DNA from: an uncultured virus (IMG/VR IMGVR_UViG_3300030099_001885)
Taxonomy: Duplodnaviria; Heunggongvirae; Uroviricota; Caudoviricetes
DNA length: 64,000 nt
Reading direction: 5' to 3' (one strand)
Virus record (IMG/VR): IMGVR_UViG_3300030099_001885
Span: 1-64,000 of that record
Shown: positions 1-64,000 of the stretch, piece after piece
Layout of the letters: every line of letters starts with the position of its first letter
Position numbering within the stretch: the first letter of the stretch is position 1
Translations under genes and position numbers: made by a program
Notes under the pieces: model-generated
Database searches by the model: none
What the model was told of the DNA's origin: nothing
Seen by the model: the letters and a program-made list of their open reading frames with translations, nothing else

Positions 1-3000
1 CTTTATGAAGATTTTTCAGATGCTGTTGGAAGAGGATTAAATGCTCAATCAAAGGCAGCTCAGGCTAAAGCAGATGCTGCTACAAAACTACAACTCAAAA
101 ACAATTACATCAGGAATCCTAATACAACATTTGGTTTAGGTCACGGTTATGTTCCCAATGCAACTAATGCAACAGATCAAGCAAAAAATGATATGTTATT
201 TACTGTAGTAGGAGAAGCGGCACCTAATGCAGTTGCAGGTATTTTTAATCCTAACGGTGCTGCAGCCAATACCGTACAGGGAAGTCTTGTTGCGGCAGCA
301 ATTCCGGGTCTGAGCGATACTGATCCAAGTGGTAGATCTCTTCAAAACGGTTTAGCTAATTTTCAAGAGCTGTTAAAAACTGGAGATCCCCAAGCTCTGG
401 CTGATTTTGCAAAAAATAATCCCGGTATAGAACAAGAAACTTTAGATGACCTGCGGCTATTAATGGATCCTATGTCATTTATTCAATATGGTTTTAATCC
501 ATCCCAATATAAGACTCAAGTAGGTAGACTGGGAGCTGTTAGTATGGCTGCACAATTACTTGCATTAGATTCTGGTAATGATGCATTAACTACCCCAGAT
601 GGTGTTGTGTTTAATTTTAAATTAGATCCTAGTAGTAGAGATCAATTAAGAAACGCAATTCTTACAGTTCCAGAAGGTGCAGTTGCTGGAAAGTCGGCTA
701 CAGCAAGAAATGCATATCGCATGCGTAATATTGGCGTGGCTGCTGCTCAAATTCAAGCACATAGAAAAGGAATCGAAGCTCCTAAAGATAGGCAAGCACA
801 AGCACAGGTAAGATCAGGTGCTTTAGCTGGGACAGAAGACCTACCCCAAACAAGTGATTTTGTAAGAATCTTAGAGAAAGATTTAGGATTCTCAAGAGAT
901 GGTGCTTTAACTATGTCTGTCATGGGTACAATTATTCCTAATTTTGATTTAGATAGATTAACGCCTGAAATGAGAGACGGAGCTATGGATATTTTGCAAG
1001 GTTTAGCTTTTAGTCGAGAAGGTACTTTTCAAAATCCACTTGTTCAAGCAGAGTATACTGCTGCACAAAGTTTGTTTAGAAAAGATCCTACAGATGCAAG
1101 AGTGTCTGGTACTAGGCGTATTGAGCCCGATGAAGTAGGAAAAAAATTAAGATATTTTTTTGCATTAGGCAAAGGTTTAGGTACATCGGATGCTCTTGAC
1201 TATCAATATACAGACGAAGAACAAACAAGCTATGATGCTTTAATTTCATCTCTTGCTGCAGAAAATACTGATGAAGCTAAAAAAGAAGCAGAAGAAGGAT
1301 TAGCTCGTACTGTTCGCACCTTTGAGGTGGGTGATCAATCTATTGGTCTTAGTATGATGGCAGCTGTAAGAACTTTAGCATTAACAACAAATGATGGAAG
1401 AAATCCATCTCTTACTCCCGGTCAATTCTTTGGTATGGTTCGTATGCCTACTAATTTAGCTCCGGGTAGATCAATGATTGCAGAAGATGGTGGGCTTATT
1501 GTGCCTACTGCAGTTGCTGATTTAACTGGAGATTTATCTACAGCTGGTATTGATATTAAATTAAATACTACACAATCATTAGCAACATCAGCAGTTAATA
1601 ATGCTCGTTTAATGCAAGAATATGTTATTCATCCAGACAACTATGGTGAATATCAATTAAGCACTAGTGAAAGTGCTATGTTGTTTGATAGAGTACGATC
1701 ATTTGCTCAAGAATATGATACAGAATTAGCTGCCGGTCAAATTGATATGTTATCTGCAATTGTTTCTTCTGAATTAATTATGGAGCAAACTACAGGTCAG
1801 CCTAGTCCAATCATAGATGATTTACTTAGAGGACAAGCAGACATTAAAGGTGGTATAAAAAGAGAAGAGTTAATCCCACAGTCTAAAGATGGAAACCCAT
1901 TTAAGATGCCTCACTTGCCTACAATTCAAGTTCTTGTTGCTAATGTTCAAATGGCTGAACCTATGCCCGGACAGGGAGAAGATCAAAAGGATGCGGCGTT
2001 TGTAACTACTGTTAGCGGCGATCAAAAATTATTTGGTATTGAACGTGAAAATCCTATTGGAGACTTAACACAAAATCAAATTGCTGTTCAATTATTTGAG
2101 GAACATAGAAGAGTAGTGCCAGTACAGCGATTAGATATTAACGATCAAAATGTAGAATCATATATTAGTAATGGTACAGATACAAGCCAAGCATTAACAA
2201 GACAGGCTGTAGCTCGGCGTAATGCAGCTGGAGATAATATACCTATCGGTGCGTTATTAACCAGTAGAACCTCAGCTGGAGGTCACGCTACAACTGCAGC
2301 CACAAATCCAGCAGCACGTTTACAACAGTTTAATATTGAACGTGCTGATTATGTTACAAGATTAGGTGATGGTCTTGTTAACCTTGGTTTTGATGTACCT
2401 AAAAATGCTGAAGGTGTATATGACTTTGGCGGCTTTTCTAAGCATCCTCTTGTTAATGTAACATTAGATGGTAAGACAGCACAAATGCGACCCGTTGAAG
2501 CATTAGCATATGTACAGGCTGCTTTATATCCTCGACTTGCACATGCGGCACACTTGGCTGGTGTTGAAATAAGTCCTGAATTTACTGAAGCATTTGCATC
2601 TATTGAAGCAGGAGAAGTAGAAGGAATGGACGCAGGAGATCCCTTCAGAGTAGATCCTCGTATTGGGTCTGTTTTAGAAGCCAGTGATCTTCAGGCATTT
2701 AGTCGTTATGGTCAAAGTGGAATAGATGCTAGAGGGAGAAGGGGTGTTGTTAGAGAAGAACTAAGACCTACTGTAGATTATAGAGATGACGTTTATGGTG
2801 ATGATCCAGATGCAGAAGCTTTTGTAACATTTATGGTTGGTTCAGCTCTTCAACGTTTGCCTGATCCTAGATATGGAGGCAAAGTTAGTCACACAGCAGA
2901 TGCTGATGTAGCTATTGAAAGATATTATGATGTATTGCCTCCAGCACTTCAACGAGCAGAGTTTAGAAGAGTAAGTGGCGATAGTCCTGAATATTATGAT

Positions 3001-4308
3001 AGAAGTTTAAATGAACCCGCTTTTAATTTAGATGGTGTTTTAGCTACAGCTTTAGACGCTGCTGGAACAGTTGAAGGCAATTATCTTTTAAGCGGTGATT
3101 TTTTAATTGATGGTTGGAATTTTGTTGCAAGAGAAATGCTGCCAGATAGAATTTTTAAAGAAGGACATTCTGGAGATGATTTACAAATTGAAGCTGATAC
3201 TAGTGCGGCTAGTAGAGCAGCAGCTAGAGCGGTTTTGTATACACAAGCTGAAAGTATTAGACAAAGAGATGCTTTAAATGATTGGTGGGCATTTGAAGGA
3301 AATCCGAATATATATCCAGTTAATATCCATAACATTGATAAGCTAAGTCAAGGCACTTTTGGTGCAGATGGTAGACTTACCTTTGCTCAATCTGATATTA
3401 AACTTTCTCCAAAACAACCACCTGTAAGTAATCCGCCGGTTAAAATTGTAGATCCTTTAGATTTAACTGCACCAGCACCTAGACCTATAAGTACACCTGC
3501 AGATAAGCCAACATTGCCACCAAGTGGGACGCGTAAAGGCTTGCCAGTAAGTACACCTGACGATAAACCAATTGCAGGATTGCCTAAAGGTTTTGATGAT
3601 TTGCCGGGAACACAAGTAGGACCTGTTATAACTTTAGATCAATTAACCGATCAAGGTGGACCAAGAGGAACTACAATTACCAACTTTGTTGTTATGTCTG
3701 CACTGGGGGCTACTAATGGTTCTCTTCCAGATTATGTTAATTTAAATGGAATTAACCGATCTAAGGTTGGGCTTAAAAGAGATGGCAATAAGACCAGTCT
3801 ATTTATGCAGACACCTGTTGATTATCCTACATCTGATTTACAAAGAGAAATTGTAAGTAGTTTTAGAAAAGAATTAAAAGATTTTAGAAAATTAAATAAT
3901 GTTTTAAAATCTGAAGGTATTCAAGGTTTTAGTAAATTTGCACCAAAAGATCCAAGTAAATATTGGAAGTCTTATGAACCCGGATTTACTTCAGATACCT
4001 TTGATATTAGCATGATCTATGACTATAAGGGTTACTTTAGAGACTGGGGTAAAAATATTATTAAAGATGACTATCAAGGTGACTCAGGTGATCTGTTTGT
4101 TGATCGGACTAATAAACCTGCCCTTGATTATTTAGACACATCGCGAACCGATAAAACTTTTGGGGCTGCTATGATGAACCCTGATAATTGGGATATTAAT
4201 ATTGACTTAGATGCAGATGCTATTCTGCAAAATTTACAAGACGGTAATTATCGTAGAACTGATAATATTGGCTTCGGCTTTTCCTTTAACTTTACATGGG
4301 AGTTTTAA
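1..4308 (+). CDS. Large internal virion/ejection protein (gp15-like position), 5'-truncated by the window edge
   Basis: Frame 1 is open from base 1, upstream of the listed Met at 193. It is over 1430 aa, Ala/Asp/Gln-rich, and lies directly before the giant virion protein. No catalytic motif recognised, so the call rests on position. Confidence 0.6.
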   Translation, partial: LYEDFSDAVGRGLNAQSKAAQAKADAATKLQLKNNYIRNPNTTFGLGHGYVPNATNATDQAKNDMLFTVVGEAAPNAVAGIFNPNGAAANTVQGSLVAAAIPGLSDTDPSGRSLQNGLANFQELLKTGDPQALADFAKNNPGIEQETLDDLRLLMDPMSFIQYGFNPSQYKTQVGRLGAVSMAAQLLALDSGNDALTTPDGVVFNFKLDPSSRDQLRNAILTVPEGAVAGKSATARNAYRMRNIGVAAAQIQAHRKGIEAPKDRQAQAQVRSGALAGTEDLPQTSDFVRILEKDLGFSRDGALTMSVMGTIIPNFDLDRLTPEMRDGAMDILQGLAFSREGTFQNPLVQAEYTAAQSLFRKDPTDARVSGTRRIEPDEVGKKLRYFFALGKGLGTSDALDYQYTDEEQTSYDALISSLAAENTDEAKKEAEEGLARTVRTFEVGDQSIGLSMMAAVRTLALTTNDGRNPSLTPGQFFGMVRMPTNLAPGRSMIAEDGGLIVPTAVADLTGDLSTAGIDIKLNTTQSLATSAVNNARLMQEYVIHPDNYGEYQLSTSESAMLFDRVRSFAQEYDTELAAGQIDMLSAIVSSELIMEQTTGQPSPIIDDLLRGQADIKGGIKREELIPQSKDGNPFKMPHLPTIQVLVANVQMAEPMPGQGEDQKDAAFVTTVSGDQKLFGIERENPIGDLTQNQIAVQLFEEHRRVVPVQRLDINDQNVESYISNGTDTSQALTRQAVARRNAAGDNIPIGALLTSRTSAGGHATTAATNPAARLQQFNIERADYVTRLGDGLVNLGFDVPKNAEGVYDFGGFSKHPLVNVTLDGKTAQMRPVEALAYVQAALYPRLAHAAHLAGVEISPEFTEAFASIEAGEVEGMDAGDPFRVDPRIGSVLEASDLQAFSRYGQSGIDARGRRGVVREELRPTVDYRDDVYGDDPDAEAFVTFMVGSALQRLPDPRYGGKVSHTADADVAIERYYDVLPPALQRAEFRRVSGDSPEYYDRSLNEPAFNLDGVLATALDAAGTVEGNYLLSGDFLIDGWNFVAREMLPDRIFKEGHSGDDLQIEADTSAASRAAARAVLYTQAESIRQRDALNDWWAFEGNPNIYPVNIHNIDKLSQGTFGADGRLTFAQSDIKLSPKQPPVSNPPVKIVDPLDLTAPAPRPISTPADKPTLPPSGTRKGLPVSTPDDKPIAGLPKGFDDLPGTQVGPVITLDQLTDQGGPRGTTITNFVVMSALGATNGSLPDYVNLNGINRSKVGLKRDGNKTSLFMQTPVDYPTSDLQREIVSSFRKELKDFRKLNNVLKSEGIQGFSKFAPKDPSKYWKSYEPGFTSDTFDISMIYDYKGYFRDWGKNIIKDDYQGDSGDLFVDRTNKPALDYLDTSRTDKTFGAAMMNPDNWDINIDLDADAILQNLQDGNYRRTDNIGFGFSFNFTWEF

Positions 4309-4311
4309 ATT

Positions 4312-7300
4312 ATGATACCAGATCCTCGACAAGACTTGTTTGATTTAGCAGATCAACAAGATATCTTTAGGCAATTGACGCGGCAGCAGTCGCCTCAGCC
4401 TACAACTACTCGGGGGGAAAGAGAGTATGCTGACTTCTTAGAAGATTTAGAAGTAAATGCTAATGTAGGTTCTATGAGTTTTAGTAGAGCAGAGGCTTCA
4501 CGACAGGCTGCTTTAGATAGAAGAACTTATGGCAAGTTAAAAGATAATGTACAAAATGCAGAGATGCTTGGTCATGATAATCCTAAGCATGCCTCTGAAT
4601 TATATGATTTTAACTTTAAGATTCAAACTCCTGATGCTCAGGGCAACCTTGTAATTAAAGATAGTAGAACTCTTGGGTGGGCAGATGCTAGTGAAGCTAG
4701 TTTTGCTATGGCTAATACTGAAGTGCAACGTGGTATTGTTTCGCGTAACGCAGCAGGTATGAATATCAATAAGAACTTAATGTTTGGTGGAGCTAGAGAA
4801 TTCTTTGAGAATAGAGGATTAAGTCAAAAAGATACTCCCTATGATCAAGAAGTAAAAGATATTACTGTAGCCAGTGATGGATTTAATATGGATCCTAGAA
4901 ACTGGAGAACTTCGTTTGATTTGTTTGGCTATATGGATAGTCCAGATACTAATGCACTGAAATGGGTTGATCCTAGTTTTAATGCTAAAGAATATTTAAA
5001 TGAAATTAATGCTCTTAAACCAGAGTATACCTCTCTATTAATGCGTAATGGTGTAGATATTGAAGCATTAAAAAAAACTACTAATGCTAATCAGTTTTGG
5101 ATGCAGATTAATAAACAACAGGTATTAATGTCAGCAGCTACATCTATTGCTATGTGGAAAGAAAAAGTTCCTGAGTATCAAGAGTGGGCAATGCTTACTA
5201 AAGATTTTATTAGAGATTCTTTAATCAATGACCCAGATTTTGCAGGTGAAATGGTTCTTACTGGTGCTCTTGGTATTCTTAGTGCTGGTACGGCTGTTCC
5301 CGGTTTAATGGCACTGTCAGTTGCTCGTAAGGGTGGCAGAGGTGTTAAAGTAGCCAAACATATGTTAAAAGCATCTAGAATGATTAAGAAGGCAGCACAA
5401 AAAGCTAATAATGCTTTGCCTCAAAACTGGGGATTAACCTTTGGTCATGCAATTAGAAATACACAAGTAGGTAAGTTCTTAAGTGTAACCAGTGATGACT
5501 TTATTGTAGACGGTGTGCGATTTGGTAAAACTCGAAAGTATGGCTCTAAGTTAGCTGGATATACTCTTGCAGAAGTACCTGCAGGTTTTATTGAAGAGGG
5601 TATTGCTGGTGCATACAATGCTTATACTATTAATCAACTTGATACAACTGAAGATAGAAGCTTATTTAAATCTTTTGTTAATGAAGGTATTCAAGGTTCT
5701 TTAGTTAGAGCTTTTGCTATTAATCCTTTACTTAGAGGATTTAACTTTGGTATTAGGTATGGCACTTCTAAAGCGGGCAATATCGCTTTAAATAATATTG
5801 GTTTCTTAGGTGGAGAAGCTGGCTGGGCTCAATCTCTTGGCGGTGCTTTTATGGAAGCACGACGTTTTGCTGATTTAGATGATGTTCAATTCTTAGATAA
5901 TGAGATTGATACAATCGAGGTTCTTGAAGCACTAAGATCTATGAAGATGAGAGAATCGGATCTTGTTGCAGAACTTGAAGGCACAACTTTAGAACAACTT
6001 GTGAATGAACATCCAGCTATGATTGCTATCTCAGAGATGCTTAAGTTTGATCAAGAGGGTAGAATTATTGGCAGAGATCCAGAAACTGGAGAGCTTAAGA
6101 TTGTATCACTTTTAAAAGAAGCTCGTCGTGAAGTAGCTAGAGCTAGAGTATTTAAATCAGAAGGTATTGAAGATCCTGATATTGATTTAGAAATTAGAGA
6201 TACTGATACAGATGTTGAGAAACAAAGAAAGAAAGAACTTAATGATCGTATTGAAGACGATATTAAAAACTCTGATGTAACTAATGATGAAATTAATCTA
6301 GCCATGTTGCATACTTTCTGGGGTAAACTGGATGCCGATGCTAAGAGCTCATATGAAGCTCAACAGATGAGAAACATGGCATACTTTAAAGTACAAGTTA
6401 GAGGTCTTGCTATTGAGCGTATGCGTGCTGCTCAGAAAGAAGGCAGGAAGTTAACTATTGAGGAAGCTCAACAGGAAGTCTTGCGGGATCCTGACTTACT
6501 CACCAAGATTGATTCTGGTGGTATTGCTACTGAGTTAGATCAGTTAATTGCTAAACAACATCCAGAATTGTTTGATGAACGACTTGTCTATAATGAAGAA
6601 ACAGGAGAACAAAGTGTTGTCTTTGTACCCAAGTCTATGGTTGTTGATAAAGACGGTACTGTTATGGCTGGTGAAGCTCTTACGGAAATGTTAAATAACA
6701 TTCGTCGTAATGTAAACTTTGATACACAACGTGCTGCAATTATGAACCACCGTAAGAAATTAGGCATGGTAAAGGATGTTAGATTTGCTATTGATGAAGC
6801 ATTAAATCAAAGGGTTGGAGAAATCTTTGGCAAGCTGCAAGGTAAAATTTCACATGGCAAGAACTTTGAAAGAGTACAAAATTTTGTTCGTCAAGAATAT
6901 GGTGCAGCTCAAAAAGGTACAGTTATTACCGTCGATGGTAAAAGAGGTACATTAAAAGATATTGATGATGCTGATATTATTGTACTTAGAACACAAGTTA
7001 GAGGCACTAAGACTACAGGTGAGTTAACATTTAAAGGTTACAATCTTGCAGATGGTACACTTGGTGATAAAGTTGTGATTGTCGAGATTAGTGCCTTTAC
7101 TATTGAACATGCAGAAACATTTAGAAACTTTTTAAATAGTCTTGAGGTTATTGATAAACTAGAAGTTGAAAAAATTCAAAACTCTGTAAGACCTGTAATT
7201 GTTAGAGGTTTGAATAGAACACTTAATCTTGATAATTTATCAGATACAGAATTAGATGAAGTATATGGTATTGTTACTTTAAATAGAGATCCATCTTTAC

Positions 7301-10300
7301 GATCTCCAGAATTAAGAGAAACAAGAGAAGGATTCCCTATTGTTGAAGAGCCTACAGCTAGACAGGCTAGACGGCAGCAACAACAAGAGCAGATCATAGA
7401 TGCATTAGCAGATATTTTAGTTGTTAGAGCAGTGTCTCAATTTGAAGGTGCTAGTGAAGTTCAAACCTCTATGCTTGCTAGAATTAATGGATTATTAAAT
7501 TTAGATGAAGGTAAAATTAATTCAATTGTTAGCAATCTTAGAAGATCCCAGTTTGGTCGTAGTTTATTACAAGATGTAGGTAATGTATTTGGTATTGAGC
7601 TTGCTCCTCTCGAAGGACTCCCTGTGCCTCCTACTGATACAGATGCCACAGACCGCCTCAGAGACGCTATGGGCGTTCCTAGAGATTCAGCCGTACCTCC
7701 ACAGGCTGACAGACCGCAGCCCCCTACAGAGGATCCTGACGCACCTCCTGCGGGTCCTGATACTCCTATTGGACCACAGCCATTTATTGGTCCTCAGCCT
7801 AGAGTGGGCAAAGCTGATCCAACACCTACACCACCTGCAGATATTGCTCCTACTCCTAAACCAGCCCCGCCAGCAGAAACTGCTCCTGTAACCGAGCCTG
7901 ATCCGGTAACTGAGCCTACGCCACCGGCAGAAACTAGTACAGAAGATAATGCAGAAGAGTTGGATAATGCTTTAGAATCTGCGGCTACAACTACAACATC
8001 CGATTCTGGTGATCAACTTAATCAAGCTATGGAAGATGCTGATACTGGTAAGATTGCTCAAGAAAAAGATACTGAGATGACTGGTGACTTGGCTAAAGCT
8101 GCCGAGCTTAGAAAAGAAGCCAATGCTATCCAAGAAAGAATTGCACAACGTAACTCTCAATTAGATTCTAGTGGTCAACGTGTTGTTAATAATGCTAGAA
8201 CACGCGGTGATGAAATTAGAACTGAACTAAAAGCATTAGAACAGGCTCGTACTGATATGCGTGCTAAAGATGATTTTAGTCCAGAAGATGGAGAGTATGT
8301 TAATAATATGCAAAGAACAGATAAGCTTGAAAAAGAGTTGCAAAAATTAGAGCAAGGTGCTGTAAAAGCACAGCTTAGAACTACTGAAAATAATAAAGAT
8401 GCAAACGAAGCTGATCTAAAACGACTGCAAGAAATTCAAGATGAAATGTCTAAGCTTGCTCCTGATACTCAGTTTACTGTAACGGAAGAACTGTGGGCTC
8501 AGGTAGAAGTGTTAAAAATGAAGCGTCAAAAGTATGACAAAGCATATAGGGCATTAAATAAATTAGTAGACCCTAGTAAAAAAGCTATGTTATCACAGAT
8601 TCAATCTGCTCTAGCTACTGCTGGTATTTATCAATCTAAAGATAAAATTGGTAAGGATATGCGAGATCAGATTAATAGAATTCTTAAGAATCAAAAGAAA
8701 GATCCATTACCTTCTTATAAAGATAATACAGAAGTCAATGTTAAATTATTTAATCAAGCTTTCAAGGCATATTCAAAAGGTATTTTAAGAATTGGCAAAC
8801 AGCCTTTAACCAAAGATGAGTTGGGTCAAGCATCTGTTATGGCTAAGATTGGTAAGTCTAAATGGAGCGATCTAAGTGATATGGACTCAGCTGATGCTAT
8901 TGCTGCATATCAGATTGATAGCAGTACAGATCCTTTAAGTATTACCGATAAACCTTTTACTGGTATAATGAAAGAATCATTTAATCCTCTTAATAGATTA
9001 ACAGGAGACTTAGAGGAAGACGAAAAAATTGCAGCGTTGGCTATTCAAAATAACTTAGAGTTTGTCAAAACTTTACAAAATAGTTTAATTAATGTTTTCA
9101 ATACTTTAAATAGAAGATTTGTAACAGCTGCTGAGCTAGCATCGTTTGCACTAGGCACTACTACTAGAGTGGGCAATGTAAATGTGGGTGCTGTATATGC
9201 CAAATTAAACTTTGATGTTATTTTCCCAAATGCTTTAAGAAAAGGTGATGATGGTAAGTCTGTTCAATTCTTTAGTGTAGAAACTTTATTAGATGAATTA
9301 GATATGCATCAAGCACGCTTAGAGTTTGCCATGCCTACTAAAGATGGTATTAAAGGCCAAAGAAATACTTTGCGTAAAATTGAAGCAGCTAGAGCTTTGT
9401 TAGAACGAGATGAAATGGTTCCCGATCCAGAACTTCTTATTGAAGAGGTAATTGAGTTGGCGGAAGGTGATGCAGAAGTCTTGAGAACTGTAGGTAAACA
9501 ATTGTTTGCTGAAGGGTCTACAGCTGGTAGATATTTAGTTGGTATTGATCGTAATGGCCAAATTATCTATAACACTGATTCTGAAGTATATGAATCTAAT
9601 ATTGATCAAGCAATCCTAACTAGATTGGAATCTTATAGTACAAATAGAATTGCTGTTAGAAATATTATTGATGAGTTGATTAGAGCAGAGATTATTCCTG
9701 AATCTGCTAGACAAATGAAAATCTTAGAAGACGATGATGTTTTAGAATTTAGAGAATATATTCGTGAATATCTTCTTAAGTATCCGGGCAATGAGTCTGG
9801 AACATTAGCGGCGTGGGGTAATGGAGAAGTATCGTATTCATTTGCTGACCAAGTTGGCATGGGTGTTGTTGATACTTTAGCTATGGTGCGTGAAGGCACT
9901 GAACATGAAAACATTGAATCATTTAACGATGAGTTTAAAGATGGTCGCATTGTAGATGTTGATAGAGTAAGAGAAGGCAGAGATCCTAATAAGTATCGCG
10001 GTGCTCCTCTGCGTATTAACATGGCAGAACCTATGACTGCTGGTAGATTACAAAAGCTTCGCGAAGATCATAGATTGATGCGTATTAATCAGTTTGTATT
10101 AGAGCAAGACTTAACTCCTGAGCAAGTAAGAGAAGTTTTTGACTGGGCAGATACTGGCAGCGAAGCAACAGAAGTTGTAACTGATGCTGCTGGATTTATT
10201 GCTGGTGAAAGACCAATGCCTAGAATCCTAGTGTCAGGTCCAGAACAAACATTGCGAGAGCGAGACAAAGTAATTGATGACATGCTATTAACTATGTCTG

Positions 10301-13300
10301 GTGTAGATCAAGTATTGGCATCTACTATTCATGATGCTTGGAATACTCAGACTAATGGTGTACAGCCCAATGGCGGTTTTATTGATGAAGGAGAGTTTAG
10401 AAAATTATCCGAAAAATTAGGAATGACTGCTGATGGTTTGTCAAGAGTTATGAGCAACAGAGAAGGTGCAGGAGCTGGTGCATACGGTGGTTTAGCTTCC
10501 GGTATTACTAGCTTTGGCACTGTAGCATTCCATGCAAACCGTGGCTGGGAAGCATTGTTCCCGATCTTTAGAGATGCAGCTATTGATTCTGTCGCATCTT
10601 GGGAAGCTCTTAACAAAGCTATTGCACAAGATCCAACTATTGAAATTAAAAGTCTTCAAGATATTCTTAGCAAAGAAACTTATTTTGATGGCAACTTTAA
10701 TGGTATTCATCATAAGATGGCTTTGTTATTCCAGTGGACAAACAAGCAAGTCTTTGATGGTGCTACTAGAGAAGAGATTAGAGCAGCTATTGAAGGCGAA
10801 GGAGATGCCTTTGATCAGTTCTTAGCTAAACAAATGGATAGGATTAATGAAGAGTTTAAGTCTTCAGCTGGACAAGATTATTATGCTAAGGTTGCTCACG
10901 ATGTTATGTTTAAAGTTTTGAATACAGCATATAATGGTTTAGGAGAAGCTAAGACTTCTGCACTTAAAACTGTAGAGTCTATGAAAGAAAGAGGACTGTT
11001 ACCAGAAACTATTAATCAAAATAACTATAAAGATATTCTTACTGTTGAAGCTATTGGTGACGAGTCTAATGCTGATCTTAATATTTTAAGAAAGTTATTT
11101 AAGAAACCTGTTATGGTGTATCTGTATGGTGCAGGATTTAACAAGATTAACAGCCAGTTTATTGACTTTATGCAAACTGAATTTGATATGTCAATGAGTG
11201 AAGCTACCGAGATTGCCTTGCCTTTGTCTCAAGTTGCTCATGGTTTTGGTATGAAAGAAAGACAAGTTGCCATGACTATGCTTGCTAAAGAGGAATCATC
11301 TCTTAGCGAAATCATTGGTGGTAGAAATCAAATGGAAGCTATCCTTGATGCCATGCGAAAACGTATGGATCAAAGAGGATTTAATTCGCAAGCTGTTCGA
11401 GATATTAACAATATTATTGCAACTATGACTGGATTGGATGATCTTGATAACATCCAATTTAATCATATTGCTTTCCAAATCCAAGCTCGCAATGCAATGA
11501 TTGAAGATCTTATCCAAGTTCGTTTAGGTTATGAGGTTGGTACACCTGAGTATAATGCTGTTAAGAAACAAATTAATAGTATGACCAAAGCAGCACAAGA
11601 CAAGCAAAGTCAAGCCTTACAAACTAGAATTCACAAGGGACTTGATTCTATTTCCGGCAAAGATCCAACAGGAGAGCGAGCACACTTTGCTGTTACAGAT
11701 CCAGCGGAGCGACAAGAATATGTTAATGCTATTGAGATTATTTTAACTAGAGATAGAAGTGAGTGGGCAACTCTTATCCCTGACTTTATTGATAAGGATG
11801 GTAATTTAAAGAGCAAGCCTTCAGGCAAAACTTTAGGAAAAGAAAATATTGCCAGCATTCTTAGATTAATTAGAACTGAACTTAGTCAACCAATCACCAA
11901 ATCGGAAGCTAGAGAAATTCAAGATGCTGCTATTAATGCATCAGGTATTGAAAGCGGTTTGTTTAAAGCTGTTAAAGCATTAAATCAAGTTGCTCGTAAA
12001 GCTGATATGCAAAGTCTTGAAGAGCTTATGGATTTTATGGGCGTTAGTTTATTAGAACCTAGTATGCGAGAAACGCTGTCACAATTCTATTCTGAAAACG
12101 AAACCTATCGAGGTATTGGTAGTGACTTGTATTCTGGTAGATTGTATGCCACAGAGCATACAGGATCTCATCAAGGACCCAAGGGTGCTCAAGATAAGGG
12201 TCAATCTGCAAGTGAGCCCCTGTTATCTATGGGTGTAATGGTTAAGACTAGACCTGAGTTGACTAGAGAAAAAGCTGAACAAATGTTTGCTAGATTTATT
12301 CTGGGTCGTTCTGCTAATGTAAAAACTGACAGTAATCATATTATTATTCAACTCGCAAAAAAACAAGGTAGAGATGATATTGTTGCTTTACTTACTCCTG
12401 AAAGTGAGTTAACAGAACAACAGGTTGCAGAACGTGATGCACAGTTTGTTAAACAATGGTTAACAGAATATAGTAAGTTAAAAGATATTGAAAGAACTTT
12501 CCAACAGAAACGTAATGCTGCAGAAGCAATGGGGCATGTCTTAGATCCTGATGGTGTCTTAGCACAGAAGATTAAATTATCTGCTGGATTGCAAGCTGCT
12601 ACCCAAGGTACTTTAGATATGGGTGAATCAGCTCCATCTGAAAGCATTGATCAATTAATTGATAGACAAATTCAAGTTGGAGTAAACTATGGTTTATTCT
12701 CCAGTAGAGCTCAAGTATTTGATACTAGCTTCCGCGATCTTGGTGTACCTGAATTAAAAGTGTCAAGAGAAAAACGTAAATTAGGATTAAGTGCTAAACA
12801 AAGAATTGAAGATGTTAAACAATTCCAAGATGAGTATACAGGATTTGATGTAGATGATGCACGCGTAATCAAAGAAGAGCATGTTAATAACGTGTTAGAA
12901 AATTCTTATGAGACTGATCCTAATAGTTTATTACACGAACATCGTGAACGGTTAATGCAAAATGGATTAAGAGCAAGAGTAGGACACAGAACTATTCAAA
13001 GAGTTTCTTTCCAATTAGAAGATAGTCTTATTAACTTTGCTGCTGAAAATGGTTTAATTAATTTGGTTAAATCAAATGATTGGCAAACATTAGACTATTT
13101 GCGACAGGCTTTTATTATTCGTGAGAAGAATGCTAGATTACAAGCAGAAGAAGTGCAGATTATTATGCAAGATGTTTCTAAGCCAAATGATGTTCGTAAT
13201 AGAGAAATCGAAGCTCGGATTCATTATTGGAGAAGAATGACTGATCTTGAGATCAGAGCTATTAATCAAAGGTTTATTGATAACAACGAGGCTCGAAGTT

Positions 13301-16300
13301 ACACAACTGAATTAACTCCAGCTGGTAACATGGGTATTGTTACTAAGAAAATTCTTCAAGATAAAGATGGAAATGATCGACCAGTTGGACAAATCTTAGC
13401 TGCTCTCTCTAATGATTTAAATAACTTACAATCTATGGGGGCTTTTGCAATAGTACCCGGTGTTGCTTTCCATGAAAGAACTAGAGGTAGATTTGATATC
13501 AGCGAAAACAGAGATCAACCTAGAGTGGTTCATGCTCACGATGTGGCTCATATTTTAACAACCGTTTATGATTTTAAAATTACAAGAGACTATTTGTTAA
13601 ACAATGAAGACTATACTCAAACATTAATTGAGCGTAAAGGTTTAGACATGACTGTTAAAGAGTTTGTTGAAAACTTAACTGTAACTGGCATGGAATTAGA
13701 TCTTGTAGAAATTGCTGATTTATTAGATAGAATTGAAGCAGCTAATCCTACCTTAGCTGAGACTGTTGTCTTCTCTAATGTTGGCGAAGCCTTTATGGGT
13801 AAAGTTAGTGAGACAGAAACTGCAGCTGCATTAAATAATGATACGCGTCGTAGCGTTGCTCAAGGTATTGGTAAAGTACAAGAAGAACAAAAAGTTATTG
13901 GTACTACAGCTAGATTTAGATTAACCTTGGGTCAAGCCAAAGAAGCATTGTTAGCTCTTCGTAATGCTCCCGTCTTAGATATTGTTTCAGATGTTAAGTA
14001 TACTGGTATTAGCGGCATCAACCGACCACGATCTAGATCCTCTCGTCTTGAGGTTGATCATGTTACGGGTCAACGTGTAACAGATATTCGGTTACGCGAT
14101 GAGCTTCATGCAGAAGCATTGCAAGCTATTGTAGATCGTAATTATATTAGAACTACTAACCGATCTGATCTGCCTAGCAGCACTAAAATTCGTACAGTTA
14201 TTGGTGGTCGTGATAGATCTATGTTAAGTAGACTTGAGCGAAGAAATAGAAGACTTCCTAAGTTAACTAAACTTGGTAAGCGGCAAGAGCAAGCTATTTA
14301 TTTAGATTATACTAATGTGTCCGGTACAACATCTAGAGGTAGAACTCTTTATGATACTGGATTAAATGCAGTAATTGCAGCATATCAAAAGAATAATATT
14401 GATCTTTCTAGTCCTCTAAGAAAAGAAATTGTTTCTCTTACAACTAATCCAAAATTAAACAAGACTAAAGCACAAAGAAAAACTGTTCTGGGTTATTTAC
14501 TTCAACACTTTGAACCTACTGGTATTCGTGTTCCCGGGCATACAGATGTTGAAATTGCTGTAGCTTTGGCCTACATTAATCTTGGCTATGGTGATAACTT
14601 TGCTGATGGCACCTATGCAACTTTGCAAGAAGAATTAAAAACTACTAAGGTTCAGAATACTGCCAAGTTAATGCAAGAGCTTATGACGTTAAACCATACT
14701 GTTATTAGCGGTGAAGCTAATCCATTCTTCTATGATGCTAGAGGATTTGTTGCCAACTTAAATGTTAGCAAGGTAGATTTAGATACTGATGTAGAATTGT
14801 TTGATGTCTTCCAACAGTATCTTAAAGAACAAGTTGGTGATGAGTTTGATATTACTAATAAGAATGATGTTGATACAGCACGCAAAGCTTTAGAAGAAGC
14901 TTTGGTATCTACGGATCAACATATGAATAGCTATGAATTTACTGATAAAACTGTGTTGCAAATTCAAACACCAGAAGAAGTATCTCTTGGTTTTGATCTT
15001 AACCCAACCACTGCATTATTAAAAGAAACATTAAATAATGCTGTAGAAAATGGTCACATGGCTGCATCTACTAGAGATATTGTTGCAACTGTAATTGGTA
15101 GAATGGCTGCATTAAATCCTGATTTATTAAATGATCTTAGATTTAATATTGGTAGAGATGCAGAAGGTAATGTAATTGAAGAAAGCCGTGCCATGACAAT
15201 TCCAGAAGACGATGGCTATCTGGTTGAACTTAGTGGTAGAGATGCTAAGAAGGCACCACTGGAAGCTGCTAAGATTTTAATTCACGAGATTATTCACATT
15301 GGTACTTTTAAGTATTATGATCTTGATAGCTCATCGCAAGAGTTGCGAGATATCAAAGGTTTAATGGGTCAACAAAGTGTTAGCCGTTTAACTTATCGTC
15401 TTACTAAAGCTATGCATGGTAGGTTAAGTGATGGCGAAGCACTTGCACGACATAGACACTACAACAATAACCCAGAAGAGTTTATTGCCGAAACTGCAGC
15501 AATGTACTTTATGTCTGAAGCTGCTGAAGATATTGATTTAATTCTTAAAGAAGAAGCAGAGAAGGCAGAAGCTACCGATGTAGAAACTACTGAGAAGCGT
15601 ACTTTTATTGAGAAGTTTACTGCTGCATTTACTCGTATGCTGCAAAATGCAAGAGTACAAATTAATCAAATGGCTGCAATCTTAAAACAATACTCACAAC
15701 GAGAGGAGTACAAACAATCATTTGATACCATGCAAAAGCTTGCTTATCGTGCTGCCGGTATTGTTGTTGCCGATGGTAGACAAGATGCTACAGTTGTTCG
15801 TAAGCCAAACCTGCAGAGCTACATGAGGCATCATGAAGAATCAGAAATACCAACAACAGAATCTATATCTGATATACAGTTTACAAACATGCAAATTAAA
15901 CATGCACAACTAGAAGCTAAGTTAAATGCAGCTACTACAGATGATAGATTATCACCAGAAGATTTTGGGGGAGAGATTCCTACTACATTATCTGAGGCTG
16001 AGATATCTGAAATTATTGATCAACTAGCTGATCTTGAAGCTCAAATTCAAAAGCATGATGTTGTTGATGACTTTGAAGTTAAGAGAAGTGCAAGACTGTT
16101 AGCTGAACAAAGATTAATTGAAGCTGCAGAGGTTGATGATAAGGGTGTATCTAAAGCCAATATTAAAGATATGTTAAGAGAAACACCAGCACTTGCTATG
16201 TCTATTATGATGAATAATCTTAGGATTAACAAAGGTGCTATTCATAGAACTTTCATAGAACGTAGAGCTCAATCAGCAAGCGGTCGTGCAGCATTAGCAA

Positions 16301-19300
16301 TTGCTAGTGATCATGCACAAACTAATAATACTATTGATTCTATTTTTGATATGGTTGTAAGGTTGTCATTGGTTATTGATAGTCAAGCTTTGATAACAGA
16401 ACACATGGTTAGTGGCGAAGGGTCACATGACTTATTGCGAGCTAAGCAACAAGTTGATAATGATATGGCATTCTTGCGTAGTCAATTAAGAACTCTTAAG
16501 CCACAAGATCATCCTACTGTTATGGAGTATCTTGCTGATGAAACACTTGAAGTTAGAGAAGGCGAAGAAGCTATTAAACGAGTTGCGGATCTTACCCGTA
16601 GCTCAATGAGTGGCATTATTCAACTAGCTAAAGATACAGGCATCTTGTTTGAAAACTTAGAATACAATCCTACTCCTATGAAAATTAATGAAACTAAGTT
16701 GGCACAAAATGAAGCAGGTGCTCTTACTCATCTTTCTGAATTAATTGGTAAGAAAGTAGTTGGCGAATTAAGTCGAGATAATATTGATCCATTGACTTTA
16801 ATGAACTCAGGTATTCTTCCGCCGTTGTTAATTACGGATAGATCTGCTAATGTAGACAAGCTGCACATTAATGATCAAGATAGATTTATTGAACATATTG
16901 TAGAACTGGCTAAAACAGATGAAGGCATTGCAGCAATTCGAGATATTATGCATGCCGACTTTATGCCTGTAGGTACTCGTAAGCAATTAGCTGATTTAGA
17001 TCCTAGCGAGATTGCAAACTATAATCCAGATTTATTAACTAATGAGTGGAGTAAAAATGATTTGCTTTCACTGCAATATGGATTGCGTAACCTGTACAAA
17101 AAGGGTTTCCAACGTCAAGGTATGAAGAGAAACGTAGATGGCATTCTTGCTTTAGTTAAGTCTAGATCTGATGAGTATCGAGGTGCGGTTACTAAAGCAT
17201 TTGATTCTATGGATATTGAAATCTTTAGAGCAAATAGAGATTTCCATCTTAATTTAACTAAACCTTCTCTTGATCACGGTGAAGCAACTATGCGAGAAGA
17301 GTTCCAGAATGCTAATACTCCTGCATTGTTTAGAGCTAGAATGTTCTTGGGTGAAACACAAACAGGTGCTAGATTCTTAGCTAAAGATAAAAACTTTGAC
17401 CCATCTCCTGCAGAGTTGATGGCAAAATCTAGAGGCGATGTGGCTGGAGATATTGACAATCCCTTGTATGGTATCTTTGTTGTAGATCCCAATACTTTGT
17501 TTGATGCTGTTTCAGTAGGTCTTGGATTTGATGCAGTGGCTTCTGAAGCATTAGGCAACGCTCTTGGTGGTGATAATTATAAAATTACCGGAATTAGATT
17601 TGATGATATTCTTACTGCGTTAATGGCAGAAGGTTCTGATCAGATTGTTAAAAACTTTAAGGGCATTGATGGATTAAGTTCTACTCTTAAGGGTCGTAAG
17701 AATATGAGTACATTGCGTACTGATTTAGAAGTTTTGCAAAATAAATATAACGCACTTGCTGGTCGACGTATGAGAATTGATCCTACTCAAGCTGGTGGCA
17801 TTACAAATAAATTAGCTGCTGTTGGTGGTGACTTAGTTCTTGCTATGTATGGTGGTAACTTAACCATGGCTACTTCTATTGTAGAAGGAACGTTAGCTGG
17901 TCTTCAAATGATGGGTCGAGGTGATATGCTTTTGGGTCCTGCTAGATTAATGACTTCTATTATTAAGAGTGCCTTGCAAGGAACAATTAGTGGTGCTGGT
18001 AAGTTTGCTCAAGAGGTAGGATTTAGAGGAGATGTATCTAAAGGTGTTGCTGAGTTTGGAATGCGTAACAGTTTAACAGAGCTAGCATTTGCACACCAGC
18101 ATGCAACTGTGCGTGGCATGGAAGCCTCAGAATCTGAAGGCAGTTTGGTTACTGATTCTACCTTAAATAAAATTGGTAATGTTATTGGCAAGCTTCCTAG
18201 AGCTGCTGCTAAGATGTCTACTAGTGCTTCTGGTGGTGTGCAAAATGCAATTAAATTCCATGTTGAGGGTATGGCAATTAATACATTAGATCGTCTTATT
18301 AAGAGTGGTGCTATCTTTAAATTATCTAATTTCTTATCTGATCCTGCTAATGCCGAGTTATTAGATATTAATTTAGATGATGGTCGATATACAATTCTCC
18401 ATAAAAAGATTAAGAGAATCTTGCGAGAATCTGGAGTACAAGACTTTAATTTCTTGGGTAAACAGGATGTTAAAATTATTATGGCTCTTATGCAATCAGG
18501 TGCTTTTAAACCAGAGTTCTTGGTTTCTCTTAATGAATTATTACAAAAAGCTGGTCTTGGCAAGTATGAATTTGATGGAACTAGAAAGAAGTATGATCCC
18601 GAGTTTAGCCCGTTATCACAAATCGCTAGATTGCAAGAAGTTGCACTGATGGATCCTGATCCCAAGAAGCGTAAAGAATATAATGATACTATCAATGTTA
18701 TTAAAGAATATGTAAATAGAGAGATTGAAGCCCGGTTTGTGGGAGCTAATCCTTTGCATATGGATACTATGAATAGTGGTTTTGGTGTTCTTCTTAAAGT
18801 GTTTAGATCCTACCCCACTCTGTTCTTCAATCAGAGAATTAGACAGGATATGAAATACTATAGTCCTATTCAAAATGCTACGAGGCTTACAGCATTAATG
18901 GCTTTGGATATTGCATATATGGTTGCTCTTGAGTTTATTAAGAGTGGATTTGAAGAAGATCGTCTTGAACAACTTATGGAAGAACTCCAACAGAAAGAAT
19001 CGTTAATGCGTCTGATGGCGAGAACTCCAACCTTTGGTGTTTGGGGTGGCGTGATTGCTAACGGTATTGCTGAAAGTGTAATTCACATTTCTGGTAGAAA
19101 GGGCTATACACAAAACCTTTTGAATCAAGCCTTTATGCCTGTGCCATTTACTAGGGCTCAGAATATTTACAAAGATGTTATGGATCTGGCTAAGTATGGA
19201 TTCTCAGATGATGCAACTGATGCGGCTCGATTTAACCTAGCATTGCTTAATCTGAGCACTGCTTTGCCCGGAACTCAAGAAGCATTTATCAAAGCAGCCG

Positions 19301-19731
19301 CCATGCACTATCTGACCAATGATGAGATGGATGATATCTTATTACAGAAAATGCGAAGAAGAATTCCGGGTGGTGGTGGTGGAGGCACTAGCTTGCCATT
19401 ATATTATCAAAATCCAAATGACCCTCTCAATAATCCGGGGGTTGTAGATTATGCAGCCGCTAGAAACATGTGGCCTGATGATATGCTTCACTTCGATATT
19501 ATGGCAAATCTTGCGCATCAGCCATTGCGGAGCCTGATGGGGCCTGAGATGCCTTCGGCTGAGGAACTAAGGGCAGAGGCCATAGAAAGATCTCAACCCT
19601 CTCAGACGGCGGCTGCGTCCCCGCAACAGCCTGTTAGCAATCCGCCGCTGGCTACGAAGCCTGCTGTGCCTACTCAGGCAGGGTCTACCCCTAGTGCTAG
19701 ATTGGCTCAAGCTTTGGGAAGCACGCCATGA
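4312..19731 (+). CDS. Giant (5139 aa) internal virion protein with an embedded T7/N4-family RNA polymerase-like domain and a zincin-like HExxH domain; candidate virion RNAP
   Basis: Motif A-like YFDGNFNGIHH (10681), QDYYAKVA (about 10873; T7 QDIYGIVA) and motif B RKLFKKPVMVYLYGAG (11089). Also HEIIH (15283) with EEFIAE (15475) and a Pro-rich linker at about 7620-7950. It occupies the last-virion-gene (gp16-like) position. Confidence 0.75.
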   Translation: MIPDPRQDLFDLADQQDIFRQLTRQQSPQPTTTRGEREYADFLEDLEVNANVGSMSFSRAEASRQAALDRRTYGKLKDNVQNAEMLGHDNPKHASELYDFNFKIQTPDAQGNLVIKDSRTLGWADASEASFAMANTEVQRGIVSRNAAGMNINKNLMFGGAREFFENRGLSQKDTPYDQEVKDITVASDGFNMDPRNWRTSFDLFGYMDSPDTNALKWVDPSFNAKEYLNEINALKPEYTSLLMRNGVDIEALKKTTNANQFWMQINKQQVLMSAATSIAMWKEKVPEYQEWAMLTKDFIRDSLINDPDFAGEMVLTGALGILSAGTAVPGLMALSVARKGGRGVKVAKHMLKASRMIKKAAQKANNALPQNWGLTFGHAIRNTQVGKFLSVTSDDFIVDGVRFGKTRKYGSKLAGYTLAEVPAGFIEEGIAGAYNAYTINQLDTTEDRSLFKSFVNEGIQGSLVRAFAINPLLRGFNFGIRYGTSKAGNIALNNIGFLGGEAGWAQSLGGAFMEARRFADLDDVQFLDNEIDTIEVLEALRSMKMRESDLVAELEGTTLEQLVNEHPAMIAISEMLKFDQEGRIIGRDPETGELKIVSLLKEARREVARARVFKSEGIEDPDIDLEIRDTDTDVEKQRKKELNDRIEDDIKNSDVTNDEINLAMLHTFWGKLDADAKSSYEAQQMRNMAYFKVQVRGLAIERMRAAQKEGRKLTIEEAQQEVLRDPDLLTKIDSGGIATELDQLIAKQHPELFDERLVYNEETGEQSVVFVPKSMVVDKDGTVMAGEALTEMLNNIRRNVNFDTQRAAIMNHRKKLGMVKDVRFAIDEALNQRVGEIFGKLQGKISHGKNFERVQNFVRQEYGAAQKGTVITVDGKRGTLKDIDDADIIVLRTQVRGTKTTGELTFKGYNLADGTLGDKVVIVEISAFTIEHAETFRNFLNSLEVIDKLEVEKIQNSVRPVIVRGLNRTLNLDNLSDTELDEVYGIVTLNRDPSLRSPELRETREGFPIVEEPTARQARRQQQQEQIIDALADILVVRAVSQFEGASEVQTSMLARINGLLNLDEGKINSIVSNLRRSQFGRSLLQDVGNVFGIELAPLEGLPVPPTDTDATDRLRDAMGVPRDSAVPPQADRPQPPTEDPDAPPAGPDTPIGPQPFIGPQPRVGKADPTPTPPADIAPTPKPAPPAETAPVTEPDPVTEPTPPAETSTEDNAEELDNALESAATTTTSDSGDQLNQAMEDADTGKIAQEKDTEMTGDLAKAAELRKEANAIQERIAQRNSQLDSSGQRVVNNARTRGDEIRTELKALEQARTDMRAKDDFSPEDGEYVNNMQRTDKLEKELQKLEQGAVKAQLRTTENNKDANEADLKRLQEIQDEMSKLAPDTQFTVTEELWAQVEVLKMKRQKYDKAYRALNKLVDPSKKAMLSQIQSALATAGIYQSKDKIGKDMRDQINRILKNQKKDPLPSYKDNTEVNVKLFNQAFKAYSKGILRIGKQPLTKDELGQASVMAKIGKSKWSDLSDMDSADAIAAYQIDSSTDPLSITDKPFTGIMKESFNPLNRLTGDLEEDEKIAALAIQNNLEFVKTLQNSLINVFNTLNRRFVTAAELASFALGTTTRVGNVNVGAVYAKLNFDVIFPNALRKGDDGKSVQFFSVETLLDELDMHQARLEFAMPTKDGIKGQRNTLRKIEAARALLERDEMVPDPELLIEEVIELAEGDAEVLRTVGKQLFAEGSTAGRYLVGIDRNGQIIYNTDSEVYESNIDQAILTRLESYSTNRIAVRNIIDELIRAEIIPESARQMKILEDDDVLEFREYIREYLLKYPGNESGTLAAWGNGEVSYSFADQVGMGVVDTLAMVREGTEHENIESFNDEFKDGRIVDVDRVREGRDPNKYRGAPLRINMAEPMTAGRLQKLREDHRLMRINQFVLEQDLTPEQVREVFDWADTGSEATEVVTDAAGFIAGERPMPRILVSGPEQTLRERDKVIDDMLLTMSGVDQVLASTIHDAWNTQTNGVQPNGGFIDEGEFRKLSEKLGMTADGLSRVMSNREGAGAGAYGGLASGITSFGTVAFHANRGWEALFPIFRDAAIDSVASWEALNKAIAQDPTIEIKSLQDILSKETYFDGNFNGIHHKMALLFQWTNKQVFDGATREEIRAAIEGEGDAFDQFLAKQMDRINEEFKSSAGQDYYAKVAHDVMFKVLNTAYNGLGEAKTSALKTVESMKERGLLPETINQNNYKDILTVEAIGDESNADLNILRKLFKKPVMVYLYGAGFNKINSQFIDFMQTEFDMSMSEATEIALPLSQVAHGFGMKERQVAMTMLAKEESSLSEIIGGRNQMEAILDAMRKRMDQRGFNSQAVRDINNIIATMTGLDDLDNIQFNHIAFQIQARNAMIEDLIQVRLGYEVGTPEYNAVKKQINSMTKAAQDKQSQALQTRIHKGLDSISGKDPTGERAHFAVTDPAERQEYVNAIEIILTRDRSEWATLIPDFIDKDGNLKSKPSGKTLGKENIASILRLIRTELSQPITKSEAREIQDAAINASGIESGLFKAVKALNQVARKADMQSLEELMDFMGVSLLEPSMRETLSQFYSENETYRGIGSDLYSGRLYATEHTGSHQGPKGAQDKGQSASEPLLSMGVMVKTRPELTREKAEQMFARFILGRSANVKTDSNHIIIQLAKKQGRDDIVALLTPESELTEQQVAERDAQFVKQWLTEYSKLKDIERTFQQKRNAAEAMGHVLDPDGVLAQKIKLSAGLQAATQGTLDMGESAPSESIDQLIDRQIQVGVNYGLFSSRAQVFDTSFRDLGVPELKVSREKRKLGLSAKQRIEDVKQFQDEYTGFDVDDARVIKEEHVNNVLENSYETDPNSLLHEHRERLMQNGLRARVGHRTIQRVSFQLEDSLINFAAENGLINLVKSNDWQTLDYLRQAFIIREKNARLQAEEVQIIMQDVSKPNDVRNREIEARIHYWRRMTDLEIRAINQRFIDNNEARSYTTELTPAGNMGIVTKKILQDKDGNDRPVGQILAALSNDLNNLQSMGAFAIVPGVAFHERTRGRFDISENRDQPRVVHAHDVAHILTTVYDFKITRDYLLNNEDYTQTLIERKGLDMTVKEFVENLTVTGMELDLVEIADLLDRIEAANPTLAETVVFSNVGEAFMGKVSETETAAALNNDTRRSVAQGIGKVQEEQKVIGTTARFRLTLGQAKEALLALRNAPVLDIVSDVKYTGISGINRPRSRSSRLEVDHVTGQRVTDIRLRDELHAEALQAIVDRNYIRTTNRSDLPSSTKIRTVIGGRDRSMLSRLERRNRRLPKLTKLGKRQEQAIYLDYTNVSGTTSRGRTLYDTGLNAVIAAYQKNNIDLSSPLRKEIVSLTTNPKLNKTKAQRKTVLGYLLQHFEPTGIRVPGHTDVEIAVALAYINLGYGDNFADGTYATLQEELKTTKVQNTAKLMQELMTLNHTVISGEANPFFYDARGFVANLNVSKVDLDTDVELFDVFQQYLKEQVGDEFDITNKNDVDTARKALEEALVSTDQHMNSYEFTDKTVLQIQTPEEVSLGFDLNPTTALLKETLNNAVENGHMAASTRDIVATVIGRMAALNPDLLNDLRFNIGRDAEGNVIEESRAMTIPEDDGYLVELSGRDAKKAPLEAAKILIHEIIHIGTFKYYDLDSSSQELRDIKGLMGQQSVSRLTYRLTKAMHGRLSDGEALARHRHYNNNPEEFIAETAAMYFMSEAAEDIDLILKEEAEKAEATDVETTEKRTFIEKFTAAFTRMLQNARVQINQMAAILKQYSQREEYKQSFDTMQKLAYRAAGIVVADGRQDATVVRKPNLQSYMRHHEESEIPTTESISDIQFTNMQIKHAQLEAKLNAATTDDRLSPEDFGGEIPTTLSEAEISEIIDQLADLEAQIQKHDVVDDFEVKRSARLLAEQRLIEAAEVDDKGVSKANIKDMLRETPALAMSIMMNNLRINKGAIHRTFIERRAQSASGRAALAIASDHAQTNNTIDSIFDMVVRLSLVIDSQALITEHMVSGEGSHDLLRAKQQVDNDMAFLRSQLRTLKPQDHPTVMEYLADETLEVREGEEAIKRVADLTRSSMSGIIQLAKDTGILFENLEYNPTPMKINETKLAQNEAGALTHLSELIGKKVVGELSRDNIDPLTLMNSGILPPLLITDRSANVDKLHINDQDRFIEHIVELAKTDEGIAAIRDIMHADFMPVGTRKQLADLDPSEIANYNPDLLTNEWSKNDLLSLQYGLRNLYKKGFQRQGMKRNVDGILALVKSRSDEYRGAVTKAFDSMDIEIFRANRDFHLNLTKPSLDHGEATMREEFQNANTPALFRARMFLGETQTGARFLAKDKNFDPSPAELMAKSRGDVAGDIDNPLYGIFVVDPNTLFDAVSVGLGFDAVASEALGNALGGDNYKITGIRFDDILTALMAEGSDQIVKNFKGIDGLSSTLKGRKNMSTLRTDLEVLQNKYNALAGRRMRIDPTQAGGITNKLAAVGGDLVLAMYGGNLTMATSIVEGTLAGLQMMGRGDMLLGPARLMTSIIKSALQGTISGAGKFAQEVGFRGDVSKGVAEFGMRNSLTELAFAHQHATVRGMEASESEGSLVTDSTLNKIGNVIGKLPRAAAKMSTSASGGVQNAIKFHVEGMAINTLDRLIKSGAIFKLSNFLSDPANAELLDINLDDGRYTILHKKIKRILRESGVQDFNFLGKQDVKIIMALMQSGAFKPEFLVSLNELLQKAGLGKYEFDGTRKKYDPEFSPLSQIARLQEVALMDPDPKKRKEYNDTINVIKEYVNREIEARFVGANPLHMDTMNSGFGVLLKVFRSYPTLFFNQRIRQDMKYYSPIQNATRLTALMALDIAYMVALEFIKSGFEEDRLEQLMEELQQKESLMRLMARTPTFGVWGGVIANGIAESVIHISGRKGYTQNLLNQAFMPVPFTRAQNIYKDVMDLAKYGFSDDATDAARFNLALLNLSTALPGTQEAFIKAAAMHYLTNDEMDDILLQKMRRRIPGGGGGGTSLPLYYQNPNDPLNNPGVVDYAAARNMWPDDMLHFDIMANLAHQPLRSLMGPEMPSAEELRAEAIERSQPSQTAAASPQQPVSNPPLATKPAVPTQAGSTPSARLAQALGSTP

Positions 19732-20177
19732 TATCAGCGTTTCTTAATCCTGAAATGTTATCCCTGCTGACGGGAAGTGTCACAGGGTTTATTTTTAAGA
19801 GTATGGCGGAGAAAAGAAAAAATGATCATGAAAAATTTATGCGAGCTATGCAGGCTCAAGAAGCATCGGATGACTCAGCGAATCAAGCTGCTCAAAGAGT
19901 TAGTGATGCGGGAGGCAAACTGGTTAGGCGTTGTATTGTTATATGTATTCTTTTCGCTACTATCGTTGCTCCTTTTATCATTGCATTCAATGACGGAATA
20001 ACTACAGTAGTGGAGCATACTGAGACAGTGTATGATTGGTGGGATATATTTAAATTATTTCCTGAGGAAAAGACTTTGTTTACTGAGGTAGACGGATTCT
20101 TATTTACTCCTGAGAATAGAAATATTCTAGTAACTATTGTTGGGTTCTACTTTGGACAGGCTGTGAAAAGTCGATAG
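19728..20177 (+). CDS. Small membrane protein, putative holin
   Basis: Three hydrophobic segments and a C-terminal ILVTIVGFYFG. It overlaps the stop of the giant gene (ATGA). Confidence 0.5.
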   Translation: MISAFLNPEMLSLLTGSVTGFIFKSMAEKRKNDHEKFMRAMQAQEASDDSANQAAQRVSDAGGKLVRRCIVICILFATIVAPFIIAFNDGITTVVEHTETVYDWWDIFKLFPEEKTLFTEVDGFLFTPENRNILVTIVGFYFGQAVKSR

Positions 20178-20290
20178 GGGTCACGAATTTGTAAGCGGGC
20201 TTGTAGTACATTGTCTTTGTGGTTGCCCCCGGTACCCCTTGTTGTGACAGTGTTGTGCATACAGCGTTGCGTGTTCTGCTCGTGGCGTTG
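20178..20290. other. Probable genome end / terminal-repeat region (late-to-early junction)
   Basis: Non-coding gap between the last structural gene and the first early-type gene. It contains a CCCCCGGTACCCC run near 20226-20238, and base composition shifts after this point. Confidence 0.4.
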
Positions 20291-20343
20291 TGCTCTATAG
20301 GCATTCTGCAGCCTGCAATGCAGTAACCAAAGGAGGAGCCACC

Positions 20344-20574
20344 ATGCTCCGATATACTTCTAGAGTTCTTATGATTATCTATTGTGTTCTTGCTTTTATT
20401 GCTACGGCAGTAATCGCTGGTGAATATGATGGAGGGCTGGAACGTTGGCAGACAGGAATCTTGATGGGCATCAGCTTTATCATGATGTCGTTTGCTATCA
20501 GCTCTATGCTTGAAACTCTTCAGGATGAGATCAATATCTACCTGAAGGCTAAGCGTGATCGTCAAGAACGATAA
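20344..20574 (+). CDS. Small early membrane protein (2 TM)
   Basis: Strong RBS AGGAGG before ATG 20344 and two hydrophobic stretches. Confidence 0.65.
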   Translation: MLRYTSRVLMIIYCVLAFIATAVIAGEYDGGLERWQTGILMGISFIMMSFAISSMLETLQDEINIYLKAKRDRQER

Positions 20575-20580
20575 CCTGCT

Positions 20581-20850
20581 GGGCTACCTCGAAAGGGGTA
20601 GCTCCGCATTCCCTAGTCACATGACGGTTGCGGCGTGTGGATGGAAACTAGGGTAGCTGCCACTGCGGGAAACTGCAGTGGTAGCAGTCTGCGATGCTTG
20701 TCGCAATATGGTGAAAGGAGATCACAAGCGAATAGCCATGGAGCTGAGGAGCCAAGGCGTATCGCAGGACAATTGATCCGATGAGGATTACCGTCCTCAT
20801 TCGGGCAGTCCTCAAGCTTATAGCTTGGGTACTTTGTGTGGCGTGGTAGT
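20581..20850 (+). ncRNA. Structured non-coding block (candidate ncRNA or processed leader)
   Basis: Consecutive stems with G-T pairs on the + strand: 20581-20604 (GAAA loop), 20611/20653, 20656-20685 (GAAA loop), 20766-20812 and 20811-20829. Confidence 0.45.
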
Positions 20851-20888
20851 GTCCAATACTAACTACTAATTACGAAAGATATAAAATT

Positions 20889-21431
20889 ATGAAGTTTGAC
20901 TTTACTTCTAACAAAGCAGCTAAGGCTGCTCGTGATGCTATGATGACTATCATCAGCATCGTAACCCTCTCGTTCAACACCAAAGATGGCTGGTCAGTCT
21001 TGGCTACCACCATCTTGGGTGGTGGTGCAACTCAGAACAAGAACCTCTTGGGCTTCAAGTTCTCTGCTGCTCAGCTCACCAAGGCTATCAAGGAAGGTCA
21101 CGCCCGTAACAAGCGTATCCAACCAATGGTTTCCTCCGAGCGTACCACTCCCTGCTACGAGTACTCCGTCGTTGATGGCGTGCTCAATGTTGTGCCTGTC
21201 TTCCCAGATGAGATTGTTCCTTTTCACGAAGACGCACTCGACGGCTTCCGAGTGAAGCTTTCTCACCCTCAAGGGACGGATGCCTCCGCCTTGGAGATCG
21301 TCAATGCTCTTCGCAAGTACGACCCCAAGGGTATGGACTACTCCAACCCACCCAAGGGTACTCTTATCTTCTCGTTGCACTGCGTCTACAACGCACGGCA
21401 ACTCAATGCTCTCGCCTCAGTTAATGCGTAA
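20889..21431 (+). CDS. Hypothetical early protein (180 aa)
   Basis: Clean ORF with C-ending codon bias, flanked by structured non-coding DNA. Confidence 0.8.
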   Translation: MKFDFTSNKAAKAARDAMMTIISIVTLSFNTKDGWSVLATTILGGGATQNKNLLGFKFSAAQLTKAIKEGHARNKRIQPMVSSERTTPCYEYSVVDGVLNVVPVFPDEIVPFHEDALDGFRVKLSHPQGTDASALEIVNALRKYDPKGMDYSNPPKGTLIFSLHCVYNARQLNALASVNA

Positions 21432-21460
21432 CAGCTGAGGCAGCTGCCCGCCACACACAG

Positions 21461-21499
21461 CCTCGGTCCTCCTAGCGGGGGACTGAGGTCTTTGCCAAC
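21461..21499 (+). terminator. Hairpin after the 180-aa gene (terminator or processing site)
   Basis: CCTCGGTCCTC / GGGGGACTGAGG stem followed by TCTTTGCCAAC. Confidence 0.45.
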
Positions 21500-21695
21500 C
21501 ACTGTCCCACTGGGACGCTAGCCACTGGGCTGGTATCACTGGGAATCTGGGCTACTAACTCGGGTAACTGGTGTGGTGGGTGGTGACTGTGGGGTCTAAC
21601 CGTGGCCAACCCACAGAAATCTGCCACAATCAGGGTCTAGGTCTGTCTGTACCTAGGCACCTGCTTTTTTCCACAGACAATTAAGGATATCATTA

Positions 21696-22016
21696 ATGAA
21701 TGATAAGAAGCGAGTTTACAGTTTCAAAACTCCTCACAACTTGTACCCTATGGGGTATGAGTACATTAAGATAGCTTGGAATGATCGTCATGAAGATGAT
21801 CAGTTTGATAGCCGTCAGGCTGTAGAACATGCTGTCAAGCGTGCTGAGTTTGCATTTGTAAAGGCTTTGAGCAATGACCCTTACGTTAGGGACATCTTAG
21901 AAGCTACCGTTCCTGTACCTAATCCAACTGACCAGCAGCGTAAGCTGACCCGGATAGTTGGGCTTAGTGAGGGGATGCCTGAATCGTGGAATCAGTTTAA
22001 GAGAGGTGAATTCTAA
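21696..22016 (+). CDS. Hypothetical early protein
   Basis: ORF with AAGGA RBS, coupled to the next ORF by TAATG. Confidence 0.7.
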   Translation: MNDKKRVYSFKTPHNLYPMGYEYIKIAWNDRHEDDQFDSRQAVEHAVKRAEFAFVKALSNDPYVRDILEATVPVPNPTDQQRKLTRIVGLSEGMPESWNQFKRGEF

Positions 22017-22231
22017 TGGCTGATAAATTATCTCATAATGAAGTTGTTGAGCTTAGAGAGCTTAGGTTAGATAGGTCTGCTTATCTAGATAAGATCAGAC
22101 AGCTTGAGAACAAGAATCGTAGTATGAAGATTGAGATTAACTGTCTTCGTGCTAAGGTTGAAGCCTATCATTTGACTGATAAAGAAATTGTTGCTGAAAC
22201 AATTCGCAGATTGAAGGAAGGCTTGTCTTAA
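22016..22231 (+). CDS. Hypothetical coiled-coil protein
   Basis: GAGGTG RBS, TAATG overlap and a heptad-like Leu pattern. Confidence 0.65.
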   Translation: MADKLSHNEVVELRELRLDRSAYLDKIRQLENKNRSMKIEINCLRAKVEAYHLTDKEIVAETIRRLKEGLS

Positions 22232-22393
22232 AGCGGAGAGTTGAAGAGATGGATGGCACTGGGGAAACCTAGTGTCATCCTTTTACTTTCTCCTCGTGAC
22301 CTGTCTCCGGCAAGAGGCAGGTCGCCTTTGGTGTCACTCTGGCACCAACCCTGTTACGGGTTAGTAACAATTACTTAAATAAGGAATCTACTT

Positions 22394-24166
22394 ATGCAAA
22401 AGTGGATGACTGACCTCATCTCCCGTGTGGAGGATGAGTGTGGGATCTCTGTCACCACGGAGATCAAGAACATGTTGTGGGATGGCCGGACTAAGGCTTA
22501 CATCGTCAACGCTCTGCGTAAGACGGTGATGGTCCACTGCTCCGGTAAGTACGCACAGGATCCGTCCTATGCCGAACGAGCACTGTTTGCCACCATGGTT
22601 ACTAATGGGCTGACAAGTCCTGAGGAACGCCGTGAGGGTCGTGTGCTCTTTGATCCCCCTGAGCTGGCTGAACGCCGTGCTCTTGTGTCTAAGAACGTAC
22701 ATGTCAATGTGCCGGATGCCTATCGTGAGTCTCTTGCGTGGGCTCAGGCTACCCCTTACCGGGTGAACACTGACATGCTTGGACTGCTCATGGAGGCTAA
22801 CCTGCTCGAAGAGTGGGAAGCTGAAGAAGCAATGCGTGTTGTCGCTGAGAACGATGGTATCTTCTACCTCGATTGCTTCATGGATTTCCGTGGTCGTACC
22901 TATACGAATCACTATGGCAGCCTGTCTCCTCAGGCTAACCAGAACGTTCGTGCTCTGGTCGACTTTGGTTACGAGACTCCTGTTGGATTGTGCAATGACA
23001 ACTACAACATGCTGATGGGTGTGTTGGAGGAAGAGTATGATGTCAACTGGGATAACTACACCAAGATCCTGCAAGATGCAAAGTCAATCCTTGCTAACAA
23101 GACATATGGTAAGAAGAGTGCGGGTGTGGTCCGTGCTGCTATGTGTCTCAAGGAGATTGCTACGACTGGCAAGTCTGCGTACATTGTACAGCAGGATGCT
23201 ACTTGCTCTGGCTTCCAGCACATGGCTGCGATTCTTCGTGATCGTGATCTGGGTAGTCTGGTCAACTTAACAAGTGGACCTCGTAGTGACTTGTACATGG
23301 CTGCTACTGAATTCCTGTGTGAACAGGGAACAGCAGTGGGTGTGTTCTTAGCTGACCACAACCCTAAGGTTGTGAGATCTGAACTCGCCAAGCCAACTGT
23401 CATGCTTACAGGCTATGCCTCTACTGCTGAGGCACTGGCTCTGTCATACCTTGGGTATGATGGCAAGGCAGAGTACATGGACAAGTCTGGCGAACCTGTG
23501 GTTGCCACAAGGTTCAAGGATGTGAAGCAGGCACTCAAGCAAGGTGCTGATGTTAACTTCAATCCTGATTCAATTATGACTGAATGGTTGAATGGTCGGA
23601 CTGGTGAGAAAGCTATGTATGCTGCTCTCACCTTTGCTCGTGAGTTTCAAGAGGCACTGTTCACGCTGTGTCCTTCAGTCAAGGAACTCATTACTTCAAT
23701 CAAGGGTGCTGCATTGTCGCACTTTAGTAAGACTGGTACTACGTTTGCGTGGGTTACACCACTCGACTTGTACATTGAACTTTCCCCTTGGAAAGTCATG
23801 GAAGATACACACACTGTGTCCTTCCAGTCTGCTGGAGTACGCAAGTCCATGAAAGTCTTGTCTCTCAAACTAGACCAAATGGGTGGTGCCGCTGGGGCTC
23901 TCCCCAACTTGATTCACTCACTGGATGCTTGCCTTGTTCATATGGTGAACCTTGCCCGTGTCGGGCTAGGTATGCCATGGGCTGACATCCATGACTCCTT
24001 TGGCTCCACTGTTGGAGATGTAAAGCGGACTGTTGAACTAGTCAATGACGCTTTCACGCAGGTTCACACTGAGTTTGACGTTAACAATGTCTTGCGTCTT
24101 CACGCTAGACCTATCTTGTCAAAGGGTGATCTCTGCCTGAGTGAGCTCGAACAGATCGTCTTCTGA
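22394..24166 (+). CDS. Compact single-subunit RNA polymerase (T7/T3 family), lacking most of the N-terminal domain
   Basis: DFRGRTY (22883), motif A QDATCSGFQH (D at 23195), DLY, motif B AKPTVMLTGY, PNLIHSLDA and motif C IHDSF (23987). Only 590 aa. Confidence 0.92.
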   Translation: MQKWMTDLISRVEDECGISVTTEIKNMLWDGRTKAYIVNALRKTVMVHCSGKYAQDPSYAERALFATMVTNGLTSPEERREGRVLFDPPELAERRALVSKNVHVNVPDAYRESLAWAQATPYRVNTDMLGLLMEANLLEEWEAEEAMRVVAENDGIFYLDCFMDFRGRTYTNHYGSLSPQANQNVRALVDFGYETPVGLCNDNYNMLMGVLEEEYDVNWDNYTKILQDAKSILANKTYGKKSAGVVRAAMCLKEIATTGKSAYIVQQDATCSGFQHMAAILRDRDLGSLVNLTSGPRSDLYMAATEFLCEQGTAVGVFLADHNPKVVRSELAKPTVMLTGYASTAEALALSYLGYDGKAEYMDKSGEPVVATRFKDVKQALKQGADVNFNPDSIMTEWLNGRTGEKAMYAALTFAREFQEALFTLCPSVKELITSIKGAALSHFSKTGTTFAWVTPLDLYIELSPWKVMEDTHTVSFQSAGVRKSMKVLSLKLDQMGGAAGALPNLIHSLDACLVHMVNLARVGLGMPWADIHDSFGSTVGDVKRTVELVNDAFTQVHTEFDVNNVLRLHARPILSKGDLCLSELEQIVF

Positions 24167-24186
24167 TCTGAACCCTCACTCTACTG

Positions 24187-24225
24187 GGGTGCTAGTACTA
24201 ACGTGCTAGTACCCTATTTGCCAAC
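24187..24225 (+). terminator. Hairpin after the compact RNAP gene
   Basis: 12-bp stem GGGTGCTAGTAC / GTGCTAGTACCC followed by TATTTGCCAAC. Confidence 0.45.
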
Positions 24226-24433
24226 TAATATACTATTACACTAAATTCTAATAACTGTGGTGGTAACGTGGGTAGTGTGGTGTGGTTTGTGGTTATCTAC
24301 GGACGCAGGAATCCCGTGAGGGTCCCCCCCGCTATCGCGGGTCCCCCCCAAGCAACCCCGGGATATCCAGCGTCCTAGGCGACCCGCCCGGATGGGCCGG
24401 TGGGGGTCAAGTCAACTTCATAGGAGACTAAAC

Positions 24434-24721
24434 ATGAAGGTGAATGTTATGGATACTCGTTCCAAATACGAGACTATGGTGGCTGAAGGCAAGGCTGCTG
24501 TGGTGAAAGGTATTGCCTGTGGTCCCACTGGGGCTAAACAACAAGTAGCCAAGCAAGTGTGTGAGGCTAATGGAATCTCACTGGAGAAAACAGTGAAGAA
24601 GATGAAAGACTACACCAAGATGGATGATGCTGTGTTGGCAAACATTCTGTCGATGGATCATGTCAGTGATGACAAGAAAGCCGCTGTGCAAGCAGAGGTT
24701 GATCGGAGGGCAAATGCCTAA
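24434..24721 (+). CDS. Hypothetical protein
   Basis: AGGAGA RBS before ATG 24434; overlaps the next ORF. Confidence 0.7.
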   Translation: MKVNVMDTRSKYETMVAEGKAAVVKGIACGPTGAKQQVAKQVCEANGISLEKTVKKMKDYTKMDDAVLANILSMDHVSDDKKAAVQAEVDRRANA

Positions 24722-24944
24722 GTCAACACTATCGGATGCACGGATAGATTATCTGTATTATGAACAGGGTCTATCAACTAATCAAGTAGCAGCATGCCTT
24801 GGTTGTAGTGGTAATACTATTCATAAGAATCTTAAACGACGTGGTAAGAAACTACGTCCAACAGGTCGCCATGTAATACGGACAATCAACTTGTCTGGTG
24901 ACTGGCGTAAACAACTGAACTCATACTTACGCAAGAGTAAGTAA
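24714..24944 (+). CDS. Helix-turn-helix DNA-binding protein
   Basis: LYYEQGLSTNQVAACLGCSGNTIHKNLKRRG is a typical HTH pattern; GGAGG RBS. Confidence 0.7.
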   Translation: MPKSTLSDARIDYLYYEQGLSTNQVAACLGCSGNTIHKNLKRRGKKLRPTGRHVIRTINLSGDWRKQLNSYLRKSK

Positions 24945-25300
24945 TAAACTATTTCACTAGCCTAATTAACTAGTGACTAGCCGTGGCGGAATAACTCTTT
25001 AACAGAGGAGTAACGCACAACTACCAAGAGAGTGACCTCTCTAGCAGAGTCCAATCGGATGAGCTAACCTTAGTCAGGTTCGTGTAGGTGGTACAAAGTA
25101 GGGATACTAGAACTTGATCTGTTCCTGAAACGTTGTGGGTAAACAAGCAATCCCACCGGCACCAAACTACTAGACAAGATGCCCACCCTTGGGACAGTGC
25201 GGATTGTCAAACATTTGATAACATTATCACCCGGACTGAAATGTTCGCGTTAACATGTGTGCTGTTATCAACGCCTTACCCCACAGGTGTAAAGAGGTGG

Positions 25301-25443
25301 GTAGCAGGGGTGCGATTCTGCTAAACCAACGCACAACAGATTAAATCTCAAATTGACGAAATGGAAGCCTTGTGTGTCCTTGACGACCTTGCTGATGTCT
25401 TTCTTGAGTAGCAGGGGTGCGTCTGTTTAGCCAACGCACAACA
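25301..25443 (+). repeat. Imperfect direct repeat, two copies of about 37 nt (25301-25338 and 25408-25443)
   Basis: GTAGCAGGGGTGCG-N9-11-CCAACGCACAACA occurs twice, each with an internal GTGCG/CGCAC stem. Confidence 0.85.
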
Positions 25444-25534
25444 AACTATGGGGCTGGTATAGTGCATGATTAACCCCCAAACAGGTACGCTGGGACCTGC
25501 TACCAAAACACAGCATTCAACAAGGTAATTGTGG

Positions 25535-25592
25535 AAACACTAGTAACTTGAGTGATCAACACTTGAGTTGCTAGTGTTTTATTTTTGTTTTT
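25535..25592 (+). terminator. Long hairpin plus T-rich tract (intrinsic terminator or RNase III-type site)
   Basis: AAACACTAGTAACTTGAGTG-atcaa-CACTTGAGTTGCTAGTGTTT followed by TATTTTTGTTTTT. Confidence 0.65.
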
Positions 25593-25633
25593 GGGGGTAT
25601 TTAGTGTGGCTACTGTGGTCACAAGGAGATAAC

Positions 25634-25720
25634 ATGTACCCAATCGAAGACGATTTCGATGATATTCAATGTGAAGACTTTTATGGAGATGAACATGAGG
25701 CCGTGGAAACTGACTCTTGA
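25634..25720 (+). CDS. Acidic micro-peptide (28 aa), not in the ORF track
   Basis: AAGGAG RBS; MYPIEDDFDDIQCEDFYGDEHEAVETDS*. Confidence 0.5.
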   Translation: MYPIEDDFDDIQCEDFYGDEHEAVETDS

Positions 25721-26054
25721 TATCGACGCTACCCATAAGTATGATGGTGAAGGTAGTGGCACAAAGGTTGCATACTTTGTAGATACTATGGCTAGTAAAG
25801 CTTGGTGTCAAACTATTACATCATACAATATCAATGTGACTAGAAAGTATGGTTATCAACAGAACTATGATGATTCTTTCAAACGCTTTGAACTTGTAAT
25901 TAATGGTGAATTTCTAGACAAAGCATTGGAACAATGCCGTACAATTATGCGTTCATTGTCCGTTACATCTTACCTGAACTACTGTCAAGTAGAAAGAGAG
26001 TATCATAATGGAACGGAAGCAGAAGAAGAAGCCGAAGTTTCCCCGCCGTATTGA
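25659..26054 (+). CDS. Hypothetical protein (true start possibly 25695)
   Basis: ORF track; GGAG precedes ATG 25695. Confidence 0.6.
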   Translation: MIFNVKTFMEMNMRPWKLTLDIDATHKYDGEGSGTKVAYFVDTMASKAWCQTITSYNINVTRKYGYQQNYDDSFKRFELVINGEFLDKALEQCRTIMRSLSVTSYLNYCQVEREYHNGTEAEEEAEVSPPY

Positions 26055-26166
26055 TTCGGATGGGGAAGTACGCCGCCCTAAGTCTAAGACTTGGGGTGGA
26101 GAACAACGTAGGTCTAACAGACAACAACAAAAAAGGAGACTCCGTGATGGAGACTACGACATTTAG
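26008..26166 (+). CDS. Small basic protein (52 aa), not in the ORF track
   Basis: MERKQKKKPKFPRR...RRLRDGDYDI*; overlaps both neighbours. Confidence 0.45.
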   Translation: MERKQKKKPKFPRRIDSDGEVRRPKSKTWGGEQRRSNRQQQKRRLRDGDYDI

Positions 26167-26467
26167 GTATGACTGTACCCTTGAGGCAGATCATATTATT
26201 AAACAAGAGGTTCACTTTATTGAAGGACAATATTTCTTGGTTAGTAAGATTGATGGGCCTGAGACTATGGTCTTTCATTGTACTGAGGCAGGTAATGTCT
26301 TAGATTGGGGTGGAGAGTTTGCAGTCTATGAAGATATAGATATTGCAGAAACAGTGAAGAGATTCAAAGCTAAGGTTTGGAAACACAATATTATTAAGTT
26401 ATCAGATGAGCTGAAGGCTGAAGCCAATGCTTGTAACGAAAGGTTTAGACAAAGTGATGGGGAGTAG
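26147..26467 (+). CDS. Hypothetical protein
   Basis: AGGAGA RBS before METTTF, within ORF 26051..26467. Confidence 0.6.
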   Translation: METTTFRYDCTLEADHIIKQEVHFIEGQYFLVSKIDGPETMVFHCTEAGNVLDWGGEFAVYEDIDIAETVKRFKAKVWKHNIIKLSDELKAEANACNERFRQSDGE

Positions 26468-26639
26468 ACTCTTATTGTTTTTTCTTTGTGGCTGCTCGGC
26501 ACAACCCGTATTCGATCAGCCTGACATCAAGTTTAATGAACCTGCCGCCCTATACGGAGCTGGTGATCAGCTTGGTTATGATACTTTTATGGACTATGAA
26601 ATGATGGAGGCATTCAATGTCAGATTCATTTACGATTGA
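26427..26639 (+). CDS. Putative small lipoprotein
   Basis: MGSRLLLFFLCGC resembles a lipobox signal peptide (start likely at the internal Met). Confidence 0.5.
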   Translation: MLVTKGLDKVMGSRLLLFFLCGCSAQPVFDQPDIKFNEPAALYGAGDQLGYDTFMDYEMMEAFNVRFIYD

Positions 26640-26853
26640 GGTTGAAGTAACTTCTCAATATTATGAGACTGTACAGTTTACATTCTCACAAGAAACACTT
26701 GACGTACTTAACTGTAAGAACAAAGATGAGCTTCTTGAAAAGATTCAGAACGAAGACATTGATGCTTGGGATTACTCAGAAGAAGAACACTGGGACTCTT
26801 ATGACAGTGAAGTAAAACAAATCTATTGGCAGGATGCCAAGCATGTTGTATAA
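26617..26853 (+). CDS. Acidic hypothetical protein
   Basis: GGAGG RBS; Asp/Glu-rich. Confidence 0.65.
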   Translation: MSDSFTIEVEVTSQYYETVQFTFSQETLDVLNCKNKDELLEKIQNEDIDAWDYSEEEHWDSYDSEVKQIYWQDAKHVV

Positions 26854-27397
26854 TTATGAGGATATCACGCCTGATCAATGGCTAGATATCAATATGCAAC
26901 ACGATATGAACAAAGAACAGGAACTAATAATGCCAACTAATCGTGCAGTCTACTGTGCAGATGGAGAACAAATGCCTAACTGGTGTATGAATGAAGTAAG
27001 TATGAGCGGTGGTAAGTCTGATATGGAAGACTTCCTCGCTGAATTTTGTGAACAAGATCCAAGCGAGCCAACTCGCTATCGTTTCTTGTATGAAAAGATC
27101 TCGCCTATTGGTGAGTATGAACAAGATGATACCAATTGGAATCAAATCCAAGCTCAACGTGATGCTTGGGGTTGCAAGTGGGATATGACTGATTATGCTT
27201 TTACTACCTATACAGAAGAGTGGAATGACAAAGAGTGGATTCACCTTGACGGTAACTATGATACCCCATGGGGTCCACCCTACAAGATCTACGACAGGAT
27301 TGTAGAGATTATTGAAGAGCGTGACTGGGACATTGAGTTCAATGAATGGTTCTTCAAAGAACCCGGCATGCAACTTGCAGGGTGGTTGCCAGAATGA
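26834..27397 (+). CDS. DUF1281/YubB-like ferredoxin-fold phage protein
   Basis: Signature motifs MPNWCxN, WGCKWD, YDTPWGPP and EPG. Confidence 0.75.
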   Translation: MPSMLYNYEDITPDQWLDINMQHDMNKEQELIMPTNRAVYCADGEQMPNWCMNEVSMSGGKSDMEDFLAEFCEQDPSEPTRYRFLYEKISPIGEYEQDDTNWNQIQAQRDAWGCKWDMTDYAFTTYTEEWNDKEWIHLDGNYDTPWGPPYKIYDRIVEIIEERDWDIEFNEWFFKEPGMQLAGWLPE

Positions 27398-27612
27398 AGT
27401 TCTATCACCACCTTACATTGGATGAAGCAACTGCTAGACATGGCTCATGCGAAGACTTTCGCTTCTGTTTTGCAGAGGATGTTGCACCTAAGATTCGTTC
27501 AGTTGATATCCCTCGTATCATTGAACGTTTGCAGTATCACTATGAGTCGTATCAGATCCTAGAACAAGAGCACTGGGATAAGATGCAGCACAATCATGGA
27601 GATGAAGAATGA
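27394..27612 (+). CDS. Hypothetical protein
   Basis: ATGA-coupled to both neighbours. Confidence 0.55.
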   Translation: MKFYHHLTLDEATARHGSCEDFRFCFAEDVAPKIRSVDIPRIIERLQYHYESYQILEQEHWDKMQHNHGDEE

Positions 27613-27812
27613 AAGTTGAGAATAAGAATGCTCACCAATCTGCTAACAAAGTGTATTACTATGCTACCTGCGTGGATGAGGTGGGTAAAATTAAACACCT
27701 GCTTCTTACAGAATCTGAGCTGGATAAATGTGAAGATCGGGCAAAGAAAAACCGTGAAGATTTACCGAGCGGGTTCACTGCTATTTATGTTCAGCGTAAT
27801 ACATTCTGGTAA
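27609..27812 (+). CDS. Hypothetical protein
   Basis: ATGA-coupled; GGAG RBS. Confidence 0.55.
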   Translation: MKVENKNAHQSANKVYYYATCVDEVGKIKHLLLTESELDKCEDRAKKNREDLPSGFTAIYVQRNTFW

Positions 27813-27855
27813 AAAATAAATTAATTAACACAACCTTAACTTGAAAGGAAGTATA

Positions 27856-27999
27856 ATGTGCATGTTGCCTGACGATAATGATGATCTTGAAGATGATGTT
27901 CACTGCTATAATTTAGATGATATAGACGATAATAATATTATCTTTCAAGAAGAAGTTGACAGACTAGATTATAATACTTATAATATAGAGGAAGAATAA
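27856..27999 (+). CDS. Highly acidic micro-protein (47 aa), not in the ORF track
   Basis: AAGGA RBS; MCMLPDDNDDLEDDVHCYNLDDIDDNNIIFQEEVDRLDYNTYNIEEE*. Confidence 0.55.
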   Translation: MCMLPDDNDDLEDDVHCYNLDDIDDNNIIFQEEVDRLDYNTYNIEEE

Positions 28000-28175
28000 T
28001 GAACTATATTGATCTTGCTATTCCAGAAGATGATGACATTCGTGATGAATGTATGTCAGTCATTGAAGACTGGATGATGAATGAAGAAGACATGGAAAGA
28101 TTTGCCAAGTATATCTTCCCATATCTTAAACCACACTTGGACAAATTGAAAGACGAGGAGACTAATCGTGCATGA
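27999..28175 (+). CDS. Acidic small protein (58 aa), not in the ORF track
   Basis: GAGG RBS, TAATG coupling; MNYIDLAIPEDDDIRDECMSVIEDWMMNEE... Confidence 0.6.
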   Translation: MNYIDLAIPEDDDIRDECMSVIEDWMMNEEDMERFAKYIFPYLKPHLDKLKDEETNRA

Positions 28176-29154
28176 AATGTATGAAAATGATTCGGCTATG
28201 TATGCTGGTAGTTCCGCTTGGCATGGCTTGGGTACTGTTGTGGCTGATGCCCCTAGTCCTTACGATGCGCTTAGACTTGCTGGCTTGGATTGGCGAGTCA
28301 TCCCTTCGCACAGCATTGGCTGTAATTACATGCGGGGGGATACTGAGCATACCACTGTTACCTCTGAAAAGGTAGCCAACATCCGTGAAGACACTGGTGA
28401 TGTGCTTGGTTGGGTTGGTCCCAACTATAAGCGTATCCAAAACATTGACGTAGCCGAGCTGGCTTATGCCGTGGCTGGTAATGACACCAAGGTAGAGACT
28501 GCTGGTAGTCTTCGCAATGGTGCTCGTACTTACTTCTTGTTGAAGTTCAACGAGTTCTCTACGCAACATAGTGATGATGTAACCAATGAGTATCTGTTGC
28601 TTGCTAACGGACACGATGGTTTGATGGCATTCAATGCTATCCCAACTGCTATCCGTGTTGTCTGTGCTAACACCTTGGCTATTGCCATGGCTCAAGCAAA
28701 TGCCTATCGTATTGCCCACAAGGGTAACATGGAAGATAAGCTTGCTGACCTGTACGATGCTATCGTTGCAGCCAAGCAAGACAGTCGTGTCTTTGAAGAT
28801 AAGGTTCGACACCTTGCTAATCAAGGCATGACTCGTCACACACTGAAAGATTACTATGATCTGATGTACAACAAGTACTTCAATCAAGTCGATGATAAGT
28901 CATCTGACCGTGATTGGAAGAAGAAAATTGAAACCACTTTGAAGTGGGAGAATAGATTTGAGATTGAAGCTAGTACTGCAGGTAACAACCTGTGGAATGC
29001 ATTCAACTCTATCACCTACTTTGTTCAGCACACCCTGCCAACGCGTGGTCGTACTGAAGCACAACGTCGAGAGAATCGACTACATACAAACATGTTCGGA
29101 ACCTCTGGTTCTCTGAAGACTAAGATCTTTGAGAACACTTTGGAACTGATCTAA
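28168..29154 (+). CDS. DUF932-family phage/plasmid protein (TIGR03299-like)
   Basis: AWHGLG, AGLDW, ETAGSL, YLLLANGHDG, IRVVCANTL and LWNAFNSIT motifs. Confidence 0.85.
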   Translation: MHEMYENDSAMYAGSSAWHGLGTVVADAPSPYDALRLAGLDWRVIPSHSIGCNYMRGDTEHTTVTSEKVANIREDTGDVLGWVGPNYKRIQNIDVAELAYAVAGNDTKVETAGSLRNGARTYFLLKFNEFSTQHSDDVTNEYLLLANGHDGLMAFNAIPTAIRVVCANTLAIAMAQANAYRIAHKGNMEDKLADLYDAIVAAKQDSRVFEDKVRHLANQGMTRHTLKDYYDLMYNKYFNQVDDKSSDRDWKKKIETTLKWENRFEIEASTAGNNLWNAFNSITYFVQHTLPTRGRTEAQRRENRLHTNMFGTSGSLKTKIFENTLELI

Positions 29155-29188
29155 TGAATCACGCGCACGCCCTCTCAGCGTGAACCCC

Positions 29189-29224
29189 GAATACTACTCA
29201 GGAAACTGGGTAGTATTCTTTTTC
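29189..29224 (+). terminator. Intrinsic terminator before the full-length RNAP gene
   Basis: GAATACTACTCAG-GAAA-CTGGGTAGTATTC followed by TTTTT. Confidence 0.7.
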
Positions 29225-29241
29225 CAACATAAGGAGTATGC

Positions 29242-31680
29242 ATGCTTTGGGATAAACTGTCTTATGAAGAACAGCAAAGAAGAATTGATGTTGAATCTAC
29301 TATGGAAGAGGAGACATTGTTATCCTCTATCCAAAAGTATTGGGATGATTACGACAGGGCTCCTGATGAAGGTATCCCTGAACAAAAACTGTTAGATGAT
29401 TTTATTGAGGATCTAGCACCGCAGTATCAAGAATGGATTGATAAGGTATCTAATAGTCCTAAGTGTCCGCAGTGGGTCTACCCATTGTTTGCTCTTGGTG
29501 CTCACAAGATGGCTGATCTAACACTTAGATCTGTCATGCGACTGTGGTTAAATAGTAGTGCATTCAAAGAAGATAATGATGGTATTATCCATCCACCACT
29601 AGCACAGCATGTGGTTAGAATGATTGCAAAGGATGCTGTCAATATTATTTCTTATCAGTTTGCTAAAGATGAATTCAAACAGGACTGGCAACGACAGTCA
29701 AAGTTTATTAAAAACTGGTCAGAGAAAAGATGTATTGCTTTTGCTACCAAGATGGCAAAGATACCAGAGATGACTTTAAAACAGAAGGATGACTTTGGTC
29801 ATCACATGTTGCGTATTGCAGAAGCATCAGGTGCTATTCAAACTACAAAGAGAAGCAAACGTAGAGGCAGGGGCTGGACTCATGCACTACATGTAGAGTT
29901 TAGTCCTTCTCTCCTAGCATATCTAAATGAAAGACATAAGTTGATGGAGACATCTATGCTTGTGTATCGCCCTATGATTATACCACCTGTAGATCATCAG
30001 ATAGATAACTCGGGTGGATACTTACATCACTGGATTAGAAAAGAAGTTGTACACAGATATGTATCTGAGTATGCAGAAGACAAAGCTATTCACCAGAAAC
30101 ATTCAGAGCCATCACAGTTTGTACTTGATGGTGTTAATGCTATGATGCAGACTGAGTGGGCTGTAAACTCTAGAGTCTTAGATGTAATGGAGAACATGTT
30201 CAAATCAAATAACAGGCAGGCTAATCTACCAGCCTATGACTTTGATGAGTTTAAGTTCTCCGATCCATATCCTGAAGATGCACCTAAAGATATACAAGCT
30301 AAGTGGTGTCAACGTAGAGAAGAGATGTATAGTGATTGGTTTAAACAAGAGCAGGCTAGAGCTAGAATGTTAGTTCGCCTATCTCTTGCTAAGAAGATGC
30401 AGAAGTATCAGTTCTTTTACATGCCTATTACGCTTGACTTCCGGGGGCGAGCGTATACTACATGCGAGCTGCTGTCTCATCAGAGTTCTGATTTTGACAA
30501 AGCATTGATTCATTTTGCTGAGCCTGTTAAACAAACAGAGCGTGGTTTATATTGGGTTAAAGTGCATGTGGCTAATCTGTTTGATCAAGATAAACTATCA
30601 TTTAATGATCGTGTTAAATGGGTAGATGATAACATGGATATGCTGCAACGTATTAATACAGATCCATACGAAAACAAAGAATGGATTTCAGATAAAAAGA
30701 AAAAGAACCCATCATTCCAAAGACTTGCTGCTGTGTTTGAGTTGTGTCGTACAGATGGATTGACGCAGCTTGCACCGCAGATGGACGGGGCTTGTAATGG
30801 GTCGCAGCATTGGGCTGCTATTATGGGGGATGAGGTTATTGGTACGCTTACTAATGTACTACCTGAAGATAAACCTCAAGACTTGTACCAGTTTATTGCA
30901 GACAAGGCTACAGAGTATTGTAAACTAAATACAAAAGATATACCATGGTGTGAAGACTTCCTAGAATACTGGCCTGACGGTATTGATCGTGCTGTAACTA
31001 AACGACCTACCATGTGTGATGCATATGGACTTACGTTTTATGGTATTCAAAAGTATATTAAGATTGAAGGTCATGTTGACTGGGTGCCAAAAGATAAACA
31101 GGGTGGGGCTATTGTAGAGCTGGCTCGTGCTATCCAAGCAGGGCTAGGCGAAGCATTGCAAGAACCTAATCGTGGTAAAGAATGGCTCAAAGAATGTGCT
31201 GAGATTTGTGGCAATGCTGAGATGCATCTGGAATACACTGTGCCTAGTGGATTTAAAGTGGTGCATGCATATTATCAAATCAAAAAACGTCGTTCACTAG
31301 CGTCACTCTTTAACCACAAAGAACTTATATTCTGGAATGTCTCTAAAGATGTGCATAAAGATAAGGCAATGTTAGGTATTCCGCCTAACTATATACATTC
31401 ACTAGATGCTAGTCATATGTTCTGCACTATTAAACAAATGATTAATGCAGGTATTGAAAGATTTAGTATGATACATGATTCATATGGTTGTCCTGCACCG
31501 TATGTGGATATGATGAATCAATTTATTAGAGATGAGTTTTTAAAAATGCACAAGGAGAATCAACTTGAAGTATTCAAACGATGCGTCGAAGCAACCACGG
31601 GTGTCACACTCCCTGATGTCCCAGAACGAAGAGACATGGATCTCACAGGAGTCTTGGACTCCAAGTACTTCTTTTCCTGA
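29242..31680 (+). CDS. T7-like DNA-directed RNA polymerase (gp1-like, 812 aa)
   Basis: PMIIPP, DFRGRAY, DGACNGSQH, QDLY, RAVTKRPTMCDAYG, PNYIHSLDASH, IHDSY and a C-terminal YFFS. Confidence 0.97.
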   Translation: MLWDKLSYEEQQRRIDVESTMEEETLLSSIQKYWDDYDRAPDEGIPEQKLLDDFIEDLAPQYQEWIDKVSNSPKCPQWVYPLFALGAHKMADLTLRSVMRLWLNSSAFKEDNDGIIHPPLAQHVVRMIAKDAVNIISYQFAKDEFKQDWQRQSKFIKNWSEKRCIAFATKMAKIPEMTLKQKDDFGHHMLRIAEASGAIQTTKRSKRRGRGWTHALHVEFSPSLLAYLNERHKLMETSMLVYRPMIIPPVDHQIDNSGGYLHHWIRKEVVHRYVSEYAEDKAIHQKHSEPSQFVLDGVNAMMQTEWAVNSRVLDVMENMFKSNNRQANLPAYDFDEFKFSDPYPEDAPKDIQAKWCQRREEMYSDWFKQEQARARMLVRLSLAKKMQKYQFFYMPITLDFRGRAYTTCELLSHQSSDFDKALIHFAEPVKQTERGLYWVKVHVANLFDQDKLSFNDRVKWVDDNMDMLQRINTDPYENKEWISDKKKKNPSFQRLAAVFELCRTDGLTQLAPQMDGACNGSQHWAAIMGDEVIGTLTNVLPEDKPQDLYQFIADKATEYCKLNTKDIPWCEDFLEYWPDGIDRAVTKRPTMCDAYGLTFYGIQKYIKIEGHVDWVPKDKQGGAIVELARAIQAGLGEALQEPNRGKEWLKECAEICGNAEMHLEYTVPSGFKVVHAYYQIKKRRSLASLFNHKELIFWNVSKDVHKDKAMLGIPPNYIHSLDASHMFCTIKQMINAGIERFSMIHDSYGCPAPYVDMMNQFIRDEFLKMHKENQLEVFKRCVEATTGVTLPDVPERRDMDLTGVLDSKYFFS

Positions 31681-31954
31681 ACGTGTGGAGATATGGTGGC
31701 ATGATGCGGAAACTTGTGGCGGTCCCGGTTGGGTTGATAGGAATGATGCTGATGATTATATATTTAGTAATCTTCCTATTATTAAATCTGTTGGCTTTCT
31801 TTGTGCTATTACCGATACTCATTATTCTATTACCGATAATGTGGGTCACGACCAAATTGGCGGGGTCACAAAGATACCTATAGGTATGATACAAAATGTT
31901 TACTATTTAGAAAGGACTAATAATGACACATCTAGTAATCAATTCAGAGGGTGA
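31616..31954 (+). CDS. Conserved hypothetical phage protein
   Basis: VEIWWHDA...GW...SVGFL...IPIG pattern; start uncertain. Confidence 0.55.
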   Translation: MSQNEETWISQESWTPSTSFPERVEIWWHDAETCGGPGWVDRNDADDYIFSNLPIIKSVGFLCAITDTHYSITDNVGHDQIGGVTKIPIGMIQNVYYLERTNNDTSSNQFRG

Positions 31955-32180
31955 TATGGAGAAAGGTATTACAGAAGCTGTTACTCTAGCAAAGATTGAT
32001 GGCTCTAATCTAACAATAGAATTACCTTCAGAAAATTTTGCAAAATTATTTATGGAAAATATGTTCGTTGCCTTTGTTGAGGCAGGTGTAAAGAAAGAAA
32101 CCGATATGCAGTTGAACGTAATGTTCCCTGTAGAGGAGGATAATGATGAAGAAGAAAGCGATGGAGCAGGCAAAGAGTAA
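31923..32180 (+). CDS. Hypothetical protein
   Basis: AAGGA RBS; acidic tail. Confidence 0.6.
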   Translation: MTHLVINSEGDMEKGITEAVTLAKIDGSNLTIELPSENFAKLFMENMFVAFVEAGVKKETDMQLNVMFPVEEDNDEEESDGAGKE

Positions 32181-32481
32181 GCCTGCCGCTAAGTTCTTTC
32201 ACAAAGGAGAATGGTTTGACGTTCTCGAAGTGAAAGAGTATAATTACGATGAGCTTAATGCTCTGCAGCGGTTGCATATTGATGGTCTTGTTGACCTGTA
32301 TGCACCGCGTCGTGCTGAAGCTTGTAAGTACAAGCATAATGCTGATGAGAAAGGTCAGTTCATTTCAGCTGAGTATATCGAGGGCTCAGAAAGAATGGTA
32401 GATCTTCCCTCCCATGTTGATCAATGGAAGGATGACTACAAACGGAGATTTAGAAATGGCAAGAGTACTCGTAATAGGTGA
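32143..32481 (+). CDS. Hypothetical protein
   Basis: GGAGG RBS; overlaps its neighbours. Confidence 0.6.
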   Translation: MMKKKAMEQAKSKPAAKFFHKGEWFDVLEVKEYNYDELNALQRLHIDGLVDLYAPRRAEACKYKHNADEKGQFISAEYIEGSERMVDLPSHVDQWKDDYKRRFRNGKSTRNR

Positions 32482-33136
32482 TACCCACTGTCCAGCCATG
32501 GACCTTGGGTATCCAAACTTCCTAGAAGAAATGGCTGATCAGTGGGAGATTGATACCGTAGTTCATATCGGTGATGTCGTAGACTGGGCTAGCATTTCCT
32601 ACCACGAGAAGATGCCCGGCTTTGATAGCCCAGCCTTGGAATACCAGAAAGCTCTGGATCAAGTGCAAATGTTGTATAAGTTATTTCCTAAGGCTACTGT
32701 CATGACGGGTAATCATGATGACCTACCCCGGAGACAAATGACTACTGTTGGCTTGCCTGAAGAGTGCTTAGTTGACTACAACTATCTGTGGAAAACTCCG
32801 GGCTGGGATTGGAGGCCAAGATATGCTACTCACAATTTGGATGGTGTGTTATATCGGCATGGCGATAGCGGTCGTGGTGGCAAGTATGCGGCACTAAATA
32901 ATGCTATGGATAACTTTAACTCTTATGTGCAAGGGCATACTCACTCACTAGCTGGTGTTAATTACTATCGTAATGAAGGTGGTAGAGTCTTTGGTATGAA
33001 CGTAGGCTGTGGTGTAGACCACGATCAATTAGCTATGTACTATGCACGGAGATACAATGCCAAACCTATCTTAGGCTGTGGTATTGTATTGGATGGCAAG
33101 TATGCATACTGGGAACCATACAATGGCATTGCGTGA
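32456..33136 (+). CDS. Calcineurin-like metallophosphoesterase
   Basis: GDTH, GDVVD, GNHD, HGD and GHTH motifs. Confidence 0.9.
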   Translation: MARVLVIGDTHCPAMDLGYPNFLEEMADQWEIDTVVHIGDVVDWASISYHEKMPGFDSPALEYQKALDQVQMLYKLFPKATVMTGNHDDLPRRQMTTVGLPEECLVDYNYLWKTPGWDWRPRYATHNLDGVLYRHGDSGRGGKYAALNNAMDNFNSYVQGHTHSLAGVNYYRNEGGRVFGMNVGCGVDHDQLAMYYARRYNAKPILGCGIVLDGKYAYWEPYNGIA

Positions 33137-33386
33137 TGACTTAAGAGAAAAATGGTTTAAGAATAATAGTCGTAGTTATAAAGACCGCGATGTAAAATTT
33201 GGTAGAAAAAATAAAAACAAGTGGTATCCTACTAACATGAATGAACAAGGCAAGGGATCAGCACCACGAAATAAAAATATTTCTTATGCTGAAGAAGACT
33301 TGCGTTGGAAGCTCGCTTTTGGTAAAATATCCGAACAAGAATTCAATGAAGCCATGGAGAAATTAAATGGCAAAGAATCAAATTGA
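33123..33386 (+). CDS. Hypothetical protein
   Basis: MALRDD... lies within ORF 33078..33386; contains a GKGSAPR motif. Confidence 0.55.
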   Translation: MALRDDLREKWFKNNSRSYKDRDVKFGRKNKNKWYPTNMNEQGKGSAPRNKNISYAEEDLRWKLAFGKISEQEFNEAMEKLNGKESN

Positions 33387-33489
33387 TAGTAGTATTGTTG
33401 CCCGTATGAAGAAGGCGGGAAGAACTCGTCGGCAACATAAGAACAAGTATGGTCAGCGTAAGGCTGGCAGAAAGAATTGAGGTAATCAT

Positions 33490-34005
33490 ATGAATGATCC
33501 TACTAAAGTGTTTAACACTCACACCCTAGATGTGAAATGGTCACATCTGCATCGTCCTGATGATAAGTTTGGTGCTCCCGGCAACCATAACGTAAGCGTC
33601 GTTGTTGACGATCAGCTTCAGACGCAGCTCAGTGAGATCCAAACTGCCCTTGGTGGTAAGAAGATCAATGGTATGTATGAACAAGAAGATGCTCAGATCC
33701 TTAAGGTCAAGTCTACCTTGTTTACTAACCCACCAGAGAATGGCGGAGAGAAGAAAGATATCTACCCATGTGTAGATGCTAACACCAAGCCTACCAAGGC
33801 TGTGCCTATGGGCGGTGACAAGGTTCGGCTTCGTCTTAAGCCTATGCTTCTCAAGCGTGATGGCTCTGTATCATTCTTCTTAAATGGTGTCCAGATCATT
33901 GAGAAGGGTGAACAACAGCAGAGCAGCGGCTTTGATAAGACTGAAGGATTCGATGGCTCTGAAGCCATGGCTCCTGAGGTTGAGACTCAAGACACCCCGT
34001 TCTAA
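33490..34005 (+). CDS. Single-stranded DNA-binding protein (T7 gp2.5-like)
   Basis: HLHRPDDKF, GGDKVRL and LNGVQII, with an acidic tail ending in Phe; located before the resolvase and primase. Confidence 0.8.
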   Translation: MNDPTKVFNTHTLDVKWSHLHRPDDKFGAPGNHNVSVVVDDQLQTQLSEIQTALGGKKINGMYEQEDAQILKVKSTLFTNPPENGGEKKDIYPCVDANTKPTKAVPMGGDKVRLRLKPMLLKRDGSVSFFLNGVQIIEKGEQQQSSGFDKTEGFDGSEAMAPEVETQDTPF

Positions 34006-34385
34006 TGGAGTGGTCCTTTCCCATTAGTCCTGTTGCGGCTAGTAGACCTCGTGTGTCAAAGCACGGGGCCTACTTTGCCGGACCCTATAAAAACTTTCGA
34101 CGCGAAGCAGCGGAGATTGTAGACGATGTATTGGGAGAATGGGAACCGCTGTCTGGTCCATTGACTGTAGATCTTGAACTGTTTATTGGCAGACCAAAGA
34201 CTACTAAATTAGATGCACCAAAGGCGGACATTGATAATTTTGTAAAGGCTATCTTTGATGTCATGAATGGTAGACTATGGGATGATGACTCACAAGTAAT
34301 TAAACTATACGCTACAAAGCAGTGGGCTGAAGATGCAAATGGATATTTTGTTTTGGGAATTAACAAGGAGAAACCCAATGAGTGA
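34005..34385 (+). CDS. rusA: RusA-family Holliday junction resolvase
   Basis: PVAASRPR, DIDNFVKAIFD and DDSQV. Confidence 0.88.
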   Translation: MEWSFPISPVAASRPRVSKHGAYFAGPYKNFRREAAEIVDDVLGEWEPLSGPLTVDLELFIGRPKTTKLDAPKADIDNFVKAIFDVMNGRLWDDDSQVIKLYATKQWAEDANGYFVLGINKEKPNE

Positions 34386-34623
34386 TTGTAATGAAACTAA
34401 ATGCAGTGTTGAAGACTGCGTGACTCAAGCTGCCGCTTACCTGTGTCAGTTTGATACTGTTGATAATGATCTTTATATTAACAAGATTGCTAATGGTTAT
34501 CTTGTAAAGATTGATGGACAAGATCACAATGGTAATTGGATTGGTCGGCAGTTTGCTATGCCAAATATTTCATGTGTTGAACAAACCTTTGTCGCATGGG
34601 CAGAGCACAAGCGGGACAACTAA
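34378..34623 (+). CDS. Hypothetical protein
   Basis: AAGGAG RBS before ATG 34378. Confidence 0.6.
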   Translation: MSDCNETKCSVEDCVTQAAAYLCQFDTVDNDLYINKIANGYLVKIDGQDHNGNWIGRQFAMPNISCVEQTFVAWAEHKRDN

Positions 34624-34628
34624 CCGCA

Positions 34629-34701
34629 GGCTCCATAGCCCAATGGCAGAGGCAGTGGACTTAAAATCCATCCAGTCCGGGTTCGAGTCCCGGTGGAGCT
34701 A
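34629..34701 (+). tRNA. tRNA-Leu (TAA), short variable loop
   Basis: Acceptor GGCTCCA/TGGAGCT, anticodon arm GTGGA-CTTAAAA-TCCAT, T arm CCGGG-TTCGAGT-CCCGG; no encoded CCA. Confidence 0.9.
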
Positions 34702-34704
34702 TTG

Positions 34705-34778
34705 GCTTTCGTAGCTCAATTGGATAGAGCAACTGCCTTCTAAGCAGTAGGTTGCAAGTTCGAGTCTTGCCGAGAGCG
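34705..34778 (+). tRNA. tRNA-Arg (TCT)
   Basis: Acceptor GCTTTCG/CGAGAGC, anticodon arm ACTGC-CTTCTAA-GCAGT, T arm GCAAG-TTCGAGT-CTTGC. Confidence 0.93.
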
Positions 34779-34780
34779 TT

Positions 34781-34817
34781 ATGTGTCACCCAGTCGGTAG
34801 GGTGGCACATTTATTTT
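34781..34817 (+). terminator. Hairpin after the tRNA pair
   Basis: ATGTGTCACCC / GGGTGGCACAT followed by TTATTTT. Confidence 0.55.
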
Positions 34818-34829
34818 AGGAGATAACGT

Positions 34830-35273
34830 ATGTTATTAGAATTATTGTTAGCTGGTCTTGCAGGACCAGACTATACTGAGCAAACCTATGTAGGTGATGC
34901 TGGTGAAGATTTTCAGTGGACAGGTAGCTTTGTTGCTTCATACTTCTTAGATGAAGAAGCAAACTCAGAGCTGTTTGTTTATACATTCTCAAATGATGCA
35001 ACATCTGATATTGCTATCTTCGATCTTGTTATTGATGATACTGTCACTTGGAATGTAGAAGTTAGTCCCGGTGAAACCGTTAGCTACAGCTACACTACTG
35101 ATGAAGCGTATGGCTATGAGTTTCAACAAGCTGTTCTCTTTAATGCAGAAGAAGGATCTTATGACTTCTTCACTACCATTGGTACTCAGTTTGACGGAAA
35201 CTTAATTCCTGCCCCCGGTGCTCTGGCTATGCTTGGGCTCGCTGGCCTTGGTAGGAGAAATAGAAAGGAATAA
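34830..35273 (+). CDS. PEP-CTERM (exosortase-sorted) surface protein
   Basis: Hydrophobic N-terminus, an acidic beta-rich core and C-terminal IPAPGALAMLGLAGLGRRNRKE. Confidence 0.85.
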   Translation: MLLELLLAGLAGPDYTEQTYVGDAGEDFQWTGSFVASYFLDEEANSELFVYTFSNDATSDIAIFDLVIDDTVTWNVEVSPGETVSYSYTTDEAYGYEFQQAVLFNAEEGSYDFFTTIGTQFDGNLIPAPGALAMLGLAGLGRRNRKE

Positions 35274-35275
35274 GT

Positions 35276-36961
35276 ATGAGTGTTTGTACTCATCACGAGC
35301 CCTGTCCCCAGTGTAGGGGGCAGGGTCGTGATACAAAAGGAGACAACCTTGCGATCTATGATGATGGTCACAAGTATTGTTTCGCATGTGGATATTGGGA
35401 AGGAGATAAACCTATGCATGATATAAAACCAGAACCTGTTTATGATGAAGATTGGAAACCTTACAGGGGTGCTTGCCAAGTTCTCTCTCATCGTGGCATC
35501 AAAGAAGATGTTACTAAGAAGTTTGACTATCAATCTGCAAACATGAACGGTAAAGATGTAGAGATTGCTAACTACTACAGAGATGGAGAGCTGATTGCTC
35601 AGAAGTTGCGTGGTCCTGATAAGCAATTTAAATGGGTAGGCAAAGCACATAACCTTCCGTTGTATGGACAATGGCTGTGGCCATCCAAGGGTGGCAAGAA
35701 ACTTGTCATTACCGAGGGTGAAGTCGATGCGATGACTGTCTGCCAAATCAATGGCGGCTGGCCTGTAGTCTCATTACCAACGGGAGCACAAGGTGCTTTG
35801 AAATCTATCAAAGATAACTTGGAGTTTGTTAACTCGTATGATGAAGTTATTCTTATGTTTGATGAGGATGAAGCTGGTCGAGAGGCAGCAAAGAGAGTAG
35901 CTGAGACACTGCCTCCGGGTAAGTGCAAGATTGCTAACCTGCCATTCAACGACCCAAACGATTGCCTGCTTGCAGGTAAGAGTAAAGAAGTTATGACTGC
36001 TATGTGGAATGCACAGCACTATAGCCCAGATGAAATCTTGCACATCTCTAATATTAATCTTAATGAAGATACAGAACAGAGTGTGTTCTCTTATCCTTGG
36101 GGTAACATGAACAAGTTCTTGATTGGTCAAAGATCAGGAGAGATTACTCTTTGGACATCGGGTACTGGCTCAGGTAAGTCTACTATCATTCGTGAAATCA
36201 TTTGGGATCATCTCAAGCGAGGACGCAAGTGCGGTGCTATCATGCTAGAAGAATCACCCAAAGAAACTATAGAAGATATTATCTCTTTGATTATCAACAA
36301 GCCTGTTCGATCTATCCGTGCAGAACGATTGATGCATAAGCTGATGGAAGAAGAGGGTCAGAATGTTCTGTCAACAAATGAGATTGACACATTCAATGAT
36401 GCAGAGTATCATGATGCCTTGGGTAAACTAAGCAAGACTGGATTCTATATCTATGATCACCTTGGTAACAATGGTGTAGAGAATCTTGTGCAACGCCTAG
36501 AGTTCATGGCTGTGTCTCTTGGCATTGAGGTTATTGTTCTTGACCACATTACTGCTGCCGCTACTGGTATGCTTGGGTCTATGAATGACAACGAACGACT
36601 GTTGATTGACAGTCTTATGAAAGAGTTGCGATCACTTGTATCACGCACTGGCGTACACATTCACATCGTATCTCAGCTTGTCAAGAATGGCAAGGCATTT
36701 GAAGAAGGCGAACGTATTACCATGCAGGATCTTAGAGGCTCAGGCTCTCTTGCTTCTGTACCCAATACTGTTATCGCATTGGAGCGTAACCGACAAGACC
36801 CAGACGAGGTGGTTAAGAATACAACTACAGTTCGTGTTCTGAAGAACCGCCTAACTGGTAAGTGTGGTATAGCTTCAGCTCTCTACTACAATCACAACTG
36901 CGGTAGACTGGAGGAAGTCGAGTATCAGGAATCTGATGCAGGCAATGTAACGTTTAACTAA
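35276..36961 (+). CDS. Primase-helicase (T7 gp4-like)
   Basis: Zn finger CPQC...CFAC, TOPRIM TEGEVDA and FDED, Walker A SGTGSGKS, LDHI and DLRGSG. Confidence 0.97.
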   Translation: MSVCTHHEPCPQCRGQGRDTKGDNLAIYDDGHKYCFACGYWEGDKPMHDIKPEPVYDEDWKPYRGACQVLSHRGIKEDVTKKFDYQSANMNGKDVEIANYYRDGELIAQKLRGPDKQFKWVGKAHNLPLYGQWLWPSKGGKKLVITEGEVDAMTVCQINGGWPVVSLPTGAQGALKSIKDNLEFVNSYDEVILMFDEDEAGREAAKRVAETLPPGKCKIANLPFNDPNDCLLAGKSKEVMTAMWNAQHYSPDEILHISNINLNEDTEQSVFSYPWGNMNKFLIGQRSGEITLWTSGTGSGKSTIIREIIWDHLKRGRKCGAIMLEESPKETIEDIISLIINKPVRSIRAERLMHKLMEEEGQNVLSTNEIDTFNDAEYHDALGKLSKTGFYIYDHLGNNGVENLVQRLEFMAVSLGIEVIVLDHITAAATGMLGSMNDNERLLIDSLMKELRSLVSRTGVHIHIVSQLVKNGKAFEEGERITMQDLRGSGSLASVPNTVIALERNRQDPDEVVKNTTTVRVLKNRLTGKCGIASALYYNHNCGRLEEVEYQESDAGNVTFN

Positions 36962-36977
36962 TAGGAGGAAGAGTCTC

Positions 36978-38669
36978 ATGAACCGACTCGTACTAGACAT
37001 TGAAGCCAACGGCTTAAACGAAATTAATTTAAATACAAAAGGCGATGTAATACCTGAGGTAACTCAGGTTCATTGCCTTGTTATCAAGGACGTAGATACA
37101 AATGAAATTAAAACTTATACTGGTATGGATATTAGATCTGGTGTTGATGTGTTGCGCAATGCCGACTGTCTTATTGGCCATAACATTACGATATATGACA
37201 TTCCTGTGCTCGAAAGGTTCTACGGTCCTATTCACACTGAGCAACAAGATACTCTCGTTATCTCCCGAATGATGTACCCTGAGCGTAGTGATCATCCTCT
37301 GGGTGGTAACTCGCTTCAGTGTTGGGGGCAACATCTTGGCTGTCATAAACAAGACTATCAAGGTGGCTGGGAAGAATACTCAGATGAAATGCTAGAGTAT
37401 TGTATTCAAGACGTAGAAGTTTCCCATAAAATTTGGGCAGCACAACAGGAGTTTATTAATGCAAATTCCAAATCTGTTTGGCTTGAGCAGCAAGTTACAA
37501 GAATTATTGCTAATCAAATTGCTAACGGCTTTTGCTTTGACATTGATGCTGCATACGATTTGGAAGAAGAGTTGCAGTACAATAAGATTTCTATTGAAGA
37601 TGAAATGAGACAATCATTTCCACCTATTACTGAAGAACGTTGGTCCGAGAAAACAGGACGGCGACTTAAAGATAAGGTAACAGTCTTCAACCCGGGTTCC
37701 CGCAAACAGATTGCGGAGCGGCTTAGTGCCAAGTATGGTTGGGTTCCCCCATTGACCGACAAGGGTAATCCAAAGGTTGACGAAGCTGTGCTTAGAGAAC
37801 TCAAGTATCCAGAAGCTCAGGTACTTATCAAGTACTTTGATACTATCAAGCTACAGGGTCAAGTATCTGACTGGATTAAACGGGCTTACCATAGCCGTGA
37901 TGGTAAGATTCACGGCATGGTAAACCCACAGGGTACGGTGACTGGTCGTATGACTGCATCGCAACCAAACCTGCAACAGGTATCAGGAGACAAAAGAGCA
38001 CGAGCATTATTCAAACCTTCCGCTGGTAATGTACAAGTCGGTATTGATGCTAGTGGTCTTGAAGCACGCATGCTTGCATCCCGTATGGCTAAGTATGATA
38101 AGGGAGCGTATGCGAAGATTATCTTAGAGGGAGACATTCACTCTGAGAATCAACATGCTGCTGGATTACCAACAAGAAACGATGCTAAGACTTTCTTCTA
38201 TGGTTTCTTGTATGGTGCTGGCAATGTAAAGATTGGCAAGATTATTGGCAAGAATGCTAATGCTGGTGCTGCTCTTAAGAAAAAGTTCTTGACTCGTCTG
38301 CCAGCTTTAAAGAAAGTTATTGATGATGTCAAGGCACATGTAGATCGTACTGGTAAAGTTAAACTGCTTGACGGCAGGCTTGTACCGTGTAGGTCACAAC
38401 ACGCTGCACTTAATGTGCAACTGCAAGGTGATGGTGCTATTGTTATGAAGGTAGCACAAGTTCTTCTTGAACGTAAGATCAAGGACATGCCTGTTAAGTT
38501 TATGGCTACAGTGCATGATGAGTGGCAGCTTGAATGTCCAGAAGATATTGCAGAAGAAGTAGGAAAGCTTGGTGTACAGGCTCTACTAGAGGCAGGTGAA
38601 AAATTAGATTGTAAGATGCCCATTGATGGTGAGTATCAAATCGGAAAGGACTGGTCAGAATGTCACTGA
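36978..38669 (+). CDS. Family A DNA polymerase (T7 gp5-like, compact)
   Basis: Exo DIEANG, GHN..YD and YCIQDV; polymerase TGR, PNLQQ, DASGLEAR, RNDAKTFFYGFLYG and VHDE. Confidence 0.97.
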   Translation: MNRLVLDIEANGLNEINLNTKGDVIPEVTQVHCLVIKDVDTNEIKTYTGMDIRSGVDVLRNADCLIGHNITIYDIPVLERFYGPIHTEQQDTLVISRMMYPERSDHPLGGNSLQCWGQHLGCHKQDYQGGWEEYSDEMLEYCIQDVEVSHKIWAAQQEFINANSKSVWLEQQVTRIIANQIANGFCFDIDAAYDLEEELQYNKISIEDEMRQSFPPITEERWSEKTGRRLKDKVTVFNPGSRKQIAERLSAKYGWVPPLTDKGNPKVDEAVLRELKYPEAQVLIKYFDTIKLQGQVSDWIKRAYHSRDGKIHGMVNPQGTVTGRMTASQPNLQQVSGDKRARALFKPSAGNVQVGIDASGLEARMLASRMAKYDKGAYAKIILEGDIHSENQHAAGLPTRNDAKTFFYGFLYGAGNVKIGKIIGKNANAGAALKKKFLTRLPALKKVIDDVKAHVDRTGKVKLLDGRLVPCRSQHAALNVQLQGDGAIVMKVAQVLLERKIKDMPVKFMATVHDEWQLECPEDIAEEVGKLGVQALLEAGEKLDCKMPIDGEYQIGKDWSECH

Positions 38670-39241
38670 TTAGTGTAGACTTTTATGAATTCAAAAACGA
38701 TCCAGTTGCTAACATGGTATGGCTTACAACTAAGCCTTTGTTTACAAAGACACCGTATCAAATTACTCATTGCAATCTTGTATTAGAGTTTGGTGGCAAT
38801 AAATATACTGTTGTAACTAGTGATAAGTTTTCAGCTAGAGTATGTGATAGAGATAAATTTAATGAGTTGTATGAGCCACCTGTGTACAGTCATGTATTTG
38901 GTGAAACTAATCTTACTTACAGTACACTGTGTAAACTAGTCACTGGTTATCAGGGTAGTATTTTAGAAACTGCATGGTGGCGATTGACTGGCTACTATTT
39001 AGGATGGAAGCCAAGATTGTGTACAATTCTTGCACAAGAAATTTTACGAAGCAGTGGATATATGGTAAAATATAATCATAAACCTATTGAGTTTTACAAG
39101 GAGTTGAAGAATGAAAACTATTATGTTCTCAGGCAAAGCAAGGGTTGGGAAGACCCACGCTGCGAATCTGATTGCAGAGCTCGCATTTGCGGACGGTCTG
39201 AGGCCAGTATTTCTGCCCTTCGCCAAGCCTATCAAAGATAG
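38660..39241 (+). CDS. Hypothetical protein
   Basis: ORF overlapping the polymerase stop. An ITHC and a later LCT could indicate a permuted papain-like fold, but this is unverified. Confidence 0.55.
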   Translation: MSLISVDFYEFKNDPVANMVWLTTKPLFTKTPYQITHCNLVLEFGGNKYTVVTSDKFSARVCDRDKFNELYEPPVYSHVFGETNLTYSTLCKLVTGYQGSILETAWWRLTGYYLGWKPRLCTILAQEILRSSGYMVKYNHKPIEFYKELKNENYYVLRQSKGWEDPRCESDCRARICGRSEASISALRQAYQR

Positions 39242-39782
39242 GGCAAAGGCTGAAGGTTATACTAAAGAAGATAATCCTCAAGAGTATAGATCTTATTGTC
39301 AACTAATGGGAGAAACTGCTAGAGAAATAGATCCTGATCACTGGATTAAAGCTTGGCAGACAGAGTTTGAATCTTTTCAAGATAGAGAATTTAATCTTAT
39401 TAAACAAGATAAGAAACACTGGGAGCATCTTATTATTGTAGATGACTGTCGATATTTAAATGAGATTGCATTATGTAAAGAGATTGATGCACATCTTTGT
39501 TTTGTAGCACACGGTCCTCGAGAACTAGAGGATCATCATGGAGATTGGAGAAATCATGAGTCTGAAGAATGGGCTAATGAAGTTGAGAAGAATGGTCAAG
39601 ATTACGATGTGGAACATTGGATCGAAAATTATAATGGCATCAAGACGTATGAAAGGATGATCAAGGAAGTTTACTATCAGGTCAGTAAGGCTGAGGCTTT
39701 CTCTATTGCTAATATGAAAAAGAATATTAAGAAGTTAATGGATTTATTAGACGATGAAGAAACCAAAGACAGCAGTAATTGA
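39111..39782 (+). CDS. Deoxynucleoside monophosphate kinase-like P-loop protein
   Basis: FSGKARVGKT, FAKPIK, IVDDCRYLNE and HESE. Confidence 0.8.
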   Translation: MKTIMFSGKARVGKTHAANLIAELAFADGLRPVFLPFAKPIKDRAKAEGYTKEDNPQEYRSYCQLMGETAREIDPDHWIKAWQTEFESFQDREFNLIKQDKKHWEHLIIVDDCRYLNEIALCKEIDAHLCFVAHGPRELEDHHGDWRNHESEEWANEVEKNGQDYDVEHWIENYNGIKTYERMIKEVYYQVSKAEAFSIANMKKNIKKLMDLLDDEETKDSSN

Positions 39783-40521
39783 TGGTGATATCCTAATATA
39801 TCGTGCCTCATTCTGGGCAGATGTAGAGGGTATTGACGAGCTTCCTGTGCGTCTTAAGCATGATGTAAAGCGATGGACACCACGGGGCTGCAAGCCTATT
39901 GTAGCCCTGTCTTGTCCCCGCAAACAGAACTTTAGGCGTAGGGTTTGGTCTGAGTACAAAGCTCACCGTGATGATACTAATCAGCCTGATTGTATTAATT
40001 ATGCAGTTGAAATTATAGTTGATGACTTTGATATTGTTAAGTATCCCCAGCTTGAGGCTGATGATATTATGGGTATTGAAGCATCGTCTGGTAATGCTAT
40101 CGCTGTAACTATTGATAAAGACTTACGTTGTGTCCCCGGCTGGCACTGGAATCCTGATAAAGAAAAGAAACCTATCTGTGTATCCGAAGAGGAAGCAGAT
40201 AGGTTTTTTTATGAGCAGTGGATGACTGGAGATATGACCGATAATATTCCGGGTCTGTGGAAAGTAGGTCCCAAGAAGGCTCAAAGGTTCTTAGATAATA
40301 CTCCACAAGAAGATTGGGTAAAAGAGATCCTAGAAATGTATCGTGTCGAAGAGAGGCCAGAACATAGGGGTCGAGCAGGTTTAGATCCTATAAGATTTGG
40401 TAAGGCTATGGCTTGGTGTGTTAGAATCCTTCGTCATGAAGAATATGATAAGTCTAGTCAGCTCATAAACTTATGGAACTTTGGGTATAAAGGAGATAAG
40501 AATGCATTCCAAATGTTCTAA
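39754..40521 (+). CDS. 5'-3' exonuclease (T7 gp6-like)
   Basis: IDGDILIY, YKAHR, LEADD, IDKDL and GDMTDNIPG. Confidence 0.93.
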   Translation: MKKPKTAVIDGDILIYRASFWADVEGIDELPVRLKHDVKRWTPRGCKPIVALSCPRKQNFRRRVWSEYKAHRDDTNQPDCINYAVEIIVDDFDIVKYPQLEADDIMGIEASSGNAIAVTIDKDLRCVPGWHWNPDKEKKPICVSEEEADRFFYEQWMTGDMTDNIPGLWKVGPKKAQRFLDNTPQEDWVKEILEMYRVEERPEHRGRAGLDPIRFGKAMAWCVRILRHEEYDKSSQLINLWNFGYKGDKNAFQMF

Positions 40522-40600
40522 CTGTGGTTCAAGTAATATGGTTCAAGCGGGTGTGTGTACTGTATGTACTAATTGCGGATCAACTAGTGGTTGTTCGTAA
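40502..40600 (+). CDS. 32-aa Zn-ribbon micro-protein resembling the NrdJ C-terminal tail, not in the ORF track
   Basis: AAGGAG RBS; MHSKCSNCGSSNMVQAGVCTVCTNCGSTSGCS*. Confidence 0.65.
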   Translation: MHSKCSNCGSSNMVQAGVCTVCTNCGSTSGCS

Positions 40601-40628
40601 TATATTTTAAAAATAATGGAGAATATAC

Positions 40629-40841
40629 ATGCCTTATGTAAAAGAAACAATCCTCAACAAAGCCCAGAAAGCCGTGGCATTATCACCGGCTGAATTATCT
40701 ATTGTTTTAGGACACATGCTTGAAAAGATTGAGGAGTTAGAAAATGAAGTCAAAGAGCTTTCCAAGAATCGACAACCTCGTGCCAAAGCTGCTAAACGAA
40801 ATGTACCCACCACTGGAGTATCAGGAGAAAGTGACTCGTGA
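40629..40841 (+). CDS. Hypothetical protein
   Basis: GGAG RBS; coiled-coil character. Confidence 0.55.
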   Translation: MPYVKETILNKAQKAVALSPAELSIVLGHMLEKIEELENEVKELSKNRQPRAKAAKRNVPTTGVSGESDS

Positions 40842-40926
40842 AGAGTGGGCTTTTCGTGGCGGTCAACGAGATATTATTAGAAAATTAGAAACAATTATTA
40901 AACAGCAAGAGAAAGGGGGCCGATGA
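40744..40926 (+). CDS. Small conserved pre-portal protein
   Basis: GAGGAG RBS; GGQRDIIRKL-type motif at the usual position upstream of the T7-like portal. Confidence 0.55.
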   Translation: MKSKSFPRIDNLVPKLLNEMYPPLEYQEKVTREEWAFRGGQRDIIRKLETIIKQQEKGGR

Positions 40927-41512
40927 TGCCACATTCACCATTTCACAGGGAAACTCCAGAGGAAATTCAACTAAGACGAGAAGCAGAAAGACGAGCTGCA
41001 ATGGAAGAGGGTGGATACGGTAGCGGTAGATTTTCTCGGGCATTGTATGGAAAAGAAACAGGTTCACCACAAAGAGGTGGTGGTCCTTTTTCTGGAATGT
41101 TTTCACCTCAAATAGATAAAACTGTGGANNNNNNNNNNTCCAAAAATTATTTGCTGATATGGATAAAGATCCTGAAGAATATGGTATTAAAGACCAAAAA
41201 ATCTTTGCTAATGAGAATGAATTACATAGATATGTAATGGCATATGTTGATGAATCTAGTCAACTATATCAACAAACTTTAGATACTGAACGAGAAATGA
41301 AAAGGGAGGAAGCAGATGCTAGACTTCAGCGAGAATTTGACAAGGCGGTTTCTGAAGCTGCTAGACCTACTGAAGAAGAAGCTGGGTTGGTAGCAGAGCG
41401 TCGTAGAATGCAAGCAAAGAGTCAAGAGTATGTTGGCAGTAAGGGTGGAGTATCTATGCAACAGGCTCGCAAAGGCGGTTCTGTTATGATTCCACAAAGG
41501 AGGCCAATGTGA
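40923..41512 (+). CDS. Hypothetical protein interrupted by an N-gap (probably one gene)
   Basis: The frame of 41159..41512 is open back to the gap at 41129-41138. Confidence 0.5.
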
Positions 41513-41865
41513 TTTTTACTAATAGAGGAAAGACTACTGGATTAATTTTCGGTAGAAGTAAAAGAAGAAGAGCAAGAAGACAGGCAAGAAGAGATGCTGC
41601 TTTTGCTAAGTTTAGAGCTGGACTTTCTGAAAAATTTAATAAACAATTTATGGCATCGCAAGAACGTCGTAGACAGTTTATGATGGGTGGCGTTGTTGCT
41701 AGCTACAGACAAGGACAGACTGAAGCTGATAAAGCTGACTTTGATATTAAGTCTCGTCAAGCTGCTGCAGATAGACTTGCTGAACAAATGTTAACAGAAT
41801 CAAGAGAGTCTTATAGACCTCGTAAACAATCATTAGGCATGCTGCGTGTGCCAAGGAGGATGTAA
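41509..41865 (+). CDS. Hypothetical virion-associated protein
   Basis: GGAGG RBS; Arg-rich; pre-portal position. Confidence 0.55.
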   Translation: MIFTNRGKTTGLIFGRSKRRRARRQARRDAAFAKFRAGLSEKFNKQFMASQERRRQFMMGGVVASYRQGQTEADKADFDIKSRQAAADRLAEQMLTESRESYRPRKQSLGMLRVPRRM

Positions 41866-41867
41866 GA

Positions 41868-42200
41868 ATGGGTATGGGAGCAAGCTATGATCCGTCTGCT
41901 ATGCAGGCACAGACACAGGCTAATTTAGAAAGAGAAAGACAATATCGAAAACAAGAGGCAGAGTCTGCTCGTAATGCTAGATTAGAAGAAGAAAAGTTAA
42001 GATTATCTTTAGAGCGTGCTGCTCGTGAAGAACAGTATGCAGCCATGCAGGCAGAGAAAGAAGAGATTGAAGAAAAGGAAGAAGAAGCTATTCAAGAACA
42101 GGTTGCTCAGAATACTGCAATGGATAATGTTATGGGTTTCTTTTCAGAACGACCGGGGGTACAGATTAATAAACTCGGAGAAGGTGATAGGCCAACATGA
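41868..42200 (+). CDS. Hypothetical virion-associated protein (gp7.3-like position)
   Basis: MGMG start, Glu/Arg helix; directly before the portal gene. Confidence 0.55.
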   Translation: MGMGASYDPSAMQAQTQANLERERQYRKQEAESARNARLEEEKLRLSLERAAREEQYAAMQAEKEEIEEKEEEAIQEQVAQNTAMDNVMGFFSERPGVQINKLGEGDRPT

Positions 42201-43774
42201 GTATTAAAGAACGGTTTCGTGAGCTAGATAGTAGACGTATCCGAAAACTGGAGCGATCAAGATATGTAGCATCCTTAACTGTTCCTTCTGTCTTACCACC
42301 TGCTGGCTGGACTAATGAAGAACAGTTGCCTCAACCATTTAGTTCTGTCTCTGCCCGTGGTGTAGTAGGTATGGCATCTAGAATGCTTTCTGCTATGCTT
42401 CCTGTTAATGATACACCATTTTTTAAATTCAGTTTAAGACCGGGTACAGAGCCTGATCCTGAAGTTAACAGCTATCTTGAGGCTATGAGTACTCAAGTTT
42501 ATCGTAAGATTAATTCTAAAAATCTTAGAGAAAGTATCTACCAAGCCCTGCAACATCTTATTGTTGTTGGAGATTCACTTGTTATTATGGAAGATGATTT
42601 TTCTTTTAGAGTTATTCGATTTGATCATTTCGTGATGAGGAGGGAAGTTAACGGAGAGCCAAAGGAAATTATTTATCTTGAGTTTGTAGCACGCAGTAAT
42701 GACGAGGCTATTGAAGATAACTTTAGATCTCAATATAGTGCTGACTATGCCTCTGAAGGTTATGATGTTGTATACAATAGATTAACTAAGGAGGAAGATG
42801 ACAATGAGTGGTTTGTCGAACGTGAGCAGGACGAGAAGATCATTGAAACTGGTTCGTACAAAGTGTTTCCTATTATCCCTTTGCGTTGGGTTTCTGTTGC
42901 TGGTGAAAATTATGGAAGATCCCATTGCGAAGATATCGCAGGTGATATCCAATCCTTAGAGTCATTTACTGAGGCTTCACAAGAAGGTATGGCTGCTGCC
43001 TCTACATTCTGGATGGGTGTAGATCCTGCAGGTATTACTGAGATTGATGATCTTGCGGGTCAAGCTAATGGCTCTTGGGTATCTGCTAGGCAGCAAGATG
43101 TTATCGCTTTGTCTCCTGCACAAACATTGAATCCACAAATTCAGGCTACATTCCAAGCTGTAGAAACTATGCGTAGAGAGGTTGGTCAAGCATTCTTACT
43201 TGACTCAGCTGCTATTCCTAGCGGTGACAGAGTTACTGCTACTGCTGTCCGAAGAATTGGACAAGAGCTTGAGACTGTATTAGGTGGAGCATTTAGTTCT
43301 ATTGCACGGGAGTTGTTTGTTCCTATTGTAGAACGAGCCGTCTTCTTGATGTTAGAAGAAGGTGAGATTGACCAACGATTACAAGATCAGTTCTTTGAAG
43401 ATGGTGCATTAAAAGTAGAAATTATTACTGGACTGCAAGCTCTAAGTCGAGATACAGATCTTATGAAGCTTATGCAAATGGGTGAGATGATGCGTAACTT
43501 GCCAGCAGAAGCCATGCAAACATTTAAGTTTGAAGAGTATGGTCGTGCATTGATTACCGCCCTTGGCTTTGATGCTAATAACTGGGTGCGTACTGACGAA
43601 GATATCAAGGCTGAGAAGGCTGAGCAACAACGTGAAATGTTAAATGCTCAACAACAGATGTCTACTAATCAAGCTATTACTCAAGGCGTATCACAGGCTG
43701 CAATGATGGATCTTCAACAGACAGGTGGTCAAGGTATTCAACAGGCTATGCAAGGAATGCAACCGCCGGGGTAA
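42197..43774 (+). CDS. Portal / head-tail connector (T7 gp8-like)
   Basis: LTVPS, ARGV..MASRML, GENYGRS, RVTAT.VR and ITGLQALSR; 525 aa. Confidence 0.95.
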   Translation: MSIKERFRELDSRRIRKLERSRYVASLTVPSVLPPAGWTNEEQLPQPFSSVSARGVVGMASRMLSAMLPVNDTPFFKFSLRPGTEPDPEVNSYLEAMSTQVYRKINSKNLRESIYQALQHLIVVGDSLVIMEDDFSFRVIRFDHFVMRREVNGEPKEIIYLEFVARSNDEAIEDNFRSQYSADYASEGYDVVYNRLTKEEDDNEWFVEREQDEKIIETGSYKVFPIIPLRWVSVAGENYGRSHCEDIAGDIQSLESFTEASQEGMAAASTFWMGVDPAGITEIDDLAGQANGSWVSARQQDVIALSPAQTLNPQIQATFQAVETMRREVGQAFLLDSAAIPSGDRVTATAVRRIGQELETVLGGAFSSIARELFVPIVERAVFLMLEEGEIDQRLQDQFFEDGALKVEIITGLQALSRDTDLMKLMQMGEMMRNLPAEAMQTFKFEEYGRALITALGFDANNWVRTDEDIKAEKAEQQREMLNAQQQMSTNQAITQGVSQAAMMDLQQTGGQGIQQAMQGMQPPG

Positions 43775-43795
43775 TTTAAATGAGGGGGCAAGGGC

Positions 43796-44605
43796 GTGGA
43801 CAATACAGAATTACAAGAACAACTTGTTAGAATTAAGCAACAGTTAGAAGATTGTCGTGAAGAAAACAATCGTAAGTTAAAGACTGCATACGAAGATTGT
43901 GCTAACATTAAGCAGGGTCTTGAGAAAAAAGTGCAGAAGATGACTCTTGCTGCTGCTGTTACTGGCACGGTAGTTGGTGGTGAAGTATTAAGTAAGGTAA
44001 CTGAAACGGTAGAACAGGTTACTGGTCTTACAGATACGCTTGGTGCAGCACCTAAATCAACTAAAGATCCTTATGCTCTTGATTTAGATTGGATTACTCC
44101 AGAAATTAAGATGCCTGATAATGATACAGCAGGCGGTGCTGTGTTAGTTGATGGAGATCAAGATAGTATTTTTGATGCTAAAGAAGGCATGAAGTTTGAT
44201 TTACTTGAAGATTCATGGGCTAGTATTCCTAATCCTGCACAAGATTTAGAGACAGAAGCTGACTTAACTCAGGCTGCTGAGAAAGAATATTTCTTTTTAA
44301 CCGAAGATGAAGACTATTCTATTGCAGAAGGTATTGGTTACTTTGTTGCTAGAGCTGAAGTAGAAGAACTTGTTGAAGAGCTAGAGGCTGAAGAATCTTT
44401 AATTGAATTAGTTACTGAAGAAGAAACTCTATCTATTGAGCAAGCTGAAGTAAAAGAAATTAAAATAGATCAACCAGACGAATACATTCCTCCACCTCCT
44501 GTTGTTATTCAACCTGAGCCTGAGATGATTGTAGTGGCTGAGTCTAAAGGAGTGTGGGCGTTGCCCTTATTATTATTTTGGAAACCAAGGAGGCGTAATG
44601 GCTAA
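43796..44605 (+). CDS. Acidic protein with a degenerate PEP-CTERM-like C-terminal anchor
   Basis: N-terminal coiled coil and hydrophobic segment; ends VAESKGVWALPLLLFWKPRRRNG. Confidence 0.6.
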   Translation: MDNTELQEQLVRIKQQLEDCREENNRKLKTAYEDCANIKQGLEKKVQKMTLAAAVTGTVVGGEVLSKVTETVEQVTGLTDTLGAAPKSTKDPYALDLDWITPEIKMPDNDTAGGAVLVDGDQDSIFDAKEGMKFDLLEDSWASIPNPAQDLETEADLTQAAEKEYFFLTEDEDYSIAEGIGYFVARAEVEELVEELEAEESLIELVTEEETLSIEQAEVKEIKIDQPDEYIPPPPVVIQPEPEMIVVAESKGVWALPLLLFWKPRRRNG

Positions 44606-44762
44606 GAAGAAAGCTAAGAAAAAAACCAACAAAGATGCATGCTATCGTAAAGTAAAAGCAAAGGCTAAGGTCTTTCCATCTGCGTATGCATCTGGTAGAA
44701 TTGTACAGTGCCGAAAAGTAGGTGCTGCTAACTACGGCAATAAGAGTAAAAGAAAGAAGTAA
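44598..44762 (+). CDS. Small basic protein, not in the ORF track
   Basis: AGGAGG RBS; KDACYRKVKAKAKVFPSAYASGRIVQCRK. Confidence 0.7.
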   Translation: MAKKKAKKKTNKDACYRKVKAKAKVFPSAYASGRIVQCRKVGAANYGNKSKRKK

Positions 44763-44765
44763 GTA

Positions 44766-45011
44766 ATGGCTAAAAAGAAATCTGCTACATCTGGTGGTTT
44801 ACGCAAGTGGTTCTCCCAGAATAAAGGTAAAGGTTGGATCGACTGCAAGACCGGCAAACCTTGTGGCAGAAGTGGGAAGAAAGATAAGAACCGTCCCTAT
44901 CCCGCCTGTCGCCCCACTAAGTCTCAGTGTACTTCAGCTGCCAAACGTAAGACTGGACCTGCTCGTATTTCTTGGAAAAAGAAAACTAAAAAGAAGAAGA
45001 CAAGAAAATGA
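44766..45011 (+). CDS. Small basic Cys-containing protein
   Basis: GGLRKWF...WIDCKTGKPCGR...YPACRP. Confidence 0.7.
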   Translation: MAKKKSATSGGLRKWFSQNKGKGWIDCKTGKPCGRSGKKDKNRPYPACRPTKSQCTSAAKRKTGPARISWKKKTKKKKTRK

Positions 45012-45340
45012 AACGTAGAGATCCAGCTAAAGGTACTGGCAAGAAGCCTAAAAAATCAGGTCGTAGATTATATACTGATGAGAATCCTAAAGATACTGTA
45101 CCAGTTAAGTTCAGTAGCGTAGGAGATATTAGAAAAACACTAAGCCAAGCTAGTTTTAAATCTAAGTCACACAAGAGACAGTCTCAAATTATTAATCTTA
45201 TTGAACAACGTTCAAGAGTTGCTAAAGGTAGGACTAAAGATCCTGCTAAGAAGCGAAGTCTAACAGCTGCTCATTCTTATATCGTTAAAAAGAAAGAAGC
45301 AAGTAAACGTAAAACCCAACGCATGAGGAAAAAGAAATGA
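45008..45340 (+). CDS. Small basic protein
   Basis: GTGKKPKKSGRRLYTDENPKDTV; ATGA-coupled. Confidence 0.7.
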   Translation: MKRRDPAKGTGKKPKKSGRRLYTDENPKDTVPVKFSSVGDIRKTLSQASFKSKSHKRQSQIINLIEQRSRVAKGRTKDPAKKRSLTAAHSYIVKKKEASKRKTQRMRKKK

Positions 45341-45471
45341 GAAAAAACGGTAAGAAAAAAACTATGAAGAAAAATGGTAATGGCAAGAAGTTAACAGCAG
45401 CACAAAAGACGTTGCCTCCTTTCTTGCAAGCAAAGATTAAGAAGGCTAAAGCAAAGAAAGGCAAGAAATGA
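45337..45471 (+). CDS. Lys-rich micro-protein, not in the ORF track
   Basis: MRKNGKKKTMKK...LPPFLQAKIKKAKAKKGKK*; ATGA-coupled on both sides. Confidence 0.6.
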   Translation: MRKNGKKKTMKKNGNGKKLTAAQKTLPPFLQAKIKKAKAKKGKK

Positions 45472-45659
45472 AGTATATTGCACTGTTATTATTAGCTGGT
45501 TGTTGTTCTGGCAAATGTATTAATGTTGAAATTAAAGCAGGTGGAGATGTTATTATGGGCGAAGAGTGTGAAAAATGTCCAGTTGCTCCTGCTATTCGTA
45601 AAAAAATAATGGAACATAAATCAAAAGCACGGTATAATATGCAAGGTCAGAAACTGTAA
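45468..45659 (+). CDS. Putative lipoprotein
   Basis: MKYIALLLLAGC lipobox. Confidence 0.6.
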   Translation: MKYIALLLLAGCCSGKCINVEIKAGGDVIMGEECEKCPVAPAIRKKIMEHKSKARYNMQGQKL

Positions 45660-45671
45660 GGGGGATTAGTC

Positions 45672-45968
45672 ATGGCAAAAAAGAAACGTAAAGGTAGTAT
45701 GAAAGGTATGTCAGTTAAAAGTGGTGATAAAAGACCTACAAGTAAGGGTGCTGGAATGACCGCTAAAGGCGTGGCAAAATACCGTAGACAAAACCCCGGA
45801 TCAAAACTTAAAACTGCTGTGACTGAAGCTAAACCTACAGGTAAAAGAGCTAAGCGACGTAAGAGTTACTGCGCTAGGTCTGCTGGTCAAATGAAAATGC
45901 ATGGTGTTAATTGTAAAAAAACACCAAAGAAAAGAATATGTGCAGCAAGAAGGAGATGGAGATGCTGA
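45672..45968 (+). CDS. Small basic conserved phage protein
   Basis: GAGMTAKGVAKYRRQNPGSKLK...RRKSYCARS...RRWRC. Confidence 0.75.
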   Translation: MAKKKRKGSMKGMSVKSGDKRPTSKGAGMTAKGVAKYRRQNPGSKLKTAVTEAKPTGKRAKRRKSYCARSAGQMKMHGVNCKKTPKKRICAARRRWRC

Positions 45969-47017
45969 ATAGTTTATTGGGGGCTTGTTTATTAATTAAT
46001 GGTAGTGGGCCTCCAACTGATCCTGATTCAGTTGCTATGTGGATTGATGATCTTGGTAGGTTAACTCCGTTTGGCAGAACCTTTGATGTTTATATTCAAA
46101 CAGGTTTTGATCCTGACTTTAGTTATCCTAATGGAGATCCACGCCGTCCGTATATGATTGGTTGTACTCGTGGTAATGAGTCACCAGCTAGATCGTTTCA
46201 GTGGATGATTGAAGGTGATGTATTTAAAAACCACAGGCCAGACCATCTGTACCCATGGCTAGAAAACTGCCAAGAGTGCATTGACTATTGGAACCAAGAC
46301 ACTGGCATTCTTTGCCCCGAAGCCGGAGAGTATTGGGAGTGTATACAAGCCAACCCATATCAGCGGTGGATGTATCTGAACATGAACTTTACCCCAATTA
46401 ATTGGGTGTTTGAAGGCCCACAGGGATGCTGTCCCCGGACGGCTGACCTCGTTGATCTTGAGTACGCATGGTGTGACTCTTGGATTCTGCATGGGCCACT
46501 TGGCAAGAAGTATGGCAACTCGCAGCAATACAAATACCCGTTGGTTCAGCAGCAGCACAAGGATCTAATTACTCCAAAGTCATGGAATAATATGGTGCTT
46601 AAAGTTTGGCAGCCAATACCAGTTGGGGAGGTTCAAGGTCAAAGGTGCTGTTCTGCCCCATCGCAGAATGACTACGGCGACCTGATTCGATGGGACGCTG
46701 ACGTTGACTGGATGAGTGAGAAGTATCCGGGTTCGTTCCATATTGCTCGGTTTACTGGTCCTAACAGGTTTGCGTCCTCTGGTGTTGTACGGTTTGCTTG
46801 TGGCAATGATCATCCATGTGAGCCGTCACCTTATCAAATTGCATATGACGCAGATAACTCTTGCCCATCAGACTTGAATGAAGATGGCATAGTTGGATTC
46901 CAAGACTTATTGCAAGTTCTTGGTGATGTAGGTAGTCAAAGATATCATTATCAAACAAACAATGGATTCAATGCAATTGTAAAAGTATTATCAGAATGGG
47001 GGAATTGCGATGGCTAA
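45962..47017 (+). CDS. Secreted Cys/Trp-rich protein with a C-terminal dockerin/EF-hand-like module
   Basis: Hydrophobic N-terminus; C-terminal CPSDLNEDGIVGFQDLLQVL...VLSEWGNC. Confidence 0.7.
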   Translation: MLNSLLGACLLINGSGPPTDPDSVAMWIDDLGRLTPFGRTFDVYIQTGFDPDFSYPNGDPRRPYMIGCTRGNESPARSFQWMIEGDVFKNHRPDHLYPWLENCQECIDYWNQDTGILCPEAGEYWECIQANPYQRWMYLNMNFTPINWVFEGPQGCCPRTADLVDLEYAWCDSWILHGPLGKKYGNSQQYKYPLVQQQHKDLITPKSWNNMVLKVWQPIPVGEVQGQRCCSAPSQNDYGDLIRWDADVDWMSEKYPGSFHIARFTGPNRFASSGVVRFACGNDHPCEPSPYQIAYDADNSCPSDLNEDGIVGFQDLLQVLGDVGSQRYHYQTNNGFNAIVKVLSEWGNCDG

Positions 47018-48095
47018 TGGCAAAACTAAGTACGGTGTTGGTGTTGAAGGAATTCAATCTTTAGAAATTCGTGGTACTACCAACGGCGATCTTGATAAGT
47101 TTGCTTTAATTGCTAATCGTAATCAACTCATTGCATCAGGCACAGAGGATTATGTATTGTCTGTGAGAGAGTCTTTGCTTGCGGATAAAGTTCGCAAGTT
47201 TAGAATTCCTGAAATTTGGGATAGACAGTGGACTCATAAGCTTGGTCCTATTTGGACTCCTATATCTGCAGAAGGATCTACCTGTGAGCTATGGCTCAAT
47301 CCTGAGAATATGGCAACTAATGATGCAGGAGATCGGGTAAATGTTTGTGAAGATTCTTCGGGGAATGGTAGAGACTTTAGCCAAGCTGTATCTAATGATC
47401 AACCAGAATATGCTGCAAAAAATTCTAGTGCTAATAACTTTAGAGGTATGACTGCTACTGGAAGTAGTGATCAATTAGTTGCCAGCTTAGGAACTGGTAT
47501 TGATCACGATACTACTCAAGATTGGTGTTGGGGTTTTGTTGCTATACTTCGAGATCAACATGCTAACACTGGTATAAATCAATGCACTATGGCATATAAT
47601 GGAAATACTGTAGGTAATGGTGCTGGTAATAACGAGTTTGGTATAATTTTTAGATATAACACTCTTAATGCTAATGAAAGATTTCAACTTCGTAAACGAC
47701 ATGCAAGTGGAGAAGCTACCTTTACTTATGATCCTGATGTTACTTTCAATGATAATCAACCTCAAATAGTTATTATTGGTAGAACTAGCGGCAATTCTTT
47801 ATTTAGATTGAATGGTACATCTGAGGCTAGTCAAGGTGGAGATGCTAGAGCCCATGTTGCTCAAGGTGTTGATGGTGGCTGGGGTGGTGGCAATAGCGGT
47901 TCTGCTAATGTTCGAGCATTTCAAGACCCTATGTTTGAGTGGGTTGTTTTAAATGGAACTGGTACCTCTGGTGCTATTGATACTGATATTGTAAAACTAG
48001 AAGGATATTTTGCCCAAAAGTATGGGCTGTTGGATCTGCTACCTGCAGGTCATGCTTATAAAACTGATGCTCCAAGAGCATCCATTACTGTGTAA
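47010..48095 (+). CDS. Beta-sandwich (LamG/ConA-like) virion decoration or adhesin protein
   Basis: WTP...LWL...DSSGNGR...LEGYFAQKYGL...LPAGHAYK pattern. Confidence 0.55.
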   Translation: MANGKTKYGVGVEGIQSLEIRGTTNGDLDKFALIANRNQLIASGTEDYVLSVRESLLADKVRKFRIPEIWDRQWTHKLGPIWTPISAEGSTCELWLNPENMATNDAGDRVNVCEDSSGNGRDFSQAVSNDQPEYAAKNSSANNFRGMTATGSSDQLVASLGTGIDHDTTQDWCWGFVAILRDQHANTGINQCTMAYNGNTVGNGAGNNEFGIIFRYNTLNANERFQLRKRHASGEATFTYDPDVTFNDNQPQIVIIGRTSGNSLFRLNGTSEASQGGDARAHVAQGVDGGWGGGNSGSANVRAFQDPMFEWVVLNGTGTSGAIDTDIVKLEGYFAQKYGLLDLLPAGHAYKTDAPRASITV

Positions 48096-48104
48096 GGAGT
48101 TATC

Positions 48105-48284
48105 ATGGCTAAGAAGAAGAAAGAAAAGAAGACCGGACTTGGTGCTGCTGTTGCCAAGGTAAAGGCAAGACCAAGTGGAAGGCGTGCTGCTGAGCGTAAG
48201 GCTGATGTTAAAGCACCTGCAGCAAGAAGAAGAAAAGGTACTGCAACATCTGGAGGTCGACGTTCAAGAGGCAGTGGAAAATGA
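48105..48284 (+). CDS. Lys/Arg-rich micro-protein, not in the ORF track
   Basis: AAGGAG RBS; MAKKKKEKK...GGRRSRGSGK*. Confidence 0.6.
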   Translation: MAKKKKEKKTGLGAAVAKVKARPSGRRAAERKADVKAPAARRRKGTATSGGRRSRGSGK

Positions 48285-48377
48285 AAACTAAATTTAAATC
48301 TTCTTGCGGTGGAATGGCTGTAAGATATACTGAAAAGGACGCAGAAAAATTTGTAAAGGCAGGAGCCAAAGTTAAGA

Positions 48378-48899
48378 ATGGATCTAGATCTAATAAAGCA
48401 AGAAATTGAAAATTGGATATTTAATTATTTAGATATACCTTCTGCATTTTATATGGATAATAAGCCCTGTCCTTTTGCTGCTAAAGCATGGCGTGATAAA
48501 CAAGTCAATGTTTTATTAGGTGAGAAATCTACAGTTCGCCAACAGGTGTATAACTGGGATGATACTTATCAATTAGTAATTGTTGTATTTGATCCTGACA
48601 ATTGGTCTAATGCCGATTCTTGGGCAGAAAGGTACAACGAACGGATAGAAGAAAAGGATCTTTATGTTATGGTATTTGAACCGGGAGATGACGAACCGGA
48701 TGATCCTGAGTTAGATCCTGAAAAATATGGACAAGTTGTAGACTACGAGTTTGGAATGGCGCTTATTCAACGGCGTAAAGAACTAAATAAATTTTCTAAG
48801 TTTTTAGAACGTCAGAATTATTATGAAAATTGTTCTGATTATTTCATGAATTATGTCAACAAAAGGAGAATGACATGCCCGGAAGAGGAAAAGGAATGA
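48378..48899 (+). CDS. Hypothetical protein with a PCPFA motif (DUF1415-like)
   Basis: WIFNYL...PCPFA...LIQR..LN. Confidence 0.55.
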   Translation: MDLDLIKQEIENWIFNYLDIPSAFYMDNKPCPFAAKAWRDKQVNVLLGEKSTVRQQVYNWDDTYQLVIVVFDPDNWSNADSWAERYNERIEEKDLYVMVFEPGDDEPDDPELDPEKYGQVVDYEFGMALIQRRKELNKFSKFLERQNYYENCSDYFMNYVNKRRMTCPEEEKE

Positions 48900-48982
48900 A
48901 GAAGAAGGCCATGGGTAAGAAGAAGACCATGGGTAAGAAGAAGAACGGTATGAAGAAGACCGGAATGAGAAGAAAGGGATAA
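48875..48982 (+). CDS. Protamine-like micro-protein with MGKKK repeats, not in the ORF track
   Basis: AAGGAG RBS; MPGRGKGMKKKAMGKKKTMGKKKNGMKKTGMRRKG*, encoded by an 18-bp tandem repeat. Confidence 0.6.
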   Translation: MPGRGKGMKKKAMGKKKTMGKKKNGMKKTGMRRKG

Positions 48983-48986
48983 CTAA

Positions 48987-49442
48987 ATGACTAGCACCAT
49001 TTCATCTGCTACGCTTACGGTTACGCACACTGAAGCTCTTACGCTGAATGGTGTTGATCGTGGTGTTACTAATACCTTTACAGTGGGGTCTATCAATGAG
49101 GTAGATCACAGAATTATGACATGTTTACACAGTGGTCTACAGACAGTTGCCGTTCTCGGCACTGCTGTAGCCGCTGGTACTTACATTAAAACTGATGTTA
49201 AGTATATTCGATTAACAAATAAAGACGATACTAATTTTATTACTATTGGACTTCTAGATACGGGTGCGAAATCAGCGTATCTTAAACTAGAAGCTGGACA
49301 AACATTTACTTTCTACAATGATGATTTAGAATGTGATGATGATTCAGGTGCAGCTTTTAGTACATTTAATGAAATTGATACGATCAATGCACAAGCTGAT
49401 ACTGCTTCTTGTGATCTTGAAATATTTATTGCTAGTGCCTAA
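48987..49442 (+). CDS. Putative minor structural protein
   Basis: Thr-rich beta pattern, KYIRLTNKD, and a CDLEIFIAS C-terminus. Confidence 0.6.
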   Translation: MTSTISSATLTVTHTEALTLNGVDRGVTNTFTVGSINEVDHRIMTCLHSGLQTVAVLGTAVAAGTYIKTDVKYIRLTNKDDTNFITIGLLDTGAKSAYLKLEAGQTFTFYNDDLECDDDSGAAFSTFNEIDTINAQADTASCDLEIFIASA

Positions 49443-49454
49443 TAGGAGATTATT

Positions 49455-49583
49455 ATGGTAGATTTTATTATTGGATCATGGGGCTTTATCTTGTCCCATG
49501 TGTTAATGTTTGCAGCTGGTGCTTGGATGGGTAAGCCATTGTTTAGTTGGCTTAACGCTAAGTTACCATGGACTGCAAAGTAA
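49455..49583 (+). CDS. Small membrane protein (42 aa), not in the ORF track
   Basis: AGGAG RBS; MVDFIIGSWGFILSHVLMFAAGAWMGKPLFSWL... Confidence 0.55.
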   Translation: MVDFIIGSWGFILSHVLMFAAGAWMGKPLFSWLNAKLPWTAK

Positions 49584-49801
49584 TTCTGAAGGCGTGCGCG
49601 TGGCTCTGCCTTCTTGGGGGTTGTAAGACAACCTCTTTGTTTAAAGATAAGGAAGTTATTACAGAACCAGTATCCAGTATAGTACAACCACTCTCGACTA
49701 ATTACAGTTATTTAGGAGGTGGTTTTGTGGGTTTGGCTATACTTTGTTTAGGGTATCTATGGTTCTCAGAATACAAGAAGGCTGATGCCAAAGGAGATTA
49801 A
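49568..49801 (+). CDS. Lipoprotein with a C-terminal TM segment (unimolecular-spanin-like topology)
   Basis: LCLLGGC lipobox plus a C-terminal hydrophobic helix. Confidence 0.45.
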   Translation: MDCKVILKACAWLCLLGGCKTTSLFKDKEVITEPVSSIVQPLSTNYSYLGGGFVGLAILCLGYLWFSEYKKADAKGD

Positions 49802-49803
49802 TT

Positions 49804-50391
49804 ATGGCTTTAACTTATACGACACCAGCGAATATTGATTTTGATCCTGAAAGTGTAGATACAGTAATTACTAATACTTTTGCAACTGCAGCAAGCTCTA
49901 CATTTGCAAATAGTGCCGGTGGTTTTGCTACTGGAGCTGTTCAATTAGATGTTGCATTGACATACGATCAAGATTTTATTGCAACTGATACTGCACACCC
50001 TGACAGTGTTGCAGGAGATTTAACTGTGCAAGCAGTGTTTACTGAAGATGATGGTACTGTTACTAGAACTACTATTGCTAATGGTGCTTCTGCTACAACT
50101 ATTGGAACTCTTGGTTCTAGTGGTAATCATACTGTTGGTTTTGAAGTTACTGGTCTTGAAGAAGGCTGTGAACTAAGTATTATTTATAACATTGATAATA
50201 ATAGCGATACAAAAACTGGTAATATTACCGAAATTGGAGTTGAGTCAGTCAAAGGTTTAAATGACTGTGATTTCCAAGACGTTTTAAAATATCAACAACT
50301 TAATCAAAAATTAAACAATCGCTTTGATGCGGATACTAAAGAGTTTAGTAGCTTTAAAGATATGTTAAAGCGAATGAAAAAAGTTAAATAA
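49804..50391 (+). CDS. Putative structural protein
   Basis: AAGGAG RBS; Thr/Ala/Gly-rich beta pattern. Confidence 0.6.
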   Translation: MALTYTTPANIDFDPESVDTVITNTFATAASSTFANSAGGFATGAVQLDVALTYDQDFIATDTAHPDSVAGDLTVQAVFTEDDGTVTRTTIANGASATTIGTLGSSGNHTVGFEVTGLEEGCELSIIYNIDNNSDTKTGNITEIGVESVKGLNDCDFQDVLKYQQLNQKLNNRFDADTKEFSSFKDMLKRMKKVK

Positions 50392-50402
50392 GGAGACAGT
50401 TA

Positions 50403-51308
50403 ATGTCTGAAGAAACTACTGGTGAGACTCCGGCAACGGAACAATCTGCACCACAAGAATTCGTACAACCGGCAGATCAGAATGCTGCTAATGAGAGGGC
50501 TGCTTTTAAAACCTACGTCGAAAGTAATGGGCAACAGGTTCCTGAAAACTTTAAAGATGTAGATACATGGTTTGATTCACTAAAGAATGCTCAAGCTGAG
50601 TATACTAAAACTCGTCAAGAAATTGCTGAACTTAAAGATCAGTATGCCAAGACGGGTCAGATTGGTGAGCGATCACAACCAGTACAAGAAGAGCAACAAC
50701 CCGCCGAGGTTGTTCAGACTAGGGAAGATCTCAGAATTGAGAAGCCCGAGGAACCACCACAACTATCAATGAATGATCAGTGGGCAGCTTGGCAACAAGA
50801 ACTTGCTTTGAGTGGTGACTTTAGTGCCGATACTCGTGGTGCTATTAAGTCTGCTATGGGTGTCGATGACGCTGTAGTAGATACATTTATTGCTGGTCAG
50901 AAGGCTTTGCGAAAGGAAGCCTACGATTCTGCTGCTAATGTAGTAGGAGATCAGCAAACTTTAGATAATATCCTGTCATGGGCAGGAGAGTCTTTGAATG
51001 ATCAAGAGCGTGATGATCTTAACAGCATGCTTGCCGGTCCTTCGTATAAGACTGCCTTACTTGGTCTACAAGCCAGATACAACCAAGAACAGGCTAACAA
51101 GCCAAACCGGCGACAAGAACCAGCTCCGGTTCAGGGTAGAGAAAATGCAGCTATGGCACAGGACGCTGATGCTATTAAACCATTTTCTACTACACAAGAG
51201 ATGAACTTCTATATGAATAAACCAGAGTATAGAACGGATCCTGAATATAGAGCTCAGATTGAAGCTAGGCTTGTTAAAACTATGCAAGCTGGCGTGTTAA
51301 TTCGATAA
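50403..51308 (+). CDS. Capsid scaffolding protein (T7 gp9-like)
   Basis: Acidic N-terminus, VPENF, WAGESL and Y..DPEYRAQIEARL; directly before the capsid gene. Confidence 0.85.
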   Translation: MSEETTGETPATEQSAPQEFVQPADQNAANERAAFKTYVESNGQQVPENFKDVDTWFDSLKNAQAEYTKTRQEIAELKDQYAKTGQIGERSQPVQEEQQPAEVVQTREDLRIEKPEEPPQLSMNDQWAAWQQELALSGDFSADTRGAIKSAMGVDDAVVDTFIAGQKALRKEAYDSAANVVGDQQTLDNILSWAGESLNDQERDDLNSMLAGPSYKTALLGLQARYNQEQANKPNRRQEPAPVQGRENAAMAQDADAIKPFSTTQEMNFYMNKPEYRTDPEYRAQIEARLVKTMQAGVLIR

Positions 51309-51478
51309 TCATTGGACACGATATCGAATAAACAACATTAAAAGTACAGAACAATTAGGCTTACGAGTTGAAAAAGTATGTATGGATAATGTCTAGGGTT
51401 GACTCCACAAGGAACAATCAACACTATCTATAAATTTAGTCCATTTAATTTTTATGACACATTTATGGAGGTGTTATT

Positions 51479-52969
51479 ATGACTGCTGTAGGTCCTCTCG
51501 GCAATACCGATATGTCTTATCGTATCGACACAACTATGGGCGTTTCTGCCCAAAACCCCACTGACGGTGCGGGTCGTTTAGTTCTGCCCATTTGGGCGGG
51601 CGAGGTCATCAATGCGTATGACCAATATAATATTTTTGAAGCTATGGTCGATTCAAAGACCATTTCTAGTGGTACTACTATGGAATTCCCTGTTACGGGT
51701 TATGTAGATCTTAAGTCTACTTGGGAAGCTGGTGAAGAACTCACTGGTGGCACCAACAGTAAGGCTACCACTTTCCGTATTGCATTAGACAAGCGTCCAA
51801 TGGCTGCTCACTTTGAGTTAGACAATGTGGACCTTATGCTGACGCAATGGGAATTCCGATCAGAGCTTGCTCGTCAAGCTGGACGGACTCTGGCTGATGC
51901 CCGTGACCGTCAAATTGCTTCCTTCTTGTGCCGTGCTGCGGCTGAGAATGGCTTAGCTCAAGACCCGCGTGCTACCGACTGGTTCGGTGGTAGTGCTGTT
52001 GGTGGTCTTGGTGGCAAGATCTTCTGCAATAACAAGTTTGATAACTTGGGACTGTCGACTGCTACCGCTGCTAACAGAACCGACGCTGCTCTGAAGCTTC
52101 TTGAGAAGATTGAAGAGTTCCAAATCCGTCTGCAAGAGGTTGATGCCCCAACTGAGGGTGTCTTCTGTGCTGTGACCCCTCGTACCTTCCAAGACATTCG
52201 TGCTCTTGGTGTGGCTCGTGACAGCTCTGATCTTGCTGGTGGTGCTGGTCGACCATTCTTCGGCGGTGTAGCCGATGCTGGTGGTCTTGGTGCTGGTCTG
52301 CAACAAGGTATGTTCAATCTTGCTGATCGTCTTGAATATCAAGGCTGCACGATTGTCAAGACGAACCACCTTCCAACCACTAACTTGATGGCTAACAAGA
52401 TTGGTGAGAAGCGATATAACAGAAGTTTCCATGTGGTGCCTACTAAGGCTATCATCTGGCAACAAGCCTGTGTTGCTTCGCTCCGATTGACTGGCTTGAA
52501 GGTTGATCAAGTGGACGATATTCGTCGTAACACCGTGTTCACGGTTGCTTCGATGATGGGCGGTACTGGTGTGCTCAAGCCTGAGCATGCTGCTGTCTGC
52601 ATTGGTTCGTTTGCTCCTACCGCTCGCGGTAATGCAAATGATGTTATGTTCTCCGGTAAGGTTGATGGTACTATTCTTGAGTTTGGTGACTTTGAATATG
52701 ACGCAACCACTGGTGACTTGACTGCTTATGATACCGACCCTGATGGCGGTGGTTCGCCCTCTACTGATGTTACCGCTAACACGGATGCATTAGTTAGAGA
52801 CGCTTATCAAGCAGCTTTAGGTGCTGATACCCTCGATGCTAACGGAGATGGTACTGCCACTTCTGTTAGTGGTTACAGCACTGAAGGTGACTTCGTTAAG
52901 GAATACGTTGACGCTGCTAACATTGATAACTTCGGTGTTACTGGTCAAGATGACGGCCTTGGCGGATAA
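51479..52969 (+). CDS. Major capsid protein (T7 gp10-like) with an acidic C-terminal extension
   Basis: WAGEVINAY, KTISSG...FPVTG, RSELARQAGRTLA..RDRQI and GTGVLKPE; GGAGG RBS. Confidence 0.92.
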   Translation: MTAVGPLGNTDMSYRIDTTMGVSAQNPTDGAGRLVLPIWAGEVINAYDQYNIFEAMVDSKTISSGTTMEFPVTGYVDLKSTWEAGEELTGGTNSKATTFRIALDKRPMAAHFELDNVDLMLTQWEFRSELARQAGRTLADARDRQIASFLCRAAAENGLAQDPRATDWFGGSAVGGLGGKIFCNNKFDNLGLSTATAANRTDAALKLLEKIEEFQIRLQEVDAPTEGVFCAVTPRTFQDIRALGVARDSSDLAGGAGRPFFGGVADAGGLGAGLQQGMFNLADRLEYQGCTIVKTNHLPTTNLMANKIGEKRYNRSFHVVPTKAIIWQQACVASLRLTGLKVDQVDDIRRNTVFTVASMMGGTGVLKPEHAAVCIGSFAPTARGNANDVMFSGKVDGTILEFGDFEYDATTGDLTAYDTDPDGGGSPSTDVTANTDALVRDAYQAALGADTLDANGDGTATSVSGYSTEGDFVKEYVDAANIDNFGVTGQDDGLGG

Positions 52970-52988
52970 GACAATTAAATACACATTC

Positions 52989-53023
52989 GCCCGGAGCCCC
53001 CGAAAGGGGGCCTCGGGTCTTTT
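52989..53023 (+). terminator. T-phi-like terminator after the capsid gene
   Basis: GCCCGGAGCCCCC-GAAA-GGGGGCCTCGGGT followed by CTTTT. Confidence 0.8.
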
Positions 53024-53037
53024 AAAAGGAGGATACT

Positions 53038-53787
53038 ATGGGACTAATGAGTAAATTAGATGCTGTTAATGAAATGCTTTTTAATTCTGGTGAACAACTT
53101 GTTACCAGCCTTACCGATGATCTAAACACAGATGTTAACTTAGCAGTTTTTATCTTAGATCAAGCTACTTTAGAAGCACAGTTGCGGGGCATGGCAGTAA
53201 ATCGTAGACCTATTAAAGTATTCCCTTCTCGTACAGGTCCAACTGGTCATGCAGCTCGTCCTATTTCTGATGCTACTAAAGGTAGGGTGCAGCTATCTCC
53301 GTTTACAGATAATATGATTACTGGTTCCTTAATCTCTGCTCAGTTAATTACTGAATCTATAAGTGATGATCTTGATATTAGAATTACTACGGCTCCTAGA
53401 AGATTCGGTATTGAATCTAATGGAACAGATTACAATGTATTGTTTAATGTTACAGATAATACAGATGAGTTTGCTACTAGCGAAGAGCTAACTATTTCTA
53501 TTGTTGAATATATAGAGTTTAAAGACTTAGAAACTAGTGTACAGAAAGGTATTGCAGCATCAGCATCTAGGCAATATCAAATGTTTGTGCAAGGAGATAG
53601 AGATGTTGATCGGCTATTAGCAGAAAGAGCTGCTATGCTCACCGCTAAAGGTAGATCTGCAGATGCTAATGATAAAGCTAGAAATATCTTTGCATCTGGC
53701 GACAGTTCTTTGCGTAGAATTGTATCCCAAAGAGGTAACGCACACAATGATCCAAGTAGATTTAGATTCTGGAGATACACGACATGA
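53038..53787 (+). CDS. Tail tubular protein A (T7 gp11-like)
   Basis: SKLDAVNEML..GE and ASRQYQ..VQGD; position after the capsid gene. Confidence 0.85.
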   Translation: MGLMSKLDAVNEMLFNSGEQLVTSLTDDLNTDVNLAVFILDQATLEAQLRGMAVNRRPIKVFPSRTGPTGHAARPISDATKGRVQLSPFTDNMITGSLISAQLITESISDDLDIRITTAPRRFGIESNGTDYNVLFNVTDNTDEFATSEELTISIVEYIEFKDLETSVQKGIAASASRQYQMFVQGDRDVDRLLAERAAMLTAKGRSADANDKARNIFASGDSSLRRIVSQRGNAHNDPSRFRFWRYTT

Positions 53788-56700
53788 GCGTGCATCAAAA
53801 GATTGCAATTCCTACGTTATCCGGTGGGGTTGGGCGACAGGCTAGCAATAAACGTTTGCCTACGGAAGCTCAAGATTTAGATAATGTTTTAGTTACAACA
53901 GAAAGATCTATTGAAAAACGACCTCCTCTAGAATGGATTGCTGGGGGCGATATTATCTACAGCGATAACTCTACATTTGCACCCGGATCTTTATTGTTTA
54001 ATATCTTAGATGATGGAAGCAGATATGTTCCAAATCAAAACGATGATATCTTTTTTAAATGGATTTCTATTGATCAAGATAATAGATTTTTAATTGCAAT
54101 TAATTTTAGTTTAGCTTTAGGTGAAGACGGATTTACTGATGACATTAAAAAGAAATTTATTACGGTATGGAAATTAAATAAGTCAAGAAAAAGAATGGAC
54201 TTGCAAACATTCGATACTTCTTCTATTACTAGATCTCACTATAACTATTTAACAGCTAATCCAGATGGTGTAAAATCTTCAGAAGCTCTATCCTTTGCTT
54301 TATTTGGCACTGCTTTAATTGCATTAAATAACCAAGTATCAGCTGGATATAGAGAGGGAGCCGTAAAAACTGTTTTAAACGCTTATACAACTATTAGTCA
54401 TGACCCTTCGTTGGATAGCAGTAACTATACATTTACAATTAGATCTAATTTAGATAATGGTATCTTTGATTCTTTTACCCTGCAAGATCAATCTACTGTT
54501 CCTCAAGATGTTAATACAACTCATCAAGGTTTTCCTTTTAATGATTTTTATACAGGTGGTATACAACCTGAAACATTTATTTTAAATTTATATACTGATT
54601 CGTTAAGAACTAGTTTACAGGGCGTATATAAGTTAATTAACTTTAAAGAGCCAACAGATAAGTTTAAATTAAAACGAGATGATTTAGAGTTAGTTTCAGG
54701 TACTTTCCCTACATCAGAAGCTAATTTTTTCTGGGAGGTTGTTACTCGTGTTCCTGATGTTAGAGGAAAGGGTATACAATATAGAGTATCTGCACTTCCT
54801 GATACTAAAAATCTTGTGCCTATTTCAGAAACCACGTTGCTCTCGTCTTTAGATGTAAATCCTACTACTAAACTATTTGATGGTGATCAAGCTATTCCCA
54901 GAATGCAGTTAGTTAATAACTTTACAGGAGATACTTTGGCTGGTAATGCTAAAGATCCTAGCACTGCTGCTGCTAATGATACTTACTTTGCTGACAAGTT
55001 TTTTATTAGCCGTGGTTCTGTGCAGTATGCCGTAGAGTTAAATGAGTTTGATACTACTTTAAGTGCAGGCGATGTAGCCTTACAACCAATTCCTGCAGGT
55101 GCTAGTAATCGAGCTATAGGTTTATCTGATTTAAAAGTTACTCAAAAACTTAGACCTTTAACTGCCTTTACTATTGCTAATGATAGCACTAATGGTATGG
55201 GATCTAATGGTAGCGGAACAATTAATGATGCTGGTGTAATTGTTACTGCGGATGGTGCCTCTGCCGTAGATGAAACTAAAACTATTGCGGATTTAAAAAA
55301 TCTAATTGAAAACTCTGGTGCTGATGCTACCATTAAAATTGACAGTAGTACTAATCGTCTTTCTATTGTAGATGATAGCCAAGAAAATCTTGTCTTGTTA
55401 GCTACTGGCGAAAACTTTAACAGCAATCAACAGGGCAATCAAAACTTTGTAGAATCTTTGGGTTTAGGGAATAGTAATTCTAAAGCTTTGCGTACAATCA
55501 ACAAAGATAAAGATATTTTTAATGATTTATTTAATGAAGATGGTACTAAATTAATTCCTAATACTGGCTATGTAAATAATATTCGTCTTTTTACAAGACA
55601 GGTTAGCCCCATGTTGGGTACATTTGTTGACACATCTTCTTATAAAATTAATCTAGCTACTCCAGATAGAATTTTAAATTTAGCTACACTAAATGATTTG
55701 GCAAGATTTATTAGTGACGATACAAAAGATAATACCGATGATGAGCGGGGTGTGTATGCTCTTTGTTATGCTGATAATAACTTAGATGTTTTAGATTCTA
55801 CTAATAACTCAGACGAAAGTGTTGGGCTTCAGGTTTTAACATTTAAAGATTCAACAGGTAAAGAACCTACTGATGAAGGTTTTGATGCAAAGAAAAGAAC
55901 TACAGTTTTTGTAGAAGATATTGCTAATACTGTTACTGCAGATCAAGCAACTCAAGAGGTTCCTTCTGCAAACTTTGCTGCTCTGCTAGGTATTCGTAAT
56001 TTAACTCGCGATCATAAGCTTGTTGTAGAAGATAAGAACTTTAATATTTCACAACAAACAGACTTAGGTCAATCTGTTGTATCATTTCAAAATGTTCCTA
56101 TTCCTACAGAAGAAAACGATACTATTAAAGTAAATAATGCAGAAGATACTTTATTTTCTTTGTATGAAAATGGTTCTTTGCCCACCAATGCTACGTTTTC
56201 TAGTTTGGGTAGAGGCAAGGTTTATGAGTGCCGTGAACGATTCTTTGATTTTACACCCGGATTCTACCGTGCAGTAAGAGAGCCTGACAGAGGCAATCCA
56301 TACTATGAAAAGGTGAGAGCAGAATCACGATATTCTGTATGGGATGCGAACACATTACCCATTGTTATTGATTTTGACTCTGCTAATCAATCATGGAAGT
56401 TGCGTACACCCTCATGGCAACCAAGATTATCAGGAGATTTAACTAGTAATCCGGGTCCATCGCCCTTTATTGATAGCACTGATACTAATAATCGGATTCG
56501 GCGGCGTATTACTGCTATTACTACATGGAGAAATAGACTATGGTTTGCTATTGATGATACTATTTTCTCTTCAGAGTTTGGTAACTTCTTTAATCTGTTC
56601 TTAACAGACCCCGGAACTATTGTAGATAGTGATGTAATTGATGTTAGGTCTTCTATTGACAAAGTATCTAAGATTAATAACATGATTTCTTTCTATGACT

Positions 56701-58046
56701 TCTTGTTTATTAACACAGATAATGATGTACAGTTTGAATTACAGGGATCTGAAAATCAAATCACTCCGTTTACAGCAGAGTTGTCGCCTACTACGTTTTA
56801 CTCAACTGATCCTATTGCTAAACCGCAGTTGTTAGGTTCTCAAATTTACTTTTTTGCCCCACAAAAAGTATACTTGTATTACTCTACAGCAAATAAAAAT
56901 GTAATTACGCAGGCAATAGAAACTTCTGCTCATTGTGGAGGATATCTTCCGACTAACTATGGGTCTATTACTAGAGCACCAGCTCAAGATCTTATTGCTA
57001 TGGTAGATGCTGATGCACCAAACAATTTGTATTTTTATGTAAACAAATTTACGGGAGACAAGATTCAACAAAATGCTCTGTATAGATATATCTTTGATGA
57101 AAACCTGCAGGTTGATGCTATGGAATCATTTGATAACTTTATTTATATGGTAGCCACTAGACCGTACACAGACCAAGATGGCAATGTTACTCGGCAGTTC
57201 TTTATACATAGGACATTCTTAGAAGAAGCCGATATTAATCAGCCTCGATTAGACAATCTTATGCTTGTTGCACCTGATGGTACAGGAGATGATGCTACAA
57301 TTAGCTATGATGCAGCTACTAATAAGACTACATTTATTTTACCTATGCAAGATCCTAATATAGATACTGCGGTGTTTAGTGAAAACTTGTTTAGAGAAAG
57401 TGGAAATAATAATGTACAGTTCCAAAGTCCCGAAGTTACTGTATCAGAGTTAACTCCGGGTCAAAGAACCAGAGTTATTATAGATGGTAACTTTAATGAT
57501 GTAGTGACTACCATTGATAATCAAGGCAGCATTAATGATGAAATTGTAATTCAAGAAACCCAAGGTTTAATTAATGATAATTTTATAGGAAGTTCTGAAG
57601 ATCAGGGTTTCTTGCTGGCTCCTATTGATGGCGGTAGTGTAGGTGTTTTATTTGGTTCTAAATATGATATGAATGTTGAGTTATCTACTCAATTTATTAG
57701 AGATAATGAAATGAATGCTGTAGATGGTGTATTAAATCTAAGGACTATTTCTACTAGATATTCTGATACCGGAATATATAGCATTAAAGTTCAAAGAAAA
57801 GGCGAAGAAAACTTTGCCAGTATTACTACAAAAAGAAATCCTTTCTACAAAAATGTTCTTAATAGTAAAACAACCCTAGATCAGGTTGTTCCCATTGATG
57901 CAGAGGGAGAGTTTATTGCTAAAGTGTTTGGTGATTCTGAACGTATGAAGGTATTTATTACAAGTGATCACTATACTCCATGCAATATTACGCATATTGA
58001 ATTTAAAGGTGTCTTCAAACAGACCTACAGATCGGGTCAAAACTAA
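53784..58046 (+). CDS. Tail tubular protein B (T7 gp12-like), enlarged
   Basis: IPTLSGGVGRQ, IEKRPP, W..RLSGD..SNPGPSF, WRNRLWF and DGVLNLR; 1420 aa. Confidence 0.9.
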   Translation: MSVHQKIAIPTLSGGVGRQASNKRLPTEAQDLDNVLVTTERSIEKRPPLEWIAGGDIIYSDNSTFAPGSLLFNILDDGSRYVPNQNDDIFFKWISIDQDNRFLIAINFSLALGEDGFTDDIKKKFITVWKLNKSRKRMDLQTFDTSSITRSHYNYLTANPDGVKSSEALSFALFGTALIALNNQVSAGYREGAVKTVLNAYTTISHDPSLDSSNYTFTIRSNLDNGIFDSFTLQDQSTVPQDVNTTHQGFPFNDFYTGGIQPETFILNLYTDSLRTSLQGVYKLINFKEPTDKFKLKRDDLELVSGTFPTSEANFFWEVVTRVPDVRGKGIQYRVSALPDTKNLVPISETTLLSSLDVNPTTKLFDGDQAIPRMQLVNNFTGDTLAGNAKDPSTAAANDTYFADKFFISRGSVQYAVELNEFDTTLSAGDVALQPIPAGASNRAIGLSDLKVTQKLRPLTAFTIANDSTNGMGSNGSGTINDAGVIVTADGASAVDETKTIADLKNLIENSGADATIKIDSSTNRLSIVDDSQENLVLLATGENFNSNQQGNQNFVESLGLGNSNSKALRTINKDKDIFNDLFNEDGTKLIPNTGYVNNIRLFTRQVSPMLGTFVDTSSYKINLATPDRILNLATLNDLARFISDDTKDNTDDERGVYALCYADNNLDVLDSTNNSDESVGLQVLTFKDSTGKEPTDEGFDAKKRTTVFVEDIANTVTADQATQEVPSANFAALLGIRNLTRDHKLVVEDKNFNISQQTDLGQSVVSFQNVPIPTEENDTIKVNNAEDTLFSLYENGSLPTNATFSSLGRGKVYECRERFFDFTPGFYRAVREPDRGNPYYEKVRAESRYSVWDANTLPIVIDFDSANQSWKLRTPSWQPRLSGDLTSNPGPSPFIDSTDTNNRIRRRITAITTWRNRLWFAIDDTIFSSEFGNFFNLFLTDPGTIVDSDVIDVRSSIDKVSKINNMISFYDFLFINTDNDVQFELQGSENQITPFTAELSPTTFYSTDPIAKPQLLGSQIYFFAPQKVYLYYSTANKNVITQAIETSAHCGGYLPTNYGSITRAPAQDLIAMVDADAPNNLYFYVNKFTGDKIQQNALYRYIFDENLQVDAMESFDNFIYMVATRPYTDQDGNVTRQFFIHRTFLEEADINQPRLDNLMLVAPDGTGDDATISYDAATNKTTFILPMQDPNIDTAVFSENLFRESGNNNVQFQSPEVTVSELTPGQRTRVIIDGNFNDVVTTIDNQGSINDEIVIQETQGLINDNFIGSSEDQGFLLAPIDGGSVGVLFGSKYDMNVELSTQFIRDNEMNAVDGVLNLRTISTRYSDTGIYSIKVQRKGEENFASITTKRNPFYKNVLNSKTTLDQVVPIDAEGEFIAKVFGDSERMKVFITSDHYTPCNITHIEFKGVFKQTYRSGQN

Positions 58047-58057
58047 GGAGTTAATAT

Positions 58058-59290
58058 ATGGCTAGTAGAGTACAAAAGCGTAGAGGAAGTAAAGCAGATC
58101 ATAGTGCTTTTACAACAGGTGCAGCAGGTGAAATTACGGTAGAAATGCCAGCTAACAGAAACTTTACTGCAACTGATGGTACAAGAGAGTTTGGTGCTAT
58201 TCATTTGCATTATGGAGATGGTCAAATTGGTGACAGATTACCTGTAGGTGAAGAGCTTAATAACCAAGTTAGAACCGTAGTAGATGAACAAAAATTCTTA
58301 GCTCGTATTACTCACTTTAAACCTTTAAATGCTGACTACAGTACAACAACTCCTAATGCCTTGCCTAACCGATTCCTGTACGCTTGGGAAGAAGTATCTT
58401 TAGGCAGCACCTTTTATGACGTAGCTCAGATCTGGACTCTTACAATCGCTACGAATGCAGCAGGTTCTGCAGGAGATCATACTATTAAAATCCCTAATAG
58501 TTCTGGTGCATTCCAAACTGTTACTACAGCAGATATTGCTAATAACGAAACTCCAGAAAACGCCGCAATTAAAATCTTTGACGATCTTCATGATTTAGAT
58601 GATAGTGCTGATGGTGGTTCATTAAAACTTTGTGTTAGTGAAGCTTCAGAAAGCGGAGTATATCGCATTGAGAGATCTGGTGCTGTGCTTACATTTACTG
58701 CACTCGGTGATTATAAAGGCCATAGACCTACTCCTCAGTTTAGTACGACCGATGGTAGTCAAACAGGAACAGTGGCAATTACAACTGAAGGACAGTCTAA
58801 TGTGCCGCAGGTTAATATTGCAAATGCTGACTTAGCAAGAGAGTCAGATACAGCCACGGGTGGTACTCACCTTGATGCTGCTCTTAATATTCATGAATTA
58901 ATGAATGATAAAGATTTTGTGTTCCCCGGTATTCGTACTACTCCGGGTCAAGACGCAGATGGAGACTGGCCTACAAATGCTAGAGTTATTCCTATTGGGG
59001 GTGTAGCATCTTATGTTTCTGGTTCTGGTAATAACCAAGCAGAAACTGAATCAGAAAGTGGTACAGCTTATGAGTCAACTAGTTCTGAAACTTCTAATAC
59101 AAACTTAGGATTTACATCTAATTCTGAGGGTTGGCGATTAGTAGATGAACAAGTTGTTGTTGAAATGACTGAACGTAGAAAACTTGTAGTGGGAACTGCT
59201 ACAGATACTACAGCAGGTCGTACTGGAACAGACGGCATTAGTCGTTTGTATTACTTCTGTGCAACTAATGCTCTTGTAGGACCGTGTTGA
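58058..59290 (+). CDS. Tail fibre/adaptor-like protein
   Basis: N-terminal VQKRRGS......TGAAGEITV resembles the Mtd/hyaluronidase-type fibre N-terminal motif. Confidence 0.55.
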   Translation: MASRVQKRRGSKADHSAFTTGAAGEITVEMPANRNFTATDGTREFGAIHLHYGDGQIGDRLPVGEELNNQVRTVVDEQKFLARITHFKPLNADYSTTTPNALPNRFLYAWEEVSLGSTFYDVAQIWTLTIATNAAGSAGDHTIKIPNSSGAFQTVTTADIANNETPENAAIKIFDDLHDLDDSADGGSLKLCVSEASESGVYRIERSGAVLTFTALGDYKGHRPTPQFSTTDGSQTGTVAITTEGQSNVPQVNIANADLARESDTATGGTHLDAALNIHELMNDKDFVFPGIRTTPGQDADGDWPTNARVIPIGGVASYVSGSGNNQAETESESGTAYESTSSETSNTNLGFTSNSEGWRLVDEQVVVEMTERRKLVVGTATDTTAGRTGTDGISRLYYFCATNALVGPC

Positions 59291-59291
59291 T

Positions 59292-62146
59292 ATGCCGTCT
59301 TCTGATATTACTAAACGATGTTGTCCAGAGTTTTTTAAATGCACTCGATGTGACACTAGTTGTTTTGCTGCAGAGATTGCCTACATTTCTACAACAGTAT
59401 TTGAAGGCGTNNNNNNNNNNTTAAGTCACAGTTTGATGACTGCGATCCAGCAGGAACTAGTGGCGATAAACTAGGCTGGCTTGTTGATAGAAGCACTAGT
59501 ACTAACTCGCCACCAAAAGATGCTTTAATTCTTACTGGAGTATCAGGTAGTGACTTATATGATGCAGTAGGTAGTCCCGGTGCAGGCGGTGATCCTTGTG
59601 ATAATATTCTAGATGAGTCTGTTGCTCAGGATAATGAGCTGTGGGTTGTGGTATGTCTTTGTAATAAGAATGATTATTTCCAAATACTAGGCGGCGGTAC
59701 AAGTGCATCTAAAGTAGATACGGCTAATAATTTAAAGGCGTTAAAAAATAAATACAACTGTACCGGCGATAGCCATACAACTACTTGTGCAAGACAACAA
59801 TACTATGCCTTTAATGTTATCGGTGCCACTATTGATGGATCAACTAATAATGCAACTAATCCTTTAGATATTGGCGATTATATTACATTGTCTGGTTCTT
59901 TAGTTGATGTTAGTGGTAATGCTGCTGCAGTTTATGGAACTCCAAGCAGCTCTACTGCTGATGATACTCAGGCTGGATTAGTTGGCAATGGCTCAGGTGG
60001 TGTAAAAAGTGCTTCATTACCAGAAGATATTTTTAGAGTTATAGATAGAACAAAACAAATTAAACCAGACTGTGCAACAGTTTCAGATAACTTTGTTGCA
60101 AGATTAAAGTATCCTTATAAAATTGATGCTTATGTTAATAGTCCTGTAGTTAAAACCCATGCAACAGGTGGAACATCAGCTGGTAGTGCTTATGCGTATT
60201 TAGAAAACTGTCAAGATTGTTTGCAAGCATACTTTGGTTTTATGTTAGGAGACTCTAGTAGAACTACTAAAGGTCTTGATGACATTATTGATATTACAGA
60301 TACTACCTTTAGTGATACTCTTAGTGATTGTCCTTCAACTTGGCCATGTAGTGTACAAATTGCAAGAACATATTCTATTGACTGTACCATAGCAGATAAT
60401 TTTTCAGATGGAAATAATTTTGCTAGACCCATAACACCTTCTAATCCATCAGAAGCTCCAGATTTATTACCGTCAATTGATGGTGCTGCAATTTGTAATG
60501 ATGGTCCAGATAGCCCCGGTCTTGGGAGAAGTATAGGATTAGATTATGAACAAGCTCCGGGCAGAAATAGTTTAGAAGGTCATAATTTATCAGAGAATAT
60601 TATTGGAGCTGATAGAAGTATTAAAGATACAAGTGGAAACAATGTTAATAATTTTAAACCTCAGACAATTACTATTACTGCAGAGTATAAAAGAAATATA
60701 GTTATTGATCAAACTCCTCTTGTATCTACTCCATGTCCTGATGGAAGAAGAATTAATTCTACTATTGATTTTGACTATACTTTAAATAGCGTATCTGTTA
60801 GTACGGATGTTACGTCAAATAAGGGTACTATTGTAGCGTCTATTTTATCAAGCTCAGATAATGCATTAAGTGCAGGTATTGCTAATCCTCCATTAATTCC
60901 TTGTGTTACTAACGTACAGGGAAATAGATGTGGAAGTACTCCTCCGGGTGGTTTTGATTTTGAAACAAATGAAAGATTTAAATATCGAACAGATATTAAT
61001 ATTTTAGATGCACCTCCAATTGGTTACAATAGTGCAACAAATACATATAAAGGTAGGTTGTATATTCAGCGACCAGATACAGGTGAAATTACTCCTTTCT
61101 ATAAATATATTGGATATTACGGAAATCATTTAGCAGATGTTCCGGGTGTTAGAGCAGATGGAACAACCGCAGCAGATGGTTTTCCAGATAATTATATTTT
61201 ACCTCAAAATGATGAAGCTAGATTTACAAGGATAGAAAGAAATATTTTTCAAAGAGATGCATCTTTAATAGGCAAAGCGGTTGATGAGGTTATTCCTTTT
61301 GCTCCGTATATTGAACTAGCTGCTGGTTTTAATGTTAATGGATTTAATCATATTAAACAAAAAACTAGAGACGGAGAAATAAACGATACAACAGCAGGTC
61401 GTAGTGATTTGCAGACTGTTACTGTGGATGCGGAAGCATTTAAAGTATATCCCGGTAATTCTAATACATCTAAAATTACATTTGGTGCTGCAGGTACAGA
61501 TGGATTTAGTTTAACAGGCTTGCCTTTTTATTTTGACTCTTATTGTACATCTTTAGGTAGTATGCAAGCCTGTACACTTCAAAAAGCTTTATCTGTGTAC
61601 TCTGATTTAGTTGGTAATGATAATGATGTTAACAGGAGATTTTTCAGTAGAGGCAATCAAAACTTTATTGAAGATCTAGAAGATCAAGATACATGTGAAG
61701 ATGCGCAACACGTTAGTCCATTTAGAGATGATGGTAGCGGCGATCTAGATCTTTCAGAAGTATGCGGAGTTTTACCGATATTCTGTCAAGATATTTATAG
61801 GTTTAGCACTGATGCACATATGATTACTGCTAGTTATAATAATGAATTAACTAGAATGAATGGATCTCGTACAGGAGCTGATGGAGCCGATGATGATGAT
61901 ACTATAGATGGTACAAATATTTTACGATATGTAGGCAACGGTGTTAATTTTAGAAATAGTGGACTTAGCGGTAATGCTGAGGAAGCTGTGGGTATTGATA
62001 GTGAATGGACATCAGTATTTATCACGGCACAAGATCCATGGTGTCGTAGCTGTGAGGGTTGTATTAGTAAAGTAACTCCATTCACTGAGGGCAGTCCAGA
62101 TAATTATCTTAATCTGGGTATTCTTGATCGACAAGTAGCAACATAA
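59292..62146 (+). CDS. Large Cys-rich putative receptor-binding/tail protein, split by an N-gap
   Basis: Starts MPSSDITKRCCP. The frame of 59648..62146 is open back to the gap at 59411-59420. Confidence 0.55.
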
Positions 62147-62155
62147 GGAGAATAT

Positions 62156-62449
62156 ATGTCCAAGGCAATTCAAACACTAAGTTTTTTAGATGACGATCAA
62201 ACTGTAAAAAGTTTAAAAATTGTAGTTAACGATGACTATTCTGTTGCAGTAGATTGGATTAACGATAAAGGTCATATTGTAGAGTCACCAAAAAAAGAAA
62301 CACTAGGTGATAAGGCTGAACGGTTAATAGATGGATTAACCGGCGGCATGTTAAAGAAGTGTGGCGGCTGTGCTCGTCGCAAAGCAATGTTAGATAAGTT
62401 AGGAGCTTTAAATGAACAAGTTACAGATACTACAAGAAATGTTGATTGA
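62156..62449 (+). CDS. Hypothetical protein with a CGGC motif
   Basis: AAGGAG RBS; LGD...GGMLKKCGGCARRK. Confidence 0.65.
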   Translation: MSKAIQTLSFLDDDQTVKSLKIVVNDDYSVAVDWINDKGHIVESPKKETLGDKAERLIDGLTGGMLKKCGGCARRKAMLDKLGALNEQVTDTTRNVD

Positions 62450-62624
62450 TGCGTTGATTGAAGATCTTAACGATCCAACTATTAGAGGCCCGGGTTTGTA
62501 TGGAGTAGTCCGTGGTGTCATTAATGACCACAAAGAGGATGTAAATATTCTTCCGCAAAATACTATTAAAGAGATCGAAGATGCTATGTCCTCGGCTGCT
62601 CCGTTTAAGATAGAGGCAGTCTAA
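62412..62624 (+). CDS. Putative terminase small subunit (gp18-like)
   Basis: Small helical protein upstream of the large terminase, ending ...PF; positional call. Confidence 0.5.
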   Translation: MNKLQILQEMLIDALIEDLNDPTIRGPGLYGVVRGVINDHKEDVNILPQNTIKEIEDAMSSAAPFKIEAV

Positions 62625-62788
62625 TGAATGAGTTAGTATTTATTGAGCTAGTTATTGGTGGCGGCATTATTAACTTTCTATGGCAGATTCAAAAAGAACT
62701 TGGCAAGATAAATGCTAACTTAACTAACTTACATCATATTGTAGAGGATCATGAGAATAGATTGAGGGCGATTGAAGGAGAGCACTAA
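62624..62788 (+). CDS. Small membrane/coiled-coil protein, not in the ORF track
   Basis: MNELVFIELVIGGGIINFLW...DHENRLRAIE; TAATG-coupled on both sides. Confidence 0.6.
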   Translation: MNELVFIELVIGGGIINFLWQIQKELGKINANLTNLHHIVEDHENRLRAIEGEH

Positions 62789-64000
62789 TGGAAATACCAT
62801 CAGAAATGAAGGATGATTTTAGAAATCACCTTTGGGCGTGCTTTAAATACTTAGGTCTGGGTGAGCCAACACCTGTACAATATGCCATGGCAGATGCTCT
62901 TCAGAATGGTCCAAACGATATGCAACTACAAGCTGGACGGGGTTTTGGTAAATCTGTTATTACTGCCTGTCTAGCTTCTTGGTTTCTTGTAAGAGATCAA
63001 AACTCAACTATTATGGTTGTGTCTGCTACTGGCAATAAAGCGGTAGAGTTTATCAGTATGACTCGTAGAATTTTAGATCTTGTTCCTTACTGTGAACATC
63101 TTAGACCGGGGGATCATACAACGGATAATGCTTTTGGTTTTAACGTAGAGTCTAGGACTCGTATTGGGCAAGATAAGTCCTGTTATGCTAAAGGTATTAC
63201 TGCTCAGATCACAGGGTCGCACGCAGAGTATCTTATCTTTGACGATGTTGAGATTGAAGGTAACTGTGAGACTGCTGTTACTCGGCAAAAACTATTAAAC
63301 AAATGTCTGGAAGCAGAACAAATTCGGAACGTGGGTGGGCGTGTTATCTTTCTAGGTACTCCTCAGATTAAAGATAGTATCTACAACCAATTAAAAACAG
63401 GCTACCCAGTAGTAAAGTTCCCTGCTGTTATGCCAGATAAGAATGTAGAATCTGAGTGTGAGGATGTTTCGCCATGGATCTTTGAGCAAGGCTTTGAAGC
63501 TGGAGATCCAACGCAACCAGAAAGATTTAGTTTGGAGATTCTGATGGAGCGTCAAGCAAAGGTAGGACCCACGCTCTTCAGTCTCCACTATAAACTAGAT
63601 ACTAGTCTAGCCGATAAAGATAAGTATCCTCTTAAGTTACAAGATCTTATTGTTTTGGATCTAAGTCCAGAGCTAGCCCCTGAAAAAATTATCTGGGCTA
63701 CATCTACTCCTAATAGAAAGATACCATCTTTTGGTATGTCAGGAGATTGTATCTATGACCCTATGTGGATATCAAATGAGTTTACAGAATATCAAGATAG
63801 GATTATGTTTATTGACCCTTCTGGTAGAGGTAAAGATGAAACGGGAGTATGTATTGCTAGTTTTAGTAATGGTTATATTTTTGTGCATGAATTATTGGGC
63901 TTAGAAGGAGGCTATGATCAAACTGTTCTTCGTAAAATTACTAAGCTAGCCTATGAATATGAGGTTAATCATATCAGAATTGAATCCAATTATGGCGATG
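62788..64000 (+). CDS. terL: Terminase large subunit (T7 gp19-like), runs off the window end
   Basis: MEIPSEMKDDFRNHLW...PTPVQ, QAGRGFGKS, ITGSHA, IFDDVE, LGTPQ and FIDPSGRGKDETG. Confidence 0.95.
   Translation, partial: MEIPSEMKDDFRNHLWACFKYLGLGEPTPVQYAMADALQNGPNDMQLQAGRGFGKSVITACLASWFLVRDQNSTIMVVSATGNKAVEFISMTRRILDLVPYCEHLRPGDHTTDNAFGFNVESRTRIGQDKSCYAKGITAQITGSHAEYLIFDDVEIEGNCETAVTRQKLLNKCLEAEQIRNVGGRVIFLGTPQIKDSIYNQLKTGYPVVKFPAVMPDKNVESECEDVSPWIFEQGFEAGDPTQPERFSLEILMERQAKVGPTLFSLHYKLDTSLADKDKYPLKLQDLIVLDLSPELAPEKIIWATSTPNRKIPSFGMSGDCIYDPMWISNEFTEYQDRIMFIDPSGRGKDETGVCIASFSNGYIFVHELLGLEGGYDQTVLRKITKLAYEYEVNHIRIESNYGD

Follow-up and report, generated by a model that had tools for sequence, protein, structure and literature searches.

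A giant protein of a T7-like phage appears to carry a rewired single-subunit RNA polymerase

The window analysed here – the whole stretch of 64,000 nucleotides, from an uncultured Caudoviricetes virus – encodes a giant protein in which motifs of a T7-type RNA polymerase can be recognised, with the apparent motif C ahead of motif A. The locus raises the question of whether these motifs belong to a polymerase with a rearranged palm, to one with a very divergent motif C, or to a catalytically dead domain, three options that a preliminary description of the sequence had left side by side. We find that the middle of the protein holds the blocks of a T7/N4-type single-subunit RNA polymerase, which are predicted to build one ordinary active site, and the sequence makes it probable that the protein is an injected virion RNA polymerase.

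The genome is T7-like, with portal, head, tail, terminase, primase-helicase and DNA polymerase genes, all on one strand (Table 1). The giant gene is the last of three cysteine-free genes, the upstream two of which have a presumed ejection role, and its gene position and composition suggest that its product is probably an internal virion (ejection) protein, the largest of the set. The phage also encodes two other polymerases, the shorter of which has an N-terminal part much reduced relative to that of T7; these contain 10 and 14 cysteines, against none in the N4 vRNAP, the giant protein and the products of both upstream genes. The C-terminal HExxH motif of the giant protein is also present in the giants of G006, G007, G013 and G030.

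Table 1. Features of the giant protein and of its genomic setting (positions are those of the window, except where G000 is named)
Feature	Position	Strand	T7 residues	Basis or reading
Cysteine-free gene directly upstream of giant gene, 1371 aa	193..4308	+		likely second ejection protein
Third cysteine-free gene, at least 721 aa, reaching contig end	G000 65110-67272			likely ejection protein
Giant protein gene, 5139 aa	4312..19731	+		ORF listing, cysteine count
Module lead-in, conserved, aa 1820-1930	9769..10101	+		family alignment; G-N-G 1836-1838 invariant
Block IV, motif C counterpart, aa 2003-2035	10318..10416	+	807-838	score 32.4 vs null maximum 18.0
Block II start, motif A, aa 2121-2163	10672..10800	+	532-577	profile alignment, conservation
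D-x-Y motif after motif A, aa 2183-2203	10858..10920	+	563-582	hhalign, windows
Motif B / O helix, aa 2256-2290	11077..11181	+	623-658	R2260, K2264, Y2272
Block I start, helix preceding thumb in T7, aa 2546-2575	11947..12036	+	312-341	scores 34.5, 41.3
DxxGR hairpin, aa 2594-2626	12091..12189	+	410-440	score 25.8
Block III end, PNxxH helix, aa 3063-3089	13498..13578	+	773-799	scores 26.9, 28.0
HExxH zincin-like motif, C-terminal part of giant protein	15283..15297	+		motif scan; putative
Short T7-type RNA polymerase, 590 aa, normal motif order	22394..24166	+		likely second cascade step
Full-length T7-type RNA polymerase, 812 aa, normal motif order	29242..31680	+		

The blocks were placed by comparing 34 sliding windows of a 21-row family alignment – three clades with between-clade identities of 14-24%, the family size being a lower bound – with a 22-sequence T7-family profile, 12 sequences of which derive from this same phage group. 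Measured against a null of 102 reversed or shuffled windows (best score 18.0), 14 of the 34 windows exceed the null maximum, 13 on motif blocks and one elsewhere at a marginal 18.2, and the blocks are also recovered unguided by hhalign in two family alignments. PHROG 414 (RNA polymerase, E 5e-5) and PHROG 2206 (virion RNA polymerase, E 2e-5) both match aa 2177-2290. The lead-in scores inside the null range in the sliding-window profile comparison and has no T7 or N4 counterpart there. An N4 vRNAP profile of 8 sequences places motif B alone above the null (2 of 34 windows), single-sequence HMM scores are near or below zero for motif C, motif A and DxxGR, and the module has no Pfam family, no usable match in the ESM Atlas and no match to the T7-family N-terminal promoter-binding domain. 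PDB sequence searches gave no relevant match, the sole one below 0.001 being an artefact of the repeats in a designed PPR protein.

The motif coordinates in the preliminary description all hold: IHDAW at aa 2006 (10327-10341), DGNFNG at aa 2126 (10687), QDYY at aa 2188 (10873), R-x3-K-x7-YG at aa 2260-2273 (11089-11130), DLYSGRLY at aa 2605 (12124-12147) and HAHD at aa 3074 (13531). IHDAW, which had been named as the best motif C look-alike, is the only [IVLFM]HD in the protein and profile-aligns to T7 motif C, with H2007 and D2008 on T7 H811 and D812. D2126 matches T7 D537, with H occupying the position of T7 Q544; D2189 matches T7 D569; and the R-x3-K-x7-YG pattern of motif B is exact and occurs once in the protein. 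The DxxGR counterpart is one residue longer (D-x3-G-R at 2605-2610), its D2605 and R2610 corresponding to T7 D421 and R425. HAHD had been taken for a weaker motif C; it belongs instead to PRVVHAHD (T7 PNFVHSQD), the counterpart of the PNxxH helix, which is present ~800 aa past motif B and in which H3074 and D3077 match T7 H784 and D787. No motif C lies downstream of this helix in the giant protein.

The odd motif order is thus real, profile alignment putting C before A and DxxGR after B. Along the chain the blocks run C, A, B, thumb start-DxxGR, PNxxH in all three clades, and the T7-family order DxxGR, A, B, C is absent from the giant protein. When the T7 blocks are numbered I-II-III-IV the giant protein reads IV-II-I-III, an order that rotation never yields, so that a single circular permutation is excluded. 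Descent from an internal duplication whose second A-B copy has decayed (look-alike near aa 2802) was also rejected, all 19 segment-versus-segment comparisons giving E ≥0.096 and the look-alike Asp being unconserved in the family alignment. Because three distant phage groups share the shuffled order, a rewired polymerase is likely; among the three options raised earlier the rearranged palm is favoured, and its extent had been understated, since four blocks move.

Conservation follows the same blocks. Across the 21 rows, invariance extends to 27 of the 1005 ungapped columns, and H2007, D2008, D2126, D2189, K2264, Y2272 and R2610 are each unchanged throughout; the HD of IHDAW and the GR arginine of DLYSGRLY, whose lack of conservation had been proposed as grounds for abandoning the idea, are therefore fixed in the family. 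R2260 of motif B is replaced by K in three rows, the positions of D2605 and D3077 are D or E in every row, and H3074 is kept in clade 1 only. Six columns are always acidic, five of which correspond to T7 D812, D537, D569, D421 and D787, residues that are Asp in 21 or 22 of the 22 T7-family members. The residue following HD is S, A or C in every row, and S or C in 21 of those 22 members.

It is unlikely that the domain is a polymerase in which the upstream HD serves another purpose as a conserved motif at a helix end, the second metal ligand lying elsewhere or being unneeded. In T7 RNA polymerase the stretch preceding the HD of motif C is a strand; in the giant protein the hydrophobic spacing there is helix-like, and AlphaFold2 draws the residues before HD as helical in both models, at pLDDT <30. 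The two models are of low confidence as a whole (window protein segment of 901 aa with 14 rows, mean pLDDT 50.2 and pTM 0.31; clade 2 member of 917 aa with 20 rows, mean pLDDT 43.5 and pTM 0.27), in each the pLDDT stays below 50 over all three of motif C, motif A and DxxGR, and Foldseek found no match at E 0.001 in the PDB. Scored against the T7 motif C profile with clade 2 alone, the HD window also ranks lower than sixth among 112; in clade 1, however, it ranks first among 146 whole-protein windows, and the pooled window aligns HD over HD. The earlier alternative of another downstream Asp completing the site finds no candidate: aa 2273-3200 contain 62 Asp, none of which is an invariant Asp in the 21 rows, and the candidates proposed as a downstream motif C are not family-wide: D3227 is conserved in clade 1 only, and the FHD of clade 2 reads FHQ in one member and is absent from clades 1 and 3.

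That the module is a catalytically silent relic, retained in the ejection channel for DNA binding or as a structural element, is quite unlikely. Such a relic would suit a phage with two other polymerases, and the giants of G011, G013 and G020 manage without the module (one polymerase match in each record), while in that of G030 the GNG, motif C-like and motif B blocks remain, with Q replacing H, and no block scores for motif A, DxxGR or PNxxH. But the columns that stay invariant across clades at 14-24% identity are largely T7-catalytic residues, which disfavours the dead domain of the preliminary description, and in the 4 records examined the module and the short polymerase are lost together. 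A polymerase of 585-605 aa is found in the window, G003, G006, G007, G033, G036, G037 and G039, is cut off in G032, and was not found in the 3 fragments G034, G035 and G038. We consider it improbable that the rewired fold is active with a product other than early mRNA, making for example short primers or acting chiefly as a motor for drawing DNA into the cell. The changes at T7 Q544 and H784, the short thumb and the extra DxxGR residue are consistent with such a role, as are the two polymerases that the phage already carries, and no repeated promoter for the giant-protein polymerase, T7-type or N4-type, was found in the window. None of T7-type stands out among the 20 largest repeat families; N4-like phages use single-stranded DNA hairpins in the early region as promoters, and here there are repeated stem-loops, whose stem lengths (10-14 bp), loop types (GCAA, GAAA, TTCG) and G-T pairs point to RNA structure. 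A matrix built on the stem-loops of clades 2 and 3 gets no hit in the window genome, where its top score is 4.3, against 56.8 for a true G007 copy. Yet the phage encodes its own primase-helicase, the motif B Tyr and the DxxGR arginine are conserved, and N4 offers the precedent, described in excerpts of PMC4496689, of a virion enzyme that transcribes early genes.

On balance we lean towards an active T7-family RNA polymerase rewired in four blocks, with the order of its catalytic Asp residues reversed, inside the largest ejection protein of uncultured T7-like phages that would have reached a three-polymerase cascade apart from N4. In T7 RNA polymerase, D812 and D537 are metal-ion ligands; Asp2008 and Asp2126 would bind two metal ions in the same way. 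The giant protein, whose polymerase activity we infer, would be packed in the head and ejected together with its two upstream partners, and would transcribe the early region, to which the 590-aa polymerase gene belongs. The 812-aa polymerase would take over afterwards, comparable to the three steps of phage N4. We found no description in the literature of a permuted palm for the T7/mitochondrial polymerase family. If true, a rewired natural form shows which connections of the fold are free and offers new sites at which T7-type enzymes could be split or permuted; it would also account for database profiles missing such proteins (no Pfam match, and a weak PHROG match over one block), and injected virion polymerases would extend beyond the Schitoviridae to phages of T7 build.

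The giant protein resembles the T7 family (PF00940, PHROG 414) in that six conserved blocks have counterparts, including T7 D421, R425, D537, D569, K631, Y639, D787, H811 and D812. It differs in that the module has no Pfam match and is fused into a 5139-aa protein. In T7 about 30 aa separate the PNxxH helix from motif C; in the giant protein the distance is 1060 aa and the order is reversed. Permuted palms in the order C-A-B occur among viral RNA-dependent RNA polymerases, Birnaviridae being a further case beside Permutotetraviridae. Those of Permutotetraviridae are described in excerpts of PMC4666646 as active right-hand enzymes with a permuted palm; they belong to another polymerase family, use an RNA template and have one motif moved, as against four blocks in the giant protein. 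In N4 RNAPII (gp15 and gp16), according to excerpts of PMC4496689, the chain with the thumb and DxxGR is separate from the A-B-C part, so block I can be cut loose; that enzyme comes from two genes with A-B-C in normal order, whereas the giant protein is one chain in which C has moved too. The nearest parallel in build is N4 gp50 of the Schitoviridae, which excerpts of PMC4496689 and PMC13434306 describe as one giant chain whose central domain is a T7-like polymerase, the third of three ejection proteins in a programme that uses three polymerases. Like gp50, the giant protein is a cysteine-free giant chain from the last of three presumed ejection genes, and it matches PHROG 2206 over the stretch from D-x-Y to motif B; sequence homology over the N4 mini-vRNAP domain was not recovered, tblastn giving no match in 50,697 phage records and the N4 profile exceeding the null at motif B alone. 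N4 gp50, however, keeps TxxGR, A, B and C in normal order (fragment aa 419, 557, 665 and 949) with FDG at motif C, whereas the giant protein runs C, A, B, DxxGR with HD at motif C, in a genome of T7 build with all genes on one strand.

The giant protein, a putative virion protein, carries a polymerase-like module (~aa 1820-3250) in which the blocks of T7-type RNA polymerases are found in an altered order. The T7-type motifs placed there in the preliminary description, which noted that motif C was apparently out of order, are all present at those positions. PHROG 414 (E 5e-5) and PHROG 2206 (E 2e-5) match the module only from D-x-Y to motif B, Pfam gave no match on the module, and neither did a tblastn search of 50,697 annotated phage records. 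Direct searches recovered a single close clade, with 43-45% identity across the module. More distant relatives were reached by tracing the 812-aa polymerase encoded in the same window to related contigs, with 31 of 38 loci taken further; two weak motif A matches found by this route, in giants of ~3900 aa from contigs G006 and G007, opened the way to clade 2 (11 proteins) and clade 3 (loci L081-L083).

The working alignment has 21 rows – six from clade 1, which includes the window protein, twelve from clade 2 (some mutually identical), and three from clade 3 – and identity between clades is 14-24%. It omits P0004, which shares 96% identity with the window protein, proteins whose own locus row or a nearly identical one was already included (as judged from the alignments), and the giant of contig G030, for which a DxxGR block could not be anchored. 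Blocks for GNG, IQDS, and motif B persist in the G030 giant gene (5694 aa, from L067:9234), but motif A, DxxGR, and PNxxH gave no scoring block, and the gene has the appearance of a copy in decay. Residues 3755-4047 of its product are similar to the N-terminal region of the giants of G006 and G007, suggesting that domains are shuffled among giants. Three clade 2 giants (P0011, P0013, and P0019) have a precomputed match to PF13482 (RNase H-like), and the clade 2 consensus has an FDIETH motif N-terminal to the polymerase module, in a region that is possibly a nuclease domain.

The module was divided into 34 overlapping windows of 80 aa, and each was matched by hhalign to an alignment of 22 T7-family sequences, made up of 10 named phage polymerases and 12 from the phage group studied here; 14 windows scored above the maximum of 18.0 among 102 reversed or shuffled windows. 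If block I denotes the thumb and DxxGR, II motifs A and B, III the region to the PNxxH helix, and IV motif C, the order in the module is IV-II-I-III. Whole-module hhalign recovered the C, B, and thumb-start blocks with a window-first alignment; with clades 2 and 3 aligned, it recovered the A-B and DxxGR blocks. The reordering of blocks is well supported. A simple rotation with its cut between III and IV predicts IV-I-II-III, whereas blocks I and II are also swapped; 19 comparisons gave no trace of an internal duplication as the source of the order.

Features of the giant gene and matches of its module to T7 RNA polymerase
Feature	Position	T7 residues	hhalign score	Comment
Giant protein gene	ORF 4312-19731 (+)			5139 aa; holds reordered module
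Motif C	aa 2003-2035	807-838	32.4	
Motif A	aa 2121-2163	532-577	25.4	
D-x-Y	aa 2183-2203	563-582	20.2	
Motif B	aa 2256-2290	623-658	31.6	
Extra match	aa 2357-2369		18.2	Marginal
Thumb start	aa 2546-2575	312-341	41.3	
DxxGR	aa 2594-2626	410-440	25.8	
PNxxH helix	aa 3063-3089	773-799	28.0	

Across the 21 rows, 27 of 1005 ungapped columns (aa 1820-3198) are invariant, including H2007, D2008, D2126, H2133, D2189, K2264, Y2272, and R2610; conservation of IHDAW and DLYSGRLY, proposed earlier as a check, is thereby borne out at H2007, D2008, and R2610. An acidic residue occupies six columns in every row (2008, 2026, 2126, 2189, 2605, and 3077). Five correspond to T7 D812, D537, D569, D421, and D787, positions at which 21 or 22 of the 22 family sequences have Asp, and the remaining one lies close to T7 E830, where 15 of the 22 have an acidic residue. 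These T7 residues have recognized functional roles, and their identities were verified against the T7 record. The HD stretch (IHDA/IHDS in clade 1, QHDS in clade 2, NHDC in clade 3) lies 80-120 aa N-terminal to motif A in every clade. Against the polymerase reading, T7 Q544, invariant in the T7 family, is replaced by His in all rows, and the T7 H784 counterpart is retained in clade 1 only.

That another, downstream Asp completes the site was the alternative raised earlier, and none of the 62 Asp within aa 2273-3200 is invariant. When whole proteins were scanned with a T7 motif C profile, the IHD window came out on top of 146 in clade 1 (21.6, against 14.7 for the next other site). Other results weigh against the reading: with clade 2 alone the QHDS window falls outside the top 6 of 112, and HMMs scored on single sequences give values close to or under zero for C, A, and DxxGR. 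The palm is poorly modeled in two AlphaFold2 predictions, the second of a clade 2 member (mean pLDDT 50.2 and 43.5; pTM 0.31 and 0.27), both placing a helix of pLDDT < 30 ahead of HD, and Foldseek found no match at E 0.001. The predicted placement of Asp2008 beside the motif A Asp draws on homology and conservation. Asp2008 is probably the motif C Asp.

The virus record (67,272 bases, mostly spanned by the window) has a T7-like gene set, coding for portal, scaffold, major head, and two tail proteins as well as a primase-helicase, a DNA polymerase, an ssDNA-binding protein, and an exonuclease; a large terminase of T7 type is encoded close to the contig end. Two further T7-type RNA polymerase genes (590 and 812 aa) are ordinary, their DxRGR, A, PNxxH, and IHD motifs following the usual sequence. 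DxRGR of the 590-aa polymerase (22394-24166) is preceded by 163 aa only, versus 420 in T7; the enzyme may lack the domain that binds promoters and, like N4 RNAPII, depend on cofactors. The full-length polymerase of contig G003 is 91% identical to that of the window (29242-31680), whereas the giant module is only ~43% identical, which may reflect fast divergence of the putative ejection gene or its replacement by exchange.

Between the giant and short polymerase genes lie one to four copies of a double stem-loop, seen in the window at 20580-22350 and in the early regions of six contigs (G003, G006, G007, G036, G037, and G039; L124-L129). A GC-rich stem of 10-14 bp with a GCAA, GAAA, ACAA, or TTCG loop is followed by a shorter second stem; the stems vary among phages with pairing maintained, and the window copy at ~22298-22350 is shared with G003. 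Three window hairpins are capped by GAAA (none in shuffles). Both the loop sequences and the G-T pairs suggest an element that acts as RNA, for example in processing or antitermination. Within the giant, a Pro-rich linker with a short 18-nt repeat (window 7700-7950) lies N-terminal to the module, and a zincin-like HExxH (15283-15297), followed ~60 aa on by a conserved EEF/EEL-type stretch, occurs in giants both with and without the module.

An intact module and a short polymerase (585-605 aa) occur together in the window and in G003, G006, G007, G033, G036, G037, and G039; the short polymerase is cut off in G032, and none was seen in three fragments. The module is absent from the giants of G011, G013, and G020 and reduced to remnants in that of G030; each of these four records gave one polymerase match. 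Because the genomes are few and related, this association is suggestive. In G008, G009, and G031, where the module region of the giants lacks coverage, the second polymerase is 722 aa. The giant, the product of the 1371-aa gene before it, and that of the open gene preceding both contain no Cys, as in N4 vRNAP; the other two window polymerases contain 10 and 14. We favor, with some reserve, reading the giant as a putative active virion RNA polymerase: it would be injected, with the short and then the full-length polymerase following in a cascade.

The reordered module is a real feature, and a variant of T7-type polymerase for which we have so far found no description; among full texts mostly from outside subscription journals, no publication was found that describes a single-subunit RNA polymerase with permuted motifs, nor one that describes giants of this kind in phages related to T7. 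With an N4 vRNAP profile (8 sequences), only motif B rises above the null (maximum 23.0), in 2 of 34 windows; windows holding the thumb start, DxxGR, and PNxxH align at matching places with scores inside the null, and the module's motif C window does not find the N4 vRNAP motif C. T7 and N4-like phages have three ejection proteins each, the third being vRNAP in N4-like phages (PMC13434306), and N4 vRNAP transcribes early genes, including those of the small RNAPII, whose thumb and DxxGR reside in gp15 and whose motifs A, B, and C reside in gp16 (PMC4496689). A permuted palm is documented for an RNA-virus polymerase (PMC4666646).
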